Origin: a virus
Virus record (IMG/VR): IMGVR_UViG_3300031857_000053
Coordinates: 43,267 to 107,266 of that record
Direction: 5' to 3' (one strand)
DNA length: 64,000 nucleotides
Shown here: positions 1-64,000 of the stretch, one piece after another
How the letters are laid out: the number at the start of each line of letters is the position of its first letter
Numbering within the stretch: the stretch's first letter is position 1
The notes under the pieces: generated by a model
Database searches by the model: none
Seen by the model: the letters and a program-made list of their open reading frames with translations, nothing else
Told to the model about the DNA's origin: nothing
Made by a program: the position numbers and the translations under genes

Positions 1-1
1 A

Positions 2-1519
2 AAAAATGATCAAGAATTACTTGATCAACAAATAAAGCTAATTAAAGATAGATTTTCTAATCCTAAAGTAGCTGCAGCATTAAAACAAAAAATGTTAGAG
101 GCATATGATAAAGATAAAGAATTTGGTAAAGATCAAGGATATCTTGGTAAGCAACCTGGTTTTACAAGAGCTGATATTGAGAACATGACTGAAGAAGAAC
201 TTGCTAAAAAGTTTATTGAGCTTAATGAAAGAAATCTAAAAACAGCTAAATTATTTAATGTAAACAAAGAAGAATTAAAAAAAGTATATGAATGTTTTGA
301 TACTGAAAGTGGTAAATTACTTAGTAATAGTAAGTGTAAAGATGTTCCATATAAAACTTTAGATGAAGCATTTGCAAAAGCGGGACTACCACTTCCTCAA
401 GAAAAAGCTGCTAGAAATAAAGAAGTTGGTATTCAACAATTATCTTATATAGGCTTTACCGAGTTATTAAAAGATAGAGATGCGGGTACTATAAAAGATG
501 AAGAAACTAAAGAACTTATAAAACCTTTTATTCAAGATCAATTAGGAGCAAGTGATGAAAAATTTGGAGGTAAAGAAAAACAAAACTTTTCTAAAGCAGA
601 TGGAGTATATACTAATACTACTGCAGGTGAAATAGCTGGTATAGCTGGAGATGATATTATTGGAGAAGGATTAGTTGCAGAGGAAGATACAGAGATTGAA
701 GAAGATGTTACTGTAAAAGATCCTCAGTATGTTTCACAATCTGGAGAAGCTCCTATTTTTAAACAAGATTTAATTAAAATAGCAGGTGCTCTTGGTGATG
801 CTGCAAGATTAAAAAAGTATATGGCTTGGCAAGCTACTCCGGGTACTTTTACTGGGGAGCCTACTTTTTATAGTCCCGAAAGAGAACTAGCAAAGATAGG
901 TGAGCAATCAGCTATGGCTATGAATAGTCTTGCAACCTTTGCAGGTCCTCAAGCTTTATCATCTAGATTATCTGGTGTTACTGGACAAGCTGGTGCTGCT
1001 GCTGCTGATGTATTAGGAAAATATAATAATCTTAATGTTGGTGTTCAGAATCAATTTGAGATGCAAAAAGCTCAAATTTTAAATCAAGCTGCTCAACAGA
1101 AAGCTGCTTTAAAGACAGCTCTTTTTGATAAGAATACAATAGCTAATCAACAGTTTGATAATAGTAAAGCTTTAGCTCGTCAAAATATAAGACAAGGATA
1201 TATTGATGCAATTACTAATGCTGTTAATGCGGCTAATCTAAACTTAGTTTACGATCAATATAAAACTGATCCAAGAAAAGGTGGTCTTGTTAGTTTTACT
1301 AATGGTAAACCAGTTACTCCAGAATACAATCCAGCAGATATGGCTACTCAATTTAATACTCTTAAGAGTAAACTTCCAGGTGTAGATGACGCTACAATCT
1401 ATAAGTTATTGACTGGAGATAGAGGTACTACAGCTAGTAACAATAGTCAATACTTAAAAGATCTTAATACTACTATGAACTTTAATGCTGGACCATATGC
1501 TCAGCAAGAGGAAGTATAA
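2..1519 (+). CDS. Virion cargo/ejection protein, 5'-truncated by window edge
   Basis: Frame is open from position 2. Gln/Asn/Ala-rich helical C-terminal half. First of a run of large co-oriented genes preceding the virion RNAP, as in crAss-like phages. Confidence 0.6.
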   Translation, partial: KNDQELLDQQIKLIKDRFSNPKVAAALKQKMLEAYDKDKEFGKDQGYLGKQPGFTRADIENMTEEELAKKFIELNERNLKTAKLFNVNKEELKKVYECFDTESGKLLSNSKCKDVPYKTLDEAFAKAGLPLPQEKAARNKEVGIQQLSYIGFTELLKDRDAGTIKDEETKELIKPFIQDQLGASDEKFGGKEKQNFSKADGVYTNTTAGEIAGIAGDDIIGEGLVAEEDTEIEEDVTVKDPQYVSQSGEAPIFKQDLIKIAGALGDAARLKKYMAWQATPGTFTGEPTFYSPERELAKIGEQSAMAMNSLATFAGPQALSSRLSGVTGQAGAAAADVLGKYNNLNVGVQNQFEMQKAQILNQAAQQKAALKTALFDKNTIANQQFDNSKALARQNIRQGYIDAITNAVNAANLNLVYDQYKTDPRKGGLVSFTNGKPVTPEYNPADMATQFNTLKSKLPGVDDATIYKLLTGDRGTTASNNSQYLKDLNTTMNFNAGPYAQQEEV

Positions 1520-1557
1520 TATTTTAAATAAACTTTATAAGTGTAATAAACTTATAA

Positions 1558-1565
1558 TATTTTTG
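1558..1565 (+). promoter_or_regulatory. Bacteroidetes sigma70 -7 element (TATTTTTG)
   Basis: Matches TAnnTTTG, intergenic, 21 nt before ATG 1587. Confidence 0.45.
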
Positions 1566-1586
1566 GATAAATTTACAACATAAATT

Positions 1587-4500
1587 ATGGCAACTTATAT
1601 ACAAGGTGTAACCGATTATCTTCCACAGATCCAACCTTTCCAACCGGATCTAAATTTTCTTGGAAATATTCTTCAAACAAAACAAAGTCGTTACGATGCG
1701 GCACATAAACAGTTAAGTAATGTTTACGGAACAATGCTTAATTCGCCAATGTTACGTGATAAAAATATAAGTAATAGAGATAATTTTTTTAAGATGATTC
1801 AACAGGATATCCATAAGATGTCCGGAGTAGATCTTTCTTTACAGCAAAATGTAGATTCAGCTCAACAAGTTTTTAAAGCATTATATGATGATCAGGATAT
1901 AGTTAAAGATATGACCTGGACTCGTAATTATAGAAATCAAAAAGAAAGAGGAGCTGCTTTTAAACTTTGTACTGATCCAGAAAAGTGTGGTGGTGGATGG
2001 TGGGAAGGTGGAGATCAATATCTCGATTATAAAGCTCAAGAATTTAAAAATGCTACTGATGAAGATGCTAGAAATTTTGGAGATGTAGAATATGTTCCTT
2101 ATCAAAATTTCCAAAAAGATGCGATGAAGTGGGCAAAGGATATGGGATTTGAAATTAAGTATGATGATTTTTCAAAAGCACCTGGATATATAACTCATAT
2201 AAAAAATGGTGAGGCAATGATCCAACCTTTAGCAAAACATTTTTTATCTGTATTTGGAAGTGATCCTAAGTATACAAAATACTTTGAAGCATTAGCATAT
2301 AATACAAGAAAAGCTTGGGTTAATGCTAAGATTGGAGAATATAATAGTGAAGAAGAAGCAAGCTTAGCTTATATGGAGCAATTCTATACTGCTATTAATA
2401 ATCAAGTAAAAGATGGTAAAAAACAAGCTGATGAAGATTCAGATGCAGCACAAGCTAAACTTACAATGGCTGAGAAGAATGCTGCAGAACAAGGAATCCA
2501 AGGTGATGAAAATGATTGGTTGCGTCAATTAAGCGGTTATAAAGATGAAGTAGAATCTATTAATAAAGTAAAAGATATTTATACTAATGCTGAGAATACT
2601 CTTAGCAATATGAATATTAACGCGAATAACATCAATCTTTATCTTTCTAATTTTGATAAGATGATGGGTCTTCAAATGTTGGAGAGAGAATCTATTAATG
2701 CTTCTTCTGCTTATGCTAATCTTACTACTGAGGTTAGCTATGATGTAGATGCTAAACAATTAGCCGCAAGTGAGAGAGCTTACAATGAGCAAAAAGCTAT
2801 AATGGAAGAAGGTTATGTAAAATATGATGAAAGTGGTAATCCTATTGAATATGTGCCGGGTAGAAAAGCTATGAAAGAAGCGTGGCTCGAAAGAGAAAAA
2901 GCAGGAATTGAAGGAGGTGTTACTACAGAACAAAGAAAAAGTTTAGCTAGAGAATATTTAGGAGGAGGATCAGAAGATGTTACATTTCTTCCTAAAGTAG
3001 CAGGTGCACAAACAGGTGAATTAGTTCCAGATTTAGCTACTAAAACTAATCTTGCAAAATCTAAAGCATTAGATGAAGAAAGTGTAAATTATAAAGCTAG
3101 TGCTAATGATTTTATTTTTACTCATTTTAAAAATTATTATCAAAATAGTGCTGAAGCATTACAAAAACCTGATATTCAAAGAACATTAGGACAAGTCCTT
3201 TATTTAACTGATAAAAGTATAAAACCATCAGATTGGAATAAAGTAGTTAAAGGATTTCTTAATGGAGATCCAGAAGCAATGACTAAAGTAGAACAAGCAT
3301 ATAAATCAAATCCTGATATAGTATATAAAGCACTTTCAAAATTTTCTAGACCTAGTAAAATAAAAGCTTCTGGAAAAGGTCAATATAGTACTTTTTATAG
3401 CACAGCTTTTTCTAATATTACTAGTGATCCTGCTTATTTAGAAAACCTTGGAGCAATTGAAAAAAATATTCAAGAAACTACACAGGCTCAAGAAGGAATG
3501 AAGAATCTTCAAAATGAAAATAATAAAGTTGCAACAAGTATTTTTAAAGCGCAAAATAAAAATCTTCCTTTTGTAAATCTTATTCCAGAATTAGTTAAAG
3601 CTGCAAAATATGGAACTTATAATCCTATTAATTCTCCATTTACAGAAGGTTCTTTAAATACACCTGCTGCTCATACTATAGATAATTGGACTAGTTTATT
3701 ATCAAGTTTTTATAAAACAGCAAGAGGAAAAGTTATATCTGATTTTGCGGATAAAAGAGCAGAAGCTATTAAAGATAATCCTTTATTAAATCAACTTACT
3801 GCAGAAGGTGGAAGATTAGTTTATAAAAGAACTAACACTGCTTTAGATGAAGTTAATAAAATTTTCTTAGGAAAAAATACTGGAAAGTGGACACCTATTG
3901 ATGATAAAGATGGAATAATTAATCAAAGATTAATAGCTTTTGAAAAAGCTCAAGCTGATCCAACTTTATATAATAATCCTGATTCAGAAATTAATAATCT
4001 TTATAAAGATTGGCGTAAAAGTAAAATAAAAAATATTAGTTGGACAGGTGGTCTTGAAAATTTATTTATCCTTAAGCCAGGAAAAAAGAATCTTTCAGAG
4101 ATTCAAAATCCTTTAAGAGCAATAAAAGAAGGATTTACAGGTTCTATGGATGAGTTTATAGAAACTGAAATTAAACCATATAAATTGGGAACAGTTAAAG
4201 ATAAAATAGCTTTTGATGTTCTTAAAGTTTATAATAATGAAGATACTAAAAAATCTTGGTTATCTGCTTATGCTGAAAAAGCTAATTCTTGGATGGATCC
4301 AGATTATCAAGATTACTCAGATAGAAGTACTAGTTATGCTTCTGCAGTTTTTGAAATGAAGTTTAGTCCTGCAGAACCTACTGCAAATTTAGAAGCTTTA
4401 AGTTTAATTAAAGCTATTAATAATGCTAAGTCACAAGGAGAATTAAAAATAGCAAGATATGGAGGGTTTCATGATAAAGAAGCTTTTATGACATCTTATG

Positions 4501-5129
4501 AAGAAAATGGTGAATTTTATGAAGAACAATATAATCAAATTAATAATGATTTGAGAAGACAGCTTCAAGATCCAAAACTTGCAACAAAAGATGATGCTTT
4601 AAATTTAGATATAAAAATAGCTCCTAATGTTGCTTTTGGAGAAAAAGGAATGACAGCTGTTGAGATAAGAGTTCCTCAATCATATATTAATGCTCGTGCA
4701 ACAAGTAATAAAGAAGGTCGTAATTTATTTACTAAAGAGTGGGGTAAAAATAAATTAATATTTCTTATGCCAGATACATTTTTACCAGAAGATATTAGAG
4801 CTAAAACTACAGGTAATAATGATGATATTGCTATGAGAGGTTTACCAAAAACTTCTTATCCAGTGAATGATGGTGGAATAGTTGAATTTACAAAAGTTAT
4901 TCCTGATCCTAGTCAACCTAATAATTATACATATACTGCACAGGTAACATTTTTTGTACCTGATCCTAATAATCCAGGTAATATAATACCGGTTTATGGT
5001 ACACCAAAAACAGGTATAGGAAAAGATGTAGATTTTACAGCTTTAAAAAATGAACAAATAAGAATTCTTGAAGAACAAGCTCGTAAAAATAGACAAGATC
5101 CAAATTTTAAAAAAAAATTAAATCAATAA
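1587..5129 (+). CDS. Large virion cargo/ejection protein (1180 aa)
   Basis: Long ORF. Its position upstream of the vRNAP block matches crAss-like cargo genes. Confidence 0.6.
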   Translation: MATYIQGVTDYLPQIQPFQPDLNFLGNILQTKQSRYDAAHKQLSNVYGTMLNSPMLRDKNISNRDNFFKMIQQDIHKMSGVDLSLQQNVDSAQQVFKALYDDQDIVKDMTWTRNYRNQKERGAAFKLCTDPEKCGGGWWEGGDQYLDYKAQEFKNATDEDARNFGDVEYVPYQNFQKDAMKWAKDMGFEIKYDDFSKAPGYITHIKNGEAMIQPLAKHFLSVFGSDPKYTKYFEALAYNTRKAWVNAKIGEYNSEEEASLAYMEQFYTAINNQVKDGKKQADEDSDAAQAKLTMAEKNAAEQGIQGDENDWLRQLSGYKDEVESINKVKDIYTNAENTLSNMNINANNINLYLSNFDKMMGLQMLERESINASSAYANLTTEVSYDVDAKQLAASERAYNEQKAIMEEGYVKYDESGNPIEYVPGRKAMKEAWLEREKAGIEGGVTTEQRKSLAREYLGGGSEDVTFLPKVAGAQTGELVPDLATKTNLAKSKALDEESVNYKASANDFIFTHFKNYYQNSAEALQKPDIQRTLGQVLYLTDKSIKPSDWNKVVKGFLNGDPEAMTKVEQAYKSNPDIVYKALSKFSRPSKIKASGKGQYSTFYSTAFSNITSDPAYLENLGAIEKNIQETTQAQEGMKNLQNENNKVATSIFKAQNKNLPFVNLIPELVKAAKYGTYNPINSPFTEGSLNTPAAHTIDNWTSLLSSFYKTARGKVISDFADKRAEAIKDNPLLNQLTAEGGRLVYKRTNTALDEVNKIFLGKNTGKWTPIDDKDGIINQRLIAFEKAQADPTLYNNPDSEINNLYKDWRKSKIKNISWTGGLENLFILKPGKKNLSEIQNPLRAIKEGFTGSMDEFIETEIKPYKLGTVKDKIAFDVLKVYNNEDTKKSWLSAYAEKANSWMDPDYQDYSDRSTSYASAVFEMKFSPAEPTANLEALSLIKAINNAKSQGELKIARYGGFHDKEAFMTSYEENGEFYEEQYNQINNDLRRQLQDPKLATKDDALNLDIKIAPNVAFGEKGMTAVEIRVPQSYINARATSNKEGRNLFTKEWGKNKLIFLMPDTFLPEDIRAKTTGNNDDIAMRGLPKTSYPVNDGGIVEFTKVIPDPSQPNNYTYTAQVTFFVPDPNNPGNIIPVYGTPKTGIGKDVDFTALKNEQIRILEEQARKNRQDPNFKKKLNQ

Positions 5130-5140
5130 ACTAAAGAGAG

Positions 5141-8100
5141 ATGGCAGATGTAATTTCAGAAGATATTAATTTATCTCTTCCAGATCCAGCAAATCTTGCA
5201 GCATCTGTTGCAGGTGGTGTAATGAATCCTCTTCTTAAAGAGTCTATTGATATTGATTTACCACAACCTCCTCCAAGATATCCAGTTGGTGTATCAGCAA
5301 CAAATATGATACCTACTCAGACTAATGCATTAACTGATTCTAATAGTTTAATAGAGCAAAGTAATAATAGTTTAGCAACAGCAAATCAATGGGCTCGTAA
5401 TCCATATCAATATGGTAAGTTAAAAACTTATAATGCTGATTCTGATGGAGCAAACTTTGCAAGATATGCAGCAGTACCTAGAGTGTTTAAAGAACAAGGC
5501 TTTTCTTTATATAGAGATAATGAAGCACTATATAATGAGAATGCTACATGGTGGGATTATTTTAAAAGAAGTGCCGGTGCATCTTGGGAACTATTTAAAA
5601 CAGGGTTTACAGATATGTTACCTTGGAATGCTTGGGATGGTAAATCATCAGATCTTGTAGCAGCAAAAGAGATGGAAAGATGGCACGCAATTGGTGCCGA
5701 TAGTAGATCTGGAGTAGGATCTTTTATAAATAATATGACAGTAGATTCTGGATACACTTTTGGTATTCTTGGTGAATTTGCTGCAGAAGAAATAGCTCTT
5801 TGGGGAGCAACAGCTCTTTCTGGTGGAGCTCTTGGTGAAGTTGCTTTAACAAGAACTGGTAAAAAAATAGATGATGTTATAGATGCACTTAGTATAGAAA
5901 AATTTAGAGCAAAAGTAAATAAAGCTTATGATTGGATGAAGAGTCCTGATAAGATGAAAGATATTTATAGTTATGCTAAAGGAACTCTTAAACGTGCTGG
6001 TAAAACTTTAATACCTCAAACAGGAAGTTTTATAGCTAATGATATCATTGCTGCTGGTAAAAAAGGAGATCTTGTTTTTAATATGGCAAAAGCTTCAAAA
6101 GGATTTGGCGCTTTTTACCGAGATAGTCGAGCTGTAGCTGCAGTTTTATCTGAAGCATCTTTAGAAGGTGGTAGTGCAGAACTCATGGTAAGAGATCAAT
6201 TGATTGATGGATTCTATGATAAAAACGGTAGACTTCCTAATGATAAAGAGATGTCGGCAATTTACAGTGAAGCAGCTAATGCTGGTAGAGAAACATATCT
6301 TTGGAATTTACCAGCTCTTTATATTTCAAATCAAATAGTTTTTGAAACAGCTCTTAAAGGATTTAAACCTGCTGCTGTATTTAGAGAGGAATTAAGAACA
6401 GGATTAAGTGGACGATTGGCTTTTAATGAAGCTTGGAAAAAAGCTGGTGTAAAAGCTTGGACTACTGTTGAAGAAGGAGCACTACAAAGTTTTAAAAATA
6501 TATTTAATCCTACTACATATAAACCTAAAAATCTTTTAAGAAATACTGTTGGTAAATTTGCTCTTTATACTAAAGAAAATTTAGCAGAAGGTTTACAAGA
6601 GGTATATCAAGATGCTGTTCAAAAGACAATGGTAGATTATTATTCTGCTAGATTTACGCATCCTGCTCTTTCTGGATCTAGATCTGTGTGGGGAGAGTTT
6701 GCAAAAAATATTGGTAATCCTAATTTAGAAACTTTTGCATCTGGATTTTTAATGGGATCTATGGTACAGATTCCACAAAAAATTGCTTTTAATTATTTAC
6801 CTAAACAATTTTATAAACTTACAAATAGAGCTGAGTATGATAAAAATATGGCTCTACAACAAGAGCATACCGATAAAGTAGTAGATGCTATGAATTATTT
6901 TACTATGGGTGAAAAGTATTATGATTCTATTAATGAAAATGCGGTAGTTCAATTAAATGGTAATGCTGAAGCTCAACAAGCTAATATGGCTGGTGATAAA
7001 AAAGCTTTTGGTGATATAACAGATGAGACAGAAGGAAATCACTTTATGACTTTACTTGAAAGTGGTAAATTAGATATTCTTGTAGATCAATTTAAAGATC
7101 TTAAAGGTCTTAATAAAGAAGCTTTAGAAGAAGCTTTTGGTCCAGTAGATAAATCTATAGCTGAAGATTCATATACATTTTATCAAAATAGACTTGATAA
7201 CATGATTAAGAAATCTGAACAATTAAAAAAATTATACGAGACTGCAGAAAGAGAAATAGGTGATGGTCCTTTTCATCCTAGTACAGTTGATGGAAAAAAA
7301 GATCCTAAATTATATGAAGCCATGATGCAAGGAGCTATTGCTCACAAGATGGCTAAAAGAGATTTTGTATTACAAAATTATTCTTTCTATAGAACTCTTC
7401 AGAGAGTAGATAGTCTTACTAATAATTTAGTTTCAAATAGTGAGTTAGCTAAAACATCAGCTTCAGATTTAATGTTAGCTACTTCTCCTCAATTGATGGT
7501 CGATGAAATAGCTATTACAAAAAAATTATTAGAAGGTTATAAAACAATTGAAAAAGATCCTGATAATAAATCAAAGATTCAATCACTTGAAGAAAGATTA
7601 GAATATCTAGAAGAATTACAAAGTGCAATAGAAGGTATTACAGTAGCTCAAAAATTAGAACCTAGTAGAGAATTAGGTACTCAAGTAAAAGAAATAGAAG
7701 ATGCTGATAAAGCAGCTAGAATAGATGAAGGTACTGTAGTTAAAAATAAAAAAGGAAAAGAGCATAAAGTATCTTATGTAAAAAAAGGTGATGCATATAA
7801 TAGTAAAGGTGAAAAAATTGGAAAGTTAAAAGATCTTGATATTGTTAGTCAACCGGAAGGCAAAGAGGAAAAAGATGCTATGACATATGCAACAGAAAGA
7901 TTATTCAATGCATATTCACAGTGGATGAAATACTCAGCTAAAGTAAATAACAATGATAATGTAACAGATAGAGCTATTGAAAAATCATTTGCTGATTTCC
8001 GAGATATTTATTTATTAAAACAAGATTCTAAATTTTTAGGTGAAACTATTCAAACTCTTTTAAATCCTAATTATTTTAGAGTATATACTGAAAGATTAAG

Positions 8101-10645
8101 AAATGTTATTGCTGATATAGATAAATCTCGAAAAACTTTATTAAAAAATTCTTATGAAAGATTTTTAAGATTAAGAAAGATGAATGATTTATTCAATCAG
8201 CTTTATGAGATGAAAGTTTTTTTAGATGAGAGAGGAATGCAAGATGTTTTAAATAATCGTGTTCCATCTATATTTTTTAATATTCCTAAAGCTAAAGATA
8301 GTATAACACCAGTATCTTTTGATTCTGAAAAATATAGACAGATCTTAGATTTATTTGAAAAATATGAACAAACATCTGGTAAGCAATTTGAAAATAAACC
8401 AATTGTTGAAGCAATTCCATTTATTAGTGAGACTATCAATTATAATATAGAGAATAGGGAAAAAGGAGAAGATAAAAGAACTTTAGCTGAGCATGCTGCA
8501 TATTGGGGATTTGATCCTGAGATGAAAACTATAACTTCAATTAAAACATTAGATGTTTTAAAAAAGATAGTTGATAGTCCTTATTCTACTTATAAAGAAA
8601 AAGCTTTAGCTAGAAGATTACTTACTATTGTTAAAGCTAATAGTGAAATAAAATTTGAAAAACTTTCACGTCCAAATAAAGCATTATATACCGATGAAGG
8701 AAAAATGGGAATGAGTGTAGATCCTAGATATTCATCTTCTGATTTTGGAATTACAAAAAACTTTTCATTACCTATTGAAGCAATTATTCTTAATACAGTT
8801 ATTAAGGATATTACAGCTTATGATATGTCAAAAAATCTTGCTTTTAAAAATGATGTTGCTAAATTATTTGAAGCAGCTAAAGAAGAATTTAAAAAGAATA
8901 GACCAGCGAATGCTACTTTATTTGGAGATAAAGTTGATTTTGAATTTTATGGTTTAAGAAATCAAGAAGATTTTGTAGCGGAAGCTCTTACTAATGATCG
9001 CTTTGCAACGTGGTTAAAAACTATTGATTATCAAACTACCGGTAAATCTGCGTGGCAAGAACTATTAGATATGCTTAGTCAATTCTTTGCAAAGATTTTA
9101 GGTATATCAAAAGATAATACTCTTTTAGATGAAGTAGTATATGTCGTTACTAAACATATTGATAAAATAGAAGGAGTTACTGAAGATAGTTTAGCTCAAG
9201 AAGCTAAATACAAAGCAGCAACTCAAGCTGGGACAAATGTTCCAGGTGGTATATCTAAAGATAGTACTATTAACGAACTTGCTGCAGCAGGTGTTTTAAA
9301 AGAACTTGTTGCTGATTACAAAAGAATTAATAGTGAGAGACAAGTTGTAGCTCCAGATTCTGTATACGATCCACTTTATGATCAGCGTCCAGAGTCAGAG
9401 CTTATTGAAACTGAAGGATTCAAAAGATATCTTGACTCTACATCAGCAAGTAATATTATTAGTGCTCACAATAGAAAGAAAGGTATTACTCCATCAACTA
9501 CAATAACTACTCCTACTACTACTCCTGTTTCTGATATAGAAGCTAAGAGAGCTGATATAGAAAAAAGAAGAAAAGAAAGTCTAAATGCTATTAAACAAAG
9601 ACCTAATGAAACTTTGTTTACAGCTCCTTATTATAAAGAAGGATATAATTTTAAACAGCTTCCTACAGACTCAGCTATGAGAACTGAAGCTGAAGAAAAA
9701 GAATATTATGAAATATTAAAAAACAATAATGCGTTAACTGATGTATCTATTCAAGTTAAAACTAGAGAGGAGGCTGAAAAATTAATCAACGCTAAATATG
9801 ATACAGAACTAGCTGCTTTAGAAAAAGCTCCTGTTACTACTGTTGATACAACACCAGTTAATAAAAGAACTAAAGAAAGACTTCTTACTAAAGGTTATAA
9901 TTATTCTGATATTGATAGTATGAATCAGCAACAAGCTGAAGCATTATTAGTAGAAGGATATACTAAGAAAGAAAAACTAGAAGCTATAGCTGCAGAAGAA
10001 GAATTGCAAAAACAAATTAAACGCGAAAAAGAATTACTTACTAAGGTTGAATTAATGGCATCTATTATAAAAGATATTAATGAAGCTGAATATTTAACTG
10101 ACCTTGCTGCTGTACAAAATAGAGTTTCAGATATTATTAATCGTACTCCAGGTGTTTTAGATATAAATGCAATAGAAAGAGGAATTGAGTCTAAGAAAAA
10201 ATCACTTAGTGCTAATATTGCTTTAGATAAAATGATTGTTAATGAGTTTATTAGATTAGATAACAATCAATTAGTAAAAGTAATTGAAATAAATAATAAT
10301 GGTATTAAAGTACAAACTACAGGAAAAATAGAAGATGGTGCTTCTCAAGTTGAATTTTGGATTAACAAAAAACAATTTGATAAAGATCAAAGAGAACCAA
10401 ATAAAAGATATGTTATGTATAAAGATCAACCAGGTATAGAAGAAGTCACAGGTATACCGGTAACTTCACAAGAAGATGTTGAATCTACAAAAGAGAATGT
10501 TACTAGTGCTAGAACATTAGTTTCTGATGAAGATTTACAAAATGAATTTAAAGAAGTAGAATCTCAAGAAATAGTTGATCTAGAAAAGGATTTTCTTGAT
10601 ACCTTAGATCAGTGTTTACCGGGTAGTCAACTTTCCATTTTTTAA
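5141..10645 (+). CDS. Giant virion cargo protein (1834 aa) with hydrophobic Gly/Ala segments and a degenerate zincin-like domain
   Basis: FGILGEFAAEEIALWGATALSGGALG and ENLAEGLQE segments. YGLRNQEDFVAEALTNDRF resembles a zincin C-terminal motif, but the HExxH is missing. Confidence 0.65.
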   Translation: MADVISEDINLSLPDPANLAASVAGGVMNPLLKESIDIDLPQPPPRYPVGVSATNMIPTQTNALTDSNSLIEQSNNSLATANQWARNPYQYGKLKTYNADSDGANFARYAAVPRVFKEQGFSLYRDNEALYNENATWWDYFKRSAGASWELFKTGFTDMLPWNAWDGKSSDLVAAKEMERWHAIGADSRSGVGSFINNMTVDSGYTFGILGEFAAEEIALWGATALSGGALGEVALTRTGKKIDDVIDALSIEKFRAKVNKAYDWMKSPDKMKDIYSYAKGTLKRAGKTLIPQTGSFIANDIIAAGKKGDLVFNMAKASKGFGAFYRDSRAVAAVLSEASLEGGSAELMVRDQLIDGFYDKNGRLPNDKEMSAIYSEAANAGRETYLWNLPALYISNQIVFETALKGFKPAAVFREELRTGLSGRLAFNEAWKKAGVKAWTTVEEGALQSFKNIFNPTTYKPKNLLRNTVGKFALYTKENLAEGLQEVYQDAVQKTMVDYYSARFTHPALSGSRSVWGEFAKNIGNPNLETFASGFLMGSMVQIPQKIAFNYLPKQFYKLTNRAEYDKNMALQQEHTDKVVDAMNYFTMGEKYYDSINENAVVQLNGNAEAQQANMAGDKKAFGDITDETEGNHFMTLLESGKLDILVDQFKDLKGLNKEALEEAFGPVDKSIAEDSYTFYQNRLDNMIKKSEQLKKLYETAEREIGDGPFHPSTVDGKKDPKLYEAMMQGAIAHKMAKRDFVLQNYSFYRTLQRVDSLTNNLVSNSELAKTSASDLMLATSPQLMVDEIAITKKLLEGYKTIEKDPDNKSKIQSLEERLEYLEELQSAIEGITVAQKLEPSRELGTQVKEIEDADKAARIDEGTVVKNKKGKEHKVSYVKKGDAYNSKGEKIGKLKDLDIVSQPEGKEEKDAMTYATERLFNAYSQWMKYSAKVNNNDNVTDRAIEKSFADFRDIYLLKQDSKFLGETIQTLLNPNYFRVYTERLRNVIADIDKSRKTLLKNSYERFLRLRKMNDLFNQLYEMKVFLDERGMQDVLNNRVPSIFFNIPKAKDSITPVSFDSEKYRQILDLFEKYEQTSGKQFENKPIVEAIPFISETINYNIENREKGEDKRTLAEHAAYWGFDPEMKTITSIKTLDVLKKIVDSPYSTYKEKALARRLLTIVKANSEIKFEKLSRPNKALYTDEGKMGMSVDPRYSSSDFGITKNFSLPIEAIILNTVIKDITAYDMSKNLAFKNDVAKLFEAAKEEFKKNRPANATLFGDKVDFEFYGLRNQEDFVAEALTNDRFATWLKTIDYQTTGKSAWQELLDMLSQFFAKILGISKDNTLLDEVVYVVTKHIDKIEGVTEDSLAQEAKYKAATQAGTNVPGGISKDSTINELAAAGVLKELVADYKRINSERQVVAPDSVYDPLYDQRPESELIETEGFKRYLDSTSASNIISAHNRKKGITPSTTITTPTTTPVSDIEAKRADIEKRRKESLNAIKQRPNETLFTAPYYKEGYNFKQLPTDSAMRTEAEEKEYYEILKNNNALTDVSIQVKTREEAEKLINAKYDTELAALEKAPVTTVDTTPVNKRTKERLLTKGYNYSDIDSMNQQQAEALLVEGYTKKEKLEAIAAEEELQKQIKREKELLTKVELMASIIKDINEAEYLTDLAAVQNRVSDIINRTPGVLDINAIERGIESKKKSLSANIALDKMIVNEFIRLDNNQLVKVIEINNNGIKVQTTGKIEDGASQVEFWINKKQFDKDQREPNKRYVMYKDQPGIEEVTGIPVTSQEDVESTKENVTSARTLVSDEDLQNEFKEVESQEIVDLEKDFLDTLDQCLPGSQLSIF

Positions 10646-10663
10646 TTAAAAAACTATAAAGAC

Positions 10664-13600
10664 ATGATTTGTAATTTAGCTAATAATGAATCTTATAAAC
10701 CTTTCCGAAAATATATCTTTAAAAAGTTATCTCTAGCTCCAGAAGGTTTTACATTAGAATCTTTTACTAAAGATATCTATAGAAAAGTATATGATAATAC
10801 TACTGGTACTCCTGAAGATAAACATGCTAATGCTATTAATCATGTTGCAATAGGAACTATATTTTTAAATCGTATTCAAGCATTAGAACCTTCAGTTTAT
10901 GATACTATTAAAGATATAGATTTTAATAAATTTATAAAACTTGTAAATAATATTAGTAAATCAGAACCTGATTTTTCTTCATTAGAAGAAATGTTAGGTT
11001 TGAAAAATAATCCTGTTGAAGAACTTAAAGAACTTAATGCTGCAGCTGCTGAATCTAGAGATAACAGTACAGCGGGTATACAGATGACATTATTTGAAGG
11101 TAGCGATATTAAAGTTAACGAAGAAGATGAACCAGCTGATACCACAAATAATAATATGGTAACTGCTACTGAAGAATATCAAGGTAAAGATACTGTTCAA
11201 GCGGATCAAGATAGAGAAACTATAAATATAGATAATCCTAAATCTCCAGATTATTATAAAGCGAATCCTTTATATAGATTTTATTATAAAGTTAAAAGAG
11301 GTGTTTTAAAATTATTACAAAGACCAGGAACTAATTTTGATAGTTCTCAAATTACTATTCCTTATAATGGAAAGAAAGGTGTATACTTAACAGTAATGAG
11401 TTCTAGTAAATTAAGTAGAGATGATTTTAAAGAAGATCCTACAATAGGAGGTAGCAATGATAAAAAGTTTATTTACGATGCTGGTGAACCAGTGTTTGTT
11501 TTAACTGATGTAGATGGTATTCCAGTTAAGTTTAATGAAGAAGGTCAATTTGATGAAAATGGTAAATTATCTTATCATAAATTTAGAAATATTTATTCAA
11601 CTCAAGTAAAAGATGGTAAAGTTTCTTTATACAAAAGTGCTAATCTAAATGCTTTAGATGATGTAAAAAGAGTAGATCTTTTAAAACAAAAATTAATGAA
11701 GCTTAATCCAGGGCTTAGTGAAAAAAATGCTAAAGCTCAAGCTGAAAAAACAATACTTGATCAACTTCAAATTATATATGATATTAGACAAGCTCTTAAA
11801 GCTAATCCAAATTTAATAGTTAAGACTGTTATAAATGGTGGTTCAATGGGAGCTGTAAAAAAAGATATGAGTGTCAAAACACCTCTTGAGAATTTAACAA
11901 TAGGTAATAGAGATTTTACTATTTATGCTGTAAAAAGTGATAGCGAAAATTCTGGATACACTTATACTAACACTGATGCTACAGGTTCTTATGATGTTGA
12001 AATAACTCGTCCTGATATTAGTCAAGTTGAAGGATTAACAGATACAATTGTTTCTATATTATTTGATAAAGGTATAAGTAAAGATAAAGGAGTTTCAAAA
12101 GCTATTACTGCTGAAACTAGAAAAGAATTATTACAAAATTATATATTTACTAGAACTGAAGGTTTAGATATGTTTGTTAATGAAGATGGTGGGTATACTG
12201 TTAAAATAGGAGGACAAGAAATTTATAGATTAAAAAATAAAAATTATACTTCAGTTGAAGAAGCTGCTCTTCTTGAAAAAAGAAAAAGTGCTGAAAAATT
12301 AGTTCGAGAATATTTTACTACGCTTGCTCCTCAAGCTGAGATCTTAGAAAAAGATCTTAATGATGTTGACATGAAAAATATAATTGAAGGAACTATTGAT
12401 AAAGTTAGAGATCAATTTAAAAAAGGATATGTTTTTTATAATACAGAAAATAAAAAGTATTATAGAATAGGTTATCCTATACATCATATTAATGCTAAAT
12501 ATCAAAATGCTACTTATCCTGGTTTAACTCTTTCTAAAGAAGGAAACAATACAATATTTACAATTGATCGTAATGCTTCATATAATAACTATATAAAGAA
12601 AAATTTTACAATACCTTTTGAGTTAAATGAGAGTGGAGAGATTCCATCTCTTAATGCTTTTTATACTTATGAGTATGCTGAGGGTGAATTAAATAAAATA
12701 TATAAGCCAGCTGAATCTACATCAGCTCAACCATCTACTAGTGTTAAACCTGCTACTAGAAAAACATACTCTGGGAAAGTAACTAAGTTGACACTTAATC
12801 AAATATTTGTATTTGGAAGTAATCCTGAAGGAAGACATGGTGCTGGTGCTGCTAAAGATGCTAAAGATTTATTTGGTGCAAAGTATGGACAAGGAAGAGG
12901 GATGCAAGGTCAATCTTATGCACTTGTAACTAAGAATCTTAAAGCTGGATTTGTTGAACCTAGCACAGGTATAACATATAAAAAAGCAGGAGAAAAGAGT
13001 GTTTCAAAAGAACAAATAATTGAAAACATAAAAGAGCTATATTCAGTTGCTAAAGAAAATACAAATAAAGAATTTTTAATACCTGATTACTCTAAAAGCA
13101 ATCTTAATGGTTATACAGGTCAAGAAATGGCAGATATGTTTAGTGCTGCTGGACCTATACCAAATAATATTGTGTTTCATAAAAACTTTGATAAATTAAT
13201 TACTACTCAACCATCTACTAGTGTTAATCCATTAGTAGAAGCAGGAATTAAACCTTCTGATATGTTTGGTAATGCTGCTAAAGATATTCAGATGGCATCT
13301 GAATCTACTCAGTTTATTGGATTTGGTACAATAATGAAAGAAGGTAATGTATCTTCTACAGATAAATATGCTAAAGCTTGGGGTACTAAAGCTAATACAG
13401 GAGTGTATACAGCTGGTGATACTATAATGGTATCAGGAAGTGGTAACTTTGGTAGAGGAGGTGTTGATAAAACTGTTGAAGCACAAGCTATTAGAAAAAC
13501 ACTTAGTGAAAAATATAAACCTTTATTAGATAAGGCTATAGAAGCAGGTGCATCTTTTAGAATTGGTAATCAATATGCAAAAGGTAATTTGTCAGATCAA

Positions 13601-16600
13601 TTAGTTGCAGATTATTTACAAAAAAAGGGTTATACTGAAGAAAAACTTAATGGTTATTCTAGATGGGTATCTCCTACCAAAACTACTCAACCATCTACTA
13701 GTGTTAATAAAGGTGTAGAAATATCTTCTAATGCTAAAGGTTTAGCAGCGGCACTCACTAATCCTACAGAGTTAGCTAAATCAAAAGGTAATATTAAACA
13801 ATCTTATCCTATATATTTTCAATGGTTAGATAAAAATGGAGAAGTAAGAGATTCAAACTTTAAAGATGTTGAACAAGCTTATCAAAAATTAAAAGATAAT
13901 TCTGAAGCTAAAACAAAACCTACTAAAGAAAATAGTAATAATTATAAACTAATGGTAGATTTGATAAAAGCTAAATTAGAACAACATCCCAGATTAGTTT
14001 TAGAAATAACTAAACAAGGAGGTTCAGCTTGGATATTATCTTCTACACATCAACCAACTAAACAAAATACTGTTTGGGAAACAGGTGGACAAAACTGGTT
14101 TATTCAAGCTCTCAATGATGCTTATTTATCTACACAACCATCTACTAGTGTTTCTGTAGATACTAAAGCTGATATTACTTTACCTACTACACCTGATCAA
14201 CAAAATACTAATTCTATTGATCAAGCTCTTAATATTATTGATGATGCAATTAATAATTTTGATAAACTTAAAGCTTTAAAACTTATTGATCAAAAAGCTA
14301 CAGTAGAACAAATAGAAGCAGCTAAAAAGTGGTGGGAAAACCATCCTATGTCTAGTAAAATTCCGCTCTATGTTTTATTCAATGCTGTTAATACTAAAAA
14401 TCCAACATCAATTGCTAATTGGACATTAGATGGTATTACACTATATCAAGGTGCTGATTACTCTGATTTGTATCACGAAGCATGGCACGGGTTTACTCAG
14501 ATGTTTTTAACTAAAGAACAGAAAGAAAATCTTTATAAAGAAGTAGGAAAAAAATCTGGTGGTTTTACAGATTATAAAGGAAACTATACTTTATTTAAAG
14601 ATGCTAAACCAAAACAACTAGAAGAATATTTAGCTGAAGATTTTAGAAATTATATGTTATCTGGAGGTAAGAAGATTGCTGGTAAAGCTCCTGTTAGAAA
14701 TAAAATTTTTAAGTTTATTGCTGATATATTAGAATGGTTATTTGGAAATCTTACAAGAGAACAAATAGCTAATGGTACAGAAAGCTTAAGCACTATTCAT
14801 GACTTATATGAAAAACTTCGTGTAGGTAATCTTAGTGAGTATACTTTCTCTCAAAGCAATGCTCAATATGATAAGCTTAGTAAAGGAGAGATTTTAGCTA
14901 CAAGAAATACTGATAAACCTGTTGACGATATAGATACTAAAAACTATATCTTAAATATGGTTGATTCTTTTTTATCTCAATATGTTGATAGAGTTTCTGA
15001 AGGAAAAAGAAAAAAATATATTGCTAATGCTAGACTTCAAGCTGAAGCTAGAGGAGAAACTTTTGTAGAATCTACAGCAGAACTTTCATATAAATATACC
15101 GCAACATTATTAAAAACAGCAGAAGGTAGAAAGTTAGCTTATGGTTATGCTCAAGAAATGATTAAAGCTATTCATGATGGACTTGTATTATTACAACAAA
15201 ATGAAAGTAGTGAAATTATTCGTGCTAATAGAAAAAAAATAATTGATACTTTAAGTTGGACTTATAATAACTTTGGAGATATAAATAATCTTAAAAATAA
15301 TAAGATAGATAAGGAGGGTAGATTTCAAAATGTTATTGCGTTTCATACTGCTAAAAGTAGATTATTTACTAAACAAGAAAAAGAACTTTTCTTTAGTGAA
15401 GATGCGCTTAATGAAGAAGATTTATTTTTAATTGGAAGAGATGGTTTAGGAAGTGTAGGTGGTAATGAAAAATCATCTAAAGAATTAGCATCAGAAGATA
15501 TCCTTATTATGATGAATAGTTTACATGAGGTAGATGCTAAAGGTAATACTATATATGTAGAAGGAACTGAAGTTGAAATAGAAACTAAACAAGGTGTTAA
15601 GCTTAAGATAGGTGTACCTAAGCTTCAAGATTTTGATGTTACTTGGAATATTCTATCTAAGAAATTAGAAAATAATCAAGATGCTGAGAACATGTACGCG
15701 ATCTTAAGTGATCTTGCAAAGTCAAAACCTAATCTTCCATTTAAACAATTATTAAATAAACTTGGTCCAATAAAAACTGCGGGATCAGCAGAGTTTAGAT
15801 TATGGACTAATTTTTGGCAAACTTTTAATTTATCTAGAGTTGGTTTAGTATATACTAAAGTTAATATAACAACTAAAACAGAGAGTAAAGGTGAGGTTAA
15901 AGAATTAAATTTTGATAATTGGGAATTTACAGCTAGACCTACTAAAGCTACCACTAGTATAAATACAATTAAAAAAAATTGGGATTATGCTTTTAGAATG
16001 AAAGATAAAGGTGATTATATCGGTAAAGATTCTCTTGGACAAAATTATCTTTTATTAGATAAGATTTTAGAAGATTTTAAAGATAATATAAAAGGAAAAG
16101 AATTTGAGTTTTTTAAAGCAATAGGTATAGATTTTGATACAAATAATGAAGATATTCTTAAAGAAGTTTCTTCTAAAAATTCTTTAGATACAGCTAAAAG
16201 AATTTATAATATTATTAAAGCTTTATCTAATGCTAAATATAAAGAAGAACCTCTTATAGGAAAACCTAAATATACTATATATGCTCCATCTCAATTATTT
16301 AAAGAAATATATGAAATAGGTGAAGATAAACAATATGTTTGGAAAGATAAATTTGAAATAGATTCTCAAGGTAATAGACGTAAAGTAGGAACTGAAAAAA
16401 AATTTTTAGTAGATATAGGTTATAAAACATCAGGAGAAGGAACAAGATTTGATAACTTAGCTGAAATTCAAGCTGAGTATTCTGATAAATGGGGAACTAA
16501 TCAAGTTACAAATGCAGAAGGTAATACTCAATTTGATTTAACATTAAATAATTTTCTTACTGTTTTAAAGAATACACTTAATCAAGTACAAGATGTAAAA

Positions 16601-19600
16601 GATGCTAACGGCAAAGTTATTATACCTGCATATAAAGTTTTAATTAGTCTTCCATGGATGAGTAATTTAGATGTAGATAAAAATCCAGATGCTGAGTCTT
16701 CTATTTTATTAAATTCTTTATTTGATCTTAATAAAAATAGTACAAAATATGGTGAAAGAATAAAAGATGAAAAAACTAAATCTGGATATGTAGAAGTACA
16801 ATTAAAAAATCTTAGTGGAGTAGCATTTAATAAAGATGATGTTTATGATGAAAAGAAATCTACTTCTTTATTTAATTCAGATCCTTTAACAAAACTAGTA
16901 GCAGATTTTCATACTGGTTTGATGAATGGAAATTTTGAGTTAATGCGTCACTCAGATAAAGGAACATCTTTTAGTTTCTTTACTACTTCTTTAGATAAAA
17001 AGAATATTAATAATAGAAATAAATATTTATATGTTGATACTGCAGATTTTGTTACAAGTTTAGGAACAAAGAATGCTATTAATAAATATATTTTTCCAAC
17101 TTTAAATTCAGAATTTAAGCGAATAAAAAAGTTTAGAAATATTAAACAAGCAGTAGAAGATGCTAGAAAAGAAACTGATCCGGAAAAAAAGAAGGATATG
17201 TTTAAAGCAATTGGTAATACTGATTTTAATTATATAGAAAAAGGATCTTCTTTTGTAACATTTCAAGGTGTTTTATCTCCAGAAACTAAAGTAAAAATAC
17301 TTAAGCAACTAGATAAAAATAGTTTAACAGAATACTTAAATACTCCAGAAGGTTTTGAATTAAAAGTTGAAATTGGAAAAGATATTCAAAATTATTTTAA
17401 TAATCAAATTGAAGCTGTAAGTAAAAAGTTTCCTGTTAGAAGAAGTGGTGTTAAACTTATAAGTGGTGATATTATTAAAAAAATAAAAGATCATGTTACA
17501 GCTAATTATACTGAAGGATTAGGTCTTTCACAAACAGGAAAAGATATACTTAGAAATACTGATTTTAATAAAGTAGCTTTAAGATCTTTTGTAATTAATT
17601 CTTGGATACATAATACTGAAAGTATCAAATTAGTTTATGGAAACCTTGCTCAATATAATATGGCTAAGGAAGAATTTCATAAGAGAAATGCTGGTTCAAG
17701 TTCTACTGGTACACTTTATAGAACTGATAAAGCTGCAATGGATTATGTAAATAATATTCTTAATGGTGGTGATACATATGCTAAATCAATAGGACAAACT
17801 AATAGATATTATGATGGAACTCTTAATACAGCAATTGTACAAGATAGTGTTCAAAGATCTGTTTATATAGAAGATTATTCTAAAGACTTAATTGCTGAAC
17901 AATTAAAAAGAAATGGTGGAAATCAACGAGAAGCTGAGAAAAAAGTTTTTGGTTACGATGAAAAAAATAATAAAGTTGGTACTCTAGAAAAACCAATTAA
18001 GGGTGGATTAATTACAGCATATACTGATATGAAAGAAGGAGATGGTCAAGGTTGGGTAACTTTTGATTCATATAGAATGCTATTAAACTTAGAAGGTAAG
18101 TGGTCAGATTCACAAGAAAATTTATATCAAAAAATAGTAAAAGGTGAACAAGTTTCTAGTGCTGATATAGCTTTCTTTTTTCCTCCACAAAAGTTACAAT
18201 ACTGGGGACCTCTTGGTAACAGATTATCTGGTAAAGCTGCAATAGGACAAAAGATTAATTCTGATGTACAGCTTACAGCTATGCACAAGTTTTCTTTAGT
18301 ACCACTTATTCCTACTGTAATTAAAGATAAAAGAATTCAAAAGCTCCACGATAAGATGGTTCGAGAGCAAGTGGATTATGTAACATTTGAATCCGGATCA
18401 AAGATTAGTAATATTACAAGTGCTGAAAAGTTTGGAGAGAATGGCAAACAAACTTTTGATCTTTTTTACGCAGATAATAAGCGTAATATTAGTGAGGAAC
18501 CATTTACAATCAATCCTATTTATGTAAACTATTTAAAGAATCAGTTAGAGATAGCACCTAAGTTTAAAAAGAAAGTAACTTTTTCTACTCAGCTTAGAAA
18601 ACTTATTGAAGATGGTTTAGTAGAGAATGGTGTGCCAATTGATTTTGGAAGAAATTTATCTCGTGAAAAAAGAATTGAAGCTTGGGATGCTATTACAACA
18701 GAAGATGCTAAGATGGCCGCATCTCCTAAGTATAAGATCTATAAAACATATGAGAATAAATTAAAGAAACTTACCGAGCTTAAAAGAGATCAACTTTTAG
18801 AAGAGATGGGTTGGAAGATGGTGAATGGTAAACCAGTTGGTACAATAGAGAACTTAGTTAGATTTGTTAAAGCTGAATTAGAAAGACAAAATTTAGGAGA
18901 TCATGAAATAGATTTCTTAGATGTAGTTGATGGTGGTACAAAGCTTAAAACAGATGCTTCATTTTCTTTGTCTGCAGATAAGATTGAAAAGTTACTTAAT
19001 TCTATTGTAGTAAATAGATTGATCAAACAAAAAATTAATGGTGAAGCTTTAATCCAAGTATCTACTGCTGGTTATGAAAATAATGAAGCTTGGGATGCAG
19101 CAAGAGGTGCTACTGAAGAAGAGTTAGAAAAGTGGGGAACAGATGATCTTCCTACTTATAGAAAAGGAAAAGATGGAATTACTAAAGCAATGAAAGTGAA
19201 AGTTGCTTTACAAGGAAAGTTTTTATCTCTACTTAATCTTAATCATAATGATGGTCAAACTATAGCTGTTTATGATATTGTTAATGGTAAAAAAGTTCTT
19301 AATCTAGAATCATCTAGAACAAGACTTAATTCCATGATTAAAAATGAAGAGTGGTTAAATAAAGAAAATCATCGTAAGATGATTACTATGGTTGGTGTTC
19401 GTATTCCAGTACAAGGATTAAATTCTATGGAGTTTATGGAAGTATACGAATTCTTACCAGAGGAAGCAGGTAATATTATTATACCTCCAACAGAGATTGT
19501 AGCTAAATCAGGAGCTGACTTCGATATCGATAAGCTTACAGTGATGATGCCTAATATAAAAACCAAAATAAATAAAGCTAAAATTACTAATGCTTTATTA

Positions 19601-22600
19601 AGAGAACTTGGTGAAAAAAATCCAACTTTAGATTTTAGTAGAGATAATATTAATATGCTACTTGATTTTGAAAAAGGATCTGGTGGCGCATATACTCTTA
19701 CCGAAGAAGATTTAAATACACTTCGTATTCTAGAAGAAACTAGTGAAGTAAGTGTAGTTTATCCTACTGGAGATAATTCTATAGAAGGATTAGAGAATGA
19801 TCTTATTTGGAATATAAAAGATATTTTAGCATTGCCGGAAAACTTTGTTAATCTTATTACACCTAATAGTACTGATACAGTTCAACCAATTGCTACTAAA
19901 CTTGCACCTTTAGTTAAAGATTATGATCAGATGCAGAAAACAGCTGGTGATATTACTACTTTATCTAAAGAAGATCAAGCTTTATTAAATGAGAATCCTA
20001 ATGTGATGGAAGGAACTAGAGTATTGGAAATACTTTATAATATTTCTAAGCAACAGTATAATCAGATTGGTAAAGAGACTTTAGGTATTGGAGCTGTAGA
20101 TAATACTTTCAATATTCTATTGAATAGAATTGGAGCTTATATGAATGCTTATGCTACTGTAAAATCATTTAATGGTAAAAATAAAACTACAATTAGACAA
20201 ACATTAAAGTTTAAACATAATACTCTTAATATAAATGGTCAAGATGTTATTTCTTTATCGCATTTATACGATAATAATGATTTAAATAGAGTTTCAGATA
20301 TTATCTCTCAAATGATGAATGGTTGGGTGGACGTTGCAAAAGATGCTTGGATTTTTGATATTCAAGGTAACAAGGATCTTTCTCCTACACTTTTGTTTAT
20401 GATTCAAGCGGGTGTCTCAATAGAGAATGCTATTTATATGGTTTCTCAACCTATGGTAAGAGAATATATAAGATTAAAGAAGACCGCTCAAAGTAGTGTA
20501 TCAGATGTTATTACTGATGTTGATACTAAATATCCAGGTTTTGCAGCAAAGAAAATGATCATTGATAAATACTTTTCACAAGATGCAGATTTTGGTTCTC
20601 AAATTGCTGCAGCAAATGATATTATAAATGATGAAGTACGTGAAAAAAAATTAAATGCGATCTATGGTAATGTTAATGTCGCTAATACTAGTGCTGAAAT
20701 TATAAATAGAGTTTTTGGTGATAATGATATTGATACTAAAAAGATGGAAGAGAATATTCAAAAATATTCTGCTGCTGAAAAAAATGGAGAAGATACTAAT
20801 AAATTATTGTTTAATGATGAATATCAAAAAGCTATATTTTTACATTTCTTACAGATAGAACAGATGGGATCTGCTCTTACTAATGTTAAAAAGAATATGA
20901 ATTTTGACACTAAAAAAGATGCTAGTATCTATGAGGCACAAAATAGAATGGTTATGATTGATGCTCTTTCAAAAGAAGATCGATTCCCATCAAAGATGAT
21001 AGATAAACTTATTACAGATTCTCCTATATCAAGTTTCTATATACAAGAATTTCAAACACAGATTTGGGAAAAATTATTACCACTTCGAACTAATGAAGTA
21101 TTTAATAAATGGTTAAGTGGTAAGATGGGTGATCAAGACTTTAAAAATTATGTTGAAGAGAATTTTGGAGAAAATATGATGGAAAAAGCTATTCTTTCTT
21201 TGAGAAATAATCTTGTACCATATATATTTCAAAATGAACTTAAACAATTTGATTTAAGAACTTTAGATGGATATAAAGGAAACATAGTTGAAATAAGTGA
21301 AAAAGGAGAAACAGAACAAGAAAATCTTACTAAAAAACAACAAAAAGAAGGAGTTAGTGTTCTAAGTATTGGAGCTTTCTTTAAAGATGGAAAAATGTTT
21401 ATTGATAAAAAAAGTTTAGATAATCAATATAACAATGCTTCTTATTTAGGTAATGAAAATAGCACTTATAAAGAATTAGGATTAGCACCAGTTAGTGTTG
21501 GAACTTTTAGTTCTTTAAGCGAATATCATCACTTTGTAGTAGAGAGAGAATATCTTAGAAATCTATATAAGAATACAGATAATGTTAAAGATAATATAGA
21601 ATACAAAGAAGCTCTTAATGATGCTTTTGAAAAAAATCCAAAAGGAGAAGAAAGTGAAGATGCGTATAAAAAAAGAATAAGTAAAATTGCTTTTGAAAGT
21701 TTCTTAAGAGATAAAGCTTTAGATAATATATTTAATAATACAAAATTATTTACAGGGAATAAAACAGCTGCAGATAAATTAGGTTATATAAAATCTCAGT
21801 ATAAAGATCTTTTACAAACATATCCTGTATTACAAGTTCTTAATCCTTTATCTACAATATCTGCCGGTAAACTTTATTCTAATATACAATTACAAGATAA
21901 CTTAGATGATTCAGAAAAAGTTAATTCTTATTATAAAAATATTAGAGATCTAGCAGATCCTACCGTGGTAAAAGTTCCTGGAGATCCTGAAGCTAATAAA
22001 TATATAAGTGATTTCTTTACTAGTTTACCTATTATTGGAACATTACAATCAGGTTCTAATACTAAAACTAGATCTTCTTTTACTAGATTAATGCCTTATG
22101 ATTTATATCTAAGATTAATTGAAAAACCTGCTCAAAAATATGTTGAAAATATGAGTGATCTTTTATTAGATGTTTATTATTATAAGTGGTCTCAGCAAAA
22201 TTCAATCTTAAATAAAAATAAAAATAAGTTTGAAGATTATTATATTACTGAAATTACTTTAGATCGTCTTTTAAAAAGTTCTAGAAAAAATCTTGATAAA
22301 GTAGAAATAGAAAAACAAATTAGAGGTTTACAAGATAAAAATCAAAGATTTGGATTAAGAGAAACTGAAGATATTTTTTATAAACAACCTAGTGGAGCAA
22401 GTATACTTGATACATATAAACTACTTAAAAGAGATGATAAAGAAACTGATGAAAGCTATAATCCTAGAAAAGTTAAATATATGCGCGAGTTATTAGAAGC
22501 TAATCCTGATAAGATTTTTGTTTATAATAATGAGAAAGGTCTTGATAGATCTATACCTAAACAGGGAACATCAGATAGGTTATTTAGAAATCAAGGGCAA

Positions 22601-23038
22601 TCTAATGCTTTTGGATTGAATACTTATAATCAATATAATCTTACAGAAACTACTTTTATTAAAGATGTTGATGGTGATGTTAATCCTAATTTTAAAATAG
22701 ATTTTGATGCTCAAGTAAAAGAATTACTTCGTCTTCAAAATGAAGAAGGAAAAGAAATAGTTTTTCCATCATCTGGATTTTTACAAGAACAAATGGGTTA
22801 TCAATTAGAAGAATCTAATTCTTTAGGTAAGAATACTTATAGTTCTATAGTAGAAAAAAAATTAGGACAAAAAACTTACGAATATGCTTCTCAAGTTTTA
22901 TTTGAGAAATTTGGCTACGTTAATAGAAATTACGATATTACACCCATTGGAAAATTAGTAATAGGAGCTAAACAAAAAGAAAGTAAATCTATTAGTGATG
23001 AAATGGTTAGAGATTTAATGTCACATTGTTATTCATAA
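10664..23038 (+). CDS. Virion-packaged single-chain DNA-dependent RNA polymerase (phi14:2 gp66-like) with N-terminal accessory domains and zincin
   Basis: RIPVQG...KSGADFDIDKL catalytic motif (DFDID at 19517-19531), EEFHKRNAG, DGQGW and NGWVDVAKD segments. HEAWH at 14474-14488 plus EEYLAEDF. 4124 aa. Confidence 0.9.
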   Translation: MICNLANNESYKPFRKYIFKKLSLAPEGFTLESFTKDIYRKVYDNTTGTPEDKHANAINHVAIGTIFLNRIQALEPSVYDTIKDIDFNKFIKLVNNISKSEPDFSSLEEMLGLKNNPVEELKELNAAAAESRDNSTAGIQMTLFEGSDIKVNEEDEPADTTNNNMVTATEEYQGKDTVQADQDRETINIDNPKSPDYYKANPLYRFYYKVKRGVLKLLQRPGTNFDSSQITIPYNGKKGVYLTVMSSSKLSRDDFKEDPTIGGSNDKKFIYDAGEPVFVLTDVDGIPVKFNEEGQFDENGKLSYHKFRNIYSTQVKDGKVSLYKSANLNALDDVKRVDLLKQKLMKLNPGLSEKNAKAQAEKTILDQLQIIYDIRQALKANPNLIVKTVINGGSMGAVKKDMSVKTPLENLTIGNRDFTIYAVKSDSENSGYTYTNTDATGSYDVEITRPDISQVEGLTDTIVSILFDKGISKDKGVSKAITAETRKELLQNYIFTRTEGLDMFVNEDGGYTVKIGGQEIYRLKNKNYTSVEEAALLEKRKSAEKLVREYFTTLAPQAEILEKDLNDVDMKNIIEGTIDKVRDQFKKGYVFYNTENKKYYRIGYPIHHINAKYQNATYPGLTLSKEGNNTIFTIDRNASYNNYIKKNFTIPFELNESGEIPSLNAFYTYEYAEGELNKIYKPAESTSAQPSTSVKPATRKTYSGKVTKLTLNQIFVFGSNPEGRHGAGAAKDAKDLFGAKYGQGRGMQGQSYALVTKNLKAGFVEPSTGITYKKAGEKSVSKEQIIENIKELYSVAKENTNKEFLIPDYSKSNLNGYTGQEMADMFSAAGPIPNNIVFHKNFDKLITTQPSTSVNPLVEAGIKPSDMFGNAAKDIQMASESTQFIGFGTIMKEGNVSSTDKYAKAWGTKANTGVYTAGDTIMVSGSGNFGRGGVDKTVEAQAIRKTLSEKYKPLLDKAIEAGASFRIGNQYAKGNLSDQLVADYLQKKGYTEEKLNGYSRWVSPTKTTQPSTSVNKGVEISSNAKGLAAALTNPTELAKSKGNIKQSYPIYFQWLDKNGEVRDSNFKDVEQAYQKLKDNSEAKTKPTKENSNNYKLMVDLIKAKLEQHPRLVLEITKQGGSAWILSSTHQPTKQNTVWETGGQNWFIQALNDAYLSTQPSTSVSVDTKADITLPTTPDQQNTNSIDQALNIIDDAINNFDKLKALKLIDQKATVEQIEAAKKWWENHPMSSKIPLYVLFNAVNTKNPTSIANWTLDGITLYQGADYSDLYHEAWHGFTQMFLTKEQKENLYKEVGKKSGGFTDYKGNYTLFKDAKPKQLEEYLAEDFRNYMLSGGKKIAGKAPVRNKIFKFIADILEWLFGNLTREQIANGTESLSTIHDLYEKLRVGNLSEYTFSQSNAQYDKLSKGEILATRNTDKPVDDIDTKNYILNMVDSFLSQYVDRVSEGKRKKYIANARLQAEARGETFVESTAELSYKYTATLLKTAEGRKLAYGYAQEMIKAIHDGLVLLQQNESSEIIRANRKKIIDTLSWTYNNFGDINNLKNNKIDKEGRFQNVIAFHTAKSRLFTKQEKELFFSEDALNEEDLFLIGRDGLGSVGGNEKSSKELASEDILIMMNSLHEVDAKGNTIYVEGTEVEIETKQGVKLKIGVPKLQDFDVTWNILSKKLENNQDAENMYAILSDLAKSKPNLPFKQLLNKLGPIKTAGSAEFRLWTNFWQTFNLSRVGLVYTKVNITTKTESKGEVKELNFDNWEFTARPTKATTSINTIKKNWDYAFRMKDKGDYIGKDSLGQNYLLLDKILEDFKDNIKGKEFEFFKAIGIDFDTNNEDILKEVSSKNSLDTAKRIYNIIKALSNAKYKEEPLIGKPKYTIYAPSQLFKEIYEIGEDKQYVWKDKFEIDSQGNRRKVGTEKKFLVDIGYKTSGEGTRFDNLAEIQAEYSDKWGTNQVTNAEGNTQFDLTLNNFLTVLKNTLNQVQDVKDANGKVIIPAYKVLISLPWMSNLDVDKNPDAESSILLNSLFDLNKNSTKYGERIKDEKTKSGYVEVQLKNLSGVAFNKDDVYDEKKSTSLFNSDPLTKLVADFHTGLMNGNFELMRHSDKGTSFSFFTTSLDKKNINNRNKYLYVDTADFVTSLGTKNAINKYIFPTLNSEFKRIKKFRNIKQAVEDARKETDPEKKKDMFKAIGNTDFNYIEKGSSFVTFQGVLSPETKVKILKQLDKNSLTEYLNTPEGFELKVEIGKDIQNYFNNQIEAVSKKFPVRRSGVKLISGDIIKKIKDHVTANYTEGLGLSQTGKDILRNTDFNKVALRSFVINSWIHNTESIKLVYGNLAQYNMAKEEFHKRNAGSSSTGTLYRTDKAAMDYVNNILNGGDTYAKSIGQTNRYYDGTLNTAIVQDSVQRSVYIEDYSKDLIAEQLKRNGGNQREAEKKVFGYDEKNNKVGTLEKPIKGGLITAYTDMKEGDGQGWVTFDSYRMLLNLEGKWSDSQENLYQKIVKGEQVSSADIAFFFPPQKLQYWGPLGNRLSGKAAIGQKINSDVQLTAMHKFSLVPLIPTVIKDKRIQKLHDKMVREQVDYVTFESGSKISNITSAEKFGENGKQTFDLFYADNKRNISEEPFTINPIYVNYLKNQLEIAPKFKKKVTFSTQLRKLIEDGLVENGVPIDFGRNLSREKRIEAWDAITTEDAKMAASPKYKIYKTYENKLKKLTELKRDQLLEEMGWKMVNGKPVGTIENLVRFVKAELERQNLGDHEIDFLDVVDGGTKLKTDASFSLSADKIEKLLNSIVVNRLIKQKINGEALIQVSTAGYENNEAWDAARGATEEELEKWGTDDLPTYRKGKDGITKAMKVKVALQGKFLSLLNLNHNDGQTIAVYDIVNGKKVLNLESSRTRLNSMIKNEEWLNKENHRKMITMVGVRIPVQGLNSMEFMEVYEFLPEEAGNIIIPPTEIVAKSGADFDIDKLTVMMPNIKTKINKAKITNALLRELGEKNPTLDFSRDNINMLLDFEKGSGGAYTLTEEDLNTLRILEETSEVSVVYPTGDNSIEGLENDLIWNIKDILALPENFVNLITPNSTDTVQPIATKLAPLVKDYDQMQKTAGDITTLSKEDQALLNENPNVMEGTRVLEILYNISKQQYNQIGKETLGIGAVDNTFNILLNRIGAYMNAYATVKSFNGKNKTTIRQTLKFKHNTLNINGQDVISLSHLYDNNDLNRVSDIISQMMNGWVDVAKDAWIFDIQGNKDLSPTLLFMIQAGVSIENAIYMVSQPMVREYIRLKKTAQSSVSDVITDVDTKYPGFAAKKMIIDKYFSQDADFGSQIAAANDIINDEVREKKLNAIYGNVNVANTSAEIINRVFGDNDIDTKKMEENIQKYSAAEKNGEDTNKLLFNDEYQKAIFLHFLQIEQMGSALTNVKKNMNFDTKKDASIYEAQNRMVMIDALSKEDRFPSKMIDKLITDSPISSFYIQEFQTQIWEKLLPLRTNEVFNKWLSGKMGDQDFKNYVEENFGENMMEKAILSLRNNLVPYIFQNELKQFDLRTLDGYKGNIVEISEKGETEQENLTKKQQKEGVSVLSIGAFFKDGKMFIDKKSLDNQYNNASYLGNENSTYKELGLAPVSVGTFSSLSEYHHFVVEREYLRNLYKNTDNVKDNIEYKEALNDAFEKNPKGEESEDAYKKRISKIAFESFLRDKALDNIFNNTKLFTGNKTAADKLGYIKSQYKDLLQTYPVLQVLNPLSTISAGKLYSNIQLQDNLDDSEKVNSYYKNIRDLADPTVVKVPGDPEANKYISDFFTSLPIIGTLQSGSNTKTRSSFTRLMPYDLYLRLIEKPAQKYVENMSDLLLDVYYYKWSQQNSILNKNKNKFEDYYITEITLDRLLKSSRKNLDKVEIEKQIRGLQDKNQRFGLRETEDIFYKQPSGASILDTYKLLKRDDKETDESYNPRKVKYMRELLEANPDKIFVYNNEKGLDRSIPKQGTSDRLFRNQGQSNAFGLNTYNQYNLTETTFIKDVDGDVNPNFKIDFDAQVKELLRLQNEEGKEIVFPSSGFLQEQMGYQLEESNSLGKNTYSSIVEKKLGQKTYEYASQVLFEKFGYVNRNYDITPIGKLVIGAKQKESKSISDEMVRDLMSHCYS
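12728..14152 (+). repeat. Four identical 18-bp direct repeats CAACCATCTACTAGTGTT (QPSTSV) delimiting three in-frame domain modules
   Basis: Copies at 12728-12745, 13208-13225, 13688-13705 and 14135-14152. Periods are 480, 480 and 447 bp. Confidence 0.95.
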
Positions 23039-23041
23039 GAT

Positions 23042-26000
23042 ATGTTAGTTTGCCCAAATAAAAACACAACTGAGTGGAAAGATCTTGTAGCCACCGTAGG
23101 AGAATTTGAAGCTTTTAGAGACTTCATAGAAAGTGATTATAATATTAGAGATCCTAAAGTAGTTTTAGAAAAACTTATTAAAAGAGGTATAACTACTACT
23201 TCTGAAAAAGTTATTGAATCTTCTATTCAAGAAGTAAAACCAGGAGTACCAGAACTATTTGATTCTAATCCTGAATTAGCTAATGTTGTATATGAAGCTT
23301 TAGGGTTTATTGCAAACATTAATAAATTAAAAATTCAAGATTTTAAAACTAAAATAGGCAACTCTGAAAATATTCAAGATGTAGTAGAAAAACTTAAAAA
23401 GTATGTAGAAGAATTTAAAGATGCTTATTTTGTAAATTCCACAAATGAAGATATTCAATCTGATATTTATTTTATAAAAAAAGAAGCAGAAGATAAGTTA
23501 AAACAATTTCAAAAAATAGACGACAATATTAAATTTGAACTTGTTACAACAAAAGGATTATCTAATAAACAAATAGATGTATATAAATCTGTTATTGATT
23601 TTATAAGTAAAAATCCTACGGCTAACCCAAATTCTGAAAACTATAATCCTAAAGTAATAGAATCATATTTAAAATATGAGCATGAACTAACAGACAAAGA
23701 ATTAAGAAATATATTTAAAGGCAAAGAAAAACAAAGGCTTTTAGATTTTATATTTTCACAATTAAGTTTAGCTCAAGCAAGTACAGAAGAAGGAATAAGT
23801 GAGTTGCCTGAAAATTTAGTAGAAAAAGAACTATCTAAAGTAACCCCACAACAAAAACAACAAGCTCTACAACTCTACTCTCAATATCTTGATTCTATAT
23901 TTCCTCAAAATACCATAGTATATAGAGGTAGTGAAAAAGGAAGAACACAATTTAATACAAGAGGATTTTTCACAGAAAAACTATCTTATGCTAAAGAATA
24001 TGCCTTCGATAAGGGATTTGTTGCTAAATCTGGTGAAGGTATAGTTAATACATTCTTGATTAATACAGCTAATGTAAAGAATGTAGGAGAAATGAATACT
24101 AAATCTATAGAAAATGAAACACAAGATTCTGTGTTAAAAGGTGTAGACAAAGGTAGAGCTAGAGAATCAGGTGTAGTATATGCAACTACTTCAAAGAACT
24201 TACATGAATTAGGTGGTAAACAAGATATAGAAGGATTTAAAGAGTTTGTTAATGAACCACAAACTATTATTAAAGAAAGTGTATCAAATCCTTTAGTAGA
24301 AGATTTTTTTAAAATTAATGAGCAGGAGATGACCATTACTCCATTAGATACTAATAATGCTAATGCAGTAGGGGCACTAACAGCTTTAGCTACTCAATTA
24401 TCAGAACAATTAGTAGTAGATGGTGAAAAATTTAAATATCAATTTATAACAGAAGAACAAGCTGCTGCTTTACTTGCTGATAGAAATGAAGAGTGGGATC
24501 CAAGTAAAAAAGCTTTTTTCGTTGGCGATACTGTTTATTTAGTTGGAACAAACCTTAATCTAAATGATGTATTCCACGAGTTCTCTCATCCTTTCCTTAG
24601 AAGTATAGCTAAAGCTAATCCACAATTATTTGAAAAACTTTATCAAACTTTAGCATCTACTCCAGAAGGACAACTTATTATAGATTTTGTAAAAAATAAT
24701 TATAATGTAGAAGAAGGTAGTATCTATTTTAAAGAAGAAGTATTAGTACAAGCTCTTACTGCTATTGCAGATATAAATAGAAACAACTTAGTTCCTAGTT
24801 CAGGATTCTCAAACTTTATTAAAAATCTATTATACCAAATAAAGCAATTTATTAGAAAAGTATTTGGATCTAAAGCTGATGCTAAATCTCCAATAAAAAT
24901 ATCCAGCTTAAATGAAAATACAACTTTGAGAGAATTATCTGAAATGCTTAAGGGTGGTACCAAGTTTGAGATTGTAGAAGATAGTTTAACGGAAGAAGAT
25001 TTTGTAGCTTATAATAAATCGCGTGATGAGATTCTTACAGATTTAATGAAGCTAAAACAATCAGATAAGATAGCATTAACAGTTCTTGCTCATGATACAG
25101 CTCTAAAACAAATTGAGACAGTAATGAGAAGTGGGAATTATGCTGAGATAGCTAACCTATTAGCTGATGAATTTAAGCGAGGAGATCTTAATGAGATTAA
25201 GCGTAACTTAGTAAAGTTTGCTAAGCCTATGGAGGATATGCTTCTTGATAAAAAGAATGCTATCGAATATACCAAAGCTCATGTTGAAGCTTTCATGGCT
25301 TCTCTTTTAAGGATGGATAAAATGCTTAAGACAATAGAGAAGCATTTAGAAAGTTTGAGATCAGATATGGATAATATTGATAATCTTCAAAAAGCTTTTT
25401 ATTATGATTATCTTCTTTCAGATTGGAAAAAATTTGTTGATCAATTAAGAGAAGCTGCAGATGGAGCAAGGATACCATCTGATTCCGCATTAGAAAGTTT
25501 AATATCTAGTCTTGATGGTTCAATTAGAAAAGCTAAAACATTAACTGGAGAATTTTATCAAGAAGGATCTAAAGATGTTTTATATGCTCAGTTATTACCA
25601 ATGGCAGAAAAACTAGCTGAGAAGTATAGTAAAATTTTTGAAAGTTTAAATAAACCGGGTAAGGTTGCTTCTGATAAAATACAAAATATGTACTATAAAG
25701 AGTACTATGGTATGACAAAAGCAGAACACGAGAGACATACAACACTCGAAGATCTTAATAGAAAAGGTACTTTAGGAACACAAGAACTTAAAGAGCTTGA
25801 AGGTTTAAGATTGTTATCGATGAATGGTGCCCAGATTACAAAATATAAAATTGAGATGGCGCTTAAGGGTACATATCGCGATGCTAATGTTTGGAACTCT
25901 TTCTTCGAAGGATATACTTTTAATACCGATCCTGTAATAGGTGGTTTTGCAACTTTTGTTAAAGATGCTATGTCGGATGCTATAGCTAATGCTATGGATA

Positions 26001-29000
26001 AGATGAATAATTATGCTGCAGATATGAGTGGTCTATTAACAGCAGCTGGTTATAATCCTTCTAATCCAACAGGTCTTATTGATAAAATAGGAAGACCAGA
26101 ACTTATAGGTAGAGTAAATCCGGATACAAAAGAATGGGAAGAAAAACCAGTTTGGACTTTGATGAGTTTACATAAAAATTGGAAAATTGAATTAGATAGA
26201 AAGCGTAGAGATATAGATAATGCTCAAAGAGATTATATAGAAAATGGTACTGATGAAAATAAGAAAAAACTTTCTGATGCTATTGCTTCTAGAAAAAAAT
26301 TAATGCGAGATTATTTTTATCAAGAGTATGATCAAAAAGTTTATTTACGTGAAAGATTATTAGAAGATCCTTTAGGTAGAGCTGCAGCTTATGAGATAGA
26401 AAAAGTAATGGATGAGATTACTAAATTAAATCGTTTAGCTATAAATCAACTTGAAGAAATTAAAATTGCTGAAAAATTAGATTTATTATGGCAAGATTAT
26501 AATCAATTATTTTCTGAGATTGATCTTAATGGTAATCGTAAAACAGGTGAAGCTTTATTAATTGCAAAAAGATTAAAAGAATATCGTGCTGCAGATATTG
26601 ATCCAGCTACAGGTAAATCTTTTAGAGAATCTAAATTAATTCGTGGATTATTTGAAAATACATTAGCTCAATTTGAACAAGAACTTATAGATATTGAAAA
26701 GCTTGTTCCAGGTTCTGATGAATTTAAATTAAGACGTAGCGAGTGGATAAGAAAAAATACTCGTGTAGTTGTTAAACCAGAATTTTATGAGCAAATAAAA
26801 ATTTGGACTGCTGCTGTTGCTGAGATCTTAGCTAAGTTACCTGATGCAGAAAGAAAAAAAGTTACTATTGCTCAGATCATGAGTGATATTACTGATTTAA
26901 CATCTGGTAATAGAGATGAAAGTGGACAAATAAATGGTACTAATTTTACTCCAGATGCTGCTTCTTTTATTAAAGGGCAACAAGAGAAAATGATTAAAGC
27001 TCAAGAAGAATTTGATGGTATCAATGGTTTAACTAAAAAAGAATCTAAATATCTTTCTTATCTATTTGATATCATTAATGAAGGTGGTGTATTAGATGCT
27101 GATGAAAAAGCTGATATGAAAGCTCTTTTAGAAAAGAAAAAAGATGGATTAAGTTTCTTTGATAAACAAACTTTATACGCTTTATTTGCTAAACTTAGAG
27201 ATTTTAAAAAGAAAGATGCTACTTCTTATTATACAGCTATTTTTAATAATCATTTAAGTAAACTTGATACTAATATACTTCAACCATTATTAGAAGGAAG
27301 AAATATAAATAGTGCTACAGCTAATTTAGTTTTAGAAGAGTATATAGTTAATAATTTAATTAATCAAAATACTCCGGAAGGACAACAATTTAAAGATTGG
27401 TTTTTAAAAAACCATATACAAAAAGAAGTCTATGATAAAGATTTAGGGGAAACAAAAAAAGTTTGGGAAAGAATTTATATTTGGAATATAAATAAACCAG
27501 TTGATGAAAATTATTATGATAAACATACTTTTGTAAATTCTAATGGAGAGTCAGAAACATTACCTGGATTACCAGCTTATAAATATTATAAGAGTGTTGT
27601 AAAATCTCAATATAGAACAGAAAGAATAATTGGTAAAACAGTGGATAATATGAGAAACTGGTTACCAAGAGAAGATGTTCCAAATAGTCCATATATCAAT
27701 GAAGATTATTTAAGATTACAAAAAGAAGATCCTGCGCATTTTGCTGTTCTTGAAAAGATGAAAGAACATCATATAAAAAATCAAGAGGGATTAGGTTATA
27801 AAAGTCGTCTTTATTTAGATGTTCCACGTTATAGAAAAAATAATGCAGAGTTACTTAAGACTAGAAGTATAAAACAACTTTCTAAATTAGCTGCTCAAGG
27901 TAATCTACCTTTTCTTTCAATTATAATGGAAAGAGCTAGAGATTTCTTTAGAAGAGCTAAAGATGAATATGGTTCTCAATATGGTTGGGATGATACTAAG
28001 ATGTTAGTTAGAGCTGATATGTTTAGCAATGATGTAATTAGTGTTCCTATTACAGGTTTATATGATCTTAATATTGATGATGTATCTACAGATCTTAATG
28101 AGTCTATTAATAGATATATGTTTTCTGCAGAAAGACAAAAAAAATTAATTGAGATTAGTCCTATTGCTAAAGCTTTAAGACAAACACTTAATGATCCAAA
28201 AAACATGCTTGATGATACCACTAAATTAGATAAGTGGAATTTTCTTAATAGAGGAATGATGACCTATATAAAAAAGAAAGGTTATTATGTTAGAAAAAGC
28301 GCTGTAAATAATTTTATTGAAAGAGAGTTTGAAGGTAAAACAACTGCTGGTTGGAGTAAGGATATTCCTTGGATGCAAAATTTAGCTAATCTAGTATTAG
28401 GAAGAGCTTCTTTTGCTTTTTTTGCTTTGAATATTCCATCAGCTTTAAAGAATGTTTTTAGTGCTAAATATCAATCTATGATTGAATCATCTGGTGGACA
28501 ATATGTAGATAGGATGAGTCTTCTTAGAGGTGAAGGATGGGGTTTTAAAACTATGATGCAAGTTTCATCAGAGATATATAAACGTGGAGTTAAGCCTTTG
28601 AATATGCAAATTGCAGATAGCTTTGATATTGTTTCTGATAGAGCTGAACAAAAGTTACCAGAGTCTATGTCTAGAAACTTTACTGAAGATGTAGCTAGTA
28701 TGACTTGGTTATATAATTTTAGAAAGTGGACTGAAGATGAGGCTCAAATGCAATTGGGATCATCTATGTTATACAAGAGAAAGATTATGATGGCGGGTAA
28801 AGAAGTTAGTTATATGGAAGCTTGGCAGCTTAAAGATAATAAACTTGCTCTTAAAGATGGTATAGATATTAGATATGCAAATAAGCCTACTGAATATTTA
28901 GTTCAAGAAGGAGATACACTTTCTTCACTTGCTAAAAAATTCAATATGCCAGAGGATGCTATTAAGAGATTATATGAAGAAGAAGATCTTTACGAAGGTA

Positions 29001-29923
29001 AAAAAATCAAAATAAACAATATCTACTTTAAAGAGATGCGTAACCAGATCAATACTGTGAAGGTTAAGCTTAATGGTGCCTATGGTCAATTTGATCAACC
29101 AGAAGCTCAGCGTTACCTTGCTTATCGTATGATCTCTTTCTTAAAGAGATATTTTACTCCTATGTTAATCAATCGTTGGGGATATAGTAGCCAAGGAGGA
29201 CAAATACGTGGTAGGATGAACTATGGTCTTAATGATCTAGATACAGGTTTCTATACTAGTAGTATCCGATCTGTTTATCGTATTGCTAGAACAGGTGGAG
29301 AATATTGGCACTATATGACACCTGAAGAAAGAGGAGCTTGGGCTAAGTGGGTTACTGAGATTGGTGGAATTATAGCTATCTCAATATTACTAGGGCCTCT
29401 ATTTGGATGGGATCCAGAAGATGAGGAGAGATTTGAAAAGCTTAGACAAAAGAGTGGTGCTATGCCATTACTAGGTCTTACTGAAGATGATCCTGATCAT
29501 CCATTTAAAGTAGGTGGATGGTTAGAGACACAAGGATTGATGTTAGCTTTAGGTGTTAAAGCCGAAGCACAAGCTTTTGTTCCTTGGCCAGGTATGGGAT
29601 TAAATCAATATTATGGTACCCTTACCGATGCTAGTTCAATAGGATTTGGTGCTACTCTTAAATCATATATGGAGATGTTAGAGTTTGCTTATTATGATAT
29701 GACAGGTAGCTCAAAAGGTACCTACGCGAAAGATGCTGGTGCATATAGATGGCAACAAGAAGGAGGATCTAAGTTTATTACAACACTAATGAAAACAATA
29801 GGATTTACTGGTGGTACTGTTGAACCTTGGAGATCAATTAAGAATAATCCTCAGATGAATCCGGGTGGTGGTAAAAAGAAAGATGAAGATGAAAATCAAA
29901 GTGAGAAAAGTGGTGAAAAATAA
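23042..29923 (+). CDS. Giant virion cargo protein (2293 aa): ART-like insert, zincin, LysM, C-terminal membrane segments
   Basis: VYRGS..F...GFFT....AKEYA (ART-PolyVal-like, ~23911-24210). HEFSH at 24575-24589 plus KEEVLVQAL. YLVQEGDTLSSLAKKFNM LysM (~28894-29014). Hydrophobic IGGIIAISILLGPLFG. Confidence 0.75.
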   Translation: MLVCPNKNTTEWKDLVATVGEFEAFRDFIESDYNIRDPKVVLEKLIKRGITTTSEKVIESSIQEVKPGVPELFDSNPELANVVYEALGFIANINKLKIQDFKTKIGNSENIQDVVEKLKKYVEEFKDAYFVNSTNEDIQSDIYFIKKEAEDKLKQFQKIDDNIKFELVTTKGLSNKQIDVYKSVIDFISKNPTANPNSENYNPKVIESYLKYEHELTDKELRNIFKGKEKQRLLDFIFSQLSLAQASTEEGISELPENLVEKELSKVTPQQKQQALQLYSQYLDSIFPQNTIVYRGSEKGRTQFNTRGFFTEKLSYAKEYAFDKGFVAKSGEGIVNTFLINTANVKNVGEMNTKSIENETQDSVLKGVDKGRARESGVVYATTSKNLHELGGKQDIEGFKEFVNEPQTIIKESVSNPLVEDFFKINEQEMTITPLDTNNANAVGALTALATQLSEQLVVDGEKFKYQFITEEQAAALLADRNEEWDPSKKAFFVGDTVYLVGTNLNLNDVFHEFSHPFLRSIAKANPQLFEKLYQTLASTPEGQLIIDFVKNNYNVEEGSIYFKEEVLVQALTAIADINRNNLVPSSGFSNFIKNLLYQIKQFIRKVFGSKADAKSPIKISSLNENTTLRELSEMLKGGTKFEIVEDSLTEEDFVAYNKSRDEILTDLMKLKQSDKIALTVLAHDTALKQIETVMRSGNYAEIANLLADEFKRGDLNEIKRNLVKFAKPMEDMLLDKKNAIEYTKAHVEAFMASLLRMDKMLKTIEKHLESLRSDMDNIDNLQKAFYYDYLLSDWKKFVDQLREAADGARIPSDSALESLISSLDGSIRKAKTLTGEFYQEGSKDVLYAQLLPMAEKLAEKYSKIFESLNKPGKVASDKIQNMYYKEYYGMTKAEHERHTTLEDLNRKGTLGTQELKELEGLRLLSMNGAQITKYKIEMALKGTYRDANVWNSFFEGYTFNTDPVIGGFATFVKDAMSDAIANAMDKMNNYAADMSGLLTAAGYNPSNPTGLIDKIGRPELIGRVNPDTKEWEEKPVWTLMSLHKNWKIELDRKRRDIDNAQRDYIENGTDENKKKLSDAIASRKKLMRDYFYQEYDQKVYLRERLLEDPLGRAAAYEIEKVMDEITKLNRLAINQLEEIKIAEKLDLLWQDYNQLFSEIDLNGNRKTGEALLIAKRLKEYRAADIDPATGKSFRESKLIRGLFENTLAQFEQELIDIEKLVPGSDEFKLRRSEWIRKNTRVVVKPEFYEQIKIWTAAVAEILAKLPDAERKKVTIAQIMSDITDLTSGNRDESGQINGTNFTPDAASFIKGQQEKMIKAQEEFDGINGLTKKESKYLSYLFDIINEGGVLDADEKADMKALLEKKKDGLSFFDKQTLYALFAKLRDFKKKDATSYYTAIFNNHLSKLDTNILQPLLEGRNINSATANLVLEEYIVNNLINQNTPEGQQFKDWFLKNHIQKEVYDKDLGETKKVWERIYIWNINKPVDENYYDKHTFVNSNGESETLPGLPAYKYYKSVVKSQYRTERIIGKTVDNMRNWLPREDVPNSPYINEDYLRLQKEDPAHFAVLEKMKEHHIKNQEGLGYKSRLYLDVPRYRKNNAELLKTRSIKQLSKLAAQGNLPFLSIIMERARDFFRRAKDEYGSQYGWDDTKMLVRADMFSNDVISVPITGLYDLNIDDVSTDLNESINRYMFSAERQKKLIEISPIAKALRQTLNDPKNMLDDTTKLDKWNFLNRGMMTYIKKKGYYVRKSAVNNFIEREFEGKTTAGWSKDIPWMQNLANLVLGRASFAFFALNIPSALKNVFSAKYQSMIESSGGQYVDRMSLLRGEGWGFKTMMQVSSEIYKRGVKPLNMQIADSFDIVSDRAEQKLPESMSRNFTEDVASMTWLYNFRKWTEDEAQMQLGSSMLYKRKIMMAGKEVSYMEAWQLKDNKLALKDGIDIRYANKPTEYLVQEGDTLSSLAKKFNMPEDAIKRLYEEEDLYEGKKIKINNIYFKEMRNQINTVKVKLNGAYGQFDQPEAQRYLAYRMISFLKRYFTPMLINRWGYSSQGGQIRGRMNYGLNDLDTGFYTSSIRSVYRIARTGGEYWHYMTPEERGAWAKWVTEIGGIIAISILLGPLFGWDPEDEERFEKLRQKSGAMPLLGLTEDDPDHPFKVGGWLETQGLMLALGVKAEAQAFVPWPGMGLNQYYGTLTDASSIGFGATLKSYMEMLEFAYYDMTGSSKGTYAKDAGAYRWQQEGGSKFITTLMKTIGFTGGTVEPWRSIKNNPQMNPGGGKKKDEDENQSEKSGEK

Positions 29924-29948
29924 CAATAAAGAAATTTACAAGCTTTGG

Positions 29949-29988
29949 AAAAAAAAGAAGAGAGGGAATAAACCCTCTCTTTCTTTTT
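29949..29988. terminator. Bidirectional intrinsic terminator between convergent modules
   Basis: A-tract, GAGAGGG-aataaa-CCCTCTC hairpin, then T-tract. Confidence 0.8.
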
Positions 29989-29995
29989 AACTTAA

Positions 29996-30805
29996 TTACA
30001 CTTGAGCTTCTGAACTAAATTCGATTTCTTGTTGATTAGGTTCTTCTGTTTGAGGTTCAGCAATTGGTGTTGGTTGTATGTAGCCTGGGGTGATATTATA
30101 CATATCACATAGGAACCAGTGTATAAGTCTTTGTTGATCTAGCCAGCTCTTAGGATGAGACCTTTGTAAGCTAAAGATAATATGACAATATAAAATCCAT
30201 AAGCTATCCTTATTAGCCGTGTATTTGTAAGTAGGTTTTTTGATCTCACTACAAACAATGTTAAGCTGTTCTGATGATAGTAAATTGTGCTCAACATAAA
30301 GCACTCCCATAATCTCGGCTCTAGTTCGAGTTGTTAGGATTATATTCTTCATAGCCTCCTTGTCTTGCACTAGTATATCATAATATTTTTGGGCTGATTG
30401 TATTTGGTTTTTGATTGTTGTTATTGTTTCTGTATCGGCATCCCCTGTGTGTTTTCTTCCCCATGTTCCTAGGTTTCCAGATAAAACAATACTCCCCGAT
30501 GTTGGCAAATATCCACCTGTTGCACATTTGAATCTCATCGATTTATCATATGAATTTGCCCAAGCAAACATCATCTTCATTTCTTGATCTTCTCCTCCTT
30601 TTAGGTGTATACGACCCGAGGCTACTTGGCATTCGTGAGAAGCTTTATACTCCTCACTTTCTATTGAAAATCCCGCGTCTGTTAACGCTTTATTTACTTC
30701 ATCAATAACAAACTGATGTGGTATTACTGTGTAGGTACTAGCATGATTTGGTAGAGCAGCATTTATTAGTGTGCTCTTAGGTACAATGTTTATTCTTCTT
30801 GACAT
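29996..30805 (-). CDS. DUF932/DUF945-like phage protein
   Basis: YTVIPHQ...ANSYDKSMRF...GRKHTG pattern. Confidence 0.6.
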   Translation of the reverse strand: MSRRINIVPKSTLINAALPNHASTYTVIPHQFVIDEVNKALTDAGFSIESEEYKASHECQVASGRIHLKGGEDQEMKMMFAWANSYDKSMRFKCATGGYLPTSGSIVLSGNLGTWGRKHTGDADTETITTIKNQIQSAQKYYDILVQDKEAMKNIILTTRTRAEIMGVLYVEHNLLSSEQLNIVCSEIKKPTYKYTANKDSLWILYCHIIFSLQRSHPKSWLDQQRLIHWFLCDMYNITPGYIQPTPIAEPQTEEPNQQEIEFSSEAQV

Positions 30806-30809
30806 AAGA

Positions 30810-32729
30810 TTAATTATAGATTATTTCTATTTGATTATTTTTCTTGGGGATGACACTAGCTATCTCTTTATAGATACTTTTTAGATAGTAGCTTTCATCT
30901 ATAGAATACTCTTCCCAATTTTTATTTTCTACTTTATTAAATACTTCTTGCATCCACTGACCAGCTTCTAATTGGATCTCTCGCTTATCGGTTTTATTTA
31001 CTTTAATTATCTTACAACCTTTAGATGTTATATAATATCTTAAAGTATTTTGTAAATCTCCGTAAACAATTTCTTGATTAACTACACAAGTTTGTTTGAA
31101 GCCCCAATCTCCTTTTATTTTTACACCAGCACAGTAGTCAAAAATATTTTTGTTTTCTGTTAGTGTTTTCTCAGGTGGGATATCATAGACTAGATAATTA
31201 TATACAGCTTTTCTTACTACTAGAAAACTTTTATTTTTATGTAAAGCGATATCTTCAAATTCAAATCTACCTTTACATTTTGGTTTCTTATTTGGATCCT
31301 CAAATACTGCGATATAATTATTTACATCAGCTAGAAATATCTTTTTATATTGTTCATGTTCTAGTTCTAAACTAGTCATATTCTCCCATTGCTTACATAT
31401 CTCTAGATACTTTTCCTTTTTATCTTTAGGTATCATCATCTCTAGACCATCTGTATTTTGCATTACTGGTATACTTCCAGGGATACCTTCTGATAACATC
31501 TCATATAGCATAGTTAATAATAGCTGACCATTAATTGTGATCTGCATACCAAATTGCGCATCATATAGAAAAGATGTAGGATCGATACTTAATCCATATG
31601 TACTATTCAGGATGATTTTGTAGACATAGTTCTTTGGATCTTTCTTGGGGATTTTTTTCCTCTCTTCGAAAAACCATTCATATAAACTACAAAAGTGATC
31701 CTTTGGTAAATGAGCCGGAGCCCAACCATTGCGGATGGCTAAATTAGGATAGAAGCTTGTTACATCAGAGCTCATGATAATCATATCCTCTGTTGCTTCA
31801 TAGATTCCATTTTTATTGGCACCGTGTAGTCCGCCAAGACCATATTCTGTTAGCATATTCTTATGCTTAAGCTTAAACTTAAATGCTCCTTTTATATTTC
31901 TAGGATCTATTATAAGATTCTCATAAGCTCTAAGAAGTGGTTTGAATTCTGGTTGATTAAATTTGACATATGGTAATAGTATATCTTTTACCTTAATTTC
32001 TTTTCTATTTGTTTTGAGTTGTTTGAGATCATACTTTGACTCTCCTAGTTTTTTACTTAGAAAATGTAAAAATAGTTCTTTGGATATTTTTGGTTCAGAG
32101 GCGCTGTATAAGTTGATCTTGTATTCATCAGTAAGGGTAGCTCTAAGGTTTACTTGTGAAGAAGATCTGTGAAGTATTTCTTTAGTTGATTTTACATCAT
32201 TACAACAATAATCTATTATTAGATTAATCTCTTTCATTGTTGTTATCTCAGTTGTGTGATGTATAGGCATCTCTTGAATATTCATCCAATCCATAGAATA
32301 CTGTATCCACTTTAGTCCCGATCTTTTAGCAGCATTGTCCCAGTGATTTAGTTTAAAAACATCTACTTGTTTTATTGATAGATTTTTTTCACTATACTCA
32401 GGAAACTCTCCTGTATTAGATCTTTCAATTGTTTTCTGAGCTTGTTTATAAATATCTTTTGCTATGTCTTCTGCGTGAGACTCTAGTAAGATAGTTTTAT
32501 TTTTTAATATATATTCCGTGATTTGCGAGTCAAAGGATAATCCATTAAAGGATACATGCCACTCTTGCTCACTAATATTTTTTTCTAAAAATTTTATTAA
32601 TTCAGCTATATGATTAGCTTTTTTATGGACAATAAATATCATCCTATTTGTGCTTGATACTTCTTCAAACACTGCTACAAAACAATTACTAAGTGTTTCG
32701 TAGTCCATTACCCAATGTGTTTTTTCCAT
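30810..32729 (-). CDS. polB: DNA polymerase family B
   Basis: Exo I (MDYET), Exo II (FNGLSFD), YCCNDV, motif A SDVTSFYPN, motif B KIILNSTYG, motif C NTDG. Confidence 0.93.
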   Translation of the reverse strand: MEKTHWVMDYETLSNCFVAVFEEVSSTNRMIFIVHKKANHIAELIKFLEKNISEQEWHVSFNGLSFDSQITEYILKNKTILLESHAEDIAKDIYKQAQKTIERSNTGEFPEYSEKNLSIKQVDVFKLNHWDNAAKRSGLKWIQYSMDWMNIQEMPIHHTTEITTMKEINLIIDYCCNDVKSTKEILHRSSSQVNLRATLTDEYKINLYSASEPKISKELFLHFLSKKLGESKYDLKQLKTNRKEIKVKDILLPYVKFNQPEFKPLLRAYENLIIDPRNIKGAFKFKLKHKNMLTEYGLGGLHGANKNGIYEATEDMIIMSSDVTSFYPNLAIRNGWAPAHLPKDHFCSLYEWFFEERKKIPKKDPKNYVYKIILNSTYGLSIDPTSFLYDAQFGMQITINGQLLLTMLYEMLSEGIPGSIPVMQNTDGLEMMIPKDKKEKYLEICKQWENMTSLELEHEQYKKIFLADVNNYIAVFEDPNKKPKCKGRFEFEDIALHKNKSFLVVRKAVYNYLVYDIPPEKTLTENKNIFDYCAGVKIKGDWGFKQTCVVNQEIVYGDLQNTLRYYITSKGCKIIKVNKTDKREIQLEAGQWMQEVFNKVENKNWEEYSIDESYYLKSIYKEIASVIPKKNNQIEIIYN

Positions 32730-32770
32730 AATGGATTGTTCAGTTAAGCTGTTCCCCCGATTATAGATAG

Positions 32771-32797
32771 AAAAAGCGAGACATTATATCTCGCTTT
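32771..32797 (-). terminator. Intrinsic terminator
   Basis: AGCGAGA-loop-TCTCGCT followed by a U-tract on the minus strand. Confidence 0.65.
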
Positions 32798-32817
32798 ATC
32801 TTCTGAGTTATTTTTGA

Positions 32818-33198
32818 TTATTGTTCTACTTCTTCTTTTACTTTCATATCAATGAAGTATTTTTTATAATCAAATGAATCTAAATTAATAGCAAAGAGTT
32901 CGATTATATTACTAATCTCTTCTTTATTAATCATAAAGTATTCATATTCTACATTGACAAGTTTTCTTTCTTGTGCTGGTTGGTTGGTTCCCTTAACCAT
33001 GACGATATTACCTTTATCATCCACCTTATCGATAAACTTAAACATTTGTTTAGCTTGTTTATTCATGATACCAAGTCCTTGATGACGCGGCATGAAAATC
33101 ATTTCTAGGTAAGGACAATCCGAGGTTATCGGCATTAGTCTAAAAGTTGGGATACCTTCCCAATCTGATGAATAGAGTAACATTGATTTAGCTGACAT
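32818..33198 (-). CDS. Hypothetical protein
   Basis: 126-aa ORF in operon context. Confidence 0.7.
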   Translation of the reverse strand: MSAKSMLLYSSDWEGIPTFRLMPITSDCPYLEMIFMPRHQGLGIMNKQAKQMFKFIDKVDDKGNIVMVKGTNQPAQERKLVNVEYEYFMINKEEISNIIELFAINLDSFDYKKYFIDMKVKEEVEQ

Positions 33199-33225
33199 AT
33201 ACTTTTTTTTATTGGTTTTTACAAA

Positions 33226-33807
33226 TTAAGATAATCCCTTTATCATATGCAAATCTTTTATTTCTGCAAATAGATTTTCTTTTTCTAAATCTGGTTTGGA
33301 ACATAATTCTTTTACATTTTTCAATATGTTGTACATCTCTTTATAATCTTTTTGATCAACAATCAATAGCTCAACATATAGAGTATGAAATCTTTCAGGG
33401 TATAAATAGCTATCTATTATTCCTCTATTATTTACTCCAAAAAAGTTTCTAATCTTTTGTTTAAGATCATTACTTAATTTTGAGTATTTACCATTTATAA
33501 AATTATCCCAATCATTTTGCATATGACTAAAATCAAATGTATAAATCCCCATACCATCTTTTGTAATTTTGAAATCGTGAAACATTTTATGTCCCATCAG
33601 CTTATCCTTTTCGAATCTTTTAAATTCTTCATCATCTCGTAAATGATACACACACGATAGTTTTCTATCCTCCAATTTGTATCTATCGTTCCAACTTGTA
33701 TAAGTTTGGATTGGTGTAACACTACTACCTCTTTTCAATTCTAGAGCAGGATATAGAAATAACCTGCTCTTTTGAATATAATCTTTGTATACGGATAAAC
33801 CTCCCAT
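33226..33807 (-). CDS. Hypothetical phage protein
   Basis: 193-aa ORF tightly packed in the replication module. Confidence 0.75.
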   Translation of the reverse strand: MGGLSVYKDYIQKSRLFLYPALELKRGSSVTPIQTYTSWNDRYKLEDRKLSCVYHLRDDEEFKRFEKDKLMGHKMFHDFKITKDGMGIYTFDFSHMQNDWDNFINGKYSKLSNDLKQKIRNFFGVNNRGIIDSYLYPERFHTLYVELLIVDQKDYKEMYNILKNVKELCSKPDLEKENLFAEIKDLHMIKGLS

Positions 33808-33822
33808 GGTTTTTAAAATATT

Positions 33823-34860
33823 TTAAAGTAAGACATTGGTTGTTGCTAGCTCGTATGGAAGATCATATCTATTATTTGAATAGTGCCAATCTGCTTTCTT
33901 AAGTTCTTTCTCTAGGTTCTCCTCCCAAGCTTTCATTGTATTCTCTGATACACCAAAGCAATAACTTTGTTTGTATTTATCAATAACAATAAAAGTAAAC
34001 TTTATATCCCACTCATTAGGATCAAGACCATTTGCTAATAGAAATGTTTCCGTGACTAGTTTTTTATACAATGCTGCTTGTATCCATAGTTTGTAAAACT
34101 CTACGGTTTCAGGAAACTCGGATAATGTTTTAGATGTGGTTTTTAAGTCATTAATCTTAATGCTTTTATTTGTGCTATCTATAACTAGATTATCTAGAAT
34201 TCCTTTTAATCCGGTATTGCGAGACTCTTCCTTTTCTATTTGGATACCAAACTCATTGAATACTTGGCTATTTTCTCCAAGATTTAATTTTCCTAAGAGG
34301 GTCATTATTTCTTCATTTTCTTTGAGTTGCTCTACAATATCTACACATGCACTATGAGTTGGAAGATCTACGATACTTTTATCTTGCCGATTAAATAAAA
34401 ATTCGAAGTATTCTTGATGAGAGTCTGTTATAATTTTTTCTATTCTTTGCTCATCTGTTTTGAGTGATTGATAAAGGTTTACTTCTTTGAGGATATCAAT
34501 AATAGCATCTTTGTGATCTGATAATTGATTCTTTGCGGGCTCTTCGAATCCACCTACAGTAGTAAGATTAAGTTGAAGTTGGAATACTTGTTCGATAACT
34601 TTTTTTGGATTTTCGCTTGGTTGATTTCCCGGTAGAAGTATAAACTGATTTTTAAAATTATCAGGATCCAACAACAAGCAATGGATAAGTTTACCCATTA
34701 GCGTTGCTGAAGTTTCTACATCTTCCTTTTGTCCTAATATATAATGGTTATAAAATAGATTAGGTGAGTATAAAAGTTTATTTAAACTTGAATAACTAAA
34801 ATAAAAATCTTTTAGATAAAAGTTTTCTTCTGCTGTTTTTTGTTCTATTGTTTTATTCAT
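33823..34860 (-). CDS. PD-(D/E)XK exonuclease (RecB/ExoVIII-like)
   Basis: FSYSSL, GKLIHCLLL, KGILDNL...DLKTT, YKLWIQAALY. Confidence 0.85.
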   Translation of the reverse strand: MNKTIEQKTAEENFYLKDFYFSYSSLNKLLYSPNLFYNHYILGQKEDVETSATLMGKLIHCLLLDPDNFKNQFILLPGNQPSENPKKVIEQVFQLQLNLTTVGGFEEPAKNQLSDHKDAIIDILKEVNLYQSLKTDEQRIEKIITDSHQEYFEFLFNRQDKSIVDLPTHSACVDIVEQLKENEEIMTLLGKLNLGENSQVFNEFGIQIEKEESRNTGLKGILDNLVIDSTNKSIKINDLKTTSKTLSEFPETVEFYKLWIQAALYKKLVTETFLLANGLDPNEWDIKFTFIVIDKYKQSYCFGVSENTMKAWEENLEKELKKADWHYSNNRYDLPYELATTNVLL

Positions 34861-34868
34861 AATTTAAT

Positions 34869-35999
34869 TTAAAATAGATAATCTTCTGTTTCATTTTCAT
34901 CATCATCATTATCTTCAATATCTTCTTCTTTTTTTTCTTCATCATTTACAAAACATCCTTTTTCCATAGCTTTTTGTAATTCTTCAGTAGGAGTAATTAC
35001 ATCAGCTACAAAATAATCACTATTAGTATTTACTCTAATTGAATCATCTTTTTTACCAAGTGCTAAAACAATATCCATATTTTCTTTAGTGATTTGTTTA
35101 TGGTCTGATAATATTTGAATTACATGATCAATATTTAAATAATACCAATTACGTTTTATATTTAAAAATTCTAGGAGTGATTTGAAGTTTACGTGACTAC
35201 ACTCTTTTTTGTATTTAAGTGTATTTCCGTGGTTCTTGAGTAGGAAGAGCAAATATACTAAAGAAGTTTCATAATCACAATTTGCCATAAGCTCAATTGC
35301 TAACACATTATTGTTATCATCTGAAGATTCTAGCATCTCACTTATTTCTTCATAGCCTTTTTCATCTATAGTAACAGCGTTTGAAATATACTTTTGTAAT
35401 TCTTTATCTTGTATAAAAGGTTTATCAGTATTTACTAAAAAATCTAATAACTCTAGATGAGTTTCTTTAACTGTCCAATAATGTTTACCATTATATCTAC
35501 TTCTATCTTCAGAAGATAACATCCACCAATCAAGATCAATAAAATCATTAGGATGTTCTATTGTTAAATTAAGAACATCTTTAATTTTATCTGTTGAAAT
35601 ATTTGGATTATCTTCTTTTGCTTCAATTATTTTTTCTTTTATAATTGGTGTATAATCTTCACACTGTATATAGTAAGAATATTTTTTGCTTATAAGTTTA
35701 TCTATAGCATTTTCATTATACACTATTACATCAGCTGATTTTATATTCTTTACTATACTTATAAAATCAGCTTCTTTTATTTTATTTAATTTAAATCTTG
35801 GTAAGATACAATTAGGAATAAAATATATTTTCTCTCCACCTTTTAATGTTGTTATTGATTTAGTTGCAAATAAATCTCTAAAGCAATCATCATTAAATGT
35901 TTTAGCTGGAACTATATATTTTGTTTTTTCTTTGCTAAGCGTCAACTGAAGATTATAACCTGTTGTTGCATGAGCTTTTTTAAAAAGTTCTTTTATCAT
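34869..35999 (-). CDS. Hypothetical protein, possible N-terminal BRCT-like domain, acidic tail
   Basis: KIYFIP..LPRFKL...IVKNIKSADVIV segment. Shares a helical motif with 35996 and 39183 ORFs. Confidence 0.6.
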   Translation of the reverse strand: MIKELFKKAHATTGYNLQLTLSKEKTKYIVPAKTFNDDCFRDLFATKSITTLKGGEKIYFIPNCILPRFKLNKIKEADFISIVKNIKSADVIVYNENAIDKLISKKYSYYIQCEDYTPIIKEKIIEAKEDNPNISTDKIKDVLNLTIEHPNDFIDLDWWMLSSEDRSRYNGKHYWTVKETHLELLDFLVNTDKPFIQDKELQKYISNAVTIDEKGYEEISEMLESSDDNNNVLAIELMANCDYETSLVYLLFLLKNHGNTLKYKKECSHVNFKSLLEFLNIKRNWYYLNIDHVIQILSDHKQITKENMDIVLALGKKDDSIRVNTNSDYFVADVITPTEELQKAMEKGCFVNDEEKKEEDIEDNDDDENETEDYLF

Positions 36000-36481
36000 A
36001 TATCTTTTTTTAAATGAGGATATTCATCTTTAGCATCATATGTAATATTAAATAATTTTGTTATTATTAAATCTTTCATTCGGTTTTCTATATGATTATG
36101 TAGTGCTTCTTTATAGTTCTTTTGTATAAAATCATCTACAAAATTTATATCTTTTTCTAATAATTTTCTTACAAATTGTAATTCACTCCAGGAATATACT
36201 TCTCTATAAGAGAATACTTTATTTAGATCTCTTCCTTTTTTTGTTCTAAGATTTGCAAAATTAGTAACTACTGTATAGTTATAATGTATCATTTGATATA
36301 AATAATGCCAATTAGATGGGATAGTAAGATTAACATTTAATATTAAATTTTGACCCATTATAATATTTTCGGTATCTCTACTAGTTAACATACCTTTTAT
36401 TGTATCAGCTTGTTCTTGTGTTAACACTAAGCTCCCAATAGGGAGCTCAGTATTAGGATAACATTTTACTTCTTTTATCAT
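35996..36481 (-). CDS. Hypothetical protein
   Basis: 161 aa, 4-bp overlap with the downstream gene. Confidence 0.7.
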   Translation of the reverse strand: MIKEVKCYPNTELPIGSLVLTQEQADTIKGMLTSRDTENIIMGQNLILNVNLTIPSNWHYLYQMIHYNYTVVTNFANLRTKKGRDLNKVFSYREVYSWSELQFVRKLLEKDINFVDDFIQKNYKEALHNHIENRMKDLIITKLFNITYDAKDEYPHLKKDI

Positions 36482-36487
36482 ATAAAA

Positions 36488-37969
36488 TTATTTTACGGCC
36501 ATCTTGATAACTTCAGGATTAACCATTATCTTTTGAAACTTTTGTTTGTTACCATTTAAGATTTTCTTTACCATATGATATTTTAAATCATTAGTAAATA
36601 GATCTGGTTCAGTTACTAGGAAAGTGATTCTATCAATAATCTTTTGTGTAATACTATTCTTCTCAGCATAGAATAAACTATAGTTGATAATTCTTGTAGC
36701 CATGATTGCAGCAATATCTGCGCGATAGTTATCTCCACTACCAATAGATGACATGAGCTTATCACTAATTGTTTTATTATTATCACCAAGTAAGATCTCT
36801 TTTGGCTCAATTAATTTATCAAGTTTATTATGAATAAAGCTTGTAAACATTGTAGTAAATTCTGTACCAACACTACCTTCTCCAATATTCTGAATTAGTG
36901 GTAGATTGTTTTCAAAATCTTTAATTGAGCTAATCGAGTTATAGAAGTTTACAATACTACGAGCATTGGTATTATGTGTAACAAGTTCTGGGTGCATCAA
37001 CATAAAATTGATACAACGAGTATCTATCTGATCATTCTCAGCCCATGTTCCCCATACTTCCATATCAAACTTTAGATTAACACTAATGAATCTGGTTCTT
37101 TGCGCAGTGTCAATACTGTTTACTAAATAGTCTCCATTATCTGGATTAGCGGTTAAAACAATATGCCAATCTTTTGGTAACTTCCAAGAGATATATTCTT
37201 GTCTATCTACAAGCTCCATTACAGCTTGGATAAATCTTACATCTGCTCTATTCCAGTCATCAAGAATTAGGATACCACCACCTTGCTTATCAGCAATCCA
37301 CTCTGGTGGGCAATAACTCATTCTCTTTTTTCCGGTAAACTTATATCCTCTTTTTACATATTCATCAATAGCTTGTTCATCAATCCATAGATAGTCTCCT
37401 TCTTCAGCACTTGGTTCTTCAATAACAGATACTATTTCATCAACGGTCTCTATAACTTCAACCTCTTCTTCTACTTCGCGCTCAACTTCTACTTCTTTTG
37501 GAACCATCTTTGCAATCTTAGTTTCAACTTCTTTGGTAACAAATTTGCCATTTTCAAGTACTTGTTTCTTAGAAATCTGTACATCAAACTCTTCTACCAT
37601 TTGAGTCTCAAGTTCTGTAATCATTTTCTTTACAACTTTCTTTACCATACGAGTAGTTGGTGCACTTACTTTCTTTACAGCAGGAGCTACTTGAATAGAT
37701 CCTTCTTTAGACAATTGAAATTGTCTTACAGGAAATCCTACAAGATCTCCTAACTCTTCTATCTGTGCTAAGTTTAACTTTACACAGTTTAAACCTGTCT
37801 CGTTTGCTAATTGCAATATAGAACTTGTCTTACCAATACCTGAATCACCGATTACTTCTACGGCTACTGGTTTCTTTCCAGAAGCTTGAAGAAATCTATT
37901 GTTACTAATAATGTGATTCATGAAGCTTTTTAGATCTTCAATGTTTAAGTTTACTTGATTATTATTCAT
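36488..37969 (-). CDS. MoxR-like AAA+ ATPase
   Basis: Walker A GDSGIGKT, Walker B ILILDDWNRA, TANP, arginine finger TAQRTRF. Adjacent to a VWA partner gene. Confidence 0.88.
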   Translation of the reverse strand: MNNNQVNLNIEDLKSFMNHIISNNRFLQASGKKPVAVEVIGDSGIGKTSSILQLANETGLNCVKLNLAQIEELGDLVGFPVRQFQLSKEGSIQVAPAVKKVSAPTTRMVKKVVKKMITELETQMVEEFDVQISKKQVLENGKFVTKEVETKIAKMVPKEVEVEREVEEEVEVIETVDEIVSVIEEPSAEEGDYLWIDEQAIDEYVKRGYKFTGKKRMSYCPPEWIADKQGGGILILDDWNRADVRFIQAVMELVDRQEYISWKLPKDWHIVLTANPDNGDYLVNSIDTAQRTRFISVNLKFDMEVWGTWAENDQIDTRCINFMLMHPELVTHNTNARSIVNFYNSISSIKDFENNLPLIQNIGEGSVGTEFTTMFTSFIHNKLDKLIEPKEILLGDNNKTISDKLMSSIGSGDNYRADIAAIMATRIINYSLFYAEKNSITQKIIDRITFLVTEPDLFTNDLKYHMVKKILNGNKQKFQKIMVNPEVIKMAVK

Positions 37970-37971
37970 TT

Positions 37972-39183
37972 TTAGTTTAATTTAATTGTTACACCTGGTA
38001 GGTGATCTGTTTCTTTTGATTTACTTGATAATACCCATAATACTTTATTTGCTTTAGTAGAGGGAGCGGGTGCTTCTCCATCTGTAAGATAGATTAAACA
38101 AGAATATTTTTTAGTATTCTCTGCATAATAATCCATAACAGGATCAAAACTAGTTCCTCCTCGGCCATATATTTTCTTTTCAGCTTTTGGATTATACTTT
38201 TCAATCTTTTGTATAGCAACATCAGCATGTGCAACAGTAACTTCAGCACCTGTTTTAAAGATATGATGGATCTCTTGCATAAACTCAGTGAGCTCATCAT
38301 CACTAACTGATCCTGAAGTGTCAACACCTACAAGAACATGCTTTTTATATTTTATCTTCAGACCTGGATTATCTTCATATCTTTTATTGAATTTTCTCCG
38401 TGTCTTTTTAGTGTAGGTTTTGATATTACCACCAGCAAATCTTCTAAGGTAACCTCTCCAATCAAACTTAGGTGGTTCCGTATAATTAATTTCATCTAGT
38501 ATATTACATATCTCACCTGGGATTGTTCCTCTACTTTTTTCTATCTGTTCTTTTAACTCATTTAAAAGAGTTTGAGTATGTTTATTTAGAAGCTTCTTTG
38601 TAGCTTCATCCATAGGTTTACCATCTTTATTTTCCCAGTCATGTTGTGGTAGATTTACTTCTGTTTCATCTCCATTCCCATCGCTTAACACTATTGTTAC
38701 TCCTTGAGACTCTAACATTGAATTTAGATTAGGACAACTTTTATTCTTTGAAGCTTTCATAAGCTCATCATAATAATAGTGTGTACCTTTTTTCTTTTCT
38801 AGATTTAACTCAGGAAATAAACTAAGGAGCATGCCACCCGGAGGTAACCAATCTTCATCTATATACTGATTAATTTCTAAATCCATTGCTATGTTTCTTA
38901 CTTTAGCATCTCTTAATCCTTCATAGTTGGTAAGGTGAAAGAAAGCAATATGTAATAGCTCATGTTTTAATAATCCTTTTCTATGGTCACTTGATAAAGT
39001 TTTCCAAAACTCAGGATTAATTTCAAGATTATATGTAATACCATTTATATATACACCAGCTGTTTCTAGCTTATTATTAAACTTTCTTTGTAACATAATT
39101 AAGAATAGTCCATAGAAAGGTTCCTTAAGCATAAGGTCTTTAGATGTCTTTGCTAAACTATCTACTAGTTCTTGATTTGTCAT
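37972..39183 (-). CDS. DUF2201-type metallopeptidase + VWA domain protein
   Basis: HELLH, NIAMDLEIN, MIDAS DTSGS, GRGGT, LTDG. Confidence 0.88.
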   Translation of the reverse strand: MTNQELVDSLAKTSKDLMLKEPFYGLFLIMLQRKFNNKLETAGVYINGITYNLEINPEFWKTLSSDHRKGLLKHELLHIAFFHLTNYEGLRDAKVRNIAMDLEINQYIDEDWLPPGGMLLSLFPELNLEKKKGTHYYYDELMKASKNKSCPNLNSMLESQGVTIVLSDGNGDETEVNLPQHDWENKDGKPMDEATKKLLNKHTQTLLNELKEQIEKSRGTIPGEICNILDEINYTEPPKFDWRGYLRRFAGGNIKTYTKKTRRKFNKRYEDNPGLKIKYKKHVLVGVDTSGSVSDDELTEFMQEIHHIFKTGAEVTVAHADVAIQKIEKYNPKAEKKIYGRGGTSFDPVMDYYAENTKKYSCLIYLTDGEAPAPSTKANKVLWVLSSKSKETDHLPGVTIKLN

Positions 39184-39587
39184 TATATTTTAATTTTAAT
39201 TTTTATATCTTCAATAAAAACCCAACCTAATCCAGCACTATTTATAAAAGATTTTTTAATTATTTCTTCTATTTCTTCAGTAAATAATTTTATTTTTTCT
39301 TTTGAAAAATATCCAGGAACAATTTCATCTTTATTCTTCATAAAATCATATATAGCTTTTAGATTCATTTGAATATCTAGATTTTCTTTTTTCAAAATAC
39401 TCATAAGATTAGGCGCATGAGTAGTCCAATATTTAGCATTAAGATTTGCTTTTCTTTTTATTAATAATATTTGTAATAAATTTTCTTCTATATCACAATT
39501 ATTAATTAATGTTAATCCTACTATATAACTTTCTTCATCATTGCCATATAAGAGTTCTTCTATTTTTTTTAATGTTTCTTTTTCCAT
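39183..39587 (-). CDS. Hypothetical protein
   Basis: 134 aa, translationally coupled to both neighbours. Confidence 0.7.
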   Translation of the reverse strand: MEKETLKKIEELLYGNDEESYIVGLTLINNCDIEENLLQILLIKRKANLNAKYWTTHAPNLMSILKKENLDIQMNLKAIYDFMKNKDEIVPGYFSKEKIKLFTEEIEEIIKKSFINSAGLGWVFIEDIKIKIKI

Positions 39588-39928
39588 TAATCTTCTAGGT
39601 TTAATGTTTTAATCATCCACAGTTCAGGTTTTTCTAAACCTTTTAACCATTCTTTTGCTGAAGGAATATATCCATTACAATCTTCTTTTACATGTTGTTC
39701 ACCAACATAGCGAGTGTATACTGTTTTACCTTCACTATTCTTAAAGCTTTTTCCAAATACTCTTTCACATTCGAAGATACCTTCTGAGTGATGACGAAAG
39801 AGTCTGTGATTAGAGTGACCTATCCAAGCTTTAGTTTCATCAAACCAATTATGGATATCTATATAATCTTCGGGTATACCTCCGAATTTTTTTACAGAAC
39901 TTTTACAGTGTACTAATGGATGTGCCAT
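39587..39928 (-). CDS. DUF6915-like His-rich protein
   Basis: MAHPLVH.KSSVKKFGG...IH.WFD...HR...HHSEG...EQHVKED. Confidence 0.7.
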   Translation of the reverse strand: MAHPLVHCKSSVKKFGGIPEDYIDIHNWFDETKAWIGHSNHRLFRHHSEGIFECERVFGKSFKNSEGKTVYTRYVGEQHVKEDCNGYIPSAKEWLKGLEKPELWMIKTLNLED

Positions 39929-39930
39929 AA

Positions 39931-40353
39931 TTAATCTTCTATTTTACCTTCTGAGGAACAATCATGTATATCGGTATATCTAGTATAATGATAAGAGTCA
40001 TAGGAACTATCTTCTGTTGAGATATATAATTGACCATATCCACCATCATTATTACACCAGTCTTCTAAATCATTTAGTACTTTATTATATGCTTGATTTG
40101 CTATTAAATTATATAATTCTGTATCTAATTCTATTCGATCTTCTATATCGTAACAAGTATTATAACTAATTACATTTTCTAAATCTCTAGGTATTGGAAT
40201 TATGTCTTCAATATCTCCACTATCTCCACTACCATCATATACTATACATATATGAGAATAACCTTGGGCTGCAAGGTTAAATAAAATGTGACTAAATGTG
40301 CTATCTAAAGGGATTGTTACATTAAGTTTTTCTTTTTTTTCTGTTGTCTCCAT
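39931..40353 (-). CDS. DUF6878-like acidic protein
   Basis: YDGSGDSG and W.NNDGGYG motifs. Start moved to ATG 40353 to avoid overlap. Confidence 0.65.
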   Translation of the reverse strand: METTEKKEKLNVTIPLDSTFSHILFNLAAQGYSHICIVYDGSGDSGDIEDIIPIPRDLENVISYNTCYDIEDRIELDTELYNLIANQAYNKVLNDLEDWCNNDGGYGQLYISTEDSSYDSYHYTRYTDIHDCSSEGKIED

Positions 40354-40363
40354 AGTTATTATA

Positions 40364-40876
40364 TTATAAATTATTTCTTCTAGCATATTCTGCCATTAAT
40401 ACTGCGTCTATTAAACCATCGTGAGGAACTGTGGATCTATCTCCAAAAGTTAATTTAAGCTCAGGAAAAATCCTTTTAATAGCCATTAAAGCCATTGCTT
40501 TAGTATCTCTTACTTGTTTCTTTCCTGTCTTACTTGATTTGGTAATTTGATCAATACCTTGAAACATTTGTTTTTGCCAATCTACTGCTCTTACTTTAGT
40601 GTAAGGTATACTTTGACAAATACAACTCATTTCTACAGCACCGGATTGTTCACCCATAGAAAATGCTGTTTGCTTTGAGCTACCAAAGATTACTCCTAGC
40701 TTTTCAAATACAACATATGATTGATATCCTACTTGATTTAATGCACCGGGTATAGAAGAATAATCAAGTTCTGTTTTAATCATTGGCATTTTTTCTACTA
40801 TTATTTTACCATCAGGAAATATAGAAGCTATTGCTCCGTGTTTTCCTATATCGATTCCGATATATACTTTACTCAT
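40364..40876 (-). CDS. ruvC: RuvC-like Holliday junction resolvase
   Basis: YIGIDIGKHG, VVFE, HDGLIDAVLMA. Confidence 0.8.
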   Translation of the reverse strand: MSKVYIGIDIGKHGAIASIFPDGKIIVEKMPMIKTELDYSSIPGALNQVGYQSYVVFEKLGVIFGSSKQTAFSMGEQSGAVEMSCICQSIPYTKVRAVDWQKQMFQGIDQITKSSKTGKKQVRDTKAMALMAIKRIFPELKLTFGDRSTVPHDGLIDAVLMAEYARRNNL

Positions 40877-40881
40877 AGTTT

Positions 40882-41877
40882 TTATTTAATATTTAGTGTC
40901 TCTCTTAGCATAGGAGTTATTATACTTTTTACTTCTTCTATACCTATTTTTTTAACAGCATCTGACAAATCTTTTTCTATCTCTAGATGAAGAAATGGGA
41001 TGTTGTATTTTTCTTTATACTTATTCATAGCTTTTATACCTGCTTCATCATTGTCGAAAAGAGTACAAATATTTTTATACTTATGTTTATAAGCTTCAAT
41101 AACTTGTTCTCCAATTAAAGTATTCTCGCTATCTGGTGCAACACACTCTACATTATTATATCCAAGAGCTCTAAGAGACATCATATCTTTAAGTGAACTA
41201 CATATTACAAGATATTCTGCTTGATAAGTTAGTTGTTCAGTTCCCTGGATATATTCTTTTATCTTAATAAACTTGCTATCTTTTACTTTAGGTTGATAGA
41301 TCTTATATAAAGTTCCATCAGTTCTAAAATATCCATAGATAAAACTTCCTTTGATATTTAGTTCTTTTGTTTCACCATCTTCTTCTTTAATCATCTTATA
41401 AGAGTCTAATGCAGAAACATCATAAAATTTCAAGAGCTTTGATCCTATACCATAACTCATCCAATAGTTTTTATCTAAAGTGTTCCATCCCCGTGTAGTA
41501 AATTCTTTTACTTGATATCGAGTTCTTACTTTAAATTCTCTTAGGTTATAATCTTCTTGGTTATTTAGAGACCATTGATTATAATCTTCTATTATTTTAT
41601 GTGCTGCTTCACCACGATCTTTTAGATTAAAGATCAATTCTACTAATCTAATTGCATCACCCGATTTATCCTGAGAGGAAAAATCTTTAAACTTATAGCT
41701 ACCTGCTGAACTTGCATAATAAATAAACATCGAGGGATTCTTTTCCCCCGGATTAAATATCGATGCAATCTTTACATCTTGTCCAGTTAATTTTTCATCT
41801 AGCTTTAAGTAATATTCAAAGACCCATTCTCTAGGTATTTCTGTTAGTTTTGATATGAGGGATTTGGTTCTTAACAT
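40882..41877 (-). CDS. DNA primase (Toprim)
   Basis: N-terminal NPS..KFKDFS region, SSLKD, FDNDEAG, KDLSD. Confidence 0.85.
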   Translation of the reverse strand: MLRTKSLISKLTEIPREWVFEYYLKLDEKLTGQDVKIASIFNPGEKNPSMFIYYASSAGSYKFKDFSSQDKSGDAIRLVELIFNLKDRGEAAHKIIEDYNQWSLNNQEDYNLREFKVRTRYQVKEFTTRGWNTLDKNYWMSYGIGSKLLKFYDVSALDSYKMIKEEDGETKELNIKGSFIYGYFRTDGTLYKIYQPKVKDSKFIKIKEYIQGTEQLTYQAEYLVICSSLKDMMSLRALGYNNVECVAPDSENTLIGEQVIEAYKHKYKNICTLFDNDEAGIKAMNKYKEKYNIPFLHLEIEKDLSDAVKKIGIEEVKSIITPMLRETLNIK

Positions 41878-41881
41878 AAAT

Positions 41882-41906
41882 AAAAAAGGGAGACTCTCGC
41901 CTCCCC
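41882..41906 (-). terminator. Intrinsic terminator
   Basis: GGGAGGCGAGAGTCTCCC followed by TTTTTT on the minus strand. Confidence 0.6.
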
Positions 41907-41923
41907 GCTTATTTGATTAAACA

Positions 41924-42592
41924 TTATAGTTTGAATCCACCTGTTGAATCATCATTAGATCCGAAGTCAGGAAGATTTTCTTCTTTCTTTTTTCTTATGT
42001 GATCAGCTTCTTTGAACTTTATTAGTTTGGTCTGTGGTTTAATAGCAGATTCAAACGGAACACCAGTCTTAGAATACTTTGGTAGAAAAAGATCATAAGA
42101 AGTATAACCTTCTTTATTAAGATATTCTTTTGCAGCTAAACAAATATTTAACCATTTATCTTTAAATACTTTATCGTCATTAAACTTTTCAACTAAAGAA
42201 TTAATTGTTTTATGTTTACCATCTTGACTATCTAGCCAACTATCTAATCCTATTTCATTACAAAGATTTTTCAAGAATTTTAAGATCTCTGTATCTCTGT
42301 TAATTTTAATACCGCTTTTAGTTTCACCATCAACATAAGCCCATTCACTTGCTCTTACCTTTCCTACTTGTCCTTTGTGACGACCTAAAGATTCATTATC
42401 TTTATTAATCCAAAAACCTTCGAAATCATCTCCTTGGTTTTCTCCTTCGAGATGAAGTATAAGATTTAAGGCTCCTGGTTTGAACTTAAATTCTTCTAGC
42501 GTTACCGCATTAATTTTAACTTTTAAATTTCCTGGTTGTAGAGTCTTCGGTGTACCACCGCCTCCTGTTTTGATGTCTTTTGTGCTTAACAT
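41924..42592 (-). CDS. Putative ssDNA-binding/replication protein
   Basis: Follows the Sak4-like ATPase. Beta-rich with an acidic, Phe-ended C-terminus. Confidence 0.45.
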   Translation of the reverse strand: MLSTKDIKTGGGGTPKTLQPGNLKVKINAVTLEEFKFKPGALNLILHLEGENQGDDFEGFWINKDNESLGRHKGQVGKVRASEWAYVDGETKSGIKINRDTEILKFLKNLCNEIGLDSWLDSQDGKHKTINSLVEKFNDDKVFKDKWLNICLAAKEYLNKEGYTSYDLFLPKYSKTGVPFESAIKPQTKLIKFKEADHIRKKKEENLPDFGSNDDSTGGFKL

Positions 42593-42607
42593 TTTTTTTA
42601 ATTTTAA

Positions 42608-43369
42608 TTAGTCAATATAAATTTTATCCCAATAAGTTATTAATCCTTCATCTGTCATCTCAGAGACAACAATTTCTTTGTTCCGTAAATGTTCTGGTCT
42701 TGCTCCACAAGATACTTCATCTGTAGTTTTAAAACTCAAAATATTTTGATCACCTTTTCTGTAAAGATAACCAATAGCATCAGATTGTGAACTGGTAATT
42801 CTTTTAAGTTTACCTGTTAGATCTAGATCCATACTATTAAAATCAGTTCCATTTTTCTCTAATAATACATCTTTGATATGTCCTATTAGAATTATTCTTG
42901 GAGCTAATGTTTTAATATACTCTATGATCTTGGTAAAAGCTTCTCTTAGCCATGGATATCCTGCTCCGTTGGGCATATTAAGTATTGTTCCATACTTAGG
43001 TTTCCCTTCTGTGAGCCAATTCTTTCCCATTGGTGTAGCTTGATATAACTTTTCAGCATAAGGAAGACACATTTCTTCTAAAGCAGTAATAGTATCTACC
43101 GCAATATATTTATATGGATTTCCACTTGCTTTGATTTCTTCTCCGTAATCTCTTATATCTTCCCAACTATTGATTTCTACCTTGAGTGCGTCTAAATACT
43201 TGGTTCCTTTTTCAAGATCCATTATTAAACAATTATCAAGTTGAGAAAATAAACTTGTTTTACCAACTTTTGGCTTGGAGAATATAATAAGATTAGAAGG
43301 ACTCTTTTGAGAAGCTGCTATCTTTGCTTTTGGTAATTCTATTACCCGTTTTTTTTCTTTTTCACTCAT
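42608..43369 (-). CDS. AAA_24/Sak4-like ATPase
   Basis: SKPKVGKTS, DLEKG, IAVDTIT, IGH. Confidence 0.8.
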   Translation of the reverse strand: MSEKEKKRVIELPKAKIAASQKSPSNLIIFSKPKVGKTSLFSQLDNCLIMDLEKGTKYLDALKVEINSWEDIRDYGEEIKASGNPYKYIAVDTITALEEMCLPYAEKLYQATPMGKNWLTEGKPKYGTILNMPNGAGYPWLREAFTKIIEYIKTLAPRIILIGHIKDVLLEKNGTDFNSMDLDLTGKLKRITSSQSDAIGYLYRKGDQNILSFKTTDEVSCGARPEHLRNKEIVVSEMTDEGLITYWDKIYID

Positions 43370-43899
43370 GATTTATTGATTAGATTATTTAGCCAATTTT
43401 TATTGCTGATTGGTTTCTTCCACATAATAGCTGCATAATCTCTTATTGTAATCTCATTCATAGAAGCATCTTCATCAGCATTAGCAAAGCTAAATTCTTT
43501 AACCTTACTTGTTTCTTTGTACTTTTGATCAATGATTATTTCGGGTGCATTATTTTTCACTAAGATTAATTCTGATACTGGTATCATATATCTTACTGTA
43601 CCATCTTTTTCTAAAGCTTCATACTCTTCTTGATAATTAGGATTAAATCTCCATTTATAAAGAGTTCTTTCAGGATCTTCTGGTAATAGATCTGATGAAG
43701 TTAACTCTGTATATATATCCATACCTTTACCTATTTCACTAGGAAAAAATCCTACGTGTTTTTCAGTAACTCCCGGATATTTATACGCAAGTTTTGGAAT
43801 AAAATTAGGATCTGCAATACCTAATGATTTAAAAGTTTCTTGGTGAAAATCTTTAAGGGCTTTTAATCTTTCCCTTCTTTCTTCTGGGTTTAGACTCAT
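43366..43899 (-). CDS. Hypothetical protein
   Basis: 177-aa coupled ORF. Confidence 0.7.
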   Translation of the reverse strand: MSLNPEERRERLKALKDFHQETFKSLGIADPNFIPKLAYKYPGVTEKHVGFFPSEIGKGMDIYTELTSSDLLPEDPERTLYKWRFNPNYQEEYEALEKDGTVRYMIPVSELILVKNNAPEIIIDQKYKETSKVKEFSFANADEDASMNEITIRDYAAIMWKKPISNKNWLNNLINKS

Positions 43900-43901
43900 A
43901 G

Positions 43902-44906
43902 TTATACTTTTACATTTGTTACTATTCTTTTTTCTTGTGTTGGTGGTGTATCCATTTCACTAACTTTCATTCTATCAAACTCTGCTTTCATAAAGCTCAA
44001 CCTTGTATCTCCATTTCTAGCTTTTAGAAAATGAAATACTAGAGTATTTATATCATCAATGATATAGCGATCGGGTCCATAAAATCTTATCTTTTGTTTA
44101 CCTGGTCTATTAACTCCTACAACAGTGTCGGCATGTTGCAATAGAGCATCAGCTCCATAGATATCAGAATCTAAAATATAGTTCCCATATTTACCATCTT
44201 CATTTCTTTCAGGTTTATCCATATTTCTATTAAGCTGACTAAGAATGATGAAAGCAATTGGATATTTTCTTTTGAGTGCTGTGAGTGCTTCTCCGAGTGC
44301 AAATAGTGTTTCGTGTTTGTCTTTTTCGAATGATGCTTTGTTGATTAACAATGAGTGGTCAAGAGTGATAATTGTGTTGGTGTATTGCCTAAATATGTTT
44401 CCTTTCTCATCTTTTATTTGAGTTGAATGGGCTTCCATATACTCAGCAATTGTTTCACGGAACTCGTTAACAGTAAGTGATTCTTCTACTACATCTATTG
44501 GATATTTGGTCATGGTTTTAGCATAATCAAAACACTTTACTAGATCTTCGTTTGTAATCTTACCATCTGCGCTACATAAATACTTGTAAGGTCTACCAAC
44601 AAAAGCTGAGAAAGATCTCATTGCTGATACTCTTCCAACCATTTCTAAACTAAATTCTAGTACTCTAAAATTTTGATTAGGATTAAGGTTAAAAGATTCT
44701 CTGACGATCTGATCTTTTATTAGTGTCTTACCAGTACCTGGTCTAGCGCCTATGACTGTGGTCGAGTTCCATTCTATTCCATCAGCAATAGCATCATTGA
44801 ATTTATACCAAGGTGTTTTAAGACTAGTAATTTTACCGTCTCTTCTACCTTGCATATAGTCGATAGCTTGCTGATAAGAATTTTTAAGTTCTTTCCACTT
44901 TTTCAT
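43902..44906 (-). CDS. dnaB: DnaB-like replicative helicase (RecA-fold domain only)
   Basis: GARPGTGKT, FSLEM, ILSQLNR, KARNG. Likely start ATG 44906. Confidence 0.88.
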   Translation of the reverse strand: MKKWKELKNSYQQAIDYMQGRRDGKITSLKTPWYKFNDAIADGIEWNSTTVIGARPGTGKTLIKDQIVRESFNLNPNQNFRVLEFSLEMVGRVSAMRSFSAFVGRPYKYLCSADGKITNEDLVKCFDYAKTMTKYPIDVVEESLTVNEFRETIAEYMEAHSTQIKDEKGNIFRQYTNTIITLDHSLLINKASFEKDKHETLFALGEALTALKRKYPIAFIILSQLNRNMDKPERNEDGKYGNYILDSDIYGADALLQHADTVVGVNRPGKQKIRFYGPDRYIIDDINTLVFHFLKARNGDTRLSFMKAEFDRMKVSEMDTPPTQEKRIVTNVKV

Positions 44907-45094
44907 TTTGTTTTTTTTAGAGGTGACTATTCCCCGGCTTGTTATTATCAAGCTTAACTAAGGGATCTAAAATTGCTGATTGAATTGTCTACAAATCTAA
45001 CATTGCTTTTTTATATTTCCAAGAAAAAAAGGGAAATAATTTCTTACATATCTTACATAGATTTCAACACTAAGATATTAGAATATGGTCTTAG

Positions 45095-45727
45095 CTATAC
45101 TACTTTATCTTTGAAACTTATTGGGGTTTCATCTTCCATATCTCCATCTTCTAATAGTGCACAATAATCAGCTAGATCCGAGCCAATTACATTACCATCT
45201 TTCTTTCTAATAAAATACATAGATGTTCTTGTGTATTTATAATTTTCTTGCTCTTGTTTATCTAAGTAAAAAGCGGTTGCTTTAAGAACTGTTTCCCAGC
45301 TATATTCAAAATTTTCAAAAAACCATCTAAAGTTTTGTTCTAAATTATTTATAGAAGATCTAAGATATTTTCCGTGCCCACCTTTCTTTTTAGGAAAGGT
45401 ATCATTATAAGTTTTTAAATTTTCTGTGTATTCTTTCCCCATTAACTGGCTACTTGTTTTCTTTTTATGGATTTTAAAATAGCTATCAACTTTTGCTATT
45501 AAACTAATAGCTTTTGGTTGGAGTTCATAAGAAATGTTATCATCAGTAGAAATATTCTTTACCCAGAAATTATCTTCTAAAATTTTTAAATCTTGATGAA
45601 CATTAATAATACTAGGAGATATACTTTCTTTCATAGAACAGAGTAGATAGAACTGATTAGGAGTTATTTTCTCTATAACTATTTGATTAAAGAGTTCTAA
45701 TATGTGTATTGATGTTTTTTCTTTCAT
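45095..45727 (-). CDS. Hypothetical protein, possible replication initiator/helicase loader
   Basis: 210 aa directly upstream of dnaB. Confidence 0.5.
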   Translation of the reverse strand: MKEKTSIHILELFNQIVIEKITPNQFYLLCSMKESISPSIINVHQDLKILEDNFWVKNISTDDNISYELQPKAISLIAKVDSYFKIHKKKTSSQLMGKEYTENLKTYNDTFPKKKGGHGKYLRSSINNLEQNFRWFFENFEYSWETVLKATAFYLDKQEQENYKYTRTSMYFIRKKDGNVIGSDLADYCALLEDGDMEDETPISFKDKVV

Positions 45728-45736
45728 ATATTTTAG

Positions 45737-45744
45737 TATTTTTG
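45737..45744 (+). promoter_or_regulatory. Bacteroidetes -7 element
   Basis: TATTTTTG 18 nt before ATG 45763 of a counter-oriented gene pair. Confidence 0.5.
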
Positions 45745-45762
45745 GTTTTATAAAATCTTATT

Positions 45763-46080
45763 ATGTTTAAAGCTATTCATATACTCATTGTAATCTTACT
45801 AATTGTAATAGCAATATTATCATGGAAACTTATTAATGATTCAGATGAGGTTACTACAGAATTGGGTGATCAAAATCTTAAGGATTCTATTGCTGTTTTG
45901 AATGACAAACTTAATAAAAGTTTTGCTAAAGAACTAGAATTAATAAAAGAAAATGATAGCTTAGAGTCGATTGAACAACAAGTAATATATAGAACCAATG
46001 AGAAAATTAAATTTATTTTTTCTACTACTGATCCTTCAGTACTCGACTCAATTATTCGCGCAGGTTGGAAAACCAAATAG
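45763..46080 (+). CDS. Membrane-anchored coiled-coil protein (spanin-like?)
   Basis: N-terminal TM helix followed by coiled coil. Confidence 0.5.
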   Translation: MFKAIHILIVILLIVIAILSWKLINDSDEVTTELGDQNLKDSIAVLNDKLNKSFAKELELIKENDSLESIEQQVIYRTNEKIKFIFSTTDPSVLDSIIRAGWKTK

Positions 46081-46408
46081 TGATACTATAAGATGTTATG
46101 GTATAAAAGAATTACAAAAGATTGCAGCTACAGTGGAGTATGCTAACAGTTGTGATACTTTGCTTTCTAATGCTAATCTTAAGATAGCTAATAGAGATAA
46201 ACATATTCAAGAGAAAATCTTTCAAGTAAAGAATCTGCAGGATCAGATAGCTTATAAGGATACACTTATTGTGAATAGAGAAAAAAAAATAGGAGAACTT
46301 GGTAGTGAGATAATCGAACTAAATGAGCATAAAAAAATGCTTAAGTTAGCTTGGGCATCTACTACGGCTCTCCTTTCGGGTATCTTAATTAGTTTTATTT
46401 TATTCTGA
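45998..46408 (+). CDS. Signal peptide + coiled coil + C-terminal TM protein (spanin-like?)
   Basis: Overlaps the previous gene by 83 bp. Confidence 0.5.
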   Translation: MRKLNLFFLLLILQYSTQLFAQVGKPNSDTIRCYGIKELQKIAATVEYANSCDTLLSNANLKIANRDKHIQEKIFQVKNLQDQIAYKDTLIVNREKKIGELGSEIIELNEHKKMLKLAWASTTALLSGILISFILF

Positions 46409-46409
46409 T

Positions 46410-46631
46410 TTAAAGATTATTGATTTCTTCTTTAACATCTTTCCAATAATAATACATATCCTTTTCTATATTCCAATTATCTGGATGTAGTATATCTATT
46501 ATCTCATCCACAGCAATAAGTGCACACTTCTTAGCATTTGACTTTATTGTTTTAATACTATTATCTATTCCGCTTTCTGAATACTTAGTAAAACTGTTTA
46601 CAAGTTCTCTTGCTTTATCTCTAGGTGCCAT
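46410..46631 (-). CDS. Small phage protein (AKKCALIAVDEII family)
   Basis: 73 aa. The motif is common in Bacteroidetes phages. Confidence 0.65.
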   Translation of the reverse strand: MAPRDKARELVNSFTKYSESGIDNSIKTIKSNAKKCALIAVDEIIDILHPDNWNIEKDMYYYWKDVKEEINNL

Positions 46632-46634
46632 AGC

Positions 46635-47189
46635 TTATTTTAGTTTAAGTTTACCATCTACTATTTCTACTTCCCACTTTGTTTTAAGTTGGAGGGATTG
46701 GATATATTTATCAAGCTCAACAACAGCTGAACTACAAGACATATTTGTTATAGCTCCTTCTACAAGTATTTGTCTTATTTTATTTATATCCTTCTCCGTG
46801 TATTTCTTTTCCTTGTTATCTTCAAGAGCTTGGTTATAACCTTCTATCCAATTTGTAGTTTTACATACATTTGGATTAGCTAAATTAGCTGCTAATATTT
46901 CTAAATCCACCTCACCAATTAGTTCTTTTACTTCAAAAATATTCAATGGTCTAACTTTACTAAATCCCATTCCTGATAATCCATTTTCACTTAATAGTTC
47001 AAGTGGTTGTGTTGAGTGGGTGATTTTTTTATACTCTCTATCGTATGGTCTATATTGCCAGTATACCTCATCAGATACAACAAATTTCCTTATCTGTTTG
47101 GCATCTTCAATATACCAGTCATCTACCTCTATCTTTGAATCATCCACTACTACATAGTGGTCTTCTTTTATCTTAATTAGTTTCTGCAT
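46635..47189 (-). CDS. Hypothetical phage protein
   Basis: 184 aa, KKITHSTQPL...DGKLKLK, flanked by 20-bp direct repeats. Confidence 0.7.
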   Translation of the reverse strand: MQKLIKIKEDHYVVVDDSKIEVDDWYIEDAKQIRKFVVSDEVYWQYRPYDREYKKITHSTQPLELLSENGLSGMGFSKVRPLNIFEVKELIGEVDLEILAANLANPNVCKTTNWIEGYNQALEDNKEKKYTEKDINKIRQILVEGAITNMSCSSAVVELDKYIQSLQLKTKWEVEIVDGKLKLK

Positions 47190-47244
47190 AGCTTATTTTA
47201 GTTTAAAGTGTTTAAAGTACAATATAAAAATTCATATGTTACTT

Positions 47245-47520
47245 TTATAGTCCTTCTTGATCATAAATTTCATCTTCAGATTCTTCCATCATTCCTATAA
47301 CTACTTTATAAGCTTGATACATGCCTATAAAAATAAGTAATATACCAATATACATCATTATATTTACTGCAGTATCTATATATGATGTGATTTCTTTATT
47401 TGGTGTGTCACCAATAATTTCAATAAATAAATAAGATAAGGTTTTTATTATCCAGGTAACGGATCCCCAAAATAAAAAGAACATACCTAATCTATTATAA
47501 GATTTAATAATTTTTACCAT
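47245..47520 (-). CDS. Two-TM membrane protein
   Basis: Two hydrophobic helices and an acidic tail. Confidence 0.6.
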   Translation of the reverse strand: MVKIIKSYNRLGMFFLFWGSVTWIIKTLSYLFIEIIGDTPNKEITSYIDTAVNIMMYIGILLIFIGMYQAYKVVIGMMEESEDEIYDQEGL

Positions 47521-48227
47521 GTGATTTGTTGTTTATTGTTGCTAATTAATATTTCATTTATTTTTCCGAAGATGTTTCCAGATTCCCAAACTTGTAGATT
47601 ATTTTGACTAGCTGATGCTGGATGAGTACAAAATAGTTTATAATTATTATCTGGTATAGAGCTTTCCCATTCGCGGGATTTTTTACCTAGAAAAACATAT
47701 ATCATATCTTTCTTCTTGTGTGAAAGGATATCAAATAGATATGCGATAAAGGGGCTCCATAGATTTTGGTGTTGATCTATTTTATTAATAGTAGTAGTAA
47801 GAGAGAGATTAAGAAGTAATACTCCTTGGTTAGCCCAACATTTTAAATCAGTAATAATCTCTTTGTCCTCTTCCTGGTAGATGTTTTGATTAATATCTCG
47901 TAGCATATAACGTAATGAAGCTTGGAGTTTATGGTTATTACTACAGGAAAAAGCTAGACCATCAGCTACATCAGGGTAGGGATAAGGTTCGGGTGATAGT
48001 AAAACCACCTTGAGACTATTGTAAGGACACTCCTCGAAACATCTAAAGACTTGTTTAAGAACGGGAGTGAATCTTTTGTTGTCTTTGGCTTGTTCTAATA
48101 GAGTGTTTAAGATGTTTGTAAAATCACCACTTAGGATGAATCCTTTGAGTGGGTCACTCCATCCCGAGGGTACTAATCTTTGATAGAGTTTCTTTTGTAC
48201 ATCTTGTATGTTTACTCTTTCTAGCAT
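47514..48227 (-). CDS. ung: Uracil-DNA glycosylase family 1-like, variant catalytic motif
   Basis: KVVLLSPEPY, ADGLAFS, WANQGVLLLN.SLT, HPAS. Confidence 0.85.
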   Translation of the reverse strand: MLERVNIQDVQKKLYQRLVPSGWSDPLKGFILSGDFTNILNTLLEQAKDNKRFTPVLKQVFRCFEECPYNSLKVVLLSPEPYPYPDVADGLAFSCSNNHKLQASLRYMLRDINQNIYQEEDKEIITDLKCWANQGVLLLNLSLTTTINKIDQHQNLWSPFIAYLFDILSHKKKDMIYVFLGKKSREWESSIPDNNYKLFCTHPASASQNNLQVWESGNIFGKINEILISNNKQQITW

Positions 48228-48242
48228 ATGTAAATTTAAACT

Positions 48243-48273
48243 TTTGTTATTTAAATAAAAAATTGTATTTTTG
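48243..48273 (+). promoter_or_regulatory. Bacteroidetes sigma70 promoter (-33 TTTG, 19-nt spacer, -7 TATTTTTG)
   Basis: TTTG 48243-48246 and TATTTTTG 48266-48273 immediately precede ATG 48278. Confidence 0.65.
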
Positions 48274-48277
48274 GTAT

Positions 48278-48619
48278 ATGAAAATAAAGGTACCAGCGTT
48301 TGAGACCAAGTCTCTTGTAAAGTTAGAAATCCCAGGGGTTTTCTATCAAAGGATTCAGAGTTTAATGTTTTACTTTATTAGTCTACACTCGAAGGAAGAG
48401 TTTGAAGTTTCTTTCAATAAGCTTACTGCGGGTAATAAACCTGAGAATGCTTTAGACTTACACCTTCAAACTCTTCTTACTCTTGTTTCTGAGACCGAGC
48501 AAGCTATGCAAAAGCAAAACTTAACTACTATGGAAGTGGTGGATATTGATGAGAGTTCTTTATCTGAACAATCTTTAGCTGATATCAAATCTAAGTTTGA
48601 GGTTGTTGATGGAAATTAA
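48278..48619 (+). CDS. Hypothetical protein (counter-oriented)
   Basis: MKIKVPAFE... start chosen downstream of the promoter. Confidence 0.65.
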   Translation: MKIKVPAFETKSLVKLEIPGVFYQRIQSLMFYFISLHSKEEFEVSFNKLTAGNKPENALDLHLQTLLTLVSETEQAMQKQNLTTMEVVDIDESSLSEQSLADIKSKFEVVDGN

Positions 48620-49001
48620 TTCCAACAGTTTCTCCAATTTGATTAATAGCTTCTATTACTAAACCTAGTTCATCTTTTGAACAGTCTCCTAAAGATTTAC
48701 ATATCATAAACATTTCATCTCCTATCTGTTTTTTTATACAAAGACCAGCTTGTCTTTTTACTTCAAGTTTCATATCTTCGAAGGTATATCCTAATTCTTT
48801 TGCTAGTTCTCGAATACACACATGTATTTTAGCTAATTGAGGCACGGTGCCATTATCTTCATTAGCTTCCATGAATACTTCTACTTGTTGACTCTCGCTT
48901 ATTCCATCTAGAAAAAGCTTATACTTTTCTGGAGAAATAGGAGTTAATGTTCCAAGTAAATTCTTTATAAATTTACCATGATAGATATTATGTTTACTCA
49001 T
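48591..49001 (-). CDS. NinB/YbcN-like protein
   Basis: QLAKIH..IRELAKELGY...KSLGDCSKDEL pattern. Confidence 0.55.
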   Translation of the reverse strand: MSKHNIYHGKFIKNLLGTLTPISPEKYKLFLDGISESQQVEVFMEANEDNGTVPQLAKIHVCIRELAKELGYTFEDMKLEVKRQAGLCIKKQIGDEMFMICKSLGDCSKDELGLVIEAINQIGETVGINFHQQPQT

Positions 49002-49003
49002 AA

Positions 49004-49144
49004 CTATTTATTTTTACCTAGTAATCTTTGTTTCTTTTTATACTCAGCAATTGCTTTCTTTACTTCAAGTTTTTCTTCAGCAGTTTTTTTAAAAGTTTGC
49101 ATACCCCCAACTTGAGGTCTATTTTCTATTGTAATATTTTCCAT
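49004..49144 (-). CDS. Small basic protein (46 aa), absent from ORF track
   Basis: MENITIENRPQVGGMQTFKKTAEEKLEVKKAIAEYKKKQRLLGKNK fills the intergenic gap. Confidence 0.5.
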   Translation of the reverse strand: MENITIENRPQVGGMQTFKKTAEEKLEVKKAIAEYKKKQRLLGKNK

Positions 49145-49165
49145 TTTTTATTATAATTTTATTAG

Positions 49166-49417
49166 TTATATATCATCAGCATTATTAAGAAACCCAAGCA
49201 TCTTGTTGCGCTCTTCAATTTCTTCTAATCTTCCACCTTTAAGTTCAATAATAGATTCTGTTCCTAATTCTAAATCAGTCTCTACTTCTTCATAAAAGCG
49301 TATTACTTTCTCAAGCTTATTAGCAAATCCTTTGGTCACTGGTTGATCTCTAAGGATAGACTGGAGATACTTAAGCATCTCCTTGTCTTTACATATATCT
49401 TTAAGACTTACTTTCAT
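49166..49417 (-). CDS. Hypothetical protein
   Basis: 83-aa ORF. Confidence 0.6.
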   Translation of the reverse strand: MKVSLKDICKDKEMLKYLQSILRDQPVTKGFANKLEKVIRFYEEVETDLELGTESIIELKGGRLEEIEERNKMLGFLNNADDI

Positions 49418-49419
49418 GA

Positions 49420-49701
49420 TTAATCTTTTTTCCAGATTATTGATATGTCTCTATCTGGGACCATAAAGAAGTAGTCTTTCTCTATTTGGATTACTTCAGC
49501 GCGTTCTAATGCTGTACCAATATATACGCGATCACCTACTACAACATTGGTAACTTCATCACCAACATGTGTAACCTCAAGCGCAGTATAACTTTTCATT
49601 AGATCTGCATCAATAGAAGCTTTATCTGCTTCACTTAATTCAATCTTTGATTCTTTTCTTGCTGGTTTCTTTACCAGTACTCTTTTACCTAGTAGTTTCA
49701 T
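49420..49701 (-). CDS. groES: Co-chaperonin GroES-like
   Basis: MKLLGKRVLVK...VTHVGDEV..VVVGDRVY...DI. Start ATG 49701. Confidence 0.8.
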   Translation of the reverse strand: MKLLGKRVLVKKPARKESKIELSEADKASIDADLMKSYTALEVTHVGDEVTNVVVGDRVYIGTALERAEVIQIEKDYFFMVPDRDISIIWKKD

Positions 49702-49727
49702 ATTTATTTGTTTTGGGTTTATGTAAT

Positions 49728-50591
49728 TTAAAATATATATCTTATCGTGTTCCAAGGGATAATTTGATCATGTAACTCAGTCCATTCTTTTATATACTGA
49801 GCTTTGAGATTGTATTTATACCTTATGTTTTCACCACCATACTGTGATACTTTATCCTCTTGGATCTCTGGGTTCCATAGTAGATGTTCTCCTGGTAGAT
49901 TGTTAGCTACGTTATACTGATGTTTAGCTTCATTGTGTGTAAGGAAAATTACCTCAGCTTTGACCTTGTCTTTGTGGTCTTCTTTAACAAAGTAATTGAT
50001 AATGTTAAACAAGTTTCTGTAGCTGTCTAACCAACCATCTGTTACTATTACCGGAGAGAAGTTTATATGCACATCATACCCAGCATAAATGAATTTGTCT
50101 ATAGCTTTTATTCTGTCTAAGATAAGACTTGTATTAGGCTCTAGATAATCTGCATATACTTGTGGCATGAGACTAAATCTTATCCTGATTTTACCTTGTG
50201 GGTGTACATAGTACAACAAGTTCTCATTTACATACTTGGTAGCAAAGGATCCCATCGCTCTAGGATGATTCTTAAAGAAGTCAAATATCTTTTGCCACTC
50301 GTGATACTTAGCATGTAAAGCAAAATCTTCATTGCAGGATATATCATAAGTGATATATTCTGGGTGAGTTTGATTAGGTTTTTCTACATCGGCAAAGGTA
50401 CAATGATTATTTATCTCTGTAAGAATATCCATAGTGTTTGTGGCTATATCTAATCCCTCAGATTTATGTCTTTTCATATAACAGTAAGTACAGTTATATA
50501 AACAACCATGACCAAAGGAAGGGCTGATATAATCAGTTGACCTTCCCGATGATCTTATGGTCATAGACTTTCTAGTTACGTGTGTTACCAT
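49728..50591 (-). CDS. Spore photoproduct lyase-like radical SAM enzyme
   Basis: GCLYNCTYCY, FATKY, RIRFSLMP, NFSPVI, KVSQYGG..IRY. Confidence 0.8.
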   Translation of the reverse strand: MVTHVTRKSMTIRSSGRSTDYISPSFGHGCLYNCTYCYMKRHKSEGLDIATNTMDILTEINNHCTFADVEKPNQTHPEYITYDISCNEDFALHAKYHEWQKIFDFFKNHPRAMGSFATKYVNENLLYYVHPQGKIRIRFSLMPQVYADYLEPNTSLILDRIKAIDKFIYAGYDVHINFSPVIVTDGWLDSYRNLFNIINYFVKEDHKDKVKAEVIFLTHNEAKHQYNVANNLPGEHLLWNPEIQEDKVSQYGGENIRYKYNLKAQYIKEWTELHDQIIPWNTIRYIF

Positions 50592-50784
50592 CCTGTTTTA
50601 TTTTATCAGCATAATCTTCTAAAGCTTGTCTATAACCAGCTTCAAAAGCTTCTTTTATTTCTTCATATCTTTCATATTTAGAAATATGATCACCCTTTTC
50701 CATGTGATACTTATTGTCTGCATATTTATGAGCATCAGCCCATGGATTGTTTGCTAACTCTTTGATTGTTAATTCTTTACTCAT
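50572..50784 (-). CDS. Hypothetical protein
   Basis: 70 aa, EAFEAGY motif. Confidence 0.6.
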   Translation of the reverse strand: MSKELTIKELANNPWADAHKYADNKYHMEKGDHISKYERYEEIKEAFEAGYRQALEDYADKIKQDGNTRN

Positions 50785-50818
50785 AGGTTTAATTTATTGA
50801 AGTGTACTTAGCGACAAG

Positions 50819-51188
50819 TTACCAGCAATGCTACAACCATTGTCCAGTAAGTAAATCTGCATCTCCGTTCATAAAATCTTCGTCAGTTGGCTCTCTGCTT
50901 TCTCCGAATGTTTCTTTTTCGGCATCCCAACCGCATTTACTACAACTTTGATAATCAAAATCAATATCATCGTAGTGTCTGCCACATTTAGGGCAATCCT
51001 TATGCGGTTGGTTTTCGTAGTATTCATCATCGTAGAAATCATCTTCCAAATCCGCACTGCTGGTAACAGCACCTTGTTGCAATGCGGGATTTTTCGGTTC
51101 ATTTAAGTTTTCTGCTTCCATTGAAATTTTATTTTAAGTTGATAATTATAGGTTTCAAAATCCCGCACTGACAACAAGCTGCGGAACG
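50819..51188 (+). mobile_element. Integron-type gene cassette (370 bp) with inverted ORF
   Basis: Begins G|TTACCAGCA at 50818. Its exact reverse complement TGCTGGTAAC (51058-51067) opens the attC, which ends in G|TTAGCA at 51188. Confidence 0.7.
50831..51121 (-). CDS. Acidic zinc-ribbon protein (CPKC...CSKC), cassette cargo
   Basis: 96 aa with more GC-ending codons than neighbours. Start codon lies within the attC loop. Confidence 0.7.
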   Translation of the reverse strand: MEAENLNEPKNPALQQGAVTSSADLEDDFYDDEYYENQPHKDCPKCGRHYDDIDFDYQSCSKCGWDAEKETFGESREPTDEDFMNGDADLLTGQWL

Positions 51189-51194
51189 TTAGCA
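51061..51194 (+). repeat. attC-like recombination site (134 bp)
   Basis: R'' TGGTAAC ... R' GTTAGCA. Arms CTTGTTG-CAA-TGCGGGATTTT / AAAATCCCGCA-CTG-A-CAACAAG with one extrahelical base. Confidence 0.75.
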
Positions 51195-51200
51195 CCAATT

Positions 51201-51401
51201 TTAAGAAGTGCTATTACTAACAATTTCATCATTCAAAAACTTTTCTACGCTTTCTCTTCTTGGTGTTTTCAAAATTATAATTTGACTCCCATCGGTGTCG
51301 TGCAAATGAAATAACACTTGTGCTTCAAATTTCATACCCACATCACCATTTTTAGGTGAAATAGTTACTACTTTTAATTCTGTATCTTTAAATTTATTCA
51401 T
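51201..51401 (-). CDS. Hypothetical protein, probable remnant of a second cassette
   Basis: 66 aa directly after R'. Confidence 0.55.
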   Translation of the reverse strand: MNKFKDTELKVVTISPKNGDVGMKFEAQVLFHLHDTDGSQIIILKTPRRESVEKFLNDEIVSNSTS

Positions 51402-51711
51402 AGTTTAAGTTAATATGTTTAAGTTTCCAGATGTATTTAGGATCTTCAGCATAGCCAATTTTAGTTAAGAAAGTATAGTAATTTCCTCTTTTATATCGCG
51501 AATATATTTGTTTTGCATATTCTTCACAAGCTTGTTCTACAGATTCAAATTCTTGTATTTTTCCTTTGTAACTTAATCCAAAAGGATTACACTTGTTTAT
51601 AAAAGCATCAGATTTTAACCATCCAGTTTCTAATACAGCTTGCTTAGTAACAATTTCTGCGTGTTCACACGGCATATACTGGCACATAAGTGTAAAAATA
51701 AATTTTAGCAT
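51394..51711 (-). CDS. Glucosaminidase (GH73)-like muralytic enzyme
   Basis: QAVLETGW, NPFG, GYAEDPKY. Confidence 0.8.
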   Translation of the reverse strand: MLKFIFTLMCQYMPCEHAEIVTKQAVLETGWLKSDAFINKCNPFGLSYKGKIQEFESVEQACEEYAKQIYSRYKRGNYYTFLTKIGYAEDPKYIWKLKHINLNYE

Positions 51712-51722
51712 AAGCTATTAGT

Positions 51723-52043
51723 TTATTTATTTCTTCTTTCTTCATTAATTAGATATAAAGCATAACCTACTGAATCAGTTTCAGCCACCTTTTGGATTGC
51801 TTGTTTCTCACTTAATCCTGCTTCTGTAAATCTAATTGCGCGATCATAAAATTCTTCTAGATGAACACGTGCTTCATGAGTAGAGTCTGCTAATCTATTA
51901 AGTGAGTCAGAGCTTTTTCTTAATCTTTGGATTTTTTCTCTAGATTCTTTTTCCTCTTTTGTTTCGGTTGGTTGTTCTTCTTTAGGAGAACAAGAGAAAA
52001 TTAATAAAGCTAATGCTGCAATAGTTAAAGTTGTTTTTTTCAT
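51723..52043 (-). CDS. Lipoprotein
   Basis: MKKTTLTIAALALLIFSC lipobox followed by coiled coil. Confidence 0.7.
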   Translation of the reverse strand: MKKTTLTIAALALLIFSCSPKEEQPTETKEEKESREKIQRLRKSSDSLNRLADSTHEARVHLEEFYDRAIRFTEAGLSEKQAIQKVAETDSVGYALYLINEERRNK

Positions 52044-52136
52044 GTTGTTTTTTATTTATTTATTTATTTTAGTAAAGCAAGAATTGATATGATTAAGCTC
52101 ATACAAGCTATAAGTAATGCAATAGTGCTACGATTA

Positions 52137-52607
52137 CTATATCTTTTTTTCATATTTAATTTTATTTAATTTTCTAATATAGATTAGTTGTTCATCAATT
52201 GATTTGAATGTATTATTTGATTCTATCTTTTGAATTAATCTTTCTTTATAAGATCTAGATTCAGTGTGTTGATAGAACCTTTCTCTTTCAATATCTTTTA
52301 ATGAATAATCTAATTTTTTTATTACACCATCATTACAAAACTTTTCTAAATCATCTTCTGTTAATTCAGTATAATATCCTGTAAACTTAGATTTAAGTTT
52401 TGCTTTTGGTTGATTATATTTATCAGTAGCCGGCATTACTTTTATCCTTTCGGTATAATCTGAAAATACAATATAGATAACATCTCTTACTACTTCAGAT
52501 GGTAATTGAAGCAACCTTGCTGTATGTAATATTGTTCTATTTTCTTTGATACAATAGCGATAAATTTTTTTACGCAATGTCAAAGACATACGAGTACATG
52601 GTGTCAT
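52137..52607 (-). CDS. Hypothetical protein, possible N-terminal HTH
   Basis: RTILHTARLLQLPSEVVRDVI. Confidence 0.5.
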   Translation of the reverse strand: MTPCTRMSLTLRKKIYRYCIKENRTILHTARLLQLPSEVVRDVIYIVFSDYTERIKVMPATDKYNQPKAKLKSKFTGYYTELTEDDLEKFCNDGVIKKLDYSLKDIERERFYQHTESRSYKERLIQKIESNNTFKSIDEQLIYIRKLNKIKYEKKI

Positions 52608-52624
52608 GATATTTTAATTATTAT

Positions 52625-52936
52625 TTATACTGCTTCTGGGAATTCTACTGCTTCTTTTTCAGCTTCTCTCATTATTTTTTCTAATTTCTCTTCTACCCAA
52701 GCATCTTCTACAAATTGATCTACAATAATACCAAATCTATTTGCAGCAAAATATTGATAAGGGAAACAAGAATCAAGATCTATTTCTGCTAATTTATAAC
52801 CTAAAAGATTTCCTTGCATACGCATTTTACTAACTTCTATTACTGTATACTGATGACCTTTGGTAATCCATTTGGAGGTTGGAATACCATCGGGTCTATT
52901 AGCATCATCTATACAAAGTACTTCAAATGGTTTCAT
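52625..52936 (-). CDS. Hypothetical protein
   Basis: VLCIDD...ITKGHQYTV SH3-like phage family. Confidence 0.65.
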   Translation of the reverse strand: MKPFEVLCIDDANRPDGIPTSKWITKGHQYTVIEVSKMRMQGNLLGYKLAEIDLDSCFPYQYFAANRFGIIVDQFVEDAWVEEKLEKIMREAEKEAVEFPEAV

Positions 52937-53207
52937 CTTTTACTGTTTCAAAATAATTAGGATTCCATTCTGGATTAGTACACATAGATTTTTCCAATTC
53001 ACCACGTTGTTCTGATTCAAATCTTAATTGTTTATGATACTCTTCTTCTGTTTTAATTTCAAAACTTTTTCCAAGATTTTTTATTAATTGCCAATCATTA
53101 TCATATACACCTAGATCAATGATTAATCCTTTTTCTGTAGGCATAGTGAAAAATTGTAAATTAAATACTTGATTATCTTTTTTTACTTTTAAACTTGTAG
53201 TAGCCAT
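52923..53207 (-). CDS. Hypothetical protein
   Basis: 94-aa ORF. Confidence 0.6.
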   Translation of the reverse strand: MATTSLKVKKDNQVFNLQFFTMPTEKGLIIDLGVYDNDWQLIKNLGKSFEIKTEEEYHKQLRFESEQRGELEKSMCTNPEWNPNYFETVKDETI

Positions 53208-53208
53208 T

Positions 53209-53388
53209 TTAATTAGATTTTATCTTTTTATTGCAAAATAAACATTTCCAAGTGGATATTCCAGTTCTTTTTCCGGATCTTTTTATTATGGTAAATTGAT
53301 GTATACAATTTTCATTGACTTTTTTTTTCGAGGCACTAATATAAGATTTTTTTTTCTTAGTGGTACTCTTTTTTTTATTTTTTATCAT
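53209..53388 (-). CDS. Small basic zinc-ribbon-like protein
   Basis: CIH...CLFC, Lys-rich. Confidence 0.45.
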   Translation of the reverse strand: MIKNKKKSTTKKKKSYISASKKKVNENCIHQFTIIKRSGKRTGISTWKCLFCNKKIKSN

Positions 53389-53393
53389 AATAA

Positions 53394-53684
53394 TTAGATC
53401 ATTTTTACAGATAAACCGCAATCTAATAGAGCAAAATATACATCTTGCAATTGACTTATGGTTCCTCTTTTAATCTCACATTTTCCTTTGTAATGAGTGA
53501 GTATGGCACATTGTTCTGCTTGTTCTAAACTATGTTTACAATATTTTATTAAACAATCTATAACATGATCAAAACTATTATACTCATCGTTTATAAGTAG
53601 CAATGTTTTTTCATCATTTATTCCTAGAACTTCTACAGTTTCTTCTTCTATTTCTACTTCAGGAAATAATATTAATTTTAGCAT
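53394..53684 (-). CDS. clpS: ClpS N-degron adaptor
   Basis: LINDEYNSFDHVIDCL...QAEQCA..THYKGKC...GLS. Confidence 0.85.
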   Translation of the reverse strand: MLKLILFPEVEIEEETVEVLGINDEKTLLLINDEYNSFDHVIDCLIKYCKHSLEQAEQCAILTHYKGKCEIKRGTISQLQDVYFALLDCGLSVKMI

Positions 53685-53784
53685 AGTTAAATAAATTATA
53701 ATGTTATCTAAAATAGAAACACTTTACCGGGATTTATTTATTGTATTATAATACCCGGTTTTAAAGTGTTTGTGTCTTTCTATT

Positions 53785-54870
53785 TTAGTGTTCTACAATT
53801 TTAATCTTTGTTTTATCAAATCCTTCTAAAGCTGAAAATACCCACTTCTCATCAACAGTGCCCATATAACATAGGATATGTATAGTAGCGGTATCATCAG
53901 GATTTAATCTTAATAATCTTCCAATTCTCTGGGAAGCTTTTCTCTCGTTGCCATAAGCGTGGAGAATAATACCTTCTTTGAGATTGGGGATGTTTACACC
54001 TTCGTTTAGTTGTAATACAGCGCTTAGCTTAGTAATCTTACCATCTTTGAAATCTAATAGATTTTGTTCGGAGTCTGGATTTTTACTGTGATAGCTATGT
54101 TTACATAGACGATCGGCTTGCTCTTGTGTGTTTGCAAATAATATACACTTGTTGGTGGTGTTGGATAGAAGCTTGGATGATAGTAACTCTTTACTCGGAA
54201 ACTCCATCATCGCTTTCATCCGCATCACGGTCATAATTTGTTGTTCTTTTTTGTGTACAGCATCATCTATTCTCTTAGACCAATATTGATATGTGTTGAA
54301 CTCTGAATCATACCAGCTATTATTTTTCTTAGTCACTAGCATTGTTTTAGCTGTGTTTAGTGTTAGCTTGTGTATTATGATTTCATAGTTGTTCAAGATT
54401 TTATCTTCTATAGCGTTATCTGTTTCATATGTATATACTATTGGACAGTAATTGTTCACCATCTTTCCTTTTTCAGATAAAGCATATCTAGGTGGTGAGC
54501 CCGTTAATCCAATAATTTTCCCTTTGAAATTATTTAGCCATAGTTGGTGAGAGAATAATAAAGAGTGACACTCATCTAAATAAATAACATCATAGTCTAG
54601 ATCTTGTTTGCTTAACGAGAGATAGGTACTAAGGTGTATGTGTGGAATCAGGTGTGCTAGATTATGTTTCTTTGCTTCCTGTATCCATTCTTTTAATATA
54701 GATTTCTTTGATGCTACGATTAAGAATTTAGATGCGAGATTATGATTATGATCCATGTGCATTAGACCTATGAGAGTTTTACCAACTCCCATAGATACTC
54801 CTACACCAGCTCTTTTAAGTGGTAATATTGTTTGCAATGCTTCATGTTGTATCTCGTCTCTTGTTTTCAT
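53785..54870 (-). CDS. Superfamily 2 helicase
   Basis: MGVGKT, DECH, TGS, EGVNIP, QRIGRLLR. Confidence 0.9.
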   Translation of the reverse strand: MKTRDEIQHEALQTILPLKRAGVGVSMGVGKTLIGLMHMDHNHNLASKFLIVASKKSILKEWIQEAKKHNLAHLIPHIHLSTYLSLSKQDLDYDVIYLDECHSLLFSHQLWLNNFKGKIIGLTGSPPRYALSEKGKMVNNYCPIVYTYETDNAIEDKILNNYEIIIHKLTLNTAKTMLVTKKNNSWYDSEFNTYQYWSKRIDDAVHKKEQQIMTVMRMKAMMEFPSKELLSSKLLSNTTNKCILFANTQEQADRLCKHSYHSKNPDSEQNLLDFKDGKITKLSAVLQLNEGVNIPNLKEGIILHAYGNERKASQRIGRLLRLNPDDTATIHILCYMGTVDEKWVFSALEGFDKTKIKIVEH

Positions 54871-54914
54871 GTTGATGTTTTTAAATAGATATTTCAGAGA
54901 AGAATTTTGTTTTG

Positions 54915-55283
54915 CTAATTGTTTTCATAAGATTTAATTTCTGGGAGTTTCATCTCCTTTGCTCTCTCTAAAGATAGCCAAATAAAGCCTCTTTTTATTT
55001 CTTCTTCAGTAAAATAATTCTTAGCACTTTCTACACTAATAGCCCATTGATCACCGGATCTATATGGATTATCTGGATTTGTTGTTTTTGAACTATCGAT
55101 TCCTATAATTAAGAAATAGCTATTCATAAAAGTTGCACACGATTCACAGAAACTAATGGAGCGAGGGGCCTCCGAAGGAAGGATATCACCCTCGCTTATA
55201 TCCATATCATATTCTATAAATATAGCACAAGCTTTACAAGTTTTTCTTTTTAAAGAGAGGTTGATGTTATCTAACTCGTTCAT
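54915..55283 (-). CDS. Hypothetical Zn-binding protein
   Basis: CKAC...CESC. Confidence 0.6.
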   Translation of the reverse strand: MNELDNINLSLKRKTCKACAIFIEYDMDISEGDILPSEAPRSISFCESCATFMNSYFLIIGIDSSKTTNPDNPYRSGDQWAISVESAKNYFTEEEIKRGFIWLSLERAKEMKLPEIKSYENN

Positions 55284-55288
55284 TGTTG

Positions 55289-55513
55289 TTATTTAAATTT
55301 AACTCGATTATTACCTGTTTTTGTAAATTGTTCTCTACAACCTTTGCAGAAAAGATTTATTGCGGATTCTTCTATAAGCATATGCTTTGTACAATTAGGA
55401 CATAGTATCTCCGTGGTACATAACTTTTCCGCATATTGTTTTAAATACTCCGCAGGGTTAGTATCTGGAGCTTCTTCTTGCATCTGCATAAATACTTCTT
55501 TCATTCTTCCCAT
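55289..55513 (-). CDS. Zinc-ribbon protein
   Basis: MGRMKE start, CPNC...CKGC. Confidence 0.65.
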   Translation of the reverse strand: MGRMKEVFMQMQEEAPDTNPAEYLKQYAEKLCTTEILCPNCTKHMLIEESAINLFCKGCREQFTKTGNNRVKFK

Positions 55514-55537
55514 AATAATTAGTTTTTAGTAATTAAT

Positions 55538-55951
55538 TTAAAGTTTAGATTTTGATAGTTTCATTTCCCTAGCTTCTCTTGGATGTGTTTCTATCCACAT
55601 ATGACAAGATCTGCATAAAGCTAACCAGTTTGTTTCATCTAAGTAAAGATCTCCTATTCTCCCAGCTGTATGGTGCACATCAGTTGAGTGGTTAGTACAG
55701 ATACCTGGTAGGTTTGCTTTACAGAGAGGGTGAGAGCTTAAGAATATTTTTCTTTTAGCTGAGTATTCAGCCTCTTGCTTTATTCTTTTTTGGGAACGAG
55801 AAGGAAGCGCTTTCCGCTTCACCGTTGGTTTAGTACGGGGACTTGTAGCATGAGCACTCCAGCACTGCTTACAGTAACGCTTCCTTTGATGATTTTTCCA
55901 AATCACCTTCTCGATCCCGCATCCATCACACGGTTTCTTGTTGACTTTCAT
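55538..55951 (-). CDS. HNH/NinG-like nuclease with zinc finger
   Basis: CDGC..CKQC, DVHH..GR, NWLALCRSCH. Confidence 0.7.
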   Translation of the reverse strand: MKVNKKPCDGCGIEKVIWKNHQRKRYCKQCWSAHATSPRTKPTVKRKALPSRSQKRIKQEAEYSAKRKIFLSSHPLCKANLPGICTNHSTDVHHTAGRIGDLYLDETNWLALCRSCHMWIETHPREAREMKLSKSKL

Positions 55952-56174
55952 CAGATGTGTTGTCCTGTTTATCTTGGACATTGTTAATTGGAGTAAACTT
56001 TTTACCTATAAATAAACCATTTCTAAATGTTTTATTTAGGATGATAACACTTGATCTTATCTCATTGATATCATTTTCCTGTTTAGCTAATTGTTTTAGG
56101 AGTTGCTCCTCCATTTCATTTTCTGGTGCTATTAGCAGTGATACACCGCCATTAACTAAGAATTCTGTTTTCAT
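55926..56174 (-). CDS. Hypothetical protein
   Basis: 82-aa coupled ORF. Confidence 0.6.
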   Translation of the reverse strand: MKTEFLVNGGVSLLIAPENEMEEQLLKQLAKQENDINEIRSSVIILNKTFRNGLFIGKKFTPINNVQDKQDNTSDESQQETV

Positions 56175-56619
56175 GTTTAATAGTTTTTAATGTGTGAGGG
56201 TTAAAAAAATCTTGTGGTAATATACCTTCTGCGCATAGTCTCATAGCAATTTCTTTTTTACTTAGATGTAAATTTTTATTACTAAGAGTGCATTTAAAAT
56301 TTGGATCTGGAGAATCAAAATTATCTAATAAAGCTTTTGTAATTGGAGAGTGATGAAAATATTTCTTAAAAAAGTTATTGGTTAACTCAATTAAGAGTTC
56401 TTGTTTCCACATATTAAGTAGATGTTGAGTTTTCTTGTGAACTTTTATGATGCGCTTTCTCTTCATATAGTTCATACTCTTAATCTTACTTTCACTGTAG
56501 ATTGATAAGCCAAACATAGCTCTTTGAAATAGCAAATTTTGAGTAGCATTAAAATCTTTAGTTTCTCCAATGTGTTGCTTGGTACCTTTAGAAATGATGG
56601 TGTTGTTTGTTTTTTCCAT
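56152..56619 (-). CDS. Hypothetical protein
   Basis: 155-aa ORF. Confidence 0.65.
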   Translation of the reverse strand: MEKTNNTIISKGTKQHIGETKDFNATQNLLFQRAMFGLSIYSESKIKSMNYMKRKRIIKVHKKTQHLLNMWKQELLIELTNNFFKKYFHHSPITKALLDNFDSPDPNFKCTLSNKNLHLSKKEIAMRLCAEGILPQDFFNPHTLKTIKHENRILS

Positions 56620-56681
56620 GTGATAGAATTATCGTTATTATTATAATTGATTTTCTTCTTCGTTTTCTTTGTAGGTATTTC

Positions 56682-56722
56682 AAAAAAAAAGCTAGATACA
56701 AGGAATAACATCCTTGTATCTA
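56682..56722 (-). terminator. Intrinsic terminator
   Basis: TAGATACAAGGA-loop-TCCTTGTATCTA with a U-tract. Confidence 0.75.
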
Positions 56723-56743
56723 ATCTTTTTTATTTCAGCTATC

Positions 56744-57208
56744 TTATAGTTGTAAACTAGAAGAAGAGTTTTCTACTTCTTCTGAAGAAGCGGCATAAGC
56801 TGCTTTGATATCTTCAGAATTAGTATGAGCAACTGTAACATCACTAGCTCTTAAATCGAAAGTAAAGAATGCTTTGCGATAGATAGGTTCACCATCTACA
56901 CAACACACGATTCCAGTTTTACCTGCAATCTTATAATCTCTCTCAGGATCTTCTGAGTTGAAAGGAGTTGTTGATTCCTTAATTATAATCTTACCATCTA
57001 CTTGTTCACCATTAGTCCATCCAAAACCTTTAAGGTCTTTAACAGTACCAGGGATCAGAGCGCTAACTCTTTTCTTACGCGCAAATCCGCGCTCATCAAT
57101 AATCATACGATCTTGTTCTACACGGATATATCCGTATTCAGGATTGCTCTTTGAGGTTACAATCACATTGCCTGCTGGGTCAGCAGATACTCTAACTTTT
57201 GAGTTCAT
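56744..57208 (-). CDS. Conserved phage protein, probably highly expressed
   Basis: 154 aa, K.AG.TGIVC..DGEPIYR motif, strong terminator downstream. Confidence 0.7.
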   Translation of the reverse strand: MNSKVRVSADPAGNVIVTSKSNPEYGYIRVEQDRMIIDERGFARKKRVSALIPGTVKDLKGFGWTNGEQVDGKIIIKESTTPFNSEDPERDYKIAGKTGIVCCVDGEPIYRKAFFTFDLRASDVTVAHTNSEDIKAAYAASSEEVENSSSSLQL

Positions 57209-57314
57209 TTTAATTGAATTTAAATTGGTTATTGTGAACTATGAATTAATAAAGCCCAACCAGTAGTTCTTCTGATTAGGCTATTTGCATAGGGTCATCG
57301 CTTCAGGAACGCGA

Positions 57315-57602
57315 CTATTCTATTTCTTCGATGTTGTCTGCGATATCCGGATATTCATCTTCAATATCCTCTTCTAAAGAGTCACCATGCAAGGGCTCAT
57401 CATATTCGGGTGAATAATCTATGGATTGGTCTTCTTCAACTTGTGGTCTACCTTTTTTTTTGATAGATGATTTATACCAAGGAGAACTAGCATAACTACC
57501 AACATTTTGACTCATAAGATATTGAATATCTTGATCAGTGAGGTCTAGATATTCCTCAATTGTAATGTGTATTACTTTGCCGTTTGGTAACTGGTAGATC
57601 AT
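57315..57602 (-). CDS. Acidic hypothetical protein
   Basis: MIYQLPNGKVI.ITIEEYLDL. Confidence 0.7.
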   Translation of the reverse strand: MIYQLPNGKVIHITIEEYLDLTDQDIQYLMSQNVGSYASSPWYKSSIKKKGRPQVEEDQSIDYSPEYDEPLHGDSLEEDIEDEYPDIADNIEEIE

Positions 57603-57610
57603 CTTGCCAC

Positions 57611-57618
57611 CAAATATA
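57611..57618 (-). promoter_or_regulatory. Bacteroidetes -7 element (TATATTTG)
   Basis: 8 nt upstream of ATG 57602. Another copy at 58238-58245. Confidence 0.45.
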
Positions 57619-57650
57619 ATTAAAAAAGTTTAACACATAGAAAGTTTAAA

Positions 57651-58091
57651 CTAAATTTCACTTATTGTAATCTCTTCAATAGGGTTTACGTAATATTCAC
57701 TAATTTGACTTTGGTCTTTAACTTCTTTATCTTCTTTATCTAAATACTCATATTCTACTCTATAACAATTTTTATTTACAGGGAATATTTCTATAATAGA
57801 AGCTCTTATTTGTTCTTGAAAAATTCTTTTTTCTTCTTTCATTTTATCTAAATTCATTCTCCAAATAGGTAAGATATCTAGTTTCACCCATATTTCTTGT
57901 CCTATTTTATAATCAAACTTTCTATTTATACCTAAAAAAGATTTATAGACACACTCGATTCCCATATCAGTAGTACTAAGATGGTCGATGATGGTTTTAG
58001 ATATTAATTTTTTATTAGGAGAGTCTTTTAAACTATTTAAGAGTAGTAACTCTATGTCTTTATCAGTGATTTCTATATTTATTTTTTTCAT
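57651..58091 (-). CDS. Hypothetical protein
   Basis: 146-aa ORF. Confidence 0.65.
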   Translation of the reverse strand: MKKINIEITDKDIELLLLNSLKDSPNKKLISKTIIDHLSTTDMGIECVYKSFLGINRKFDYKIGQEIWVKLDILPIWRMNLDKMKEEKRIFQEQIRASIIEIFPVNKNCYRVEYEYLDKEDKEVKDQSQISEYYVNPIEEITISEI

Positions 58092-58108
58092 AGTTGATGG
58101 TTTAGTAT

Positions 58109-58142
58109 AAAAAATAAAGCCCGATATTTCTATCGAGCTTTA
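58109..58142 (-). terminator. Intrinsic terminator
   Basis: AAAGCTCGATA-gaaa-TATCGGGCTTT followed by a U-tract. Confidence 0.7.
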
Positions 58143-58438
58143 TGCAAGGGGTTTTGGGAGCGCTCTATGATTTAGTAATAAACCTAAATTAAAAACTGAA
58201 TCATCTAACATTAGACTCCCAAATATTTTGAGGTGAACAAATATATAAATAAAAGAGGTAACAACTGGGCTACTCCCCAACTATTATTGCTCTTATCCTC
58301 ATGTGACTGAGATTCCGTAATAACTTAGGCCTTTATTACAGATATCGGGGGTGTGCCTAAACCCGAGTTTTTTATGGTTCAAGGGGAACAATTGTATAAT
58401 TTAGTATTTTCATAGTTTACTTATTTATCCATTTAAAG

Positions 58439-58464
58439 AAAAAAAGGGCTACTTACATAGCCCT
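58439..58464 (-). terminator. Intrinsic terminator
   Basis: AGGGCTA-tgtaag-TAGCCCT followed by a U-tract. Confidence 0.7.
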
Positions 58465-58597
58465 AATTTCTCTATACTCCACCATTACATAAACCGTTGC
58501 CAAAGGCAAATATTTTAATTTTTTTTGTTGGTCGATGACTCGTGACTCTAAGAGGTAGGATGATAGTAAACCCGAATCTCGTTTACTTTTGGAGTGA

Positions 58598-58885
58598 TTA
58601 GATTAAGAGTTTACATTTTGGTACCTGAACAAATCCTCGTTGTATAAACTCAATAGCTTCTGATATAACTTTAGCATCTACTAGAGCTTGATACATACCC
58701 TCGTTTTCTGAGTAATCTTTTATTAGGACTTCATCATTATTGAGTGGTTCATCGGGGAAGTTGACTGTTGCTACTGCTACTGGTGAACTATCTTCAGCAT
58801 CTACTAGTTCAATAGCTGTTCTATTATTGAGTGGGTATTTCTTTATAAGGATTTCACACTCCCATTGATTGAAATTTATTTTCAT
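58598..58885 (-). CDS. DUF4313-like protein
   Basis: AIEL......P.A.ATVN......IKDYSENEG. Confidence 0.6.
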   Translation of the reverse strand: MKINFNQWECEILIKKYPLNNRTAIELVDAEDSSPVAVATVNFPDEPLNNDEVLIKDYSENEGMYQALVDAKVISEAIEFIQRGFVQVPKCKLLI

Positions 58886-58891
58886 ACTTAC

Positions 58892-59023
58892 TTAATTTAT
58901 TTGTAATGAGAATAATAGTATAGCATCTAGTCCTATGGTACCACGGATACCTGTTACTATGAGTCCGTGGTTAGAGGTTAGGTTTCCGTTATTGTCAACG
59001 AAGTAAAGAGAGTATTCTTTCAT
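58892..59023 (-). CDS. Small ORF (43 aa), absent from ORF track
   Basis: MKEYSLYFVDNNGNL...FSLQIN with an A-rich leader. Confidence 0.4.
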   Translation of the reverse strand: MKEYSLYFVDNNGNLTSNHGLIVTGIRGTIGLDAILLFSLQIN

Positions 59024-59040
59024 AGTTTTTATTTTAATTT

Positions 59041-59160
59041 TTTTACAATCCCCTTTGCACTCAGTTGTAACAAGGCTACATATTACCTTGCTTAGGGATT
59101 AATGTTTTCATTACAACTGCTCACCCTTGGGAAGTGAGTTGTGGTGCATTATTTAAAAAT
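59041..59160 (-). ncRNA. Twister-ribozyme-like RNA (type P1)
   Basis: UAA-UGCAC..CUCAC-UUCCCAAGG-GUGAG-CAGUUGUAA...UUACAACUG-A-GUGCA-AA-GGG. P2, P4, P5 and T1 can be drawn. P1 is weak and the catalytic G position is A. Confidence 0.55.
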
Positions 59161-59253
59161 AATTTATAGTGTGGTATTAGCTGCTCCATACCACACCAGA
59201 TCTCAGCACGCTAGATCTATTCAACGTATACATAGCAGTCCGTTGAGATATTA

Positions 59254-59442
59254 TTAGAAAGTTATATCTTCATTATACTCAAAGGTACCTGTTTTAATAT
59301 ACTCTAGTACTTCTTCTTTGTAGGCATATTCAATAACACTACCATCTTTAGATACAATAGTATATGTCATTTTATCCTCATGTTTTTCTTGTGGTATTAC
59401 TACATGTGTAATAATTAACCACATAAATTTAAGTTTAATCAT
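59254..59442 (-). CDS. Hypothetical protein
   Basis: 62-aa ORF. Confidence 0.5.
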   Translation of the reverse strand: MIKLKFMWLIITHVVIPQEKHEDKMTYTIVSKDGSVIEYAYKEEVLEYIKTGTFEYNEDITF

Positions 59443-59542
59443 TTAATATGTTATTATGGATTAGAGAAAAAAATAAAAAAAAACAGGAGCACACGTTATG
59501 TGGCCCCTGTTACGGTTAGAGGTATTAAAAATCCCTAAATCT

Positions 59543-59755
59543 TTAGATACCTAGATAGTTATCGTAATCATCTTCTATTTCCATTTCATGAATTTCTTCT
59601 TCTATGAAACATCTTTCTATATTGCTAATTGTTTTTTTGCTATTATTTTTTTTCTCCATTTTCTTACAGAAGTTAGCAAACTCGTCACCATGGATTGGTG
59701 ATCTTCTATAAATCATTACAAATTTGTCGAACATTTCTTTGTAGTTAGTTGTCAT
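59543..59755 (-). CDS. Hypothetical protein
   Basis: 70-aa ORF bounded by hairpins. Confidence 0.55.
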   Translation of the reverse strand: MTTNYKEMFDKFVMIYRRSPIHGDEFANFCKKMEKKNNSKKTISNIERCFIEEEIHEMEIEDDYDNYLGI

Positions 59756-59824
59756 AGGGTTGGTATTTGAGTTAGTATCCGAGGGAGATTTTCTCCCCCG
59801 GTATAAGTTATTATTTTGCTAGAC

Positions 59825-60274
59825 TTATTTTGTCATAGCTATATTTAGGAAAGGATTGTTTCTAAGATGCTCATTGATTTCATCTTCAGTAAGATAACCT
59901 TGTACATCATGTTCTCTAAAGTCATACATCTCAAAGGTTCTTACTCCATCTCCATAAAGACCTGAGCCACCGCCAACAATGCTTATTTGAACTTCACCAT
60001 CTTTGATATATACCCATTGGGTAGCACCAAGTATAACAGGATGAATTTTTTGTTTAAAGTCATCAGGGAATACGGGTGTTACGGTACCGTGAAGCAAACT
60101 TTGGATGTAGTATATCTCTAACTTGAGATCTGCTATAATATCTTCTGTAGTTTCAGGGTCATTATTTTCTTGACTAACGAGTGAGTTTATAGCATCAAGT
60201 AGGTGTTGTTCCATAGCTTCAAGATCTTTGCTTGTTGCATTTTGGTAAATTGGTACAAATTTTTCTAGGTTCAT
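59825..60274 (-). CDS. Hypothetical protein
   Basis: ISIVGGGSGLYGDG..TFEM..V.GYLT..EI motif. Likely start ATG 60274. Confidence 0.65.
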   Translation of the reverse strand: MNLEKFVPIYQNATSKDLEAMEQHLLDAINSLVSQENNDPETTEDIIADLKLEIYYIQSLLHGTVTPVFPDDFKQKIHPVILGATQWVYIKDGEVQISIVGGGSGLYGDGVRTFEMYDFREHDVQGYLTEDEINEHLRNNPFLNIAMTK

Positions 60275-60349
60275 AGGTTTATTATTTTGAGTGGGTTGGT
60301 TGACTTGTTTATTTAGAAGACCATTTAGGATATATCTACTATGATTCAA

Positions 60350-61200
60350 CATATCCTAGGTTGATCTCAATAACCTATAGGGTTCACTCGGATGGTGTAT
60401 ACCCTACTAACTTCATGCAGTGCACCGGTATTTCTACCACGCTTTGGGCTTAAGCAAGTTTATACTCCCCCAAAGGAGTTAAAAGGCTGAGTCTTGACCT
60501 TTTACACTACCATTCTCACCTTGTTACCAAGACTAGAACACACTAGGGATTACTCCATAGTAGGTAGCAGAATCAATGTTTATACTCGTTCCCGAGTTTT
60601 TCTTATTGAGTTTCATAGACTTTAATTTCTACCAAGTGAGGTGGATGCCTCTTCATTACCTCCCGGCAACTCCTTAGATATACTCTCTCTATCTATCAAC
60701 TTTCCTTTCGGTACTCGTTGACCTGCTATATTACACGCAGATAAGATTCTTTAGCTCAATAAGTCGACACGCTTTTTGATTATTAGTTTTTAGTTAATAA
60801 CAAATGGCACTTGACGGGTTGTGGTGTCAAGTAATAGCTCACTACCTTTTGGGTAATGCGTACTATGACAACCCGATGTTGACTACCAATCAACGGTATC
60901 TTAAGATCCTGTTACCAGATCTCGCAATACTGGATAACGCAGTTCCCCCTTTGGTGAGAGAGTTCCACACTTATCCTATGAGTTCTATCCTATTGTAGTT
61001 TCCTACTCAACAGCATATGCCCATGCTGTGGTTACTCAGAGATTTCTCCATCATAACCGTTACTCACTTGCCTACTAGGACACCGGGACCCAAAGAGTCT
61101 TCAGTGCAGGACATGTGTTTGTTAACACACTACCTTTTATACCGGTCACCCGGCTTATCCCCCACTGCCATAGGCGGCAATATCTTTAAAACACAATGAC
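60350..61200 (-). ncRNA. Candidate large structured ncRNA(s)
   Basis: ~850 nt without a credible ORF, GC-richer than flanks, many hairpins, one pseudoknot. Strand inferred from neighbours. Confidence 0.5.
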
Positions 61201-61222
61201 GTAAAGCATACCCCGCGGTTGC

Positions 61223-61393
61223 TTATATATAAAGATCTCTCATCCATAGAGGATACTGAGAGTCCCTAACCTCGCGGAGGTATTCAAGATAATTCTCTAT
61301 AACTTGTTCATCCGATTCTTCTAGATCAGAGAGAGAGTCAGACAACTCATCTCCCTTAACCTCTCCTAACTCTAAATTTTTAGTATCTTCCAT
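61223..61393 (-). CDS. Small acidic protein (56 aa), absent from ORF track
   Basis: MEDTKNLELGEVKGDELSDSLSDLEESDEQVIENYLEYLREVRDSQYPLWMRDLYI. Confidence 0.5.
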   Translation of the reverse strand: MEDTKNLELGEVKGDELSDSLSDLEESDEQVIENYLEYLREVRDSQYPLWMRDLYI

Positions 61394-61605
61394 ATTAATA
61401 GAGATATATAGTTAGTTACACAATAGTTTACTGGAAAAAAAAGTCTTTGACTCAAGTGATAATTAGTGAGGGTGTATTAAACCCTCTTTCATTCTCTCTT
61501 GATTATCAAAGACTTATCGCGTGTTATCTAAAGTAAGAGATTAACTTAATCACTTGGAACACCTAGATTGTTCTAGATGTTCCGTGATTATATGTTTATC
61601 TTCTA

Positions 61606-61983
61606 TTATAGGTCACCGATGTTGTTACCTGCAGGTGTTCCTGCTGCTTTAGCTGTTGACTTAGAGGTCATTAACTTATCAGCTGCTGACTTAGCTAAGT
61701 GATCACCTAAATTACCACCATACTGTTGAACTAGTGAAGCTTGTTTGTCAAATTCTGACATATCAGCAACAACTTTATTGTTATCAGTGATAATTAAGCT
61801 ACCTGACTCACCAACAAAACGTGTTGTGAACCAAAGAGTTTCACCTGTTTTAGGGTCTACTCGGTGGTAGCTACCTTGTACTCTTTCATAATCTGCTAAC
61901 TCTGTAGCATTTCCTGTTACTGTGTAAACGAATACAGTGTTTCCTTTTGCACTCTTGTAGGTGCGGGCATAATTGATTTCCAT
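61606..61983 (-). CDS. Early protein, paralog A
   Basis: Paralog of 62896-63282. Confidence 0.8.
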   Translation of the reverse strand: MEINYARTYKSAKGNTVFVYTVTGNATELADYERVQGSYHRVDPKTGETLWFTTRFVGESGSLIITDNNKVVADMSEFDKQASLVQQYGGNLGDHLAKSAADKLMTSKSTAKAAGTPAGNNIGDL

Positions 61984-62404
61984 GTTGATTTGGGTTTTTT
62001 GGGTTATTACTTTGATTTATTAATTGGTAGATATCCTGAATATCTAATAATTACTTTAAGGAAAAAAAGGGTACTTAACATCTTCCATAACTACCATAGC
62101 TTTCAAAGCTTTACGAGTCACATAGGGCCCATAGGGTTAGTAAGGTACAATGATCATTATGCTACAAGGTTACGAGTTGTATACCTTATATAATGATTTA
62201 GAGAAAAAAAGGGAAAATATAGCTTAAGCAGGACGGTATTCTTTATTTAGATAAAGAGTCCCATAGGGCAAAAGAGTGATTATGTAACCACATTGTTGGA
62301 TTCGTAAGCGAGTGAGGGTCTCCATATCTTCGGGTGTAGACCAAATAAGGGAGAGCTATCTTATTGAGTGTCAAACAAGGGAAGGTTTTTGGATTATTGG
62401 ATTC

Positions 62405-62701
62405 CTATTTTAAGCGCTTATTATTGCCTTTTCCGTTACGTGCGCGATTACTTGAGCGGGATTCTTGTTTGAGTTTACCGTCCTTAGTATGTCCAAGATC
62501 TTTACCGTCCTTATATAGTTTCTTGGCCCGGTTAACTTTGTTAAGCTCTTCGCGATAGTTTTTTCTTTCTTCTGTCGCGTGGTATTTAGTATTATACTCA
62601 TTTTTCTTAGCACGAGCTTCAGGATTAGAAGCAAAGTATTTAGCTGATTTACTTTTTCCGGTAGATTTACCTGCGAGAGAGTTTCTTTTTGACTTATTCA
62701 T
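62405..62701 (-). CDS. Small basic protein with HNH-like C-terminus
   Basis: GKDLGHTKDG.....SSNRARNG. Confidence 0.6.
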   Translation of the reverse strand: MNKSKRNSLAGKSTGKSKSAKYFASNPEARAKKNEYNTKYHATEERKNYREELNKVNRAKKLYKDGKDLGHTKDGKLKQESRSSNRARNGKGNNKRLK

Positions 62702-62895
62702 AGTAGAACAATTAGGTTACGAAGATAAAACTTTTTTTTGAGAGGGAGTGTGTCTGGAACCGAGAAGGAGGATGATAGTAAAAAGGTTTCATCGGTCTTT
62801 GTTTCGAGCTTTGGGAGGGAAGGTTTTTTGTCTAAATCTTGTGCGATGGGCTTTTGAAAAAAGAAAGCCCCTTCTCAGGGGCTCTCTTGTTGGGA

Positions 62896-63282
62896 TTATA
62901 GGTCTGCTATGGTATCAGACTTAGAATCTTGTGTGGTCTTAGGTGATGCGGATGGCTCAACTAACTTGCTGGCAAGTTTGTTGGCTAGGGTATCACCGAA
63001 GTTTCCACCGAATTGCTCAGCAAGTGAACGAGCTTTCTCAAACTCGGACATATCAGCGATAACTTTGTTATTATCGGTGACGATGAGCTCTGCGGTTTCT
63101 CCTACAAATCTAGTGGTGAACCAAACAGGTGTACCTGTCTTTGGATCAACACGATGGAAGGAGCCTTGCGCAGCTTCGAAGGCTGCTAAATCTTCAGGAC
63201 TTGAAGATTCGACTTTGTACACAAAGGTTGTCTTTGTAGAACCTGGTTTTCTGTACTGACGGATGTAAGTTGCTTGCAACAT
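62896..63282 (-). CDS. Early protein, paralog B
   Basis: Shares QGS.HRVDPKTG..WFTTRFVGE and TDNNKV.ADMSEF with 61606-61983. Confidence 0.8.
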   Translation of the reverse strand: MLQATYIRQYRKPGSTKTTFVYKVESSSPEDLAAFEAAQGSFHRVDPKTGTPVWFTTRFVGETAELIVTDNNKVIADMSEFEKARSLAEQFGGNFGDTLANKLASKLVEPSASPKTTQDSKSDTIADL

Positions 63283-63389
63283 AGGATATAGGGATTTAGG
63301 GGTTACGGAATTAATAAATATTTAAAAAGAAAAAAGGGAAAAATCTAAGGAAAAGATACCCGGTATTTCACGGGTATCTGTCTTAAGGA

Positions 63390-63566
63390 TTAGAATTCGT
63401 ATCCTGTATTTCCTTTATCTAGGACAATAATCGCGGTAGCGTAAGGAGATTTTGGGTCTTCCCAAATTCTCATAGTTTCGCGATTAGTTCTTGGGTATTT
63501 AACCCGCTGTGCTCTAACGGTTTTACCGTTGTGCACAATGATTTCATTAGTAATAATTGTATTCAT
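63390..63566 (-). CDS. Hypothetical protein
   Basis: Likely start ATG 63566. Confidence 0.5.
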   Translation of the reverse strand: MNTIITNEIIVHNGKTVRAQRVKYPRTNRETMRIWEDPKSPYATAIIVLDKGNTGYEF

Positions 63567-63717
63567 AATTAATTTTAAAAGAAAAAAGGGAAATAACACG
63601 TGTTACAAGGGAAGGTTTCCGAGAGTATGTATTTTTTGAGGGCCGCGAGGAGCGGATGATAGTAAAACTATCTAGGAATTTTATCTAAATAAGAAATCCC
63701 CGAGGGGATGAAGATGG

Positions 63718-63966
63718 CTAGTTGCCATCCTCTAATCCTCGACGAATTTCTCTGTGTTCCAAGATAAGTTTTTTGATTTTATCTAGGTTGTTGTTTAATT
63801 TTACGGCTTGTTCACCCGTAAAAATAGTCTCTTCAAGTTCTTCAATTGTATAATCATACAATGTGTCAAACTCTTCGGGGCTAATACTCTTTTTACAAAG
63901 AAGTAAATTAAGCTTGTTGATGTCATTAATAAGTGACACCTTTTGTTTGATGATTTCTGTTGTCAT
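63718..63966 (-). CDS. Hypothetical protein
   Basis: 82-aa ORF. Confidence 0.6.
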   Translation of the reverse strand: MTTEIIKQKVSLINDINKLNLLLCKKSISPEEFDTLYDYTIEELEETIFTGEQAVKLNNNLDKIKKLILEHREIRRGLEDGN

Positions 63967-64000
63967 AATGATGGGTTTAAATTTAAGAAAAAAAAGGGGA

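Follow-up and report, generated by a model that had tools for sequence, protein, structure and literature searches.

How can an essential protein that is packaged in the virion gain and lose entire enzyme domains and still remain functional? The counter-defence repertoires of phages turn over fast, and the question is raised here by a giant open reading frame (ORF) in which a short repeated sequence, called the joint in what follows, separates unrelated domains. The joint is conserved at the level of the DNA, breakpoints between related sequences fall on it, and cassettes and backbones are incongruent, also within the phage's own lineage. All coordinates are positions in the window, that is, the whole 64,000-nt stretch of IMGVR_UViG_3300031857_000053 that was analysed.

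The giant ORF, its joints and its cassettes

The ORF (10664-23038, plus strand; 4124 aa) encodes a crAss-like virion RNA polymerase (vRNAP), or polyvalent protein. A tblastn search with aa 2550-3249 matched 66 phage records, all of them crAss-like (Bacteroides, Cellulophaga and uncultured cr phages), in genes annotated as putative RNA polymerase (22-29% identity, E-values down to 8e-12), and vRNAP relatives in IMG/VR are 31-35% identical across more than 2000 aa. The polymerase core contains GADFDIDK, the DxDxD catalytic motif, at aa 2950 (19511-19534, plus strand); phmmer found no match to this core among PDB sequences at E up to 0.01, and megablast of the region found none among GenBank phages. 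The virion of phi14:2 reportedly carries gp66 and delivers it into the host cell, and homology to crAss-like vRNAPs suggests that the present polymerase would likewise be packaged and ejected with the DNA. Upstream of the array of cassettes lies an N-terminal backbone region (10664-12727, plus strand), whose N-terminal part aligns weakly with the relatives L044, L046 and L047. Just downstream of the array, an HEAWH motif at aa 1271 (14474-14488, plus strand) marks a presumed zincin-type metallopeptidase domain, in a region that is conserved in relatives and within a segment (aa 1164-2163) that has no Pfam match. In the polyvalent proteins of phages and conjugative elements, zincin domains form the hub and occur in fusion with N4-type vRNAPs (Iyer, Burroughs, Anand, de Souza and Aravind 2017; PMC5512222). 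One trait of such proteins, the presence of at least two unrelated conflict-type domains in a single large phage polypeptide, is seen here: an A1S_2505 domain, a NADAR-fold domain, an alpha/beta domain and the RNA polymerase share one ORF.

A scan of the window confirmed the four nucleotide-identical, in-frame QPSTSV repeats of the preliminary description, with their periods of 480, 480 and 447 nt. The 18-mer CAACCATCTACTAGTGTT occurs on the plus strand, with 0 mismatches, at 12728-12745, 13208-13225, 13688-13705 and 14135-14152, and is translated as QPSTSV in the frame of the ORF in all four copies. By chance 0.08 matches would be expected, and four were reached in none of 100 shuffles. With up to 3 mismatches allowed the window holds no further match, and with up to 2 the entire 107-kb virus record holds the same four copies only, all inside the giant ORF. 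The identity extends somewhat beyond the 18-mer, with ACTACT directly 5' of copies 2 and 3 and AA directly 3' of three of the four copies. A 'solo joint scar' considered at aa 3908 (KQPSGAS) was dropped, its nucleotides not matching the joint. No promoter or terminator was found at the joints, promoter-like sites being fewer than in shuffles, and a search of Rfam returned two sub-threshold chance matches only, neither at a joint.

The modules between the joints had been described as unrelated to each other and as one complete domain each, which is borne out by BLASTP (E > 3 between modules, with 31-35% in-register nucleotide identity), by full profile coverage and by predicted folds. Cassette 1 (12746-13207, plus strand) is an A1S_2505-family N-terminal domain (NCBIfam NF049995; 98.3 bits for a cut-off of 45, covering positions 1-109 of the 109 of the profile) that also matches phrog_2072 (E 4.8e-30), and homologues with 50-56% identity, either stand-alone or fused, are found in 290 GenBank phage records. 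Cassette 2 (13226-13687, plus strand) is predicted to be a compact Rossmann-like alpha/beta domain (AF2 pLDDT 86.5, pTM 0.85). Its best structural matches are generic methyltransferase-like folds (Z up to 5.6), and the search for a function in Pfam, PHROGs, NCBIfam, Atlas, a sequence profile of the PDB, Foldseek and VIA-align gave a generic Rossmann-like resemblance only. Cassette 3 (13706-14134, plus strand; AF2 pLDDT 81.1, pTM 0.81) is, as predicted from its fold, a divergent NADAR-fold domain. In a wide VIA-align search of 48,161 chains, NADAR structures take the first three places (8bau, Z 7.9, rmsd 3.1, 111 aligned; 2b3w/YbiA, Z 7.2; 8bat, Z 5.2), the next row standing at Z 3.4, and the Atlas lead is NADAR/Phage_30_3 (score 0.89). 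It is called divergent because the fold matches NADAR while the Pfam family PF08719 does not, even at E up to 1; Foldseek against the PDB returned nothing at E up to 0.001, and neither did a profile search of PDB sequences. Other phages carry cassettes 2 and 3 on the C-terminal side of the RNAP core. Judging by the nature of the domains, on which, together with homology to crAss-like vRNAPs, the labels 'effector' and 'injected' rest, the cassettes may be counter-defence enzymes.

Two equal periods of 480 nt are what a leftover of tandem duplication, or an artefact of assembly, might produce. The modules are, however, unrelated in sequence and in fold, and the same joint occurs with other cassettes in more than 40 independently assembled contigs, so that this origin is effectively refuted.

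Conservation of the joint in other phages

A search for the exact 18-mer, with a catalogue of the domains that it flanks, gave 50 sites in 43 IMG/VR contigs, all in frame as QPSTSV in long ORFs and joined to varied cassettes. Unrelated sequence lies on either side of these sites, the sites being domain junctions of giant ORFs, and the backbones of the joint-bearing contigs are just 22-35% identical in amino acids to that of the window. Some of these contigs are redundant (e.g. L018/L020 and L003/L035), and the counts therefore overstate the number of independent lineages. Bacterial and archaeal genomes, 596 Gb in all, contain no copy of the joint as a 21-mer. Across contigs the conserved span measures about 24-27 nt and drops to background immediately on each side, and the element is best explained as (A)CT ACT, followed by the 18-mer and RAA, encoding TTQPSTSV(K/E).

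Since TTQPSTSV(K/E) stands at every domain border, the joint could be primarily a feature of the protein: a flexible linker between domains and/or a site cut by a head protease or by the presumed zincin peptidase next to it, with the identity of the DNA as a by-product of codon bias and of hitch-hiking with cassettes that spread recently, and with shuffling by ordinary illegitimate recombination. The zincin-type HEAWH motif that follows the array fits such a role, and polyvalent proteins have been proposed to free their domains by autoproteolysis (PMC5512222). Nucleotide-level conservation argues against it. A degenerate scan that allowed any third base recovered 45 exact copies in the phage group, and only six loci that differ by 1-2 synonymous changes. 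About 87% of copies are exact, where codon usage predicts about 2% (1.9%); as a control, the catalytic DFDIDK motif appears in 7 nucleotide versions among 9 copies. The earlier claim that identity reaches synonymous positions thus holds across phages, third bases being near-invariant. The peptide itself tolerates change: the commonest variant of the joint is non-synonymous (CAATCA.., QSSTSV, P to S; 23 contigs) and S to G, V to I and V to E also occur; conservation as peptide only, with free synonymous variation, is not what is seen. Among the few variants, synonymous changes are somewhat over-represented, a point in favour of the protein reading. Hitch-hiking cannot account for the identity, because cassettes have diverged to 60-75% nucleotide identity while their joints remain identical. 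In an unbiased sample of homologues of cassettes 2 and 3, most junctions have decayed or different linkers, which means that neither the joint nor its peptide is required for the presence of a cassette in the protein, and vRNAP relatives with 31-35% identity (L044-L053) have no other repeated linkers of at least 15 nt. A primarily protein-level explanation is accordingly improbable, although a role in cleavage could coexist with one at the level of the DNA.

Breakpoints at the joint and the mode of exchange

Similarity between contigs often ends on the joint. Recent patches of near-identity, defined as stretches at least 90% identical between joint-bearing contigs, have 87 distinct internal ends, of which 55 lie on a full or half joint (0.9% by chance), several of them at differing points inside partial joints. 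One such patch, between L014 and L036, has 99.2% identity over 503 nt. Cassette 2 of the window and its counterpart in L122 are 90% identical in nucleotides exactly from joint to joint, and the two backbones share short aligned stretches only (about 37-38% in amino acids). Conversely, L009 and L038 have backbones 88-91% identical on both sides and different cassettes between two joints. The combinations are also varied, with different cassettes after one upstream family and one cassette after different upstream families.

The lineage of the window gives the same picture. IMG/VR holds no close relative of the N-terminal domain, and a scan of metagenomes gave one, the contig L148, which is the closest relative and whose backbone is 93% identical in nucleotides up to window position 12719, 9 nt before joint 1. 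L148 has neither module 1 nor module 2, its backbone being followed directly by a different NADAR allele, with 74% identity to the cassette of the window and 89% to that of the unrelated L142. The distant relatives L044, L046 and L051 have no array; in them, alignable sequence begins again at aa 1158-1163, the place of joint 4. The closest relative thus does not have the same three modules, and L148, together with the frozen synonymous sites, supports the proposal of the preliminary description that the repeat acts, at the level of the DNA, as a junction for adding, removing or shuffling polymerase domains.

The reading preferred here, to which a probability of about 0.7 is given, is that the joint is a shared short-homology, frame-keeping site for the exchange of cassettes by general recombination. 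The joints separate self-contained cassettes that lie after the N-terminal region and before the body formed by the presumed zincin domain and the RNAP. A pool of AT-rich crAss-type phages has this element in common as DNA, although their polymerase backbones are very divergent. A crossover inside the joint would replace, insert or delete a whole domain, and the ORF would stay intact because the joint is always in the same reading frame and at domain borders. Such crossovers would be homology-dependent, by single-strand annealing or template switching, either in mixed infections or between the direct repeats of one genome. Help at the joints would plausibly come from the phage's own candidate machinery, which comprises a Sak4-like ssDNA-annealing protein (42608-43369; phrog_124, E 4.1e-30), an exonuclease VIII-like nuclease (33823-34860; phrog_412, E 5.2e-23) and a Holliday-junction resolvase (40364-40876; phrog_1770, E 8.2e-21), all encoded on the minus strand. 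The joints would be identical to the letter because only identical ones keep participating in exchange, and those that leave the pool would decay into ordinary Q/P/T/S-rich linkers.

Against this reading stand the decayed or different linkers at most of the sampled junctions of cassettes 2 and 3, and the length of the joint: 18-27 nt is close to the shortest homology with which known phage annealing systems work efficiently. Selection of the evolvability type for identical joints is moreover a weak force, so that near-perfect conservation could point to a sequence-specific reader, that is, dedicated machinery (a nuclease, a homing-type enzyme or an unrecognised recombinase) that reads the joint of about 24 nt and drives insertion and excision of cassettes. 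Such a reader would suit the extraordinary, sharply bounded conservation with its synonymous sites, and the window encodes a 403-aa HNH-family protein (phrog_1314). The P and S alleles of an otherwise frozen joint also tend to be homogeneous within arrays (in 13 of 17 multi-joint contigs, where 7.4 would be expected; P ~0.004), as expected for a pair of enzyme and site, although this could reflect population structure rather than mechanism. The same homogeneity, together with the scattered patch ends in partial joints, would favour dependence on homology; these ends, which lie in full and partial joints alike, indicate no single fixed cut point for an enzyme. Neither tyrosine nor serine recombinases were found in the 107-kb, 91%-complete record (PF00589 and PF00239, 0 matches, with positive controls), and co-occurrence with the joint has been demonstrated for no gene. 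The joint also lacks a conserved hairpin or inverted repeat: the folds of its four copies are inconsistent (z from -2.9 to +0.7), the complement GTAGA is not enriched downstream (8 of 49 sites, against a baseline of 10%), and an attC-like hairpin was rejected on both grounds. The term 'integron-like' of the preliminary description is therefore kept as a functional analogy, without the integrase and the conserved hairpin. A dedicated reader is unlikely, if slightly less so than a primarily protein-level role. Equally doubtful is its strongest form, in which an enzyme-read joint, possibly also a zincin cleavage site, would constitute a true intragenic, frame-locked 'domain integron' that loads and unloads injected counter-defence enzymes on demand.

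Exchange by general recombination, if true, would make a nucleotide-frozen and frame-locked joint a simple device for domain-level horizontal transfer across backbones of 22-35% identity, and the joint resembles an inherent device for rearranging a set of tools that is probably injected. Two predictions follow, namely that synonymous recoding of the joint stops exchange and that exchange networks track the P and S alleles. Used as a search handle, the joint lists candidate injected enzymes (A1S_2505, NADAR, cpYpsA/SLOG, an AlkB-type oxygenase, DUF7831 and several unknowns), many of which probably target host defences that act through NAD/ADP-ribose or nucleic-acid modification. Its design could be copied for modular phage engineering in laboratory strains.

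Comparison with known systems

Several known systems resemble the joint array in part. In polymorphic toxins, such as CdiA-CT after VENN or Rhs after PxxxxDPxGL, the variable domain is likewise bordered by a short conserved sequence, which provides the homology for in-frame recombination of alternative modules. A parallel with polymorphic toxins has been drawn for one polyvalent system (PMC5512222). In toxin loci the variable part is a single C-terminal tip, immunity genes are paired with it, and the genome also stores silent orphan cassettes, whereas the array described here has several internal tandem cassettes with the same joint on both sides, neither immunity genes nor stored cassettes (the four joints of the genome all lie in the ORF), and exchange between phage genomes. 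Integrons, with IntI, attI/attC and promoterless gene cassettes, share with the array ordered and interchangeable cassettes, a repeated DNA site and a common pool. Their cassettes are separate genes, whereas those of the joint are protein domains in one frame; the array has no integrase or attC-like hairpin, and recombination at the joint, unlike that of integrons, is probably homology-dependent.

The 'His boxes' of T-even tail fibres lie within one functional protein and are conserved chiefly at the peptide level. PeSLs, promoter-stem-loops that T4-type phages have between early genes, were reportedly described by Arbiol et al. in 2010. Both resemble the joint in that short conserved DNA flanks variable modules and marks points of exchange between related phages. 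PeSLs are intergenic and promoter-bearing, in contrast to the intragenic and frame-locked joint, which differs from His boxes in being frozen at synonymous sites and in shuffling entire enzyme domains, unrelated to one another, of a protein packaged in the virion. In the pilE/pilS system of Neisseria, short conserved DNA between variable minicassettes likewise guides a homologous exchange that keeps the frame. That exchange is intragenomic and RecA-dependent and draws variants of one protein from silent copies, whereas the joint exchanges unrelated domains between genomes.

A close likeness in architecture is found in polyvalent proteins, which, like the ORF of the window, are giant, join several unrelated conflict-type enzyme domains to an N4/crAss-type virion RNAP and to a zincin-type peptidase (a presumed one in the window), vary highly in architecture and are presumed to be delivered with the DNA. 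Their description (PMC5512222) covers protein architectures and no nucleotide-fixed junction, the words linker and shuffling having 0 occurrences, and a literature search found no paper describing a DNA-fixed linker in crAss or polyvalent proteins. Relative to that work, the finding is the junction itself, its conservation at the level of the DNA and its role as a breakpoint of exchange.

Repeats and cassettes in the virion RNA polymerase gene

The 18-bp sequence CAACCATCTACTAGTGTT, referred to here as the joint, occurs in the window as four exact plus-strand copies, at 12728, 13208, 13688 and 14135 (joint-to-joint distances of 480, 480 and 447 nt). All four read QPSTSV in frame within an open reading frame (ORF) of 4124 amino acids at 10664-23038, so that the identical in-frame repeats reported in the preliminary description are real. 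No near-copies with up to three mismatches are present in the window (0.08 expected by chance), and the parent IMG/VR virus record (107,266 bp, 91% complete) holds only the window's four copies. The ORF carries the motifs HEAWH (residue 1271) and GADFDIDK (residue 2950), and its core is homologous to crAss-like phage genes annotated as 'putative RNA polymerase'. Giant ORFs flank this virion RNA polymerase (vRNAP) gene on both sides, at 5141-10645 (plus strand, 1834 residues) and 23042-29923 (plus strand, 2293 residues), arranged as in the crAss transcription block, and neither contains a joint. At about position 30000 the GC and AT skews change sign, coinciding with a switch of coding strand from the plus-strand virion and transcription block to the minus-strand replication block; over the final 4 kb of the window, the G+C content climbs to about 0.38.

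The three cassettes bounded by consecutive joints (modules 1, 2 and 3) had been described as mutually unrelated, which is borne out by the absence of similarity among them (BLASTP E > 3, in-register nucleotide identity of 31-35%). Module 1 corresponds to a complete A1S_2505-family domain, scoring 98.3 bits with NF049995 (cut-off 45); phrog_2072 matches it as well, and homologues are present in 290 GenBank phage records. Module 2 is confidently predicted to adopt a Rossmann-like alpha/beta fold (pLDDT 86.5), for which no convincing relative was found. For the predicted fold of module 3 (pLDDT 81.1), a comparison with 48,161 chains ranks NADAR proteins first, second and third (Z scores of 7.9, 7.2 and 5.2), the next row scoring 3.4.

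Conservation of the joint in other phages

An exact scan of IMG/VR returned 50 sites in 43 contigs, all of them reading QPSTSV in frame within a long ORF and almost invariably following T or TT. The sequences on either side are unrelated, and about two thirds of the loci are homologous to the window's vRNAP backbone at an amino acid identity of only 22-35%. Profiling 49 distinct sites by position defines the conserved core as (A)CT ACT, the 18-mer and RAA, directly beyond which information falls to background level. Bacterial and archaeal genomes totalling 596 Gb contain no copy of the 21-mer form of the joint. When homologues of cassettes 2 and 3 were sampled without bias, most of the junctions proved to be decayed linkers rich in Q, P, T and S, often with TQP remnants; the joint is therefore preserved in only some members of the population, having decayed in the others.

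The identity of the copies had been claimed to lie at the DNA level and to reach synonymous positions, a view that the wider comparison upholds. Scanning with the degenerate pattern ACN CAR CCN TCN ACN AGY GT returned 105 stretches. Those lying outside this phage group occur in short ORFs of contigs with a higher GC content and are attributable to chance. Within the group, the exact joint was found 45 times, whereas six loci, representing four distinct sequences, differ from it by one or two synonymous changes; the codon usage of the same giant ORFs predicts the exact form in 1.9% of copies. The catalytic DFDIDK motif, taken as a control, appears in seven nucleotide versions among nine copies. 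The most frequent variant is non-synonymous, CAATCATCTACTAGTGTT (QSSTSV, the S allele, as opposed to the P allele QPSTSV), found in 23 further IMG/VR contigs at the same type of junction and upstream of the same cassette families. The near-absence of synonymous variants, together with a non-synonymous one being the commonest, indicates that the constraint acts on the DNA. The peptide may have an additional function as a linker or as a zincin cleavage site, the latter role having been suggested for polyvalent proteins (PMC5512222), although this fails to account for the frozen synonymous sites.

Evidence for exchange of cassettes at the joint

The only close relative found, metagenome contig L148, is 93% identical in DNA to window positions 5930-12719, and this identity ends 9 nt upstream of joint 1. 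Past the break, L148 has a decayed joint (QSSQV) followed directly by a NADAR cassette, which is 74% identical to that of the window and 89% identical to that of the unrelated contig L142; modules 1 and 2 are missing. The number and identity of modules thus vary at the repeat among relatives, as had been anticipated. Within the 93% identical backbone, a second small variable patch of about 230-280 nt (window 9567-9799, L148 3662-3939) remains unaligned, inside the upstream 1834-residue ORF. In three more distant relatives (L044, L046 and L051) the array is missing, and alignment with them restarts at residues 1158-1163, which is joint 4. Cassette 3 of the window shares 89% identity with its counterpart in L137/L138, and cassette 2 is 90% identical to L122 over exactly the joint-to-joint interval; the L122 contig aligns with the window's backbone only in short stretches of about 37-38% amino acid identity. 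Homologues of cassettes 2 and 3 also lie C-terminal to the RNAP core in other phages.

Clustering of the 170 residues before and after every joint shows one upstream family leading to different cassettes and one cassette standing behind different upstream families. In an all-against-all blastn comparison, cassette-sized patches of 400-800 nt are 92-99% identical between otherwise unalignable contigs, and 55 of their 87 distinct internal ends coincide with a full or half joint, where chance would place 0.9%. Many of the other ends map to joints that are partial or decayed (e.g. ACTCAACC..), and the break point within the element varies. Contigs L009 and L038 share a backbone 88-91% identical on both sides of two joints and differ in the cassettes between them. 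The proposal that the repeat is a DNA-level point of domain exchange is, in substance, supported. A Pfam search of ten cassettes from other phages placed a full-profile AlkB-type 2OG-Fe(II) oxygenase in one joint-to-joint interval and also recovered DUF7831 (twice) and cpYpsA/SLOG (loci L039:7787-8512; L017:1382-1861, minus strand; L014:587-1066; L032:8173-8604), from which the cassettes are taken to be whole domains of NAD/ADP-ribose or nucleic-acid-repair type. Recurrent cassettes without any family include those starting KEGVSELFESNPELAN, KGFQGYQGGFEN or KPTIDLSREW.

Probable mechanism and relation to known systems

Arrays tend to be homogeneous in their allele: 13 of 17 carry a single one, where 7.4 would be expected (P about 0.004). 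Most are pure P or pure S and four are mixed; contig L160, the same contig as L122, carries six identical S-type joints and a seventh with one more change (6136-8952). L163 has, after an S-type joint, a cassette homologous to the window's A1S_2505 module (EPTTRKTYSGKVTKL..); the upstream family there is ALAEVVEQLR, found in other contigs ahead of five different cassettes.

The main rival explanation, that a dedicated site-specific enzyme reads the joint, has against it that the 91%-complete phage genome contains no tyrosine or serine recombinase, that the joint has no conserved hairpin and that patch ends are scattered within the element. The joints coincide with neither a promoter nor a terminator, nor with any known RNA family. 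A 403-residue HNH-family protein in the replication block (37972-39183, minus strand; phrog_1314 'HNH endonuclease', E 5e-63) would be a candidate if such a reader exists. The window also encodes a Sak4-like annealing protein, an exoVIII-like nuclease and a Holliday-junction resolvase. Homology-dependent exchange is the favoured mechanism, because recombinase and hairpin are lacking, candidate recombination genes are present, arrays are allele-homogeneous and patch ends are spread. The joint would then be a frame-locked microhomology common to the exchanging phages, which may swap cassettes by annealing or template switching during mixed infections.

At the protein level, the vRNAP ORF belongs with the polyvalent proteins described by Iyer et al. 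2017 (PMC5512222), a paper in which linkers and shuffling are not mentioned, and no description of a nucleotide-fixed junction of this kind was found in the literature. The integron-like character initially proposed holds for function and not for its machinery, as an integrase-type recombinase and a conserved hairpin are both absent; integrons are thus near in function only. Otherwise, the closest parallels are the pre-toxin motifs conserved in polymorphic toxins, the T-even His boxes, PeSLs and the pilS minicassettes.

Follow-up and report, generated by a model that had tools for sequence, protein, structure and literature searches.

Macrodomain, Rossmann-like and minimal NADAR-like cassettes in a giant crAss-like virion RNA polymerase, probable tools against ADP-ribose-based host defences

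A giant predicted protein of 4124 amino acids (aa), encoded by a single open frame at positions 10664..23038 (+) of the window (the whole 64,000-nucleotide stretch of viral DNA analysed here), carries an array of three small modules that are probably ready-made tools against host ADP-ribose-based defences. Homology to a protein of phage phi14:2 points to a crAss-like virion RNA polymerase (vRNAP) with accessory domains, in other words a polyvalent protein. The best explanation overall, which appears to us reasonably probable, is that the accessory-domain array is part of an ejected vRNAP and would erase the ADP-ribose marks or signals of host defence. An ADP-ribose counter-defence toolkit had been proposed in an initial annotation on the basis of three motifs, read as macro-like, SLOG/YspA-like and NADAR/YbiA-like. 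All three motifs are present and in frame within the 4124-aa open reading frame (ORF), and the toolkit keeps a macrodomain fold and a remote NADAR homology but finds no support for its SLOG component.

The three-module array occupies residues 689-1163 of the protein. Its modules, of ~150 aa each, are bounded by four identical copies of the 18-nt linker CAACCATCTACTAGTGTT, which encodes QPSTSV and is repeated with 0 mismatches at 12728..12745, 13208..13225, 13688..13705 and 14135..14152 (all +); no match to this linker was found in 100/100 shuffles. The span 12746-14134, which extends from the first residue past linker 1 to the last residue ahead of linker 4, thus comprises module 1 (12746..13207, +), module 2 (13226..13687, +) and module 3 (13706..14134, +). 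All three are genuine domain families, conserved separately; among the giant proteins checked module 1 occurs in 49, module 2 in 48 and module 3 in 57, each independently. A role of QPSTSV as a strict protease site was considered but finds no support as a fixed motif, as the linkers of relatives share no more than a loose similarity as TQP(S/T)-rich stretches. Scans with Pfam, PHROGs, NCBIfam and PADLOC named module 1 alone among the three modules, the PADLOC models, DarG and ThsA included, gave no relevant match, and single-sequence phmmer searches of the PDB returned nothing but spurious matches to designed helical repeats.

The array is an insertion relative to the homologous proteins of relatives. 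In two of these (L103 and L118) the flanks are joined directly, without the array, and in two others (L106 and L107) one module-2-like cassette stands at its site. Furthermore, the cassettes have been exchanged between backbones: they are 75-91% identical to copies carried on backbones that are just 23-40% identical. The 75-91% identity extends to copies carried by homologues of the 1834-aa cargo protein encoded nearby, and related giant proteins additionally hold ART, AlkB-like, helicase, RNase H and SLOG domains.

With regard to module 1, NCBIfam NF049995, the N-terminal domain of the A1S_2505 family, was matched at 2.9e-28 (98.3 bits for a cut-off of 45, with the full profile 1-109 covered) and phrog_2072 at 4.8e-30. 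Pfam gave no family at E<=10 for this module, and so no Pfam Macro match; it is the predicted fold, of the three-layer alpha/beta/alpha macro type, that places it in the macrodomain superfamily. The AF2 model (pLDDT 93.6) has TARG1 as its best Foldseek match (E 5e-4, TM 0.61-0.67), with a probability of 1.0 both to TARG1 and to alphavirus macrodomains, and a second fold search, with VIA, gave TARG1 a Z of 11.4 and DarG a Z of 10.0. The latter search recovered 174 chains with a Z of at least 8, macrodomains predominating among the matches listed, and 26 representative chains at this level, which are mostly macrodomains. The macro-like reading of the initial annotation is therefore borne out at the level of the fold, with TARG1/DarG-type macrodomains as the top matches. 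Within the module 1 family, N26, G29, G34 and T62 are invariant. Directly past T62, at the strand end, 23 of 29 sequences have a Lys, the present one among them (K63), and the remaining 6 have Leu or Val. Judged by sequence, K63 may be the counterpart of the catalytic lysines K84 of TARG1 and K80 of DarG. The best structural matches, the macrodomains of TARG1 (C6orf130) and DarG (2l8r, 4j5r, 5m3e, 5m3i), align with the model over 125-129 residues at Z 10-11.4 and an rmsd of ~3 Å; in module 1, a Lys stands at a strand end and loop 1 is rich in glycine. In sequence, module 1 is no more than 16-18% identical to them, and it stays outside Pfam Macro.

Module 3 appears to be a remote, shortened domain of the NADAR superfamily, of the phage type. 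Neither Pfam NADAR (PF08719) nor Phage_30_3 (PF08010) matched it at E<=10, and an Atlas search gave NADAR/Phage_30_3 as a lead with a score of 0.89. Profile comparison with the PF08719-positive NADAR cassettes of related giant proteins reached 85.8% in hhalign (E 5e-6, 111 columns), against 0.0-0.2%, all <1%, for the controls. Moreover, when the PDB was searched with the module 3 profile (hmmsearch), NADARs took ranks 1-2 of 177,635 sequences (8bau, E 0.009; YbiA 2b3w, E 0.087). Both the PDB-profile and the hhalign alignments place E56, K63, H115 and W124 on NADAR motifs, and these residues are conserved in 45/45, 43/45, 45/45 and 45/45 members of the module 3 family, respectively. The spacing E56-x6-K63 equals that of E88/K95 in the E. 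coli C7 NADAR and of E36/K43 in T4 AdfN (PMC11543638, PMC11825919), and the invariant H115 fits the His that phage NADARs are described to have in place of the catalytic Glu (PMC11543638). Relative to the NADAR cassettes, module 3 shows a ~30-residue gap at the adenine/pyrophosphate-binding middle segment; in PnNADAR, the adenine and pyrophosphate contacts are made by K75, R79, Y84, D86, W89 and R93 (PMC11543638). Because this segment of ~30 aa is absent, ADP-ribose may not be the substrate of module 3. Minimal NADAR-like domains of this type have 462 stand-alone relatives, and the family is also found fused to DUF4326. With T4 gp30.3/AdfN (PMC11825919) and the DarG1 NADAR antitoxins (PMC11543638), module 3 shares the order of the motifs and the catalytic Glu-x6-Lys pair, as well as the phage-type His. 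Unlike them, it lies below Pfam thresholds and has lost ~30 aa of the middle part that binds the ligand, and it would belong to an ejected polyprotein and not be made from an early gene. The NADAR/YbiA-like reading thus stands as a superfamily relationship in which Glu, Lys and His are kept, and it has to be narrowed to a minimal domain that Pfam misses.

The third reading, which tentatively took module 2 for a SLOG/YspA-like domain, finds no support. Modules 1 and 2 were both modelled with a pLDDT >93, and the fold predictions suggested as a check on the modules favour the macrodomain for the former and give, for the latter, a confident model (pLDDT 93.4). It shows an alpha/beta domain whose five strands form a Rossmann-like sandwich, with polar residues conserved behind strands 1 and 3, and such a sandwich is compatible with many families. 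Neither Foldseek against the PDB and BFVD nor the wide and second-look VIA searches yielded a credible fold relative; the best score, Z 5.4-5.5, was that of class I methyltransferases, with no SLOG chain among the matches listed. At the sequence level, no Pfam or NCBIfam SLOG family matched module 2 at E<=10, PF10686 and PF06908 were not found anywhere in the whole virus record, comparison with the genuine cpYpsA SLOG cassettes of related giant proteins gave 0.1% in hhalign, and an Atlas search returned nothing. At E<=1e-3, 454 representatives of the module 2 family were found, some of them stand-alone proteins of 116-150 aa. One relative carries a fusion to DUF4326, for which a role in ADP-ribose processing has been proposed. 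In Sphingomonadales genomes, the neighbourhoods of stand-alone module-2 genes showed just an SSB gene and small ORFs without annotation, and neither module 2 nor module 3 had a tblastn match in 50,697 GenBank phage records. As a tentative proposal, module 2 could represent a new enzyme family with no recognisable relative of solved structure, which would enter the host together with the phage DNA and act on defence molecules derived from ADP-ribose or nucleotides; the DNA-identical TQPST-type linkers would then serve crAss-like phages as recombination joints for the reshuffling of such tools between cargo proteins.

The carrier of these modules is a candidate polymerase. The C-terminal half of the 4124-aa ORF matches phi14:2 g066, named 'Catalytic RNA polymerase subunit' (tblastn E 3e-20), and also crAss-like 'putative RNA polymerase' genes. 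The RNA polymerase core region lies at 17564..22243 (+) and includes GADFDIDK (19517-19531, +; residue 2952 of the protein), a metal-site-like motif of the catalytic DxDxD type. The phi14:2 gp66 homology and this motif argue for a crAss-like vRNAP. By analogy with the vRNAP subunits of crassviruses, which are ejected cargo (PMC10136315), the 4124-aa polymerase is most likely injected with the phage DNA. The earlier proposal that the modules are tethered to an injected RNA polymerase is thus supported by the phi14:2 homology and the crassvirus cargo data, with injection as a predicted step. Downstream of the array, at a distance of ~100 aa, lies an HEAWH (HExxH) motif (14474..14488, +). The 12/12 relatives inspected, which are 30-49% identical, all keep the surrounding YHEAWH(G/A/H)F strictly, and the motif is possibly a zincin-like peptidase site.

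We infer that the cassettes are catalytically active on substrates of the kind discussed here, whether tethered or after cleavage, and that the 4124-aa protein is packaged and ejected. Three independently folding domains would have entered as one array between two domains of the vRNAP, in a linker within its N-terminal third. The polymerase would be made late, packed in the capsid and ejected ahead of or with the DNA, as established for other crassviruses, and because of this ejection the cassettes would be in the cell before the expression of any phage gene. They would then most likely strip ADP-ribose from DNA carrying a DarT-type modification, or degrade ADP-ribose-derived host defence molecules. 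The array itself would be one sample of a shared stock of cassettes, passed by crAss-like phages from one ejected giant protein to another. Either DarT-modified DNA or small ADP-ribose derivatives may be the substrate class. The phage NADAR AdfN removes DarT1 ADP-ribose from DNA and counters DarTG (PMC11825919), and DarG2-like macro proteins are reported to counter DarTG as well. Against modified DNA as the substrate, small ADP-ribose derivatives have been argued to be the main target of phage Macro/NADAR domains (PMC9503650).

Other roles of the modules seem unlikely to different degrees. The eraser domains might reverse or limit the marks set by the phage's own ADP-ribosyltransferase on phage DNA, the polymerase or other cargo, instead of those of host defence, which we regard as unlikely. 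Residues ~265-420 of the product of the next gene (window 23042-29923) do form an ART-PolyVal-like segment (jackhmmer iE 6e-8), ART-PolyVal (PF18760) is frequent in related giant proteins, and among the protein-modifying domains of polyvalent proteins ARTs are the most common (PMC5512222). Nevertheless, the first two positions of the ART-PolyVal H-Y-D are R and F in this phage's copy, so that its ART-like domain may be inactive, and many carriers of macro/NADAR-like cassettes have no ART on record.

Somewhat more doubtful still is a role that lies not in defence-related ADP-ribosylation but in the processing of side products of nucleotide metabolism or RNA repair, for instance N-glycosides of the riboflavin-pathway type or the ADP-ribose-1''-phosphate that KptA-type tRNA repair leaves. 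Macro, NADAR and 2H domains have been tied to RNA repair, and E. coli YbiA-type NADARs have riboflavin intermediates as substrates (PMC9503650); the cassette pool also holds AlkB-like oxygenases, RNase H and helicases. However, the 4124-aa ORF showed neither an RNA ligase nor a KptA or 2H domain beside the cassettes, and delivery in an ejected protein suggests that they are required during the first minutes of an infection rather than afterwards. We give little credence to non-catalytic modules, which would be readers docking the polymerase on ADP-ribosylated or nucleotide-bound targets, spacers or structural packaging ballast: many macrodomains only bind their ligand, module 3 is without the canonical ADP-ribose-binding segment and not every member of the module 1 family has the candidate catalytic Lys, but putative active-site residues are strongly conserved across all three module families and each family also comprises stand-alone small proteins, which argues for autonomous activity.

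Under the favoured reading of an eraser array in an ejected vRNAP, and provided that the modules are ejected in an active state, the cell would contain enzymes that erase ADP-ribose marks or signals before transcription begins, and the time in which DarTG- or Thoeris-type defences act would be closed. The polyvalent-protein strategy would also be extended to the virion polymerase of the crAss type, whose phages rank among the most abundant, and counter-defence modules would be traded as cassettes among ejected proteins. The module 2 and minimal NADAR-like families, both invisible to Pfam, offer concrete targets for biochemistry.

Among known systems, gp66 of Cellulophaga phage phi14:2 has the homologous polymerase core (E 3e-20) with a DFDID-type motif. 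It is 2180 aa long, about half the length of the 4124-aa carrier, in which the array lies at residues 689-1163. The cassette array can be seen as a variation on the known strategy of polyvalent proteins, which include N4-like virion RNA polymerase fusions (PMC5512222). As in those giant virion-associated proteins, an RNA polymerase is combined with unrelated enzymatic domains, an HExxH motif lies near the polymerase module, ART-type domains occur in the same family and delivery with the DNA is predicted; a polymerase core, a macrodomain, a NADAR-like domain, module 2 and the HExxH motif are here found in one ORF. Unlike the N4-like polyvalent proteins, which have a T7-like polymerase, the carrier would be a two-barrel crAss-type vRNAP, and its cassettes are set between DNA-identical linkers at an internal site. 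Macro, NADAR and SLOG domains are unmentioned in the text of Iyer, Burroughs, Anand, de Souza and Aravind 2017 (PMC5512222). Viral associations of Macro, NADAR, SLOG and DUF4326 have been described (Iyer et al. 2022; PMC9503650), and the macro and NADAR-like pairing, together with the DUF4326 fusions in the module 2 and 3 families, resembles them. In contrast to that survey, in which the phage domains are 'typically standalone proteins', those of this array are fused into a vRNAP, and the place of SLOG as the third partner is taken by a domain with no recognisable SLOG character.

Three small modules are carried within the 4124-amino acid open reading frame (ORF) at 10664–23038 of the plus strand, one of four giant ORFs (1180, 1834, 4124 and 2293 amino acids) that lie in series on this strand of an IMG/VR record of 107,266 bp, with a GC content of about 30% and an estimated completeness of 91%. 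Residues 689–1163 comprise module 1 (12746–13207, 154 residues), module 2 (13226–13687, 154 residues) and module 3 (13706–14134, 143 residues), all on the plus strand, together with four copies of the linker QPSTSV. The four copies share one 18-nt coding sequence, CAACCATCTACTAGTGTT, located at 12728, 13208, 13688 and 14135 of the plus strand, and no match to it was found in any of 100 shuffles of the window. The module coordinates and quoted motifs of the initial annotation were exact when re-checked in the ORF.

The array has been inserted, and its cassettes come from a common pool. Relatives retrieved with the stretch that immediately follows it are 30–49% identical; in two of these (L103 and L118) the flanks are joined directly by a short linker with no cassette, and two others (L106 and L107) have one module 2-like cassette at the array's own site. 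The linkers of relatives resemble these in being rich in TQP(S/T), without forming a fixed site. More than 800 giant proteins bear at least one of the three modules, which occur independently and mostly near C-termini, with ART-PolyVal, NADAR, AlkB-like, RecD-like helicase, RNase H, DUF7831 and cpYpsA domains as neighbours. Among the roughly 145 giant proteins of more than 1500 amino acids that were compared, 102 share the RNA polymerase (RNAP) core of the 4124-residue ORF. Identity between the cassettes and their copies on other proteins is 75–91%, against only 23–40% for the RNAP cores of those proteins. Copies are also present on homologues of the neighbouring 1834-residue cargo protein (5141–10645): six of these relatives, of 4600–6000 amino acids (P0012, P0023, P0028, P0066, P0078 and P0086), have C-terminal copies of these cassettes with up to 90% identity, and therefore more than one type of ejected protein carries them.

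Module 1 matches the NCBIfam family NF049995, 'A1S_2505 family phage non-structural protein' (98.3 bits against a cut-off of 45), and phrog_2072, with no match in Pfam. It had been described as macro/A1pp-like, which holds at the level of the predicted fold, since the AlphaFold2 model (pLDDT 93.6, from a 29-sequence alignment) matches macrodomains, with TARG1 and DarG as the nearest class. TARG1 (E 5e-4, TM 0.61–0.67) and alphavirus macrodomains were the best Foldseek matches in the PDB; a search independent of Foldseek returned 26 representative chains with a Z of at least 8, mostly macrodomains (DarG, Z 9.9), and a second fold search ranked TARG1 first (Z 11.4 over 129 residues, 18% identity; DarG, Z 10.0). 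Residues F23, G24, N26, G29, G34, A36 and T62 are invariant, and T62 is followed by a lysine in 23 of the 29 family sequences, the present one included, which we take to be a plausible candidate equivalent of the catalytic lysine of TARG1 and DarG. The family is common as a stand-alone 'hypothetical protein', found in 422 GenBank phages.

Module 3 is named by none of the sequence-family libraries (Pfam, PHROGs and NCBIfam), and its proposed kinship with NADAR/YbiA draws on three converging lines. An Atlas feature search placed it nearest to the NADAR and Phage_30_3 clusters (score 0.89, a lead only). A 45-sequence profile searched against all PDB sequences placed NADARs in the top two positions: 8bau (E 0.009), then YbiA of E. 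coli, 2b3w (E 0.087). Aligned by hhalign with the PF08719-positive NADAR cassettes of related giant proteins, the profile reached 85.8% probability (E 5e-6, 111 columns), against 0.2% and 0.0% for modules 1 and 2 as controls. The alignment keeps the register of the motifs, with an invariant LTNP at the LSNF-type start and E56 and K63 within YP-x-F-G-x-Y-x-D-x-E-x-AYQ-x-x-K, at the same spacing as E88/K95 of the E. coli C7 NADAR and E36/K43 of T4 AdfN. H115 and W124 are invariant in the family; phage NADARs have a histidine in place of the catalytic glutamate of the YbiA subfamily (PMC11543638). What is missing relative to NADARs is a segment of about 30 residues that corresponds to K75, R79, Y84, D86, W89 and R93 of PnNADAR, which contact the adenine and the pyrophosphate. 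Membership of the NADAR superfamily is likely, and we describe module 3 as a minimal, phage-type NADAR-like domain. Its 462 stand-alone relatives, of about 130 amino acids, all lack annotation, and some relatives are fused to DUF4326.

The tentative SLOG/YspA-like reading of module 2 found no support in any test run, from library matches to fold searches and profile alignment. Neither Pfam, NCBIfam nor the Atlas feature search gave a match. The AlphaFold2 model (pLDDT 93.4) presents a beta-alpha-beta-alpha-beta-alpha unit followed by a beta hairpin, for which Foldseek found nothing below E 0.018 in the PDB and BFVD; the VIA wide and second-look searches peaked at Z 5.4–5.5 with class I methyltransferases, which is under the level usual for chance matches, and the VIA matches listed included no SLOG chain. 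True SLOG cassettes (cpYpsA, circularly permuted YpsA, PF12694) occur beside module 2 in two related proteins, P0143 (residues 302–393) and P0080, so SLOG belongs to the cassette pool but is distinct from module 2, and hhalign between module 2 and such cassettes gave 0.1%. A whole-library profile search collected 454 representatives of the module 2 family, including stand-alone proteins of 116–150 amino acids and many multidomain carriers. G32, Y48, A56, N57 and Y61 are invariant, and S43-S44-T45, D65 and an acidic residue at position 124 nearly so; the conserved residues follow strands 1–3, an arrangement shared with Rossmann-like domains that bind ligands. In one relative the module is joined to DUF4326 (E 1.2e-14), a domain proposed to process ADP-ribose, and it is by context only that module 2 may be placed in the ADP-ribose network. 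In Sphingomonadales genomes, stand-alone copies have small genes lacking annotation around them and an SSB gene close by. A stand-alone homologue on a Novosphingobium profundi contig (L100, 3893–4372) belongs to a series of small genes on one strand that includes an SSB gene; this setting resembles a conjugative element's leading region or an early prophage region.

The carrier had been taken for an injected RNAP, and the C-terminal half of the ORF indeed matches a crAss-like virion RNA polymerase (vRNAP), the 'Catalytic RNA polymerase subunit' g066 of Cellulophaga phage phi14:2 (E 3e-20), as well as crAss-like 'putative RNA polymerase' genes and Flavobacterium phage virion proteins. A GADFDIDK motif is found at residue 2952. 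About 100 residues downstream of the array, an HExxH motif within YHEAWHGFTQMF (14474–14488, plus strand; residue 1271) is strictly conserved in all 12 inspected relatives, 30–49% identical, in a region with no Pfam match. This site may be a zincin-like peptidase and recalls the domain of that kind found beside N4-type vRNAPs in polyvalent proteins; the N4 vRNAP is reportedly packaged unprocessed (PMC5512222). The last 180 or so residues (22500–23038), with IFVYNNEKG...NAFGLNTY, resemble a further small domain beyond the polymerase core and matched nothing in the libraries. The protein has only two cysteines among its 4124 residues, one near each end.

In cultured crassviruses, vRNAP subunits are cargo: the capsid holds them until their ejection, in a partly unfolded state, together with the DNA or before it (PMC10136315). 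By analogy, we infer that the 4124-residue protein of the present phage would be packaged and ejected, so that its macro and NADAR-like modules would be in the cytoplasm ahead of phage gene expression. The domain identities as assigned, the insertion and the exchange are observed. Once in the cytoplasm, the modules would most likely strip DNA of ADP-ribose or break down molecules derived from ADP-ribose. The data also allow these eraser modules to balance a transferase of the phage itself, as the next gene, encoding the 2293-residue protein (23042–29923), has an ART-PolyVal-like segment (23834–24301, plus strand; residues ~265–420), detected by an iterated search from a PF18760-positive relative (iE 6e-8) and not called by Pfam itself. 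However, this segment has R and F in place of the H and Y of the family's H-Y-D positions, and may for that reason be inactive. A LysM peptidoglycan-binding motif (residues 1952–1977, E 1.3e-5) in the same protein is consistent with a cell-wall-penetrating ejected protein.

The injection of multidomain polyvalent proteins is an already published strategy, in an account from 2017 that does not mention macro or NADAR (PMC5512222). Macro/NADAR counter-defence in phages and the Macro-NADAR-SLOG-DUF4326 association are also published, and a 2022 survey describes Macro/NADAR-type domains as typically stand-alone in phages (PMC9503650); no description of such domains on a crAss-type vRNAP was found in the literature searched. 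Chimalliviruses have been found to encode a DarG2-like macro antitoxin. The NADAR AdfN (gp30.3) of T4 removes DarT1 marks from phage DNA (PMC11825919), and virion-packaged Macro and NADAR proteins have been argued to counter NAD-derived signals (PMC9503650).

Follow-up and report, generated by a model that had tools for sequence, protein, structure and literature searches.

Does a 370-bp unit in the genome of a large freshwater phage represent a mobile gene cassette of the integron type, and, if so, which kind of enzyme would move it? The unit lies in the window, a stretch of 64,000 nucleotides that corresponds to bases 43267-107266 of a 107,266-bp virus record in IMG/VR (completeness estimate 91%), with DNA polymerase, primase, helicase, and exonuclease among the phage replication genes of the genome. 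The minus strand holds every gene between 30 and 64 kb of the window, and the unit sits there in a series of small genes located upstream of a gene resembling that of spore photoproduct lyase. Comparison of more than 80 related viral contigs showed that the gene content of this small-gene stretch varies from contig to contig. The GC content of the unit amounts to 39.5%, versus 29-33% in the flanks and 30.7% in the whole window, and a blastn search of GenBank phages with the region gave no match. The initial annotation, made from the DNA by itself, described an attC-type integron cassette with an inverted gene starting inside the attC site, an interpretation that proved largely right. It had seen no integrase in the window, and none is found there or in the complete record: tyrosine recombinase, serine recombinase, and Y1 transposase are all absent from the 107,266 bp (≈ 91% complete), and no PF00589 or PF01797 protein is encoded in the phage genome. 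Two complete phages carrying the zinc-ribbon gene family of the cassette have no tyrosine recombinase either.

Table 1. Positions of the cassette, its parts, and its neighbours, counted from the first base of the window; the vertical bar in a sequence marks the crossover point.
Feature	Positions	Strand	Remarks
Mobile unit, 370-bp cassette	50818..51187	-	Bounded by ..YAAC|G junctions
Recombination-site-like hairpin matched by model R2	51054..51201	-	144.3 bits
Junction G and 4-nt one-sided bulge (GTTCC, gene sense)	51183..51187	-	Right after the crossover point ..TAAC|G
Hairpin 5′ arm, 26 nt	51157..51182	-	GCAG-CTTGTTG-T-CAGTGCGGGATTTT; extrahelical T at 51171 (A on + strand)
AT-rich loop, 63 nt	51094..51156	-	A-rich leader and ATG at 51121-51119
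Hairpin 3′ arm	51068..51093	-	Also about codons 10-18 of the ORF (..NPALQQGA.)
Inner half of the split helix H1 (R box)	51054..51067	-	GTTACCAGCAGTGC; codons V18-A22; partner 50818-50831
Cassette tail, outer half of H1	50818..50831	-	GCATTGCTGGTAAC; from the last base of stop codon TAG to the crossover AAC|
Orphan tail-type half-site ending the upstream gene	51188..51200	-	AATTGGTGCTAAC; docking junction; tail consensus ATTG-NNNN-YAAC
Sequence just beyond the cassette	50801..50817	-	TTGTCGCTAAGTACACT; possible leftover of the next site's 5′ arm
Cargo gene, acidic zinc-ribbon protein	50831..51121	-	96 aa, pI 4.05, CPKC...CSKC; ORF and motifs
Upstream flanking gene	51201..51401	-	66 aa, no family match
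Downstream flanking gene	50572..50784	-	70 aa, no family match

Read in gene sense, the cassette consists of a G, a bulge, a hairpin, the ORF, its stop codon, and a tail ending in ..TAAC, and the region matched by the covariance model R2 takes in 14 nt of the preceding gene's tail as well as the R-box codons (Table 1). The imperfect palindrome with an extrahelical base that had been annotated initially is present: the hairpin folds with z-scores of −4.7 (DNA, plus strand) and −4.0 (RNA, minus strand), and none of 200 shuffled sequences was as stable. The complementarity of the cassette ends, previously put at 10 bp, is real and longer, with 13 of 14 positions paired between the two halves of H1, or 14 of 14 on the minus strand allowing G.T, and it covaries. 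In the present context, TAAC at 51064-51067 (plus strand) opposes GTTA at 51188-51191, and with the cassette ends joined it opposes the cassette's own GTTA at 50818-50821. In that joined form the 14-nt tail and the 5′ hairpin make up one continuous imperfect hairpin of ≈ 45 bp, composed, from its base upward, of a 14-bp helix with AAC:GTT at the inner end, a one-sided bulge of 4-5 nt, and a stem of ≈ 25 bp. The joined ends gave a single hairpin in 7/7 loci carrying a full-length homologue of the zinc-ribbon gene.

Two covariance models were employed to place this hairpin in a family. R1, built from the window and two near-copies, found the same hairpin type ahead of unrelated ORFs, and R2 was rebuilt from 23 sites with the window and its near-copies excluded. 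Applied to the window site, R2 gave a full-length match on the minus strand (144.3 bits, E 6e-29) and 16.3 bits on the plus strand; under default Infernal filters R2 missed this very site, and the decisive searches were run with the filters off. RNAalifold returned no hairpin from MAFFT alignments because MAFFT had misaligned the arms, and alignments fitted to the covariance model were used instead. For H1 (alignment A4, eight loci), 97.3% of the cells are paired, with both-sided changes in 6/14 pairs and one-sided changes in none, a pattern matched by 0/500 shuffles; one G.T pair is invariant. The long stem (alignment A7, 23 sites) carries compensatory changes in 24/24 pairs, and its pairing of 89.6% exceeds that of shuffles (61%) and of slid partners (33-44%) by a margin that is large, even allowing for the advantage that an alignment fitted to the model gives to the structure. 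Both helices, H1 and the long stem, are conserved through compensatory change, and a chance palindrome is ruled out by the fold z-scores, the covariation of both helices, and the R2 score. Along the family, AAC and GTT are kept in 22-23 of the 23 sites, the junction G is invariant and forms a G.T pair with the T preceding GTT in 22/23 members, and a bulge of 3-6 nt is common to all 23. The window follows the same family rule, by which the tail ATTG-NNNN-YAAC pairs with GTTR-NNNN-CAGT 3′ of the hairpin, including the conserved G.T. A search of Rfam, which holds no attC family, gave a sub-threshold chance match to a snoRNA as its sole result.

The 370-bp unit occurs nearly unchanged in other contexts. 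A near-copy of identical length (L094:456-825) shares 354 of 370 nt with it (95.7%), while the 200 nt on each side are at shuffled-level similarity, the breaks falling at ..TAAC|G and ..TAAC|. A freshwater-metagenome contig from another study (X11) aligns with the window solely over 50818-51201, and a further contig (X4) stops at exactly 51188. The initial annotation had expected breakpoints in relatives to fall on these sites, and the boundaries of L094 and X11 do coincide with YAAC|G junctions. Contigs of two public freshwater runs cross both junctions as in the window, and no contig in four freshwater runs skips 50818-51187; neither an excised circle nor an empty site is seen in contigs or reads of this phage lineage. 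An empty site was sought with the 16-mer of the joined flanks among viral contigs, seven of which contained it; six of these matches are chance matches within unrelated genes, and the seventh, at a cassette junction in L158, extends to 22 nt but is ruled out as a true empty site by its non-homologous flanking genes. An excised circle would show the junction ..GCTGGTAAC|GTTCCGCAG.., and precise loss of the cassette would leave ..GGTGCTAAC|TTGTCGC...

Sites of this type also occur in arrays, in which the hairpin separates unrelated ORFs, head to tail. L094 has four sites within 1.5 kb, and a contig of a Chitinophagaceae MAG (L142) has six hairpins in a row, the zinc-ribbon homologue being the third cassette. 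The window itself holds one site, so that the phage displays no array of its own. Six cassettes with unrelated cargo, including a lipoprotein-like ORF and another zinc-ribbon (L110, L094 (second cassette), L107, L002, L097, L114), show pairing between the tail and the 3′ flank of their own hairpin (12-13/13), and the same tail closure is seen in the C5-methyltransferase cassette of L158 and in gp35 of Polaribacter phage P12002L.

The immediate neighbours of the cassette deserve a closer look. The upstream ORF lacks a hairpin of its own, yet its tail, TAA-AATTGGTGCTAAC|G, is of the cassette type. No partner for this tail was found in the window; the 12 nt of AATTGGTGCTAAC also end the C5-methyltransferase cassette in L158. 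On the other side, the 17 bases beyond the cassette had been called the remnant of a previous arm. In favour of this, the first 8-10 bases (TTGTCGCT/AA) recur elsewhere: TTGTCGCT begins the hairpin matched by R2 in L117:251-391, and AAC|TTGTCGCTAA recurs at the cassette junction of L158. The recurrence does not extend beyond these bases, however, and the stretch gave neither a fold nor an R2 match. In the 107-kb phage genome R2 matches one site only, with the tail-type half-site and the ≈ 10-nt remnant as its neighbours, and it is plausible that the cassette and these neighbours represent an eroded array, as suggested initially.

The cargo of the cassette yielded sub-threshold zinc-ribbon matches only in Pfam and PHROGs, and unnamed small viral proteins only in the protein atlas. 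As stated in the initial annotation, its ORF runs against the usual cassette orientation and co-linear with the surrounding phage genes, its ATG lies in the loop, and one arm of the hairpin encodes part of its N-terminus; the arm accounts for residues 10-17 and the R box for residues 18-22. The zinc-ribbon gene has many metagenomic relatives, of which one subfamily retains an N-terminal extension of ≈ 22 residues, and homologues of 74-76 aa are without it. Two further viral contigs (L176, L177) carry the same hairpin and the leader MEAENLNEPKxPALQQGAV with 86% nucleotide identity to the window, followed by unrelated proteins (bodies of 110 and 113 aa, respectively), each with its own covarying tail; similarity to the window ends at ≈ 51052-51055, just beyond the 14-nt box. 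As judged from these sequences, the hairpin is a portable front end whose leader is fused in frame to unrelated bodies. Since shorter homologues do without the extension and the same leader stands on other bodies, the leader looks like a by-product of the site, and the zinc-ribbon body may be independent of it. The loop further contains TTGAAA-N16-TAAAAT (51158 to 51131), a 10/12 match to a sigma-70-type promoter at a position kept in relatives; a promoter scan of the region counted no more sites than in shuffles, and the motif is best described as promoter-like, on prediction.

Candidate enzymes exist in bacteria. On a Flavobacterium MAG contig, at least 4 hairpins are followed by a tyrosine recombinase of 361 aa, and hairpin matches were obtained in 17 of the 31 relatives of this MAG. 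The largest numbers are at least 78 hairpins in G023 and at least 63 in G017, where most among the matches listed fall within 890-1107 kb of one chromosome-sized contig. In G006, G017, G020, and G014, the closest homologue of the recombinase and the hairpins are ≈ 7 kb apart at most, and the recombinase invariably lies to the same side of the array; this adjacency, in four genomes that include fragmentary MAGs, is what links recombinase and hairpins. The four array-adjacent recombinases score ≈ 190-204 bits on TIGR02249, against a cut-off of 265, and match this profile in two pieces, skipping approximately positions 180-255, which we take to be where the IntI-specific insert lies. They score at the cut-off of the XerA/integron-integrase model NF040815, and a PDB search with one of them gave archaeal XerA as the best matches (PDB 4a8e, 5hxy). 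Two bacterial arrays were examined for gene orientation; in both, the ORFs are encoded on the strand complementary to that matched by the model, as in classical integrons, and the cargo of the G006 array includes defence-type proteins (ThsB-TIR, SLATT). The likely hosts are relatives of Flavobacterium. A host or trans-acting integrase, as envisaged initially, fits these data, with a phage devoid of such an enzyme and arrays in Flavobacterium relatives that adjoin a tyrosine recombinase. Of the searches suggested at the outset, that of hosts turned up arrays; the recombinases beside them are XerA-like and fall below the integron-integrase cut-off.

Taken together, positions 50818-51187 probably constitute one mobile cassette with a single gene, belonging to an integron-like system that Bacteroidota and their phages use. 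A mechanism can be sketched in which the gene-sense strand, folded as single-stranded DNA, would be the substrate of a tyrosine recombinase that would cleave at AAC|G, in analogy to the action of IntI on the attC bottom strand. The excised cassette would be circular and would be inserted into a further site of this type, with the enzyme presumably supplied in trans by the host. XerA/IntI-like recombinases found at the ends of large hairpin arrays on the chromosomes of Flavobacterium relatives are the candidates for this enzyme. In the phage copies, contrary to the bacterial arrays, the gene is written on the folding strand, such that the loop of the site contributes the ATG, preceded by an AT-rich leader that is promoter-like, and a leader peptide of 17 codons, joined in frame to the body that comes after the GTT.

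Three other explanations have to be weighed against a cassette of an integron-like system. In the phage copies, the strand that folds better has the sense of the transcript, the ATG lies within the loop of a fold with an RNA z-score of −4.0, and the phage encodes no recombinase, all of which would suit an element acting at the RNA level, i.e. a transcript helix framing start codon and ORF (an RNase III site or a means of translational control), whose modules are shuffled by homologous or illegitimate recombination in the manner of PeSL cassettes. The G.U-type pairs conserved at two positions would be equally compatible with single-stranded DNA and with a helix in RNA. Yet the ORFs of the bacterial arrays examined lie on the opposite strand; the preferred strand tracks the array and not the gene or its transcription, which makes a role at the DNA level likelier. 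In addition, breakpoints that are base-exact at YAAC|G across unrelated contexts are unexpected from homology-driven shuffling, the arrays adjoin a tyrosine recombinase, and use of the promoter-like motif in the loop would leave the 5′ arm out of the transcript. A purely RNA-level element is accordingly regarded as very unlikely. Hardly any probability at all is assigned to a non-autonomous single-strand transposon of the IS200/IS605 type, inserted 3′ of a short target (TAAC) by a Y1 HUH transposase acting in trans. Insertion beside the conserved tetranucleotide YAAC, dependence on a hairpin, and strand bias recall such elements, but these have a separate hairpin at each end, whereas here one hairpin is split by the junction; the phage lacks a Y1 transposase (PF01797), and it is a tyrosine recombinase that adjoins the head-to-tail arrays.

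A bona fide classical integron cassette, with a true attC site, a host IntI, and the present unit as a single-site CALIN relic, is unlikely. In its favour, the R helix has AAC/GTT on its inner side, and the unit matches integron cassettes exactly in crossover and topology. The array-adjacent recombinases reach ≈ 190-204 bits on TIGR02249, but they remain below its cut-off, match it in split form, and have XerA as their best matches, and both the geometry of the spacers and the polarity of the gene differ from those of a classical cassette. IntegronFinder 2.0 reported almost no integrons in Bacteroidetes (PMC9024848), yet the arrays described here are common in the Flavobacterium relatives searched. 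A short member of the family, in phage P12002L, was called by HattCI and has been published within a CALIN, but it was missed by the Infernal attC model and was the one site among those tested for which no IntI1 junction was verified (PMC9892861).

The reading as a cassette of an integron-like system is hence retained, and with moderate confidence it can be extended to a broader proposal. Bacteroidota and their virulent phages would share a large integron-like exchange system, nearly missing from the literature searched and driven by Xer-type recombinases without the IntI insert. In the phages the cassettes would be placed backwards, with the hairpin doubling as an expression module that brings along a start codon preceded by a promoter-like leader, together with a leader peptide of 17 codons that is portable between unrelated bodies, and phages lacking a recombinase of their own would exchange accessory genes by means of the host's enzyme in the course of infection. 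Integrons are commonly regarded as nearly absent from Bacteroidota and are defined by IntI with its special insert; if the proposal holds true, a plainer Xer-like enzyme with arrays of dozens of cassettes would broaden this definition, and a parallel Xer-like system would bear on the origin of IntI from Xer. Its reach into virulent phages would open a concrete and testable route by which genes pass between hosts and lytic phages without any integrase from the phage. The reversed polarity implies a DNA recombination site that is also translated, where the constraints of base pairing and of the reading frame coexist, and points to a way in which new N-termini become attached to proteins. Standard integron finders probably overlook such arrays, leaving the defence genes, methyltransferases, and small phage proteins within them uncounted.

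Two phage systems with hairpins or stem-loops invite comparison. In integration of the CTX-phage type, XerCD acts on a folded single-stranded hairpin that mimics dif. The putative substrate described here is analogous in that a Xer-family recombinase would act on a single-stranded phage DNA hairpin with an imperfectly paired centre; the CTX case differs in that a whole phage genome enters the chromosomal dif site, with no cassettes, arrays, or split site around single genes. The PeSL cassettes of T4-type phages have small genes flanked by a promoter and a stem-loop, and their shuffling is thought to be driven by homology between the repeated copies. The likeness lies in small accessory genes in plastic phage regions that are exchanged as modules with a stem-loop and a promoter-like element ahead; unlike PeSL, the window phage has a single copy, exact YAAC|G junctions, and a helix split across the unit.

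The resemblance to integrons goes much further. It comprises the folding of an imperfect palindrome, with the R helix ending in AAC/GTT on its inner side, and a crossover at the edge of this triplet, by which the first bases of the linear cassette are complementary to the cassette's own R''. It extends to single-gene cassettes arranged head to tail with similar sites across unrelated cargo, to large arrays with homogeneous repeats and a tyrosine recombinase at one end, as in sedentary chromosomal integrons, and to defence-type genes among the cargo. The differences concern the site, the enzyme, and the orientation of the gene. In a classical attC site, R and L boxes are separated by ≈ 5 nt in one arm and by 5-6 nt in the opposite arm, and the spacer is unpaired and accompanied by single extrahelical bases; this family shows a one-sided bulge of 4-5 nt and a 14-bp R helix; in the window, the spacer counts 5 nt (AGCAC) on one arm and 9 nt (CTGCGGAAC) on the other, which produces the bulge, and there is one extrahelical base, at 51171. 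Each of the cores TGGTAAC, GTTAGCA, and GTTACCA departs from RYYYAAC/GTTRRRY at 2-3 of its 4 degenerate positions. The candidate recombinase of the family is XerA-like and lacks the profile stretch that we assign to the IntI-specific insert, whereas integrons have IntI. In a classical cassette the ORF precedes attC on the top strand; in the phage copies the ORF is reversed and starts inside the loop, such that the site stands at the 5′ end of the gene and provides start codon and leader peptide. An integron platform has an array-adjacent intI that passes the integron-integrase model, but the phage has no such gene and the array-adjacent recombinases of the four Flavobacterium relatives score below that model's cut-off; a CALIN has at least two nearby attC sites and no integrase, and the 107-kb phage genome has one site. 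The initial term 'attC-type' is borne out by anatomy and crossover, but in view of the one-sided bulge, the poor cores, and the recombinases below cut-off it should read 'attC-like': the site is integron-like, and not a proven classical attC.

Within what a text search can exclude, neither arrays in Flavobacterium nor their Xer-like partner nor the reversal of polarity are described in the literature searched, where the system is barely touched on. The closest precedent is the work of Qi et al. (2023), who described integrase-less clusters of attC sites (CALINs) in virulent phages, including Polaribacter phage P12002L, and who treat the sites as ordinary attC (PMC9892861). The window has one site and no cluster, and reversed polarity, a start codon in the loop, a leader, and Xer-like bacterial arrays do not feature in the available portion of that article (PMC9892861). 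One short member of the present family has nevertheless already been published as attC: P12002L_attC1 (NC_028924 30005-30058, minus strand), which was called by HattCI only (PMC9892861), coincides with an R2 match and belongs to the family as a member with a short loop. R1 with default filters had given no match in P12002L, to which the narrowness of a model built from three near-identical copies may have contributed. The anatomy is that of the family, with TGCTAAC|G, the bulge GCTAC, a hairpin, and T-GTTAGGCAC pairing with the tail GTGCCTAAC after gp35, and P12002L is likewise virulent, infects Bacteroidota, lacks an integrase, and carries a methyltransferase as cargo.

Downstream of the cassette stands a spore-photoproduct-lyase-like gene that is kept, at 69-81% identity, across more than 160 viral contigs, whereas the gene content just upstream of it, unlike the lyase gene itself, varies between contigs. 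The very short glucosaminidase-domain gene runs with its final codons into the beginning of the 66-aa gene, which bears the orphan cassette tail. For the first of the four giant ORFs in the window no match was found in PHROG; their succession may bring to mind the layout of crAss-like phages.

Features around the cassette, giant ORFs of the window, and the recombinase of a bacterial array
Feature	Coordinates	Strand	Match or remark
Four giant ORFs in succession	1587-29923	+	1180, 1834, 4124, 2293 aa
NinB/Orf-like recombination mediator	48591-49001	-	phrog_72, weak match; directly downstream of lyase gene
GroES-like co-chaperonin	49420-49755	-	phrog_3188; directly downstream of lyase gene
Spore-photoproduct-lyase-like radical-SAM gene	49728-50591	-	PF20903, E 2e-27
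Glucosaminidase-domain protein	51394-51711	-	PF01832, E 7e-13; 105 aa
Xer/IntI-like recombinase	G017:C1 885170-886234		accompanies hairpin array

Among the zinc-ribbon homologues elsewhere, that of an 80-kb complete viral genome carries a single in-frame TGA codon (L089:2594-2596), which falls on a conserved aromatic position in the motif ..DID[FY]DYQ..; to judge from this one codon, TGA may code for W in that phage, or the gene may be broken. A short homologue on another contig is flanked on both sides by a 13-nt direct repeat, GCAGATAATTCAA (L116:1-60 and the stretch past the stop codon), in place of the hairpin and tail, and this junction may be of a different kind.

For Polaribacter phage P12002L, 'divergent attC directions' are reported by Qi et al. 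2023 (PMC9892861). The published P12002L_attC2 (L151:29170-29243, +) overlaps the gp35 cassette tail, GTGCCTAAC, read on the opposite strand, so that the two directions may represent one split site called twice.

On the bacterial side, a chromosome-sized contig from a relative of the Flavobacterium MAG (G017:C1) contains at least 63 hairpins recognised by R2, the covariance model of the family, a lower bound from 101 scored candidates; among the matches listed, most lie at 890000-1107000, all on the same strand. In another bacterial array (L152:2702-4099, G006:C4), cassettes code for SLATT (PF18181/PF18184) and ThsB-TIR (PF08937) proteins, which are defence-type cargo; chromosomal integrons of Vibrio likewise carry cargo of this type.

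Follow-up and report, generated by a model that had tools for sequence, protein, structure and literature searches.

A divergent GOLLD RNA with a predicted pistol ribozyme behind it in a freshwater phage genome

On the minus strand of a ~107-kb freshwater phage genome, positions ~61184-60484 of the DNA analysed here very probably hold a divergent GOLLD gene, followed by a pistol ribozyme that would separate the RNA from the next message. The analysed stretch, referred to below as the window, comprises 64,000 nt and forms the 3′ part of a 107,266-bp IMG/VR virus record (IMGVR_UViG_3300031857_000053, from position 43,267) estimated to be 91% complete. GOLLD and pistol are both known families. 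What is new is the size and coherence of a subgroup that lies under the Rfam threshold, the test of covariation against the Rfam structure, a 5′ domain particular to one clade, evidence of RNA from the GOLLD part alone, the exchange of pistol and hammerhead before an invariant leader, and the pattern of tRNA versus ribozyme in five related genomes.

GOLLD is among the largest RNAs of bacteria and phages and forms RNA-only cages of 14 subunits; ROOL, a large, ornate and cage-forming RNA associated with phages, is found near tRNAs. The structure of GOLLD env-38 has been determined by cryo-EM, in a paper that mentions tRNAs and ribosome binding and no ribozymes (Kretsch et al. 2025; PMC12286853).

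Results

The locus and its genome

The features discussed here are, in window coordinates:

61223..61393, minus strand, upstream 56-aa ORF, whose stop codon is the 5′ bound of the RNA gene
60877..61184, minus strand, GOLLD 5′ domain, clade-specific, ~12 helices
60484..60876, minus strand, conserved GOLLD 3′ domain, Rfam RF02032 model positions 1-416
60814..60876, minus strand, first hairpin of the 3′ domain, with outer stem 60876-60868 / 60822-60814 and an inner stem-loop with a CAAAA loop
60770..60813, minus strand, A/U-rich unpaired linker within the 3′ domain, model positions ~66-135
60420..60479, minus strand, pistol, predicted to be self-cleaving, Rfam RF02679 model positions 1-68
60374..60424, minus strand, conserved 51-nt leader, starting UGCACUGCAUGAAGUU at the predicted cut, with the hairpin UAGGGU...ACCCUA
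59825..60352, minus strand, downstream 175-aa ORF, the first gene after the predicted cut

A preliminary description of this DNA had proposed that 60350-61200 encodes a large ornate noncoding RNA on the minus strand, in the style of GOLLD or ROOL, in a region with raised GC, repeated GAGUA motifs and no credible ORF. The compositional claims hold. The longest ORF on either strand has at most 64 aa, the GC fraction is 0.40-0.465 in the region and ~0.26-0.35 in its flanks, and GAGUA occurs eight times on the minus strand (as GAGTA at 60463, 60551, 60583, 60681, 60712, 61004, 61033 and 61061), compared with ~0.9 copies expected from the window-wide density. Folding of a 707-nt RNA (61190-60484, minus strand) gave -214.7 kcal/mol, with a z score of -4.8 relative to dinucleotide shuffles, and none of 20 shuffles was as stable. 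The large RNA itself is identified as GOLLD by an Rfam match, relatives, covariation and RNA contigs.

With blastn, the region had no match among GenBank phages, and a scan for sigma-70 promoters and terminators on the minus strand upstream of the RNA found nothing above chance. Searched against PHROGs, the neighbouring small ORFs and the giant ORFs had unknown function or no match, except for one DNA polymerase. The matches of this polymerase include crAss-like Cellulophaga phage phi14:2 (~35% identity), and it is 52-57% identical to those of complete GOLLD-bearing phage genomes of 123-130 kb; that the carrier phage is crAss-like is plausible and so far weakly tested. ARAGORN found no tRNA or tmRNA in the window, and a genome-wide search found no tRNA. 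The 175-aa ORF has a weak match to one PHROG of unknown function and is 75% identical to the ORF in the same place in L196, the closest relative of this locus. Positions 58300-60430 matched no Rfam family at E ≤ 1.

Membership of a divergent GOLLD subgroup

A search against Rfam had been put forward as one way to check the proposal. Run permissively over 60200-61500, it aligned the GOLLD model (RF02032) end to end with 60484-60876 on the minus strand at 67.1 bits (E 6.6e-17), below the gathering score of 150 bits; cmsearch hits at E < 1e-5 were accepted as GOLLD by Kretsch et al. (PMC12286853). The other candidates that had been raised fell away, as ROOL, group I and II introns, RNase P and tmRNA had no covariance-model match at E ≤ 10 in the same interval; the RNA is in this sense unlike ROOL in both sequence and structure. 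Over the whole window no match reached any Rfam gathering score. A genome-level RF02032 search with the family filters also returned no match, and its controls were equally silent, so that the result reflects an insensitive route and not absence.

Relatives were collected with the 3′ terminus of the RNA as search pattern. In its loose form, AAAGGUNNNNNCUCAGCCU, the pattern retrieves canonical GOLLDs together with sequences like this locus; in its specific form, ..AAAGGUCAANNCUCAGCCU, it found 28 stretches in viral, 112 in metagenomic and 38 in genomic sequences. Of these, 77 are recognised by a profile made from 14 members, and 60 of the 77 are distinct. All 24 relatives compared with Rfam match GOLLD, at 61-124 bits (E 1e-13 to 1e-32), and 23 of them were aligned to the model end to end, the other (L182), which is cut by a contig end, over positions 63-416. 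Ten canonical GOLLDs, ending in GGU(A/G)U(A/U)(A/U)UCUCAGCCU, scored 165-328 bits. The subgroup scores are all below the canonical ones and the terminal motif is common to both groups; we therefore recognise a divergent GOLLD subgroup that lies wholly under the Rfam threshold and of which this locus, judged by its sequence, is a member. The subgroup comes from lake, wetland, rumen-like and other metagenomes, and its carrier phages have genomes of ~100-180 kb. When relatives were sought through the flanking 175-aa protein, a single locus (L001) was found, and it is without GOLLD.

Covariation in the 3′ domain

The RNA totals ~700 nt and is built from a variable 5′ domain (~61184-60877) and a conserved 3′ domain that contains a linker (60813-60770). 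The preliminary description had allowed for a region conserved without covariation; instead, the GOLLD helices covary, above both shuffled and slid controls. An alignment of 33 distinct 3′ domains (A1) was made with MAFFT, blind to structure, and RNAalifold drew from it a consensus of 53 pairs, 41 of which have compensatory double changes. When the Rfam GOLLD consensus structure was projected onto A1 through the sequence of this locus, 65.9% of cells paired compared with 54.2% in shuffles (0/500), and the covariation score was 0.385, compared with 0.172 in shuffles (0/500) and 0.10-0.19 with the partners slid by 1-3 columns. Pairing is 60-98% in helices 1, 2, 5, 6, 7, 11 and 12, where double changes are numerous, and helix 13 is invariant; for helices 8-10 alignment quality limits the column counts. 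The poor column counts of a 10-bp long-range helix are an alignment artefact, because a per-sequence duplex search recovers a 9-12-bp duplex, of widely differing sequence, in 29 of the 33 domains. The G-U pairs of the GOLLD helices are compatible with the minus strand only.

The first hairpin of the 3′ domain explains a pseudoknot that had been proposed here. The complementarity between ACAACCCG (60822-60815) and CGGGUUGU (60875-60868) is real and conserved, but the pairing is nested and forms the outer stem of this hairpin, and the hairpin at 60809-60832 that would make it a knot is private, in A1, to this sequence and L196. The outer stem (helix 1) has nine pairs, is 85% paired and shows compensatory changes at seven of the nine, while the inner helix has three to four pair types per position. 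The A/U linker that follows varies in length among relatives, and in two of them (L122 and L212) a tRNA sits in this part of the domain, as has been described for some GOLLDs (PMC12286853). A split into two RNAs at the A/U tract (60780-60800) had also been considered. The tract is GOLLD's own linker and is bridged by RNA contigs; more than one RNA element is indeed present, with the boundary instead at ~60480-60484, between GOLLD and pistol. The published GOLLD kissing loops (L21a/b) had no confident mapping onto this sequence.

A clade-specific 5′ domain

The 5′ domain has homologues only in L196, L077/L098, L107/L202 and L074. Its confinement to one clade fits the published description of the GOLLD 5′ region as less conserved and variable (PMC12286853). 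From four sequences RNAalifold predicted 80 pairs in this domain, 34 of them with compensatory changes. We place the 5′ end of the RNA between ~61165 and ~61220. A closing helix suggested earlier finds no support: one proposed arm, UGGCA (61170-61166), pairs locally with UGCC (61179-61176) and the other, UGCCA near 60805, falls in the unpaired linker. The local hairpin (61179-61166) covaries in relatives, with GGCC/GGUC and GGCU/AGUC.

Abundant RNA from the GOLLD part

Part of the stretch is contained in 18 RNA-library runs. RNA contigs were mapped on 59300-62300 from four freshwater or wetland metatranscriptomes belonging to three studies; as assembled contigs, they cannot prove RNA ends or strand:

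60500-61170, RNA contig, depth 13
60520-61165, RNA contig, depth 77
60491-61134, RNA contig, depth 11, from a relative with 38 differences
two smaller pieces

Coverage of the flanking genes is 0-2 deep, from one contig (61149-61351) and a 32-nt scrap only. That contig, at depth 2.1, joins the upstream 56-aa ORF to the RNA, which in the same run has a depth of 77. Since the flanks are uncovered, and DNA contamination would not spare them, the element is present as abundant RNA. The preliminary description had kept in view an untranscribed element; the contigs of the three studies cover 60491-61170.

In two contigs an Illumina adapter is attached directly after 61170 and 61165, which indicates that many fragments end near the 5′ end of the RNA, and the covarying hairpin at 61179-61166 argues for a start slightly upstream of these positions. 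At the other end the contigs fall 7-36 nt short of the GOLLD 3′ end, at 60491-60520; 60345-60490 is uncovered and the pistol is never reached. Contigs that end in this way show neither a cut nor continued attachment of the pistol, and hint weakly, at most, that the stable RNA species lacks the pistol.

A pistol and a conserved leader behind GOLLD

Four bases after the last conserved GOLLD nucleotide begins a match to the pistol model (RF02679) of 33.9 bits (E 3.8e-4 in 1.3 kb, E 7.5e-6 genome-wide), 0.6 bit under the gathering score of 34.5 bits; it is the sole pistol in the genome. P1 is formed by ACUCC/GGAGU, and the loop UUUGGG pairs with CCCAAA in the P2-P3 linker to give a 6-bp pseudoknot. 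P2, the AUAAA linker and the GCGU block are intact, and P3 (UGGUA/UACCG) has 5 bp and a GAAA loop. The predicted scissile bond lies at an unpaired G-U, G60425^U60424. The exact pattern of this pistol had no match in IMG/VR. Pistols that pass the gathering score, at 52-65 bits, lie downstream of GOLLD by 5 nt in L017/L111, 167 nt in L117, 205 nt in L222 and 280 nt in L208, and relative to these the present one shows compensatory differences both in the pseudoknot (UUUGGG/CCCAAA to UUUGAG/CUCAAA) and in P3 (UGGUA/UACCG to UUGUA/UACAG, a G-C in place of a U-A). After AUAAA, its linker lacks 2 nt relative to the pistols of the relatives and 1 nt relative to the Rfam consensus.

The pistol is directly followed by the conserved leader, as it is in every case, even in the three relatives in which it stands 167-280 nt from GOLLD. 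The same leader occurs after five other pistols and after the hammerhead of L196, and the inner stem of its hairpin changes from CAC/GUG to CGC/GCG. An exact search of IMG/VR found the leader in GOLLD-bearing contigs only (5/5), and it has no match in Rfam. Since the two clades have unrelated genes after it, the leader is not tied to any one gene. Because the pistol and leader occupy the 3′ part of the region originally proposed, 60350-60483 lies outside the large RNA fold; both elements had escaped the preliminary description.

Other devices in the same place

In L196, whose neighbouring ORFs are 75-90% identical to those here, a hammerhead core (CUGACGAG, stem II, CGAAAC) replaces the pistol and is followed by the identical leader. 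Against Rfam, the core scores 25.7 bits with Hammerhead_3 (E 0.0012 in 191 nt), in a register whose predicted cut falls within the terminal loop of GOLLD. The RAGATH-1 type of register scores 13.8 bits, and its predicted cut, GGGUC^UGCAC, lies at the site equivalent to that of the pistol; we tentatively favour this second register, since its short stem III is perfect and it yields the same product end. In four further relatives (L109, L115, L117 and L220) an element that we call twister-like, on our own reading plus covariation among four sequences, stands directly after GOLLD, and its P2, P4 and P3 covary. The Rfam twister models had no match to the elements of L109, L115 and L117 or to the genome of this locus.

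tRNAs are found in this place as well. The complete 130-kb genome of L077 has a single tRNA, which starts 9 nt after GOLLD, and in the canonical L061, L043 and L023 a tRNA lies 10-18 nt beyond the GOLLD 3′ end. The pistol-bearing genomes (this one and those of L017 and L013) have no tRNA gene, 3 of 3; the complementarity of tRNA and ribozyme rests on five genomes. Other relatives have terminator-like hairpins or nothing recognisable, ~40% being without a recognisable device, and the terminator classifier applied to these 3′ flanks is permissive where DNA is AT-rich, so that no weight is given to its counts.

Discussion

By analogy with the solved GOLLDs, the RNA described here would assemble into a multimeric RNA cage. 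The arrangement of elements behind it suggests that the pistol most likely separates GOLLD from the message of the next gene. Cleavage at G60425^U60424 would part the abundant structured RNA from the downstream message, leaving the GOLLD side with a 2′,3′-cyclic phosphate end and giving the message a 5′-OH start on the conserved 51-nt hairpin leader, ahead of the 175-aa ORF. The ribozyme occupies the place of the tRNA, with its RNase P site, found after many GOLLDs. Since related phages have a hammerhead, a twister-like element, a tRNA or a terminator at this position, selection seems to have favoured a defined break after GOLLD, not one particular type of device, and the most economical reading is that a break between folded RNA and message is supplied interchangeably by tRNA/RNase P sites and by several ribozyme classes. 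We propose more tentatively, as a possibility with somewhat less than an even chance, that the ribozyme classes are protein-independent stand-ins for the tRNA/RNase P site in phages that lack tRNAs, and that a single cut both releases the cage-forming RNA and makes the 5′-OH leader.

Both Rfam matches lie under their gathering scores (67 versus 150 bits for GOLLD, 33.9 versus 34.5 bits for the pistol), which weighs against our main reading, and the alternatives deserve consideration. The pistol is constant in position relative to the leader and not relative to GOLLD, so the downstream RNA may be served by the cut at least as much as GOLLD is. Pistol and leader could form a module that serves the downstream message by providing a 5′-OH and a protective or translational hairpin leader, with the adjacency to GOLLD incidental and the GOLLD 3′ end made in some other way. 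Such a module would account for the unchanging sequence 3′ of the cut in five pistols and one hammerhead, despite distances from GOLLD of 5 to 280 nt, and for RNA contigs that end short of the GOLLD 3′ end without the pistol. The restriction of the exact leader to GOLLD-bearing contigs in IMG/VR, the lack of homology between the genes after it in the two clades, and the occupation of the same slot after GOLLD by tRNAs in other phages nevertheless make it the less likely account, though the strongest of the rivals. Release of GOLLD and service to the downstream message are compatible readings, because one cut makes both ends. It is less probable still that the pistol is a decayed, inactive copy and that host nucleases or termination set the 3′ end of the RNA. 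A decayed element would fit with a score that narrowly misses the gathering threshold, a linker that lacks 2 nt relative to related pistols, and RNA contigs that leave the pistol uncovered; yet this linker is only one nucleotide short of the Rfam consensus, P1, the 6-bp pseudoknot, AUAAA, GCGU and the cut-site GU are all intact, and the compensatory differences from other pistols (GGG/CCC versus GAG/CUC, and G-C versus U-A in P3) argue for selection on the fold.

We give very little credence to the view that the locus has no homology with GOLLD and is instead an independent class of large RNA whose likeness to GOLLD is accidental or convergent, or else a DNA element, for instance a replication origin. 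A score far under the Rfam gathering score, the silence of the genome-level search with family filters and a 5′ domain without relatives outside its clade could be read in this way. However, the model aligns from end to end with an E value of 6.6e-17, the subgroup (61-124 bits) and the canonical GOLLDs (165-328 bits) have a terminal motif in common, the helices of the GOLLD model covary with G-U pairs that fit the minus strand only, the RNA contigs are restricted to the element, and variability of the 5′ region is a known property of GOLLD (PMC12286853).

As a phage-borne, abundant RNA of ~700-800 nt, the element resembles GOLLD (RF02032) in general character, and it shares with that family a conserved 3′ region of ~400 nt, including its helices and terminal ..CUCAGCCU hairpin, as well as the A-rich variable linker and the poorly conserved 5′ region. 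It departs from canonical members in its scores under the 150-bit cut-off, in a terminal loop that reads GGUCAANNCUCAGCC in place of GGUAUAAUCUCAGCC, and in its genomic setting, a genome without tRNAs in which the place often taken by a tRNA in canonical members is occupied by a predicted self-cleaving ribozyme. The pistol likewise agrees with RF02679 in P1, in the 6-bp pseudoknot between its loop and the P2-P3 linker, and in AUAAA, P2, P3 and the unpaired G-U, and differs from the consensus in its short P3 (5 bp, GAAA loop) and a linker 1 nt shorter. It is unusual in being fixed directly behind a giant noncoding RNA, and among the papers searched none connected pistol with GOLLD.

GOLLDs flanked by single tRNAs or tRNA arrays are similar to this one in having a processing signal within ~5-20 nt of the GOLLD 3′ end. 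In contrast to the tRNA-flanked cases, the signal here is a protein-independent ribozyme with a predicted cut 59 nt downstream, which means that the GOLLD product would retain the ribozyme unless later trimming removed it. Clusters of self-cleaving ribozymes between the genes of phage and prophage operons were reportedly described by Perreault and colleagues in 2011. As in those clusters, ribozymes of different classes lie between transcription units at equivalent sites; unlike them, the upstream unit here is a giant structured noncoding RNA and not a protein gene, and two ribozyme classes appear to give the same downstream 5′ end.

These results point to a sizeable GOLLD subgroup, of 60 distinct sequences, that the Rfam threshold misses, and to a position after GOLLD that is kept for an RNA-cutting signal of freely exchanged type, whether tRNA, pistol, hammerhead or twister-like. 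Maturation of the GOLLD 3′ end, and with it one biological use of the pistol, become testable with short transcripts. If the ribozymes do act as interchangeable stand-ins, the pistol would gain a defined natural task, and the function of GOLLD would depend on a processed 3′ end. The RNA itself, at ~700 nt and with a different 5′ domain of ~310 nt as compared with ~420 nt in GOLLD env-38, offers a compact GOLLD for structural comparison.

A shared element downstream of the ribozymes

The segment of conserved sequence that follows the self-cleaving ribozymes is a 51-nt leader, UGCACUGCAUGAAGUU.GUAGGGUAUAC...ACCCUAUAGG, which in the window lies directly 3′ of the predicted pistol cut:

Window 60374-60424, (-) strand, 51-nt leader element

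It is also present at other loci with GOLLD relatives (L017, L111, L117, L208/L013, L222/L106, L184 and L196), and it stands behind all of the pistols and the L196 hammerhead, with its first base at the predicted cut site. A hairpin within the element carries a compensatory change, CAC/GUG versus CGC/GCG; the genes 3′ of the element are unrelated between the two clades, and no Rfam family matches it.

Twister-like elements 3′ of GOLLD

At four loci, an element of a different kind immediately follows the GOLLD gene:

L109, reverse complement of 2040-2200, twister-like element
L115, reverse complement of 2880-2990, twister-like element
L117, 445-600, twister-like element
L220, reverse complement of 1640-1760, twister-like element

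These sequences contain UAAUGCAC..., a loop UUCCCAAGG and ...GUGCAGAGGG; one of the stems is extended by a long insertion, and the four copies show covariation in P2, P4 and P3. None of the Rfam twister models recognises them, and they could be a variant twister class. At L208/L013/L106 and L222/L145, a stretch 0-280 nt 3′ of GOLLD, before the distal pistol, resembles the L117 element and has CUGACUGAUAGUCAG in place of the UUCCCAAGG loop; this GOLLD-to-pistol stretch may be a decayed twister-like copy.

A candidate twister-like ribozyme in the window itself (59041-59160) lacks Rfam support: a search of window 58300-60430 returned zero families at E ≤ 1, and the twister-P1 and twister-P5 models found no match in the 107,266-bp record that contains the window.

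tRNA and tmRNA genes near GOLLD

Several relatives have tRNA genes adjacent to or within GOLLD:

L077:3450-3519 (G004:C1:73870-73939), tRNA gene 9 nt 3′ of GOLLD
L122:4651-4722, tRNA gene in the linker region of the GOLLD 3′ domain
L212:297-368, tRNA gene in the linker region of the GOLLD 3′ domain

The L077 gene, the sole tRNA gene in a complete 129.8-kb phage genome, has an unusual anticodon, given by ARAGORN as AUU (tRNA-Asn), and may serve as a processing signal and not a decoder. L122 and L212 belong to the divergent subgroup, and some canonical GOLLDs are likewise described with an embedded tRNA (PMC12286853). Within the initial 110 nt 3′ of GOLLD, L140 and L205 have a tRNA-like acceptor/T-arm ending with CCA (…GGUUCAAAUCC…CCACCA); ARAGORN does not call these sequences tRNAs, and they may be tRNA-like processing elements. 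No tRNA genes were detected by ARAGORN in the window, or by the Rfam tRNA model, whose controls were positive, in the 107,266-bp genome (G000).

Many GOLLD-bearing contigs, divergent and canonical, the latter including L059, L043, L016, L023 and L062, also encode a phage tmRNA no more than a few kb away from GOLLD; two further examples are:

L107:5449-5859, tmRNA gene near GOLLD
L115:1690-2039, tmRNA gene near GOLLD
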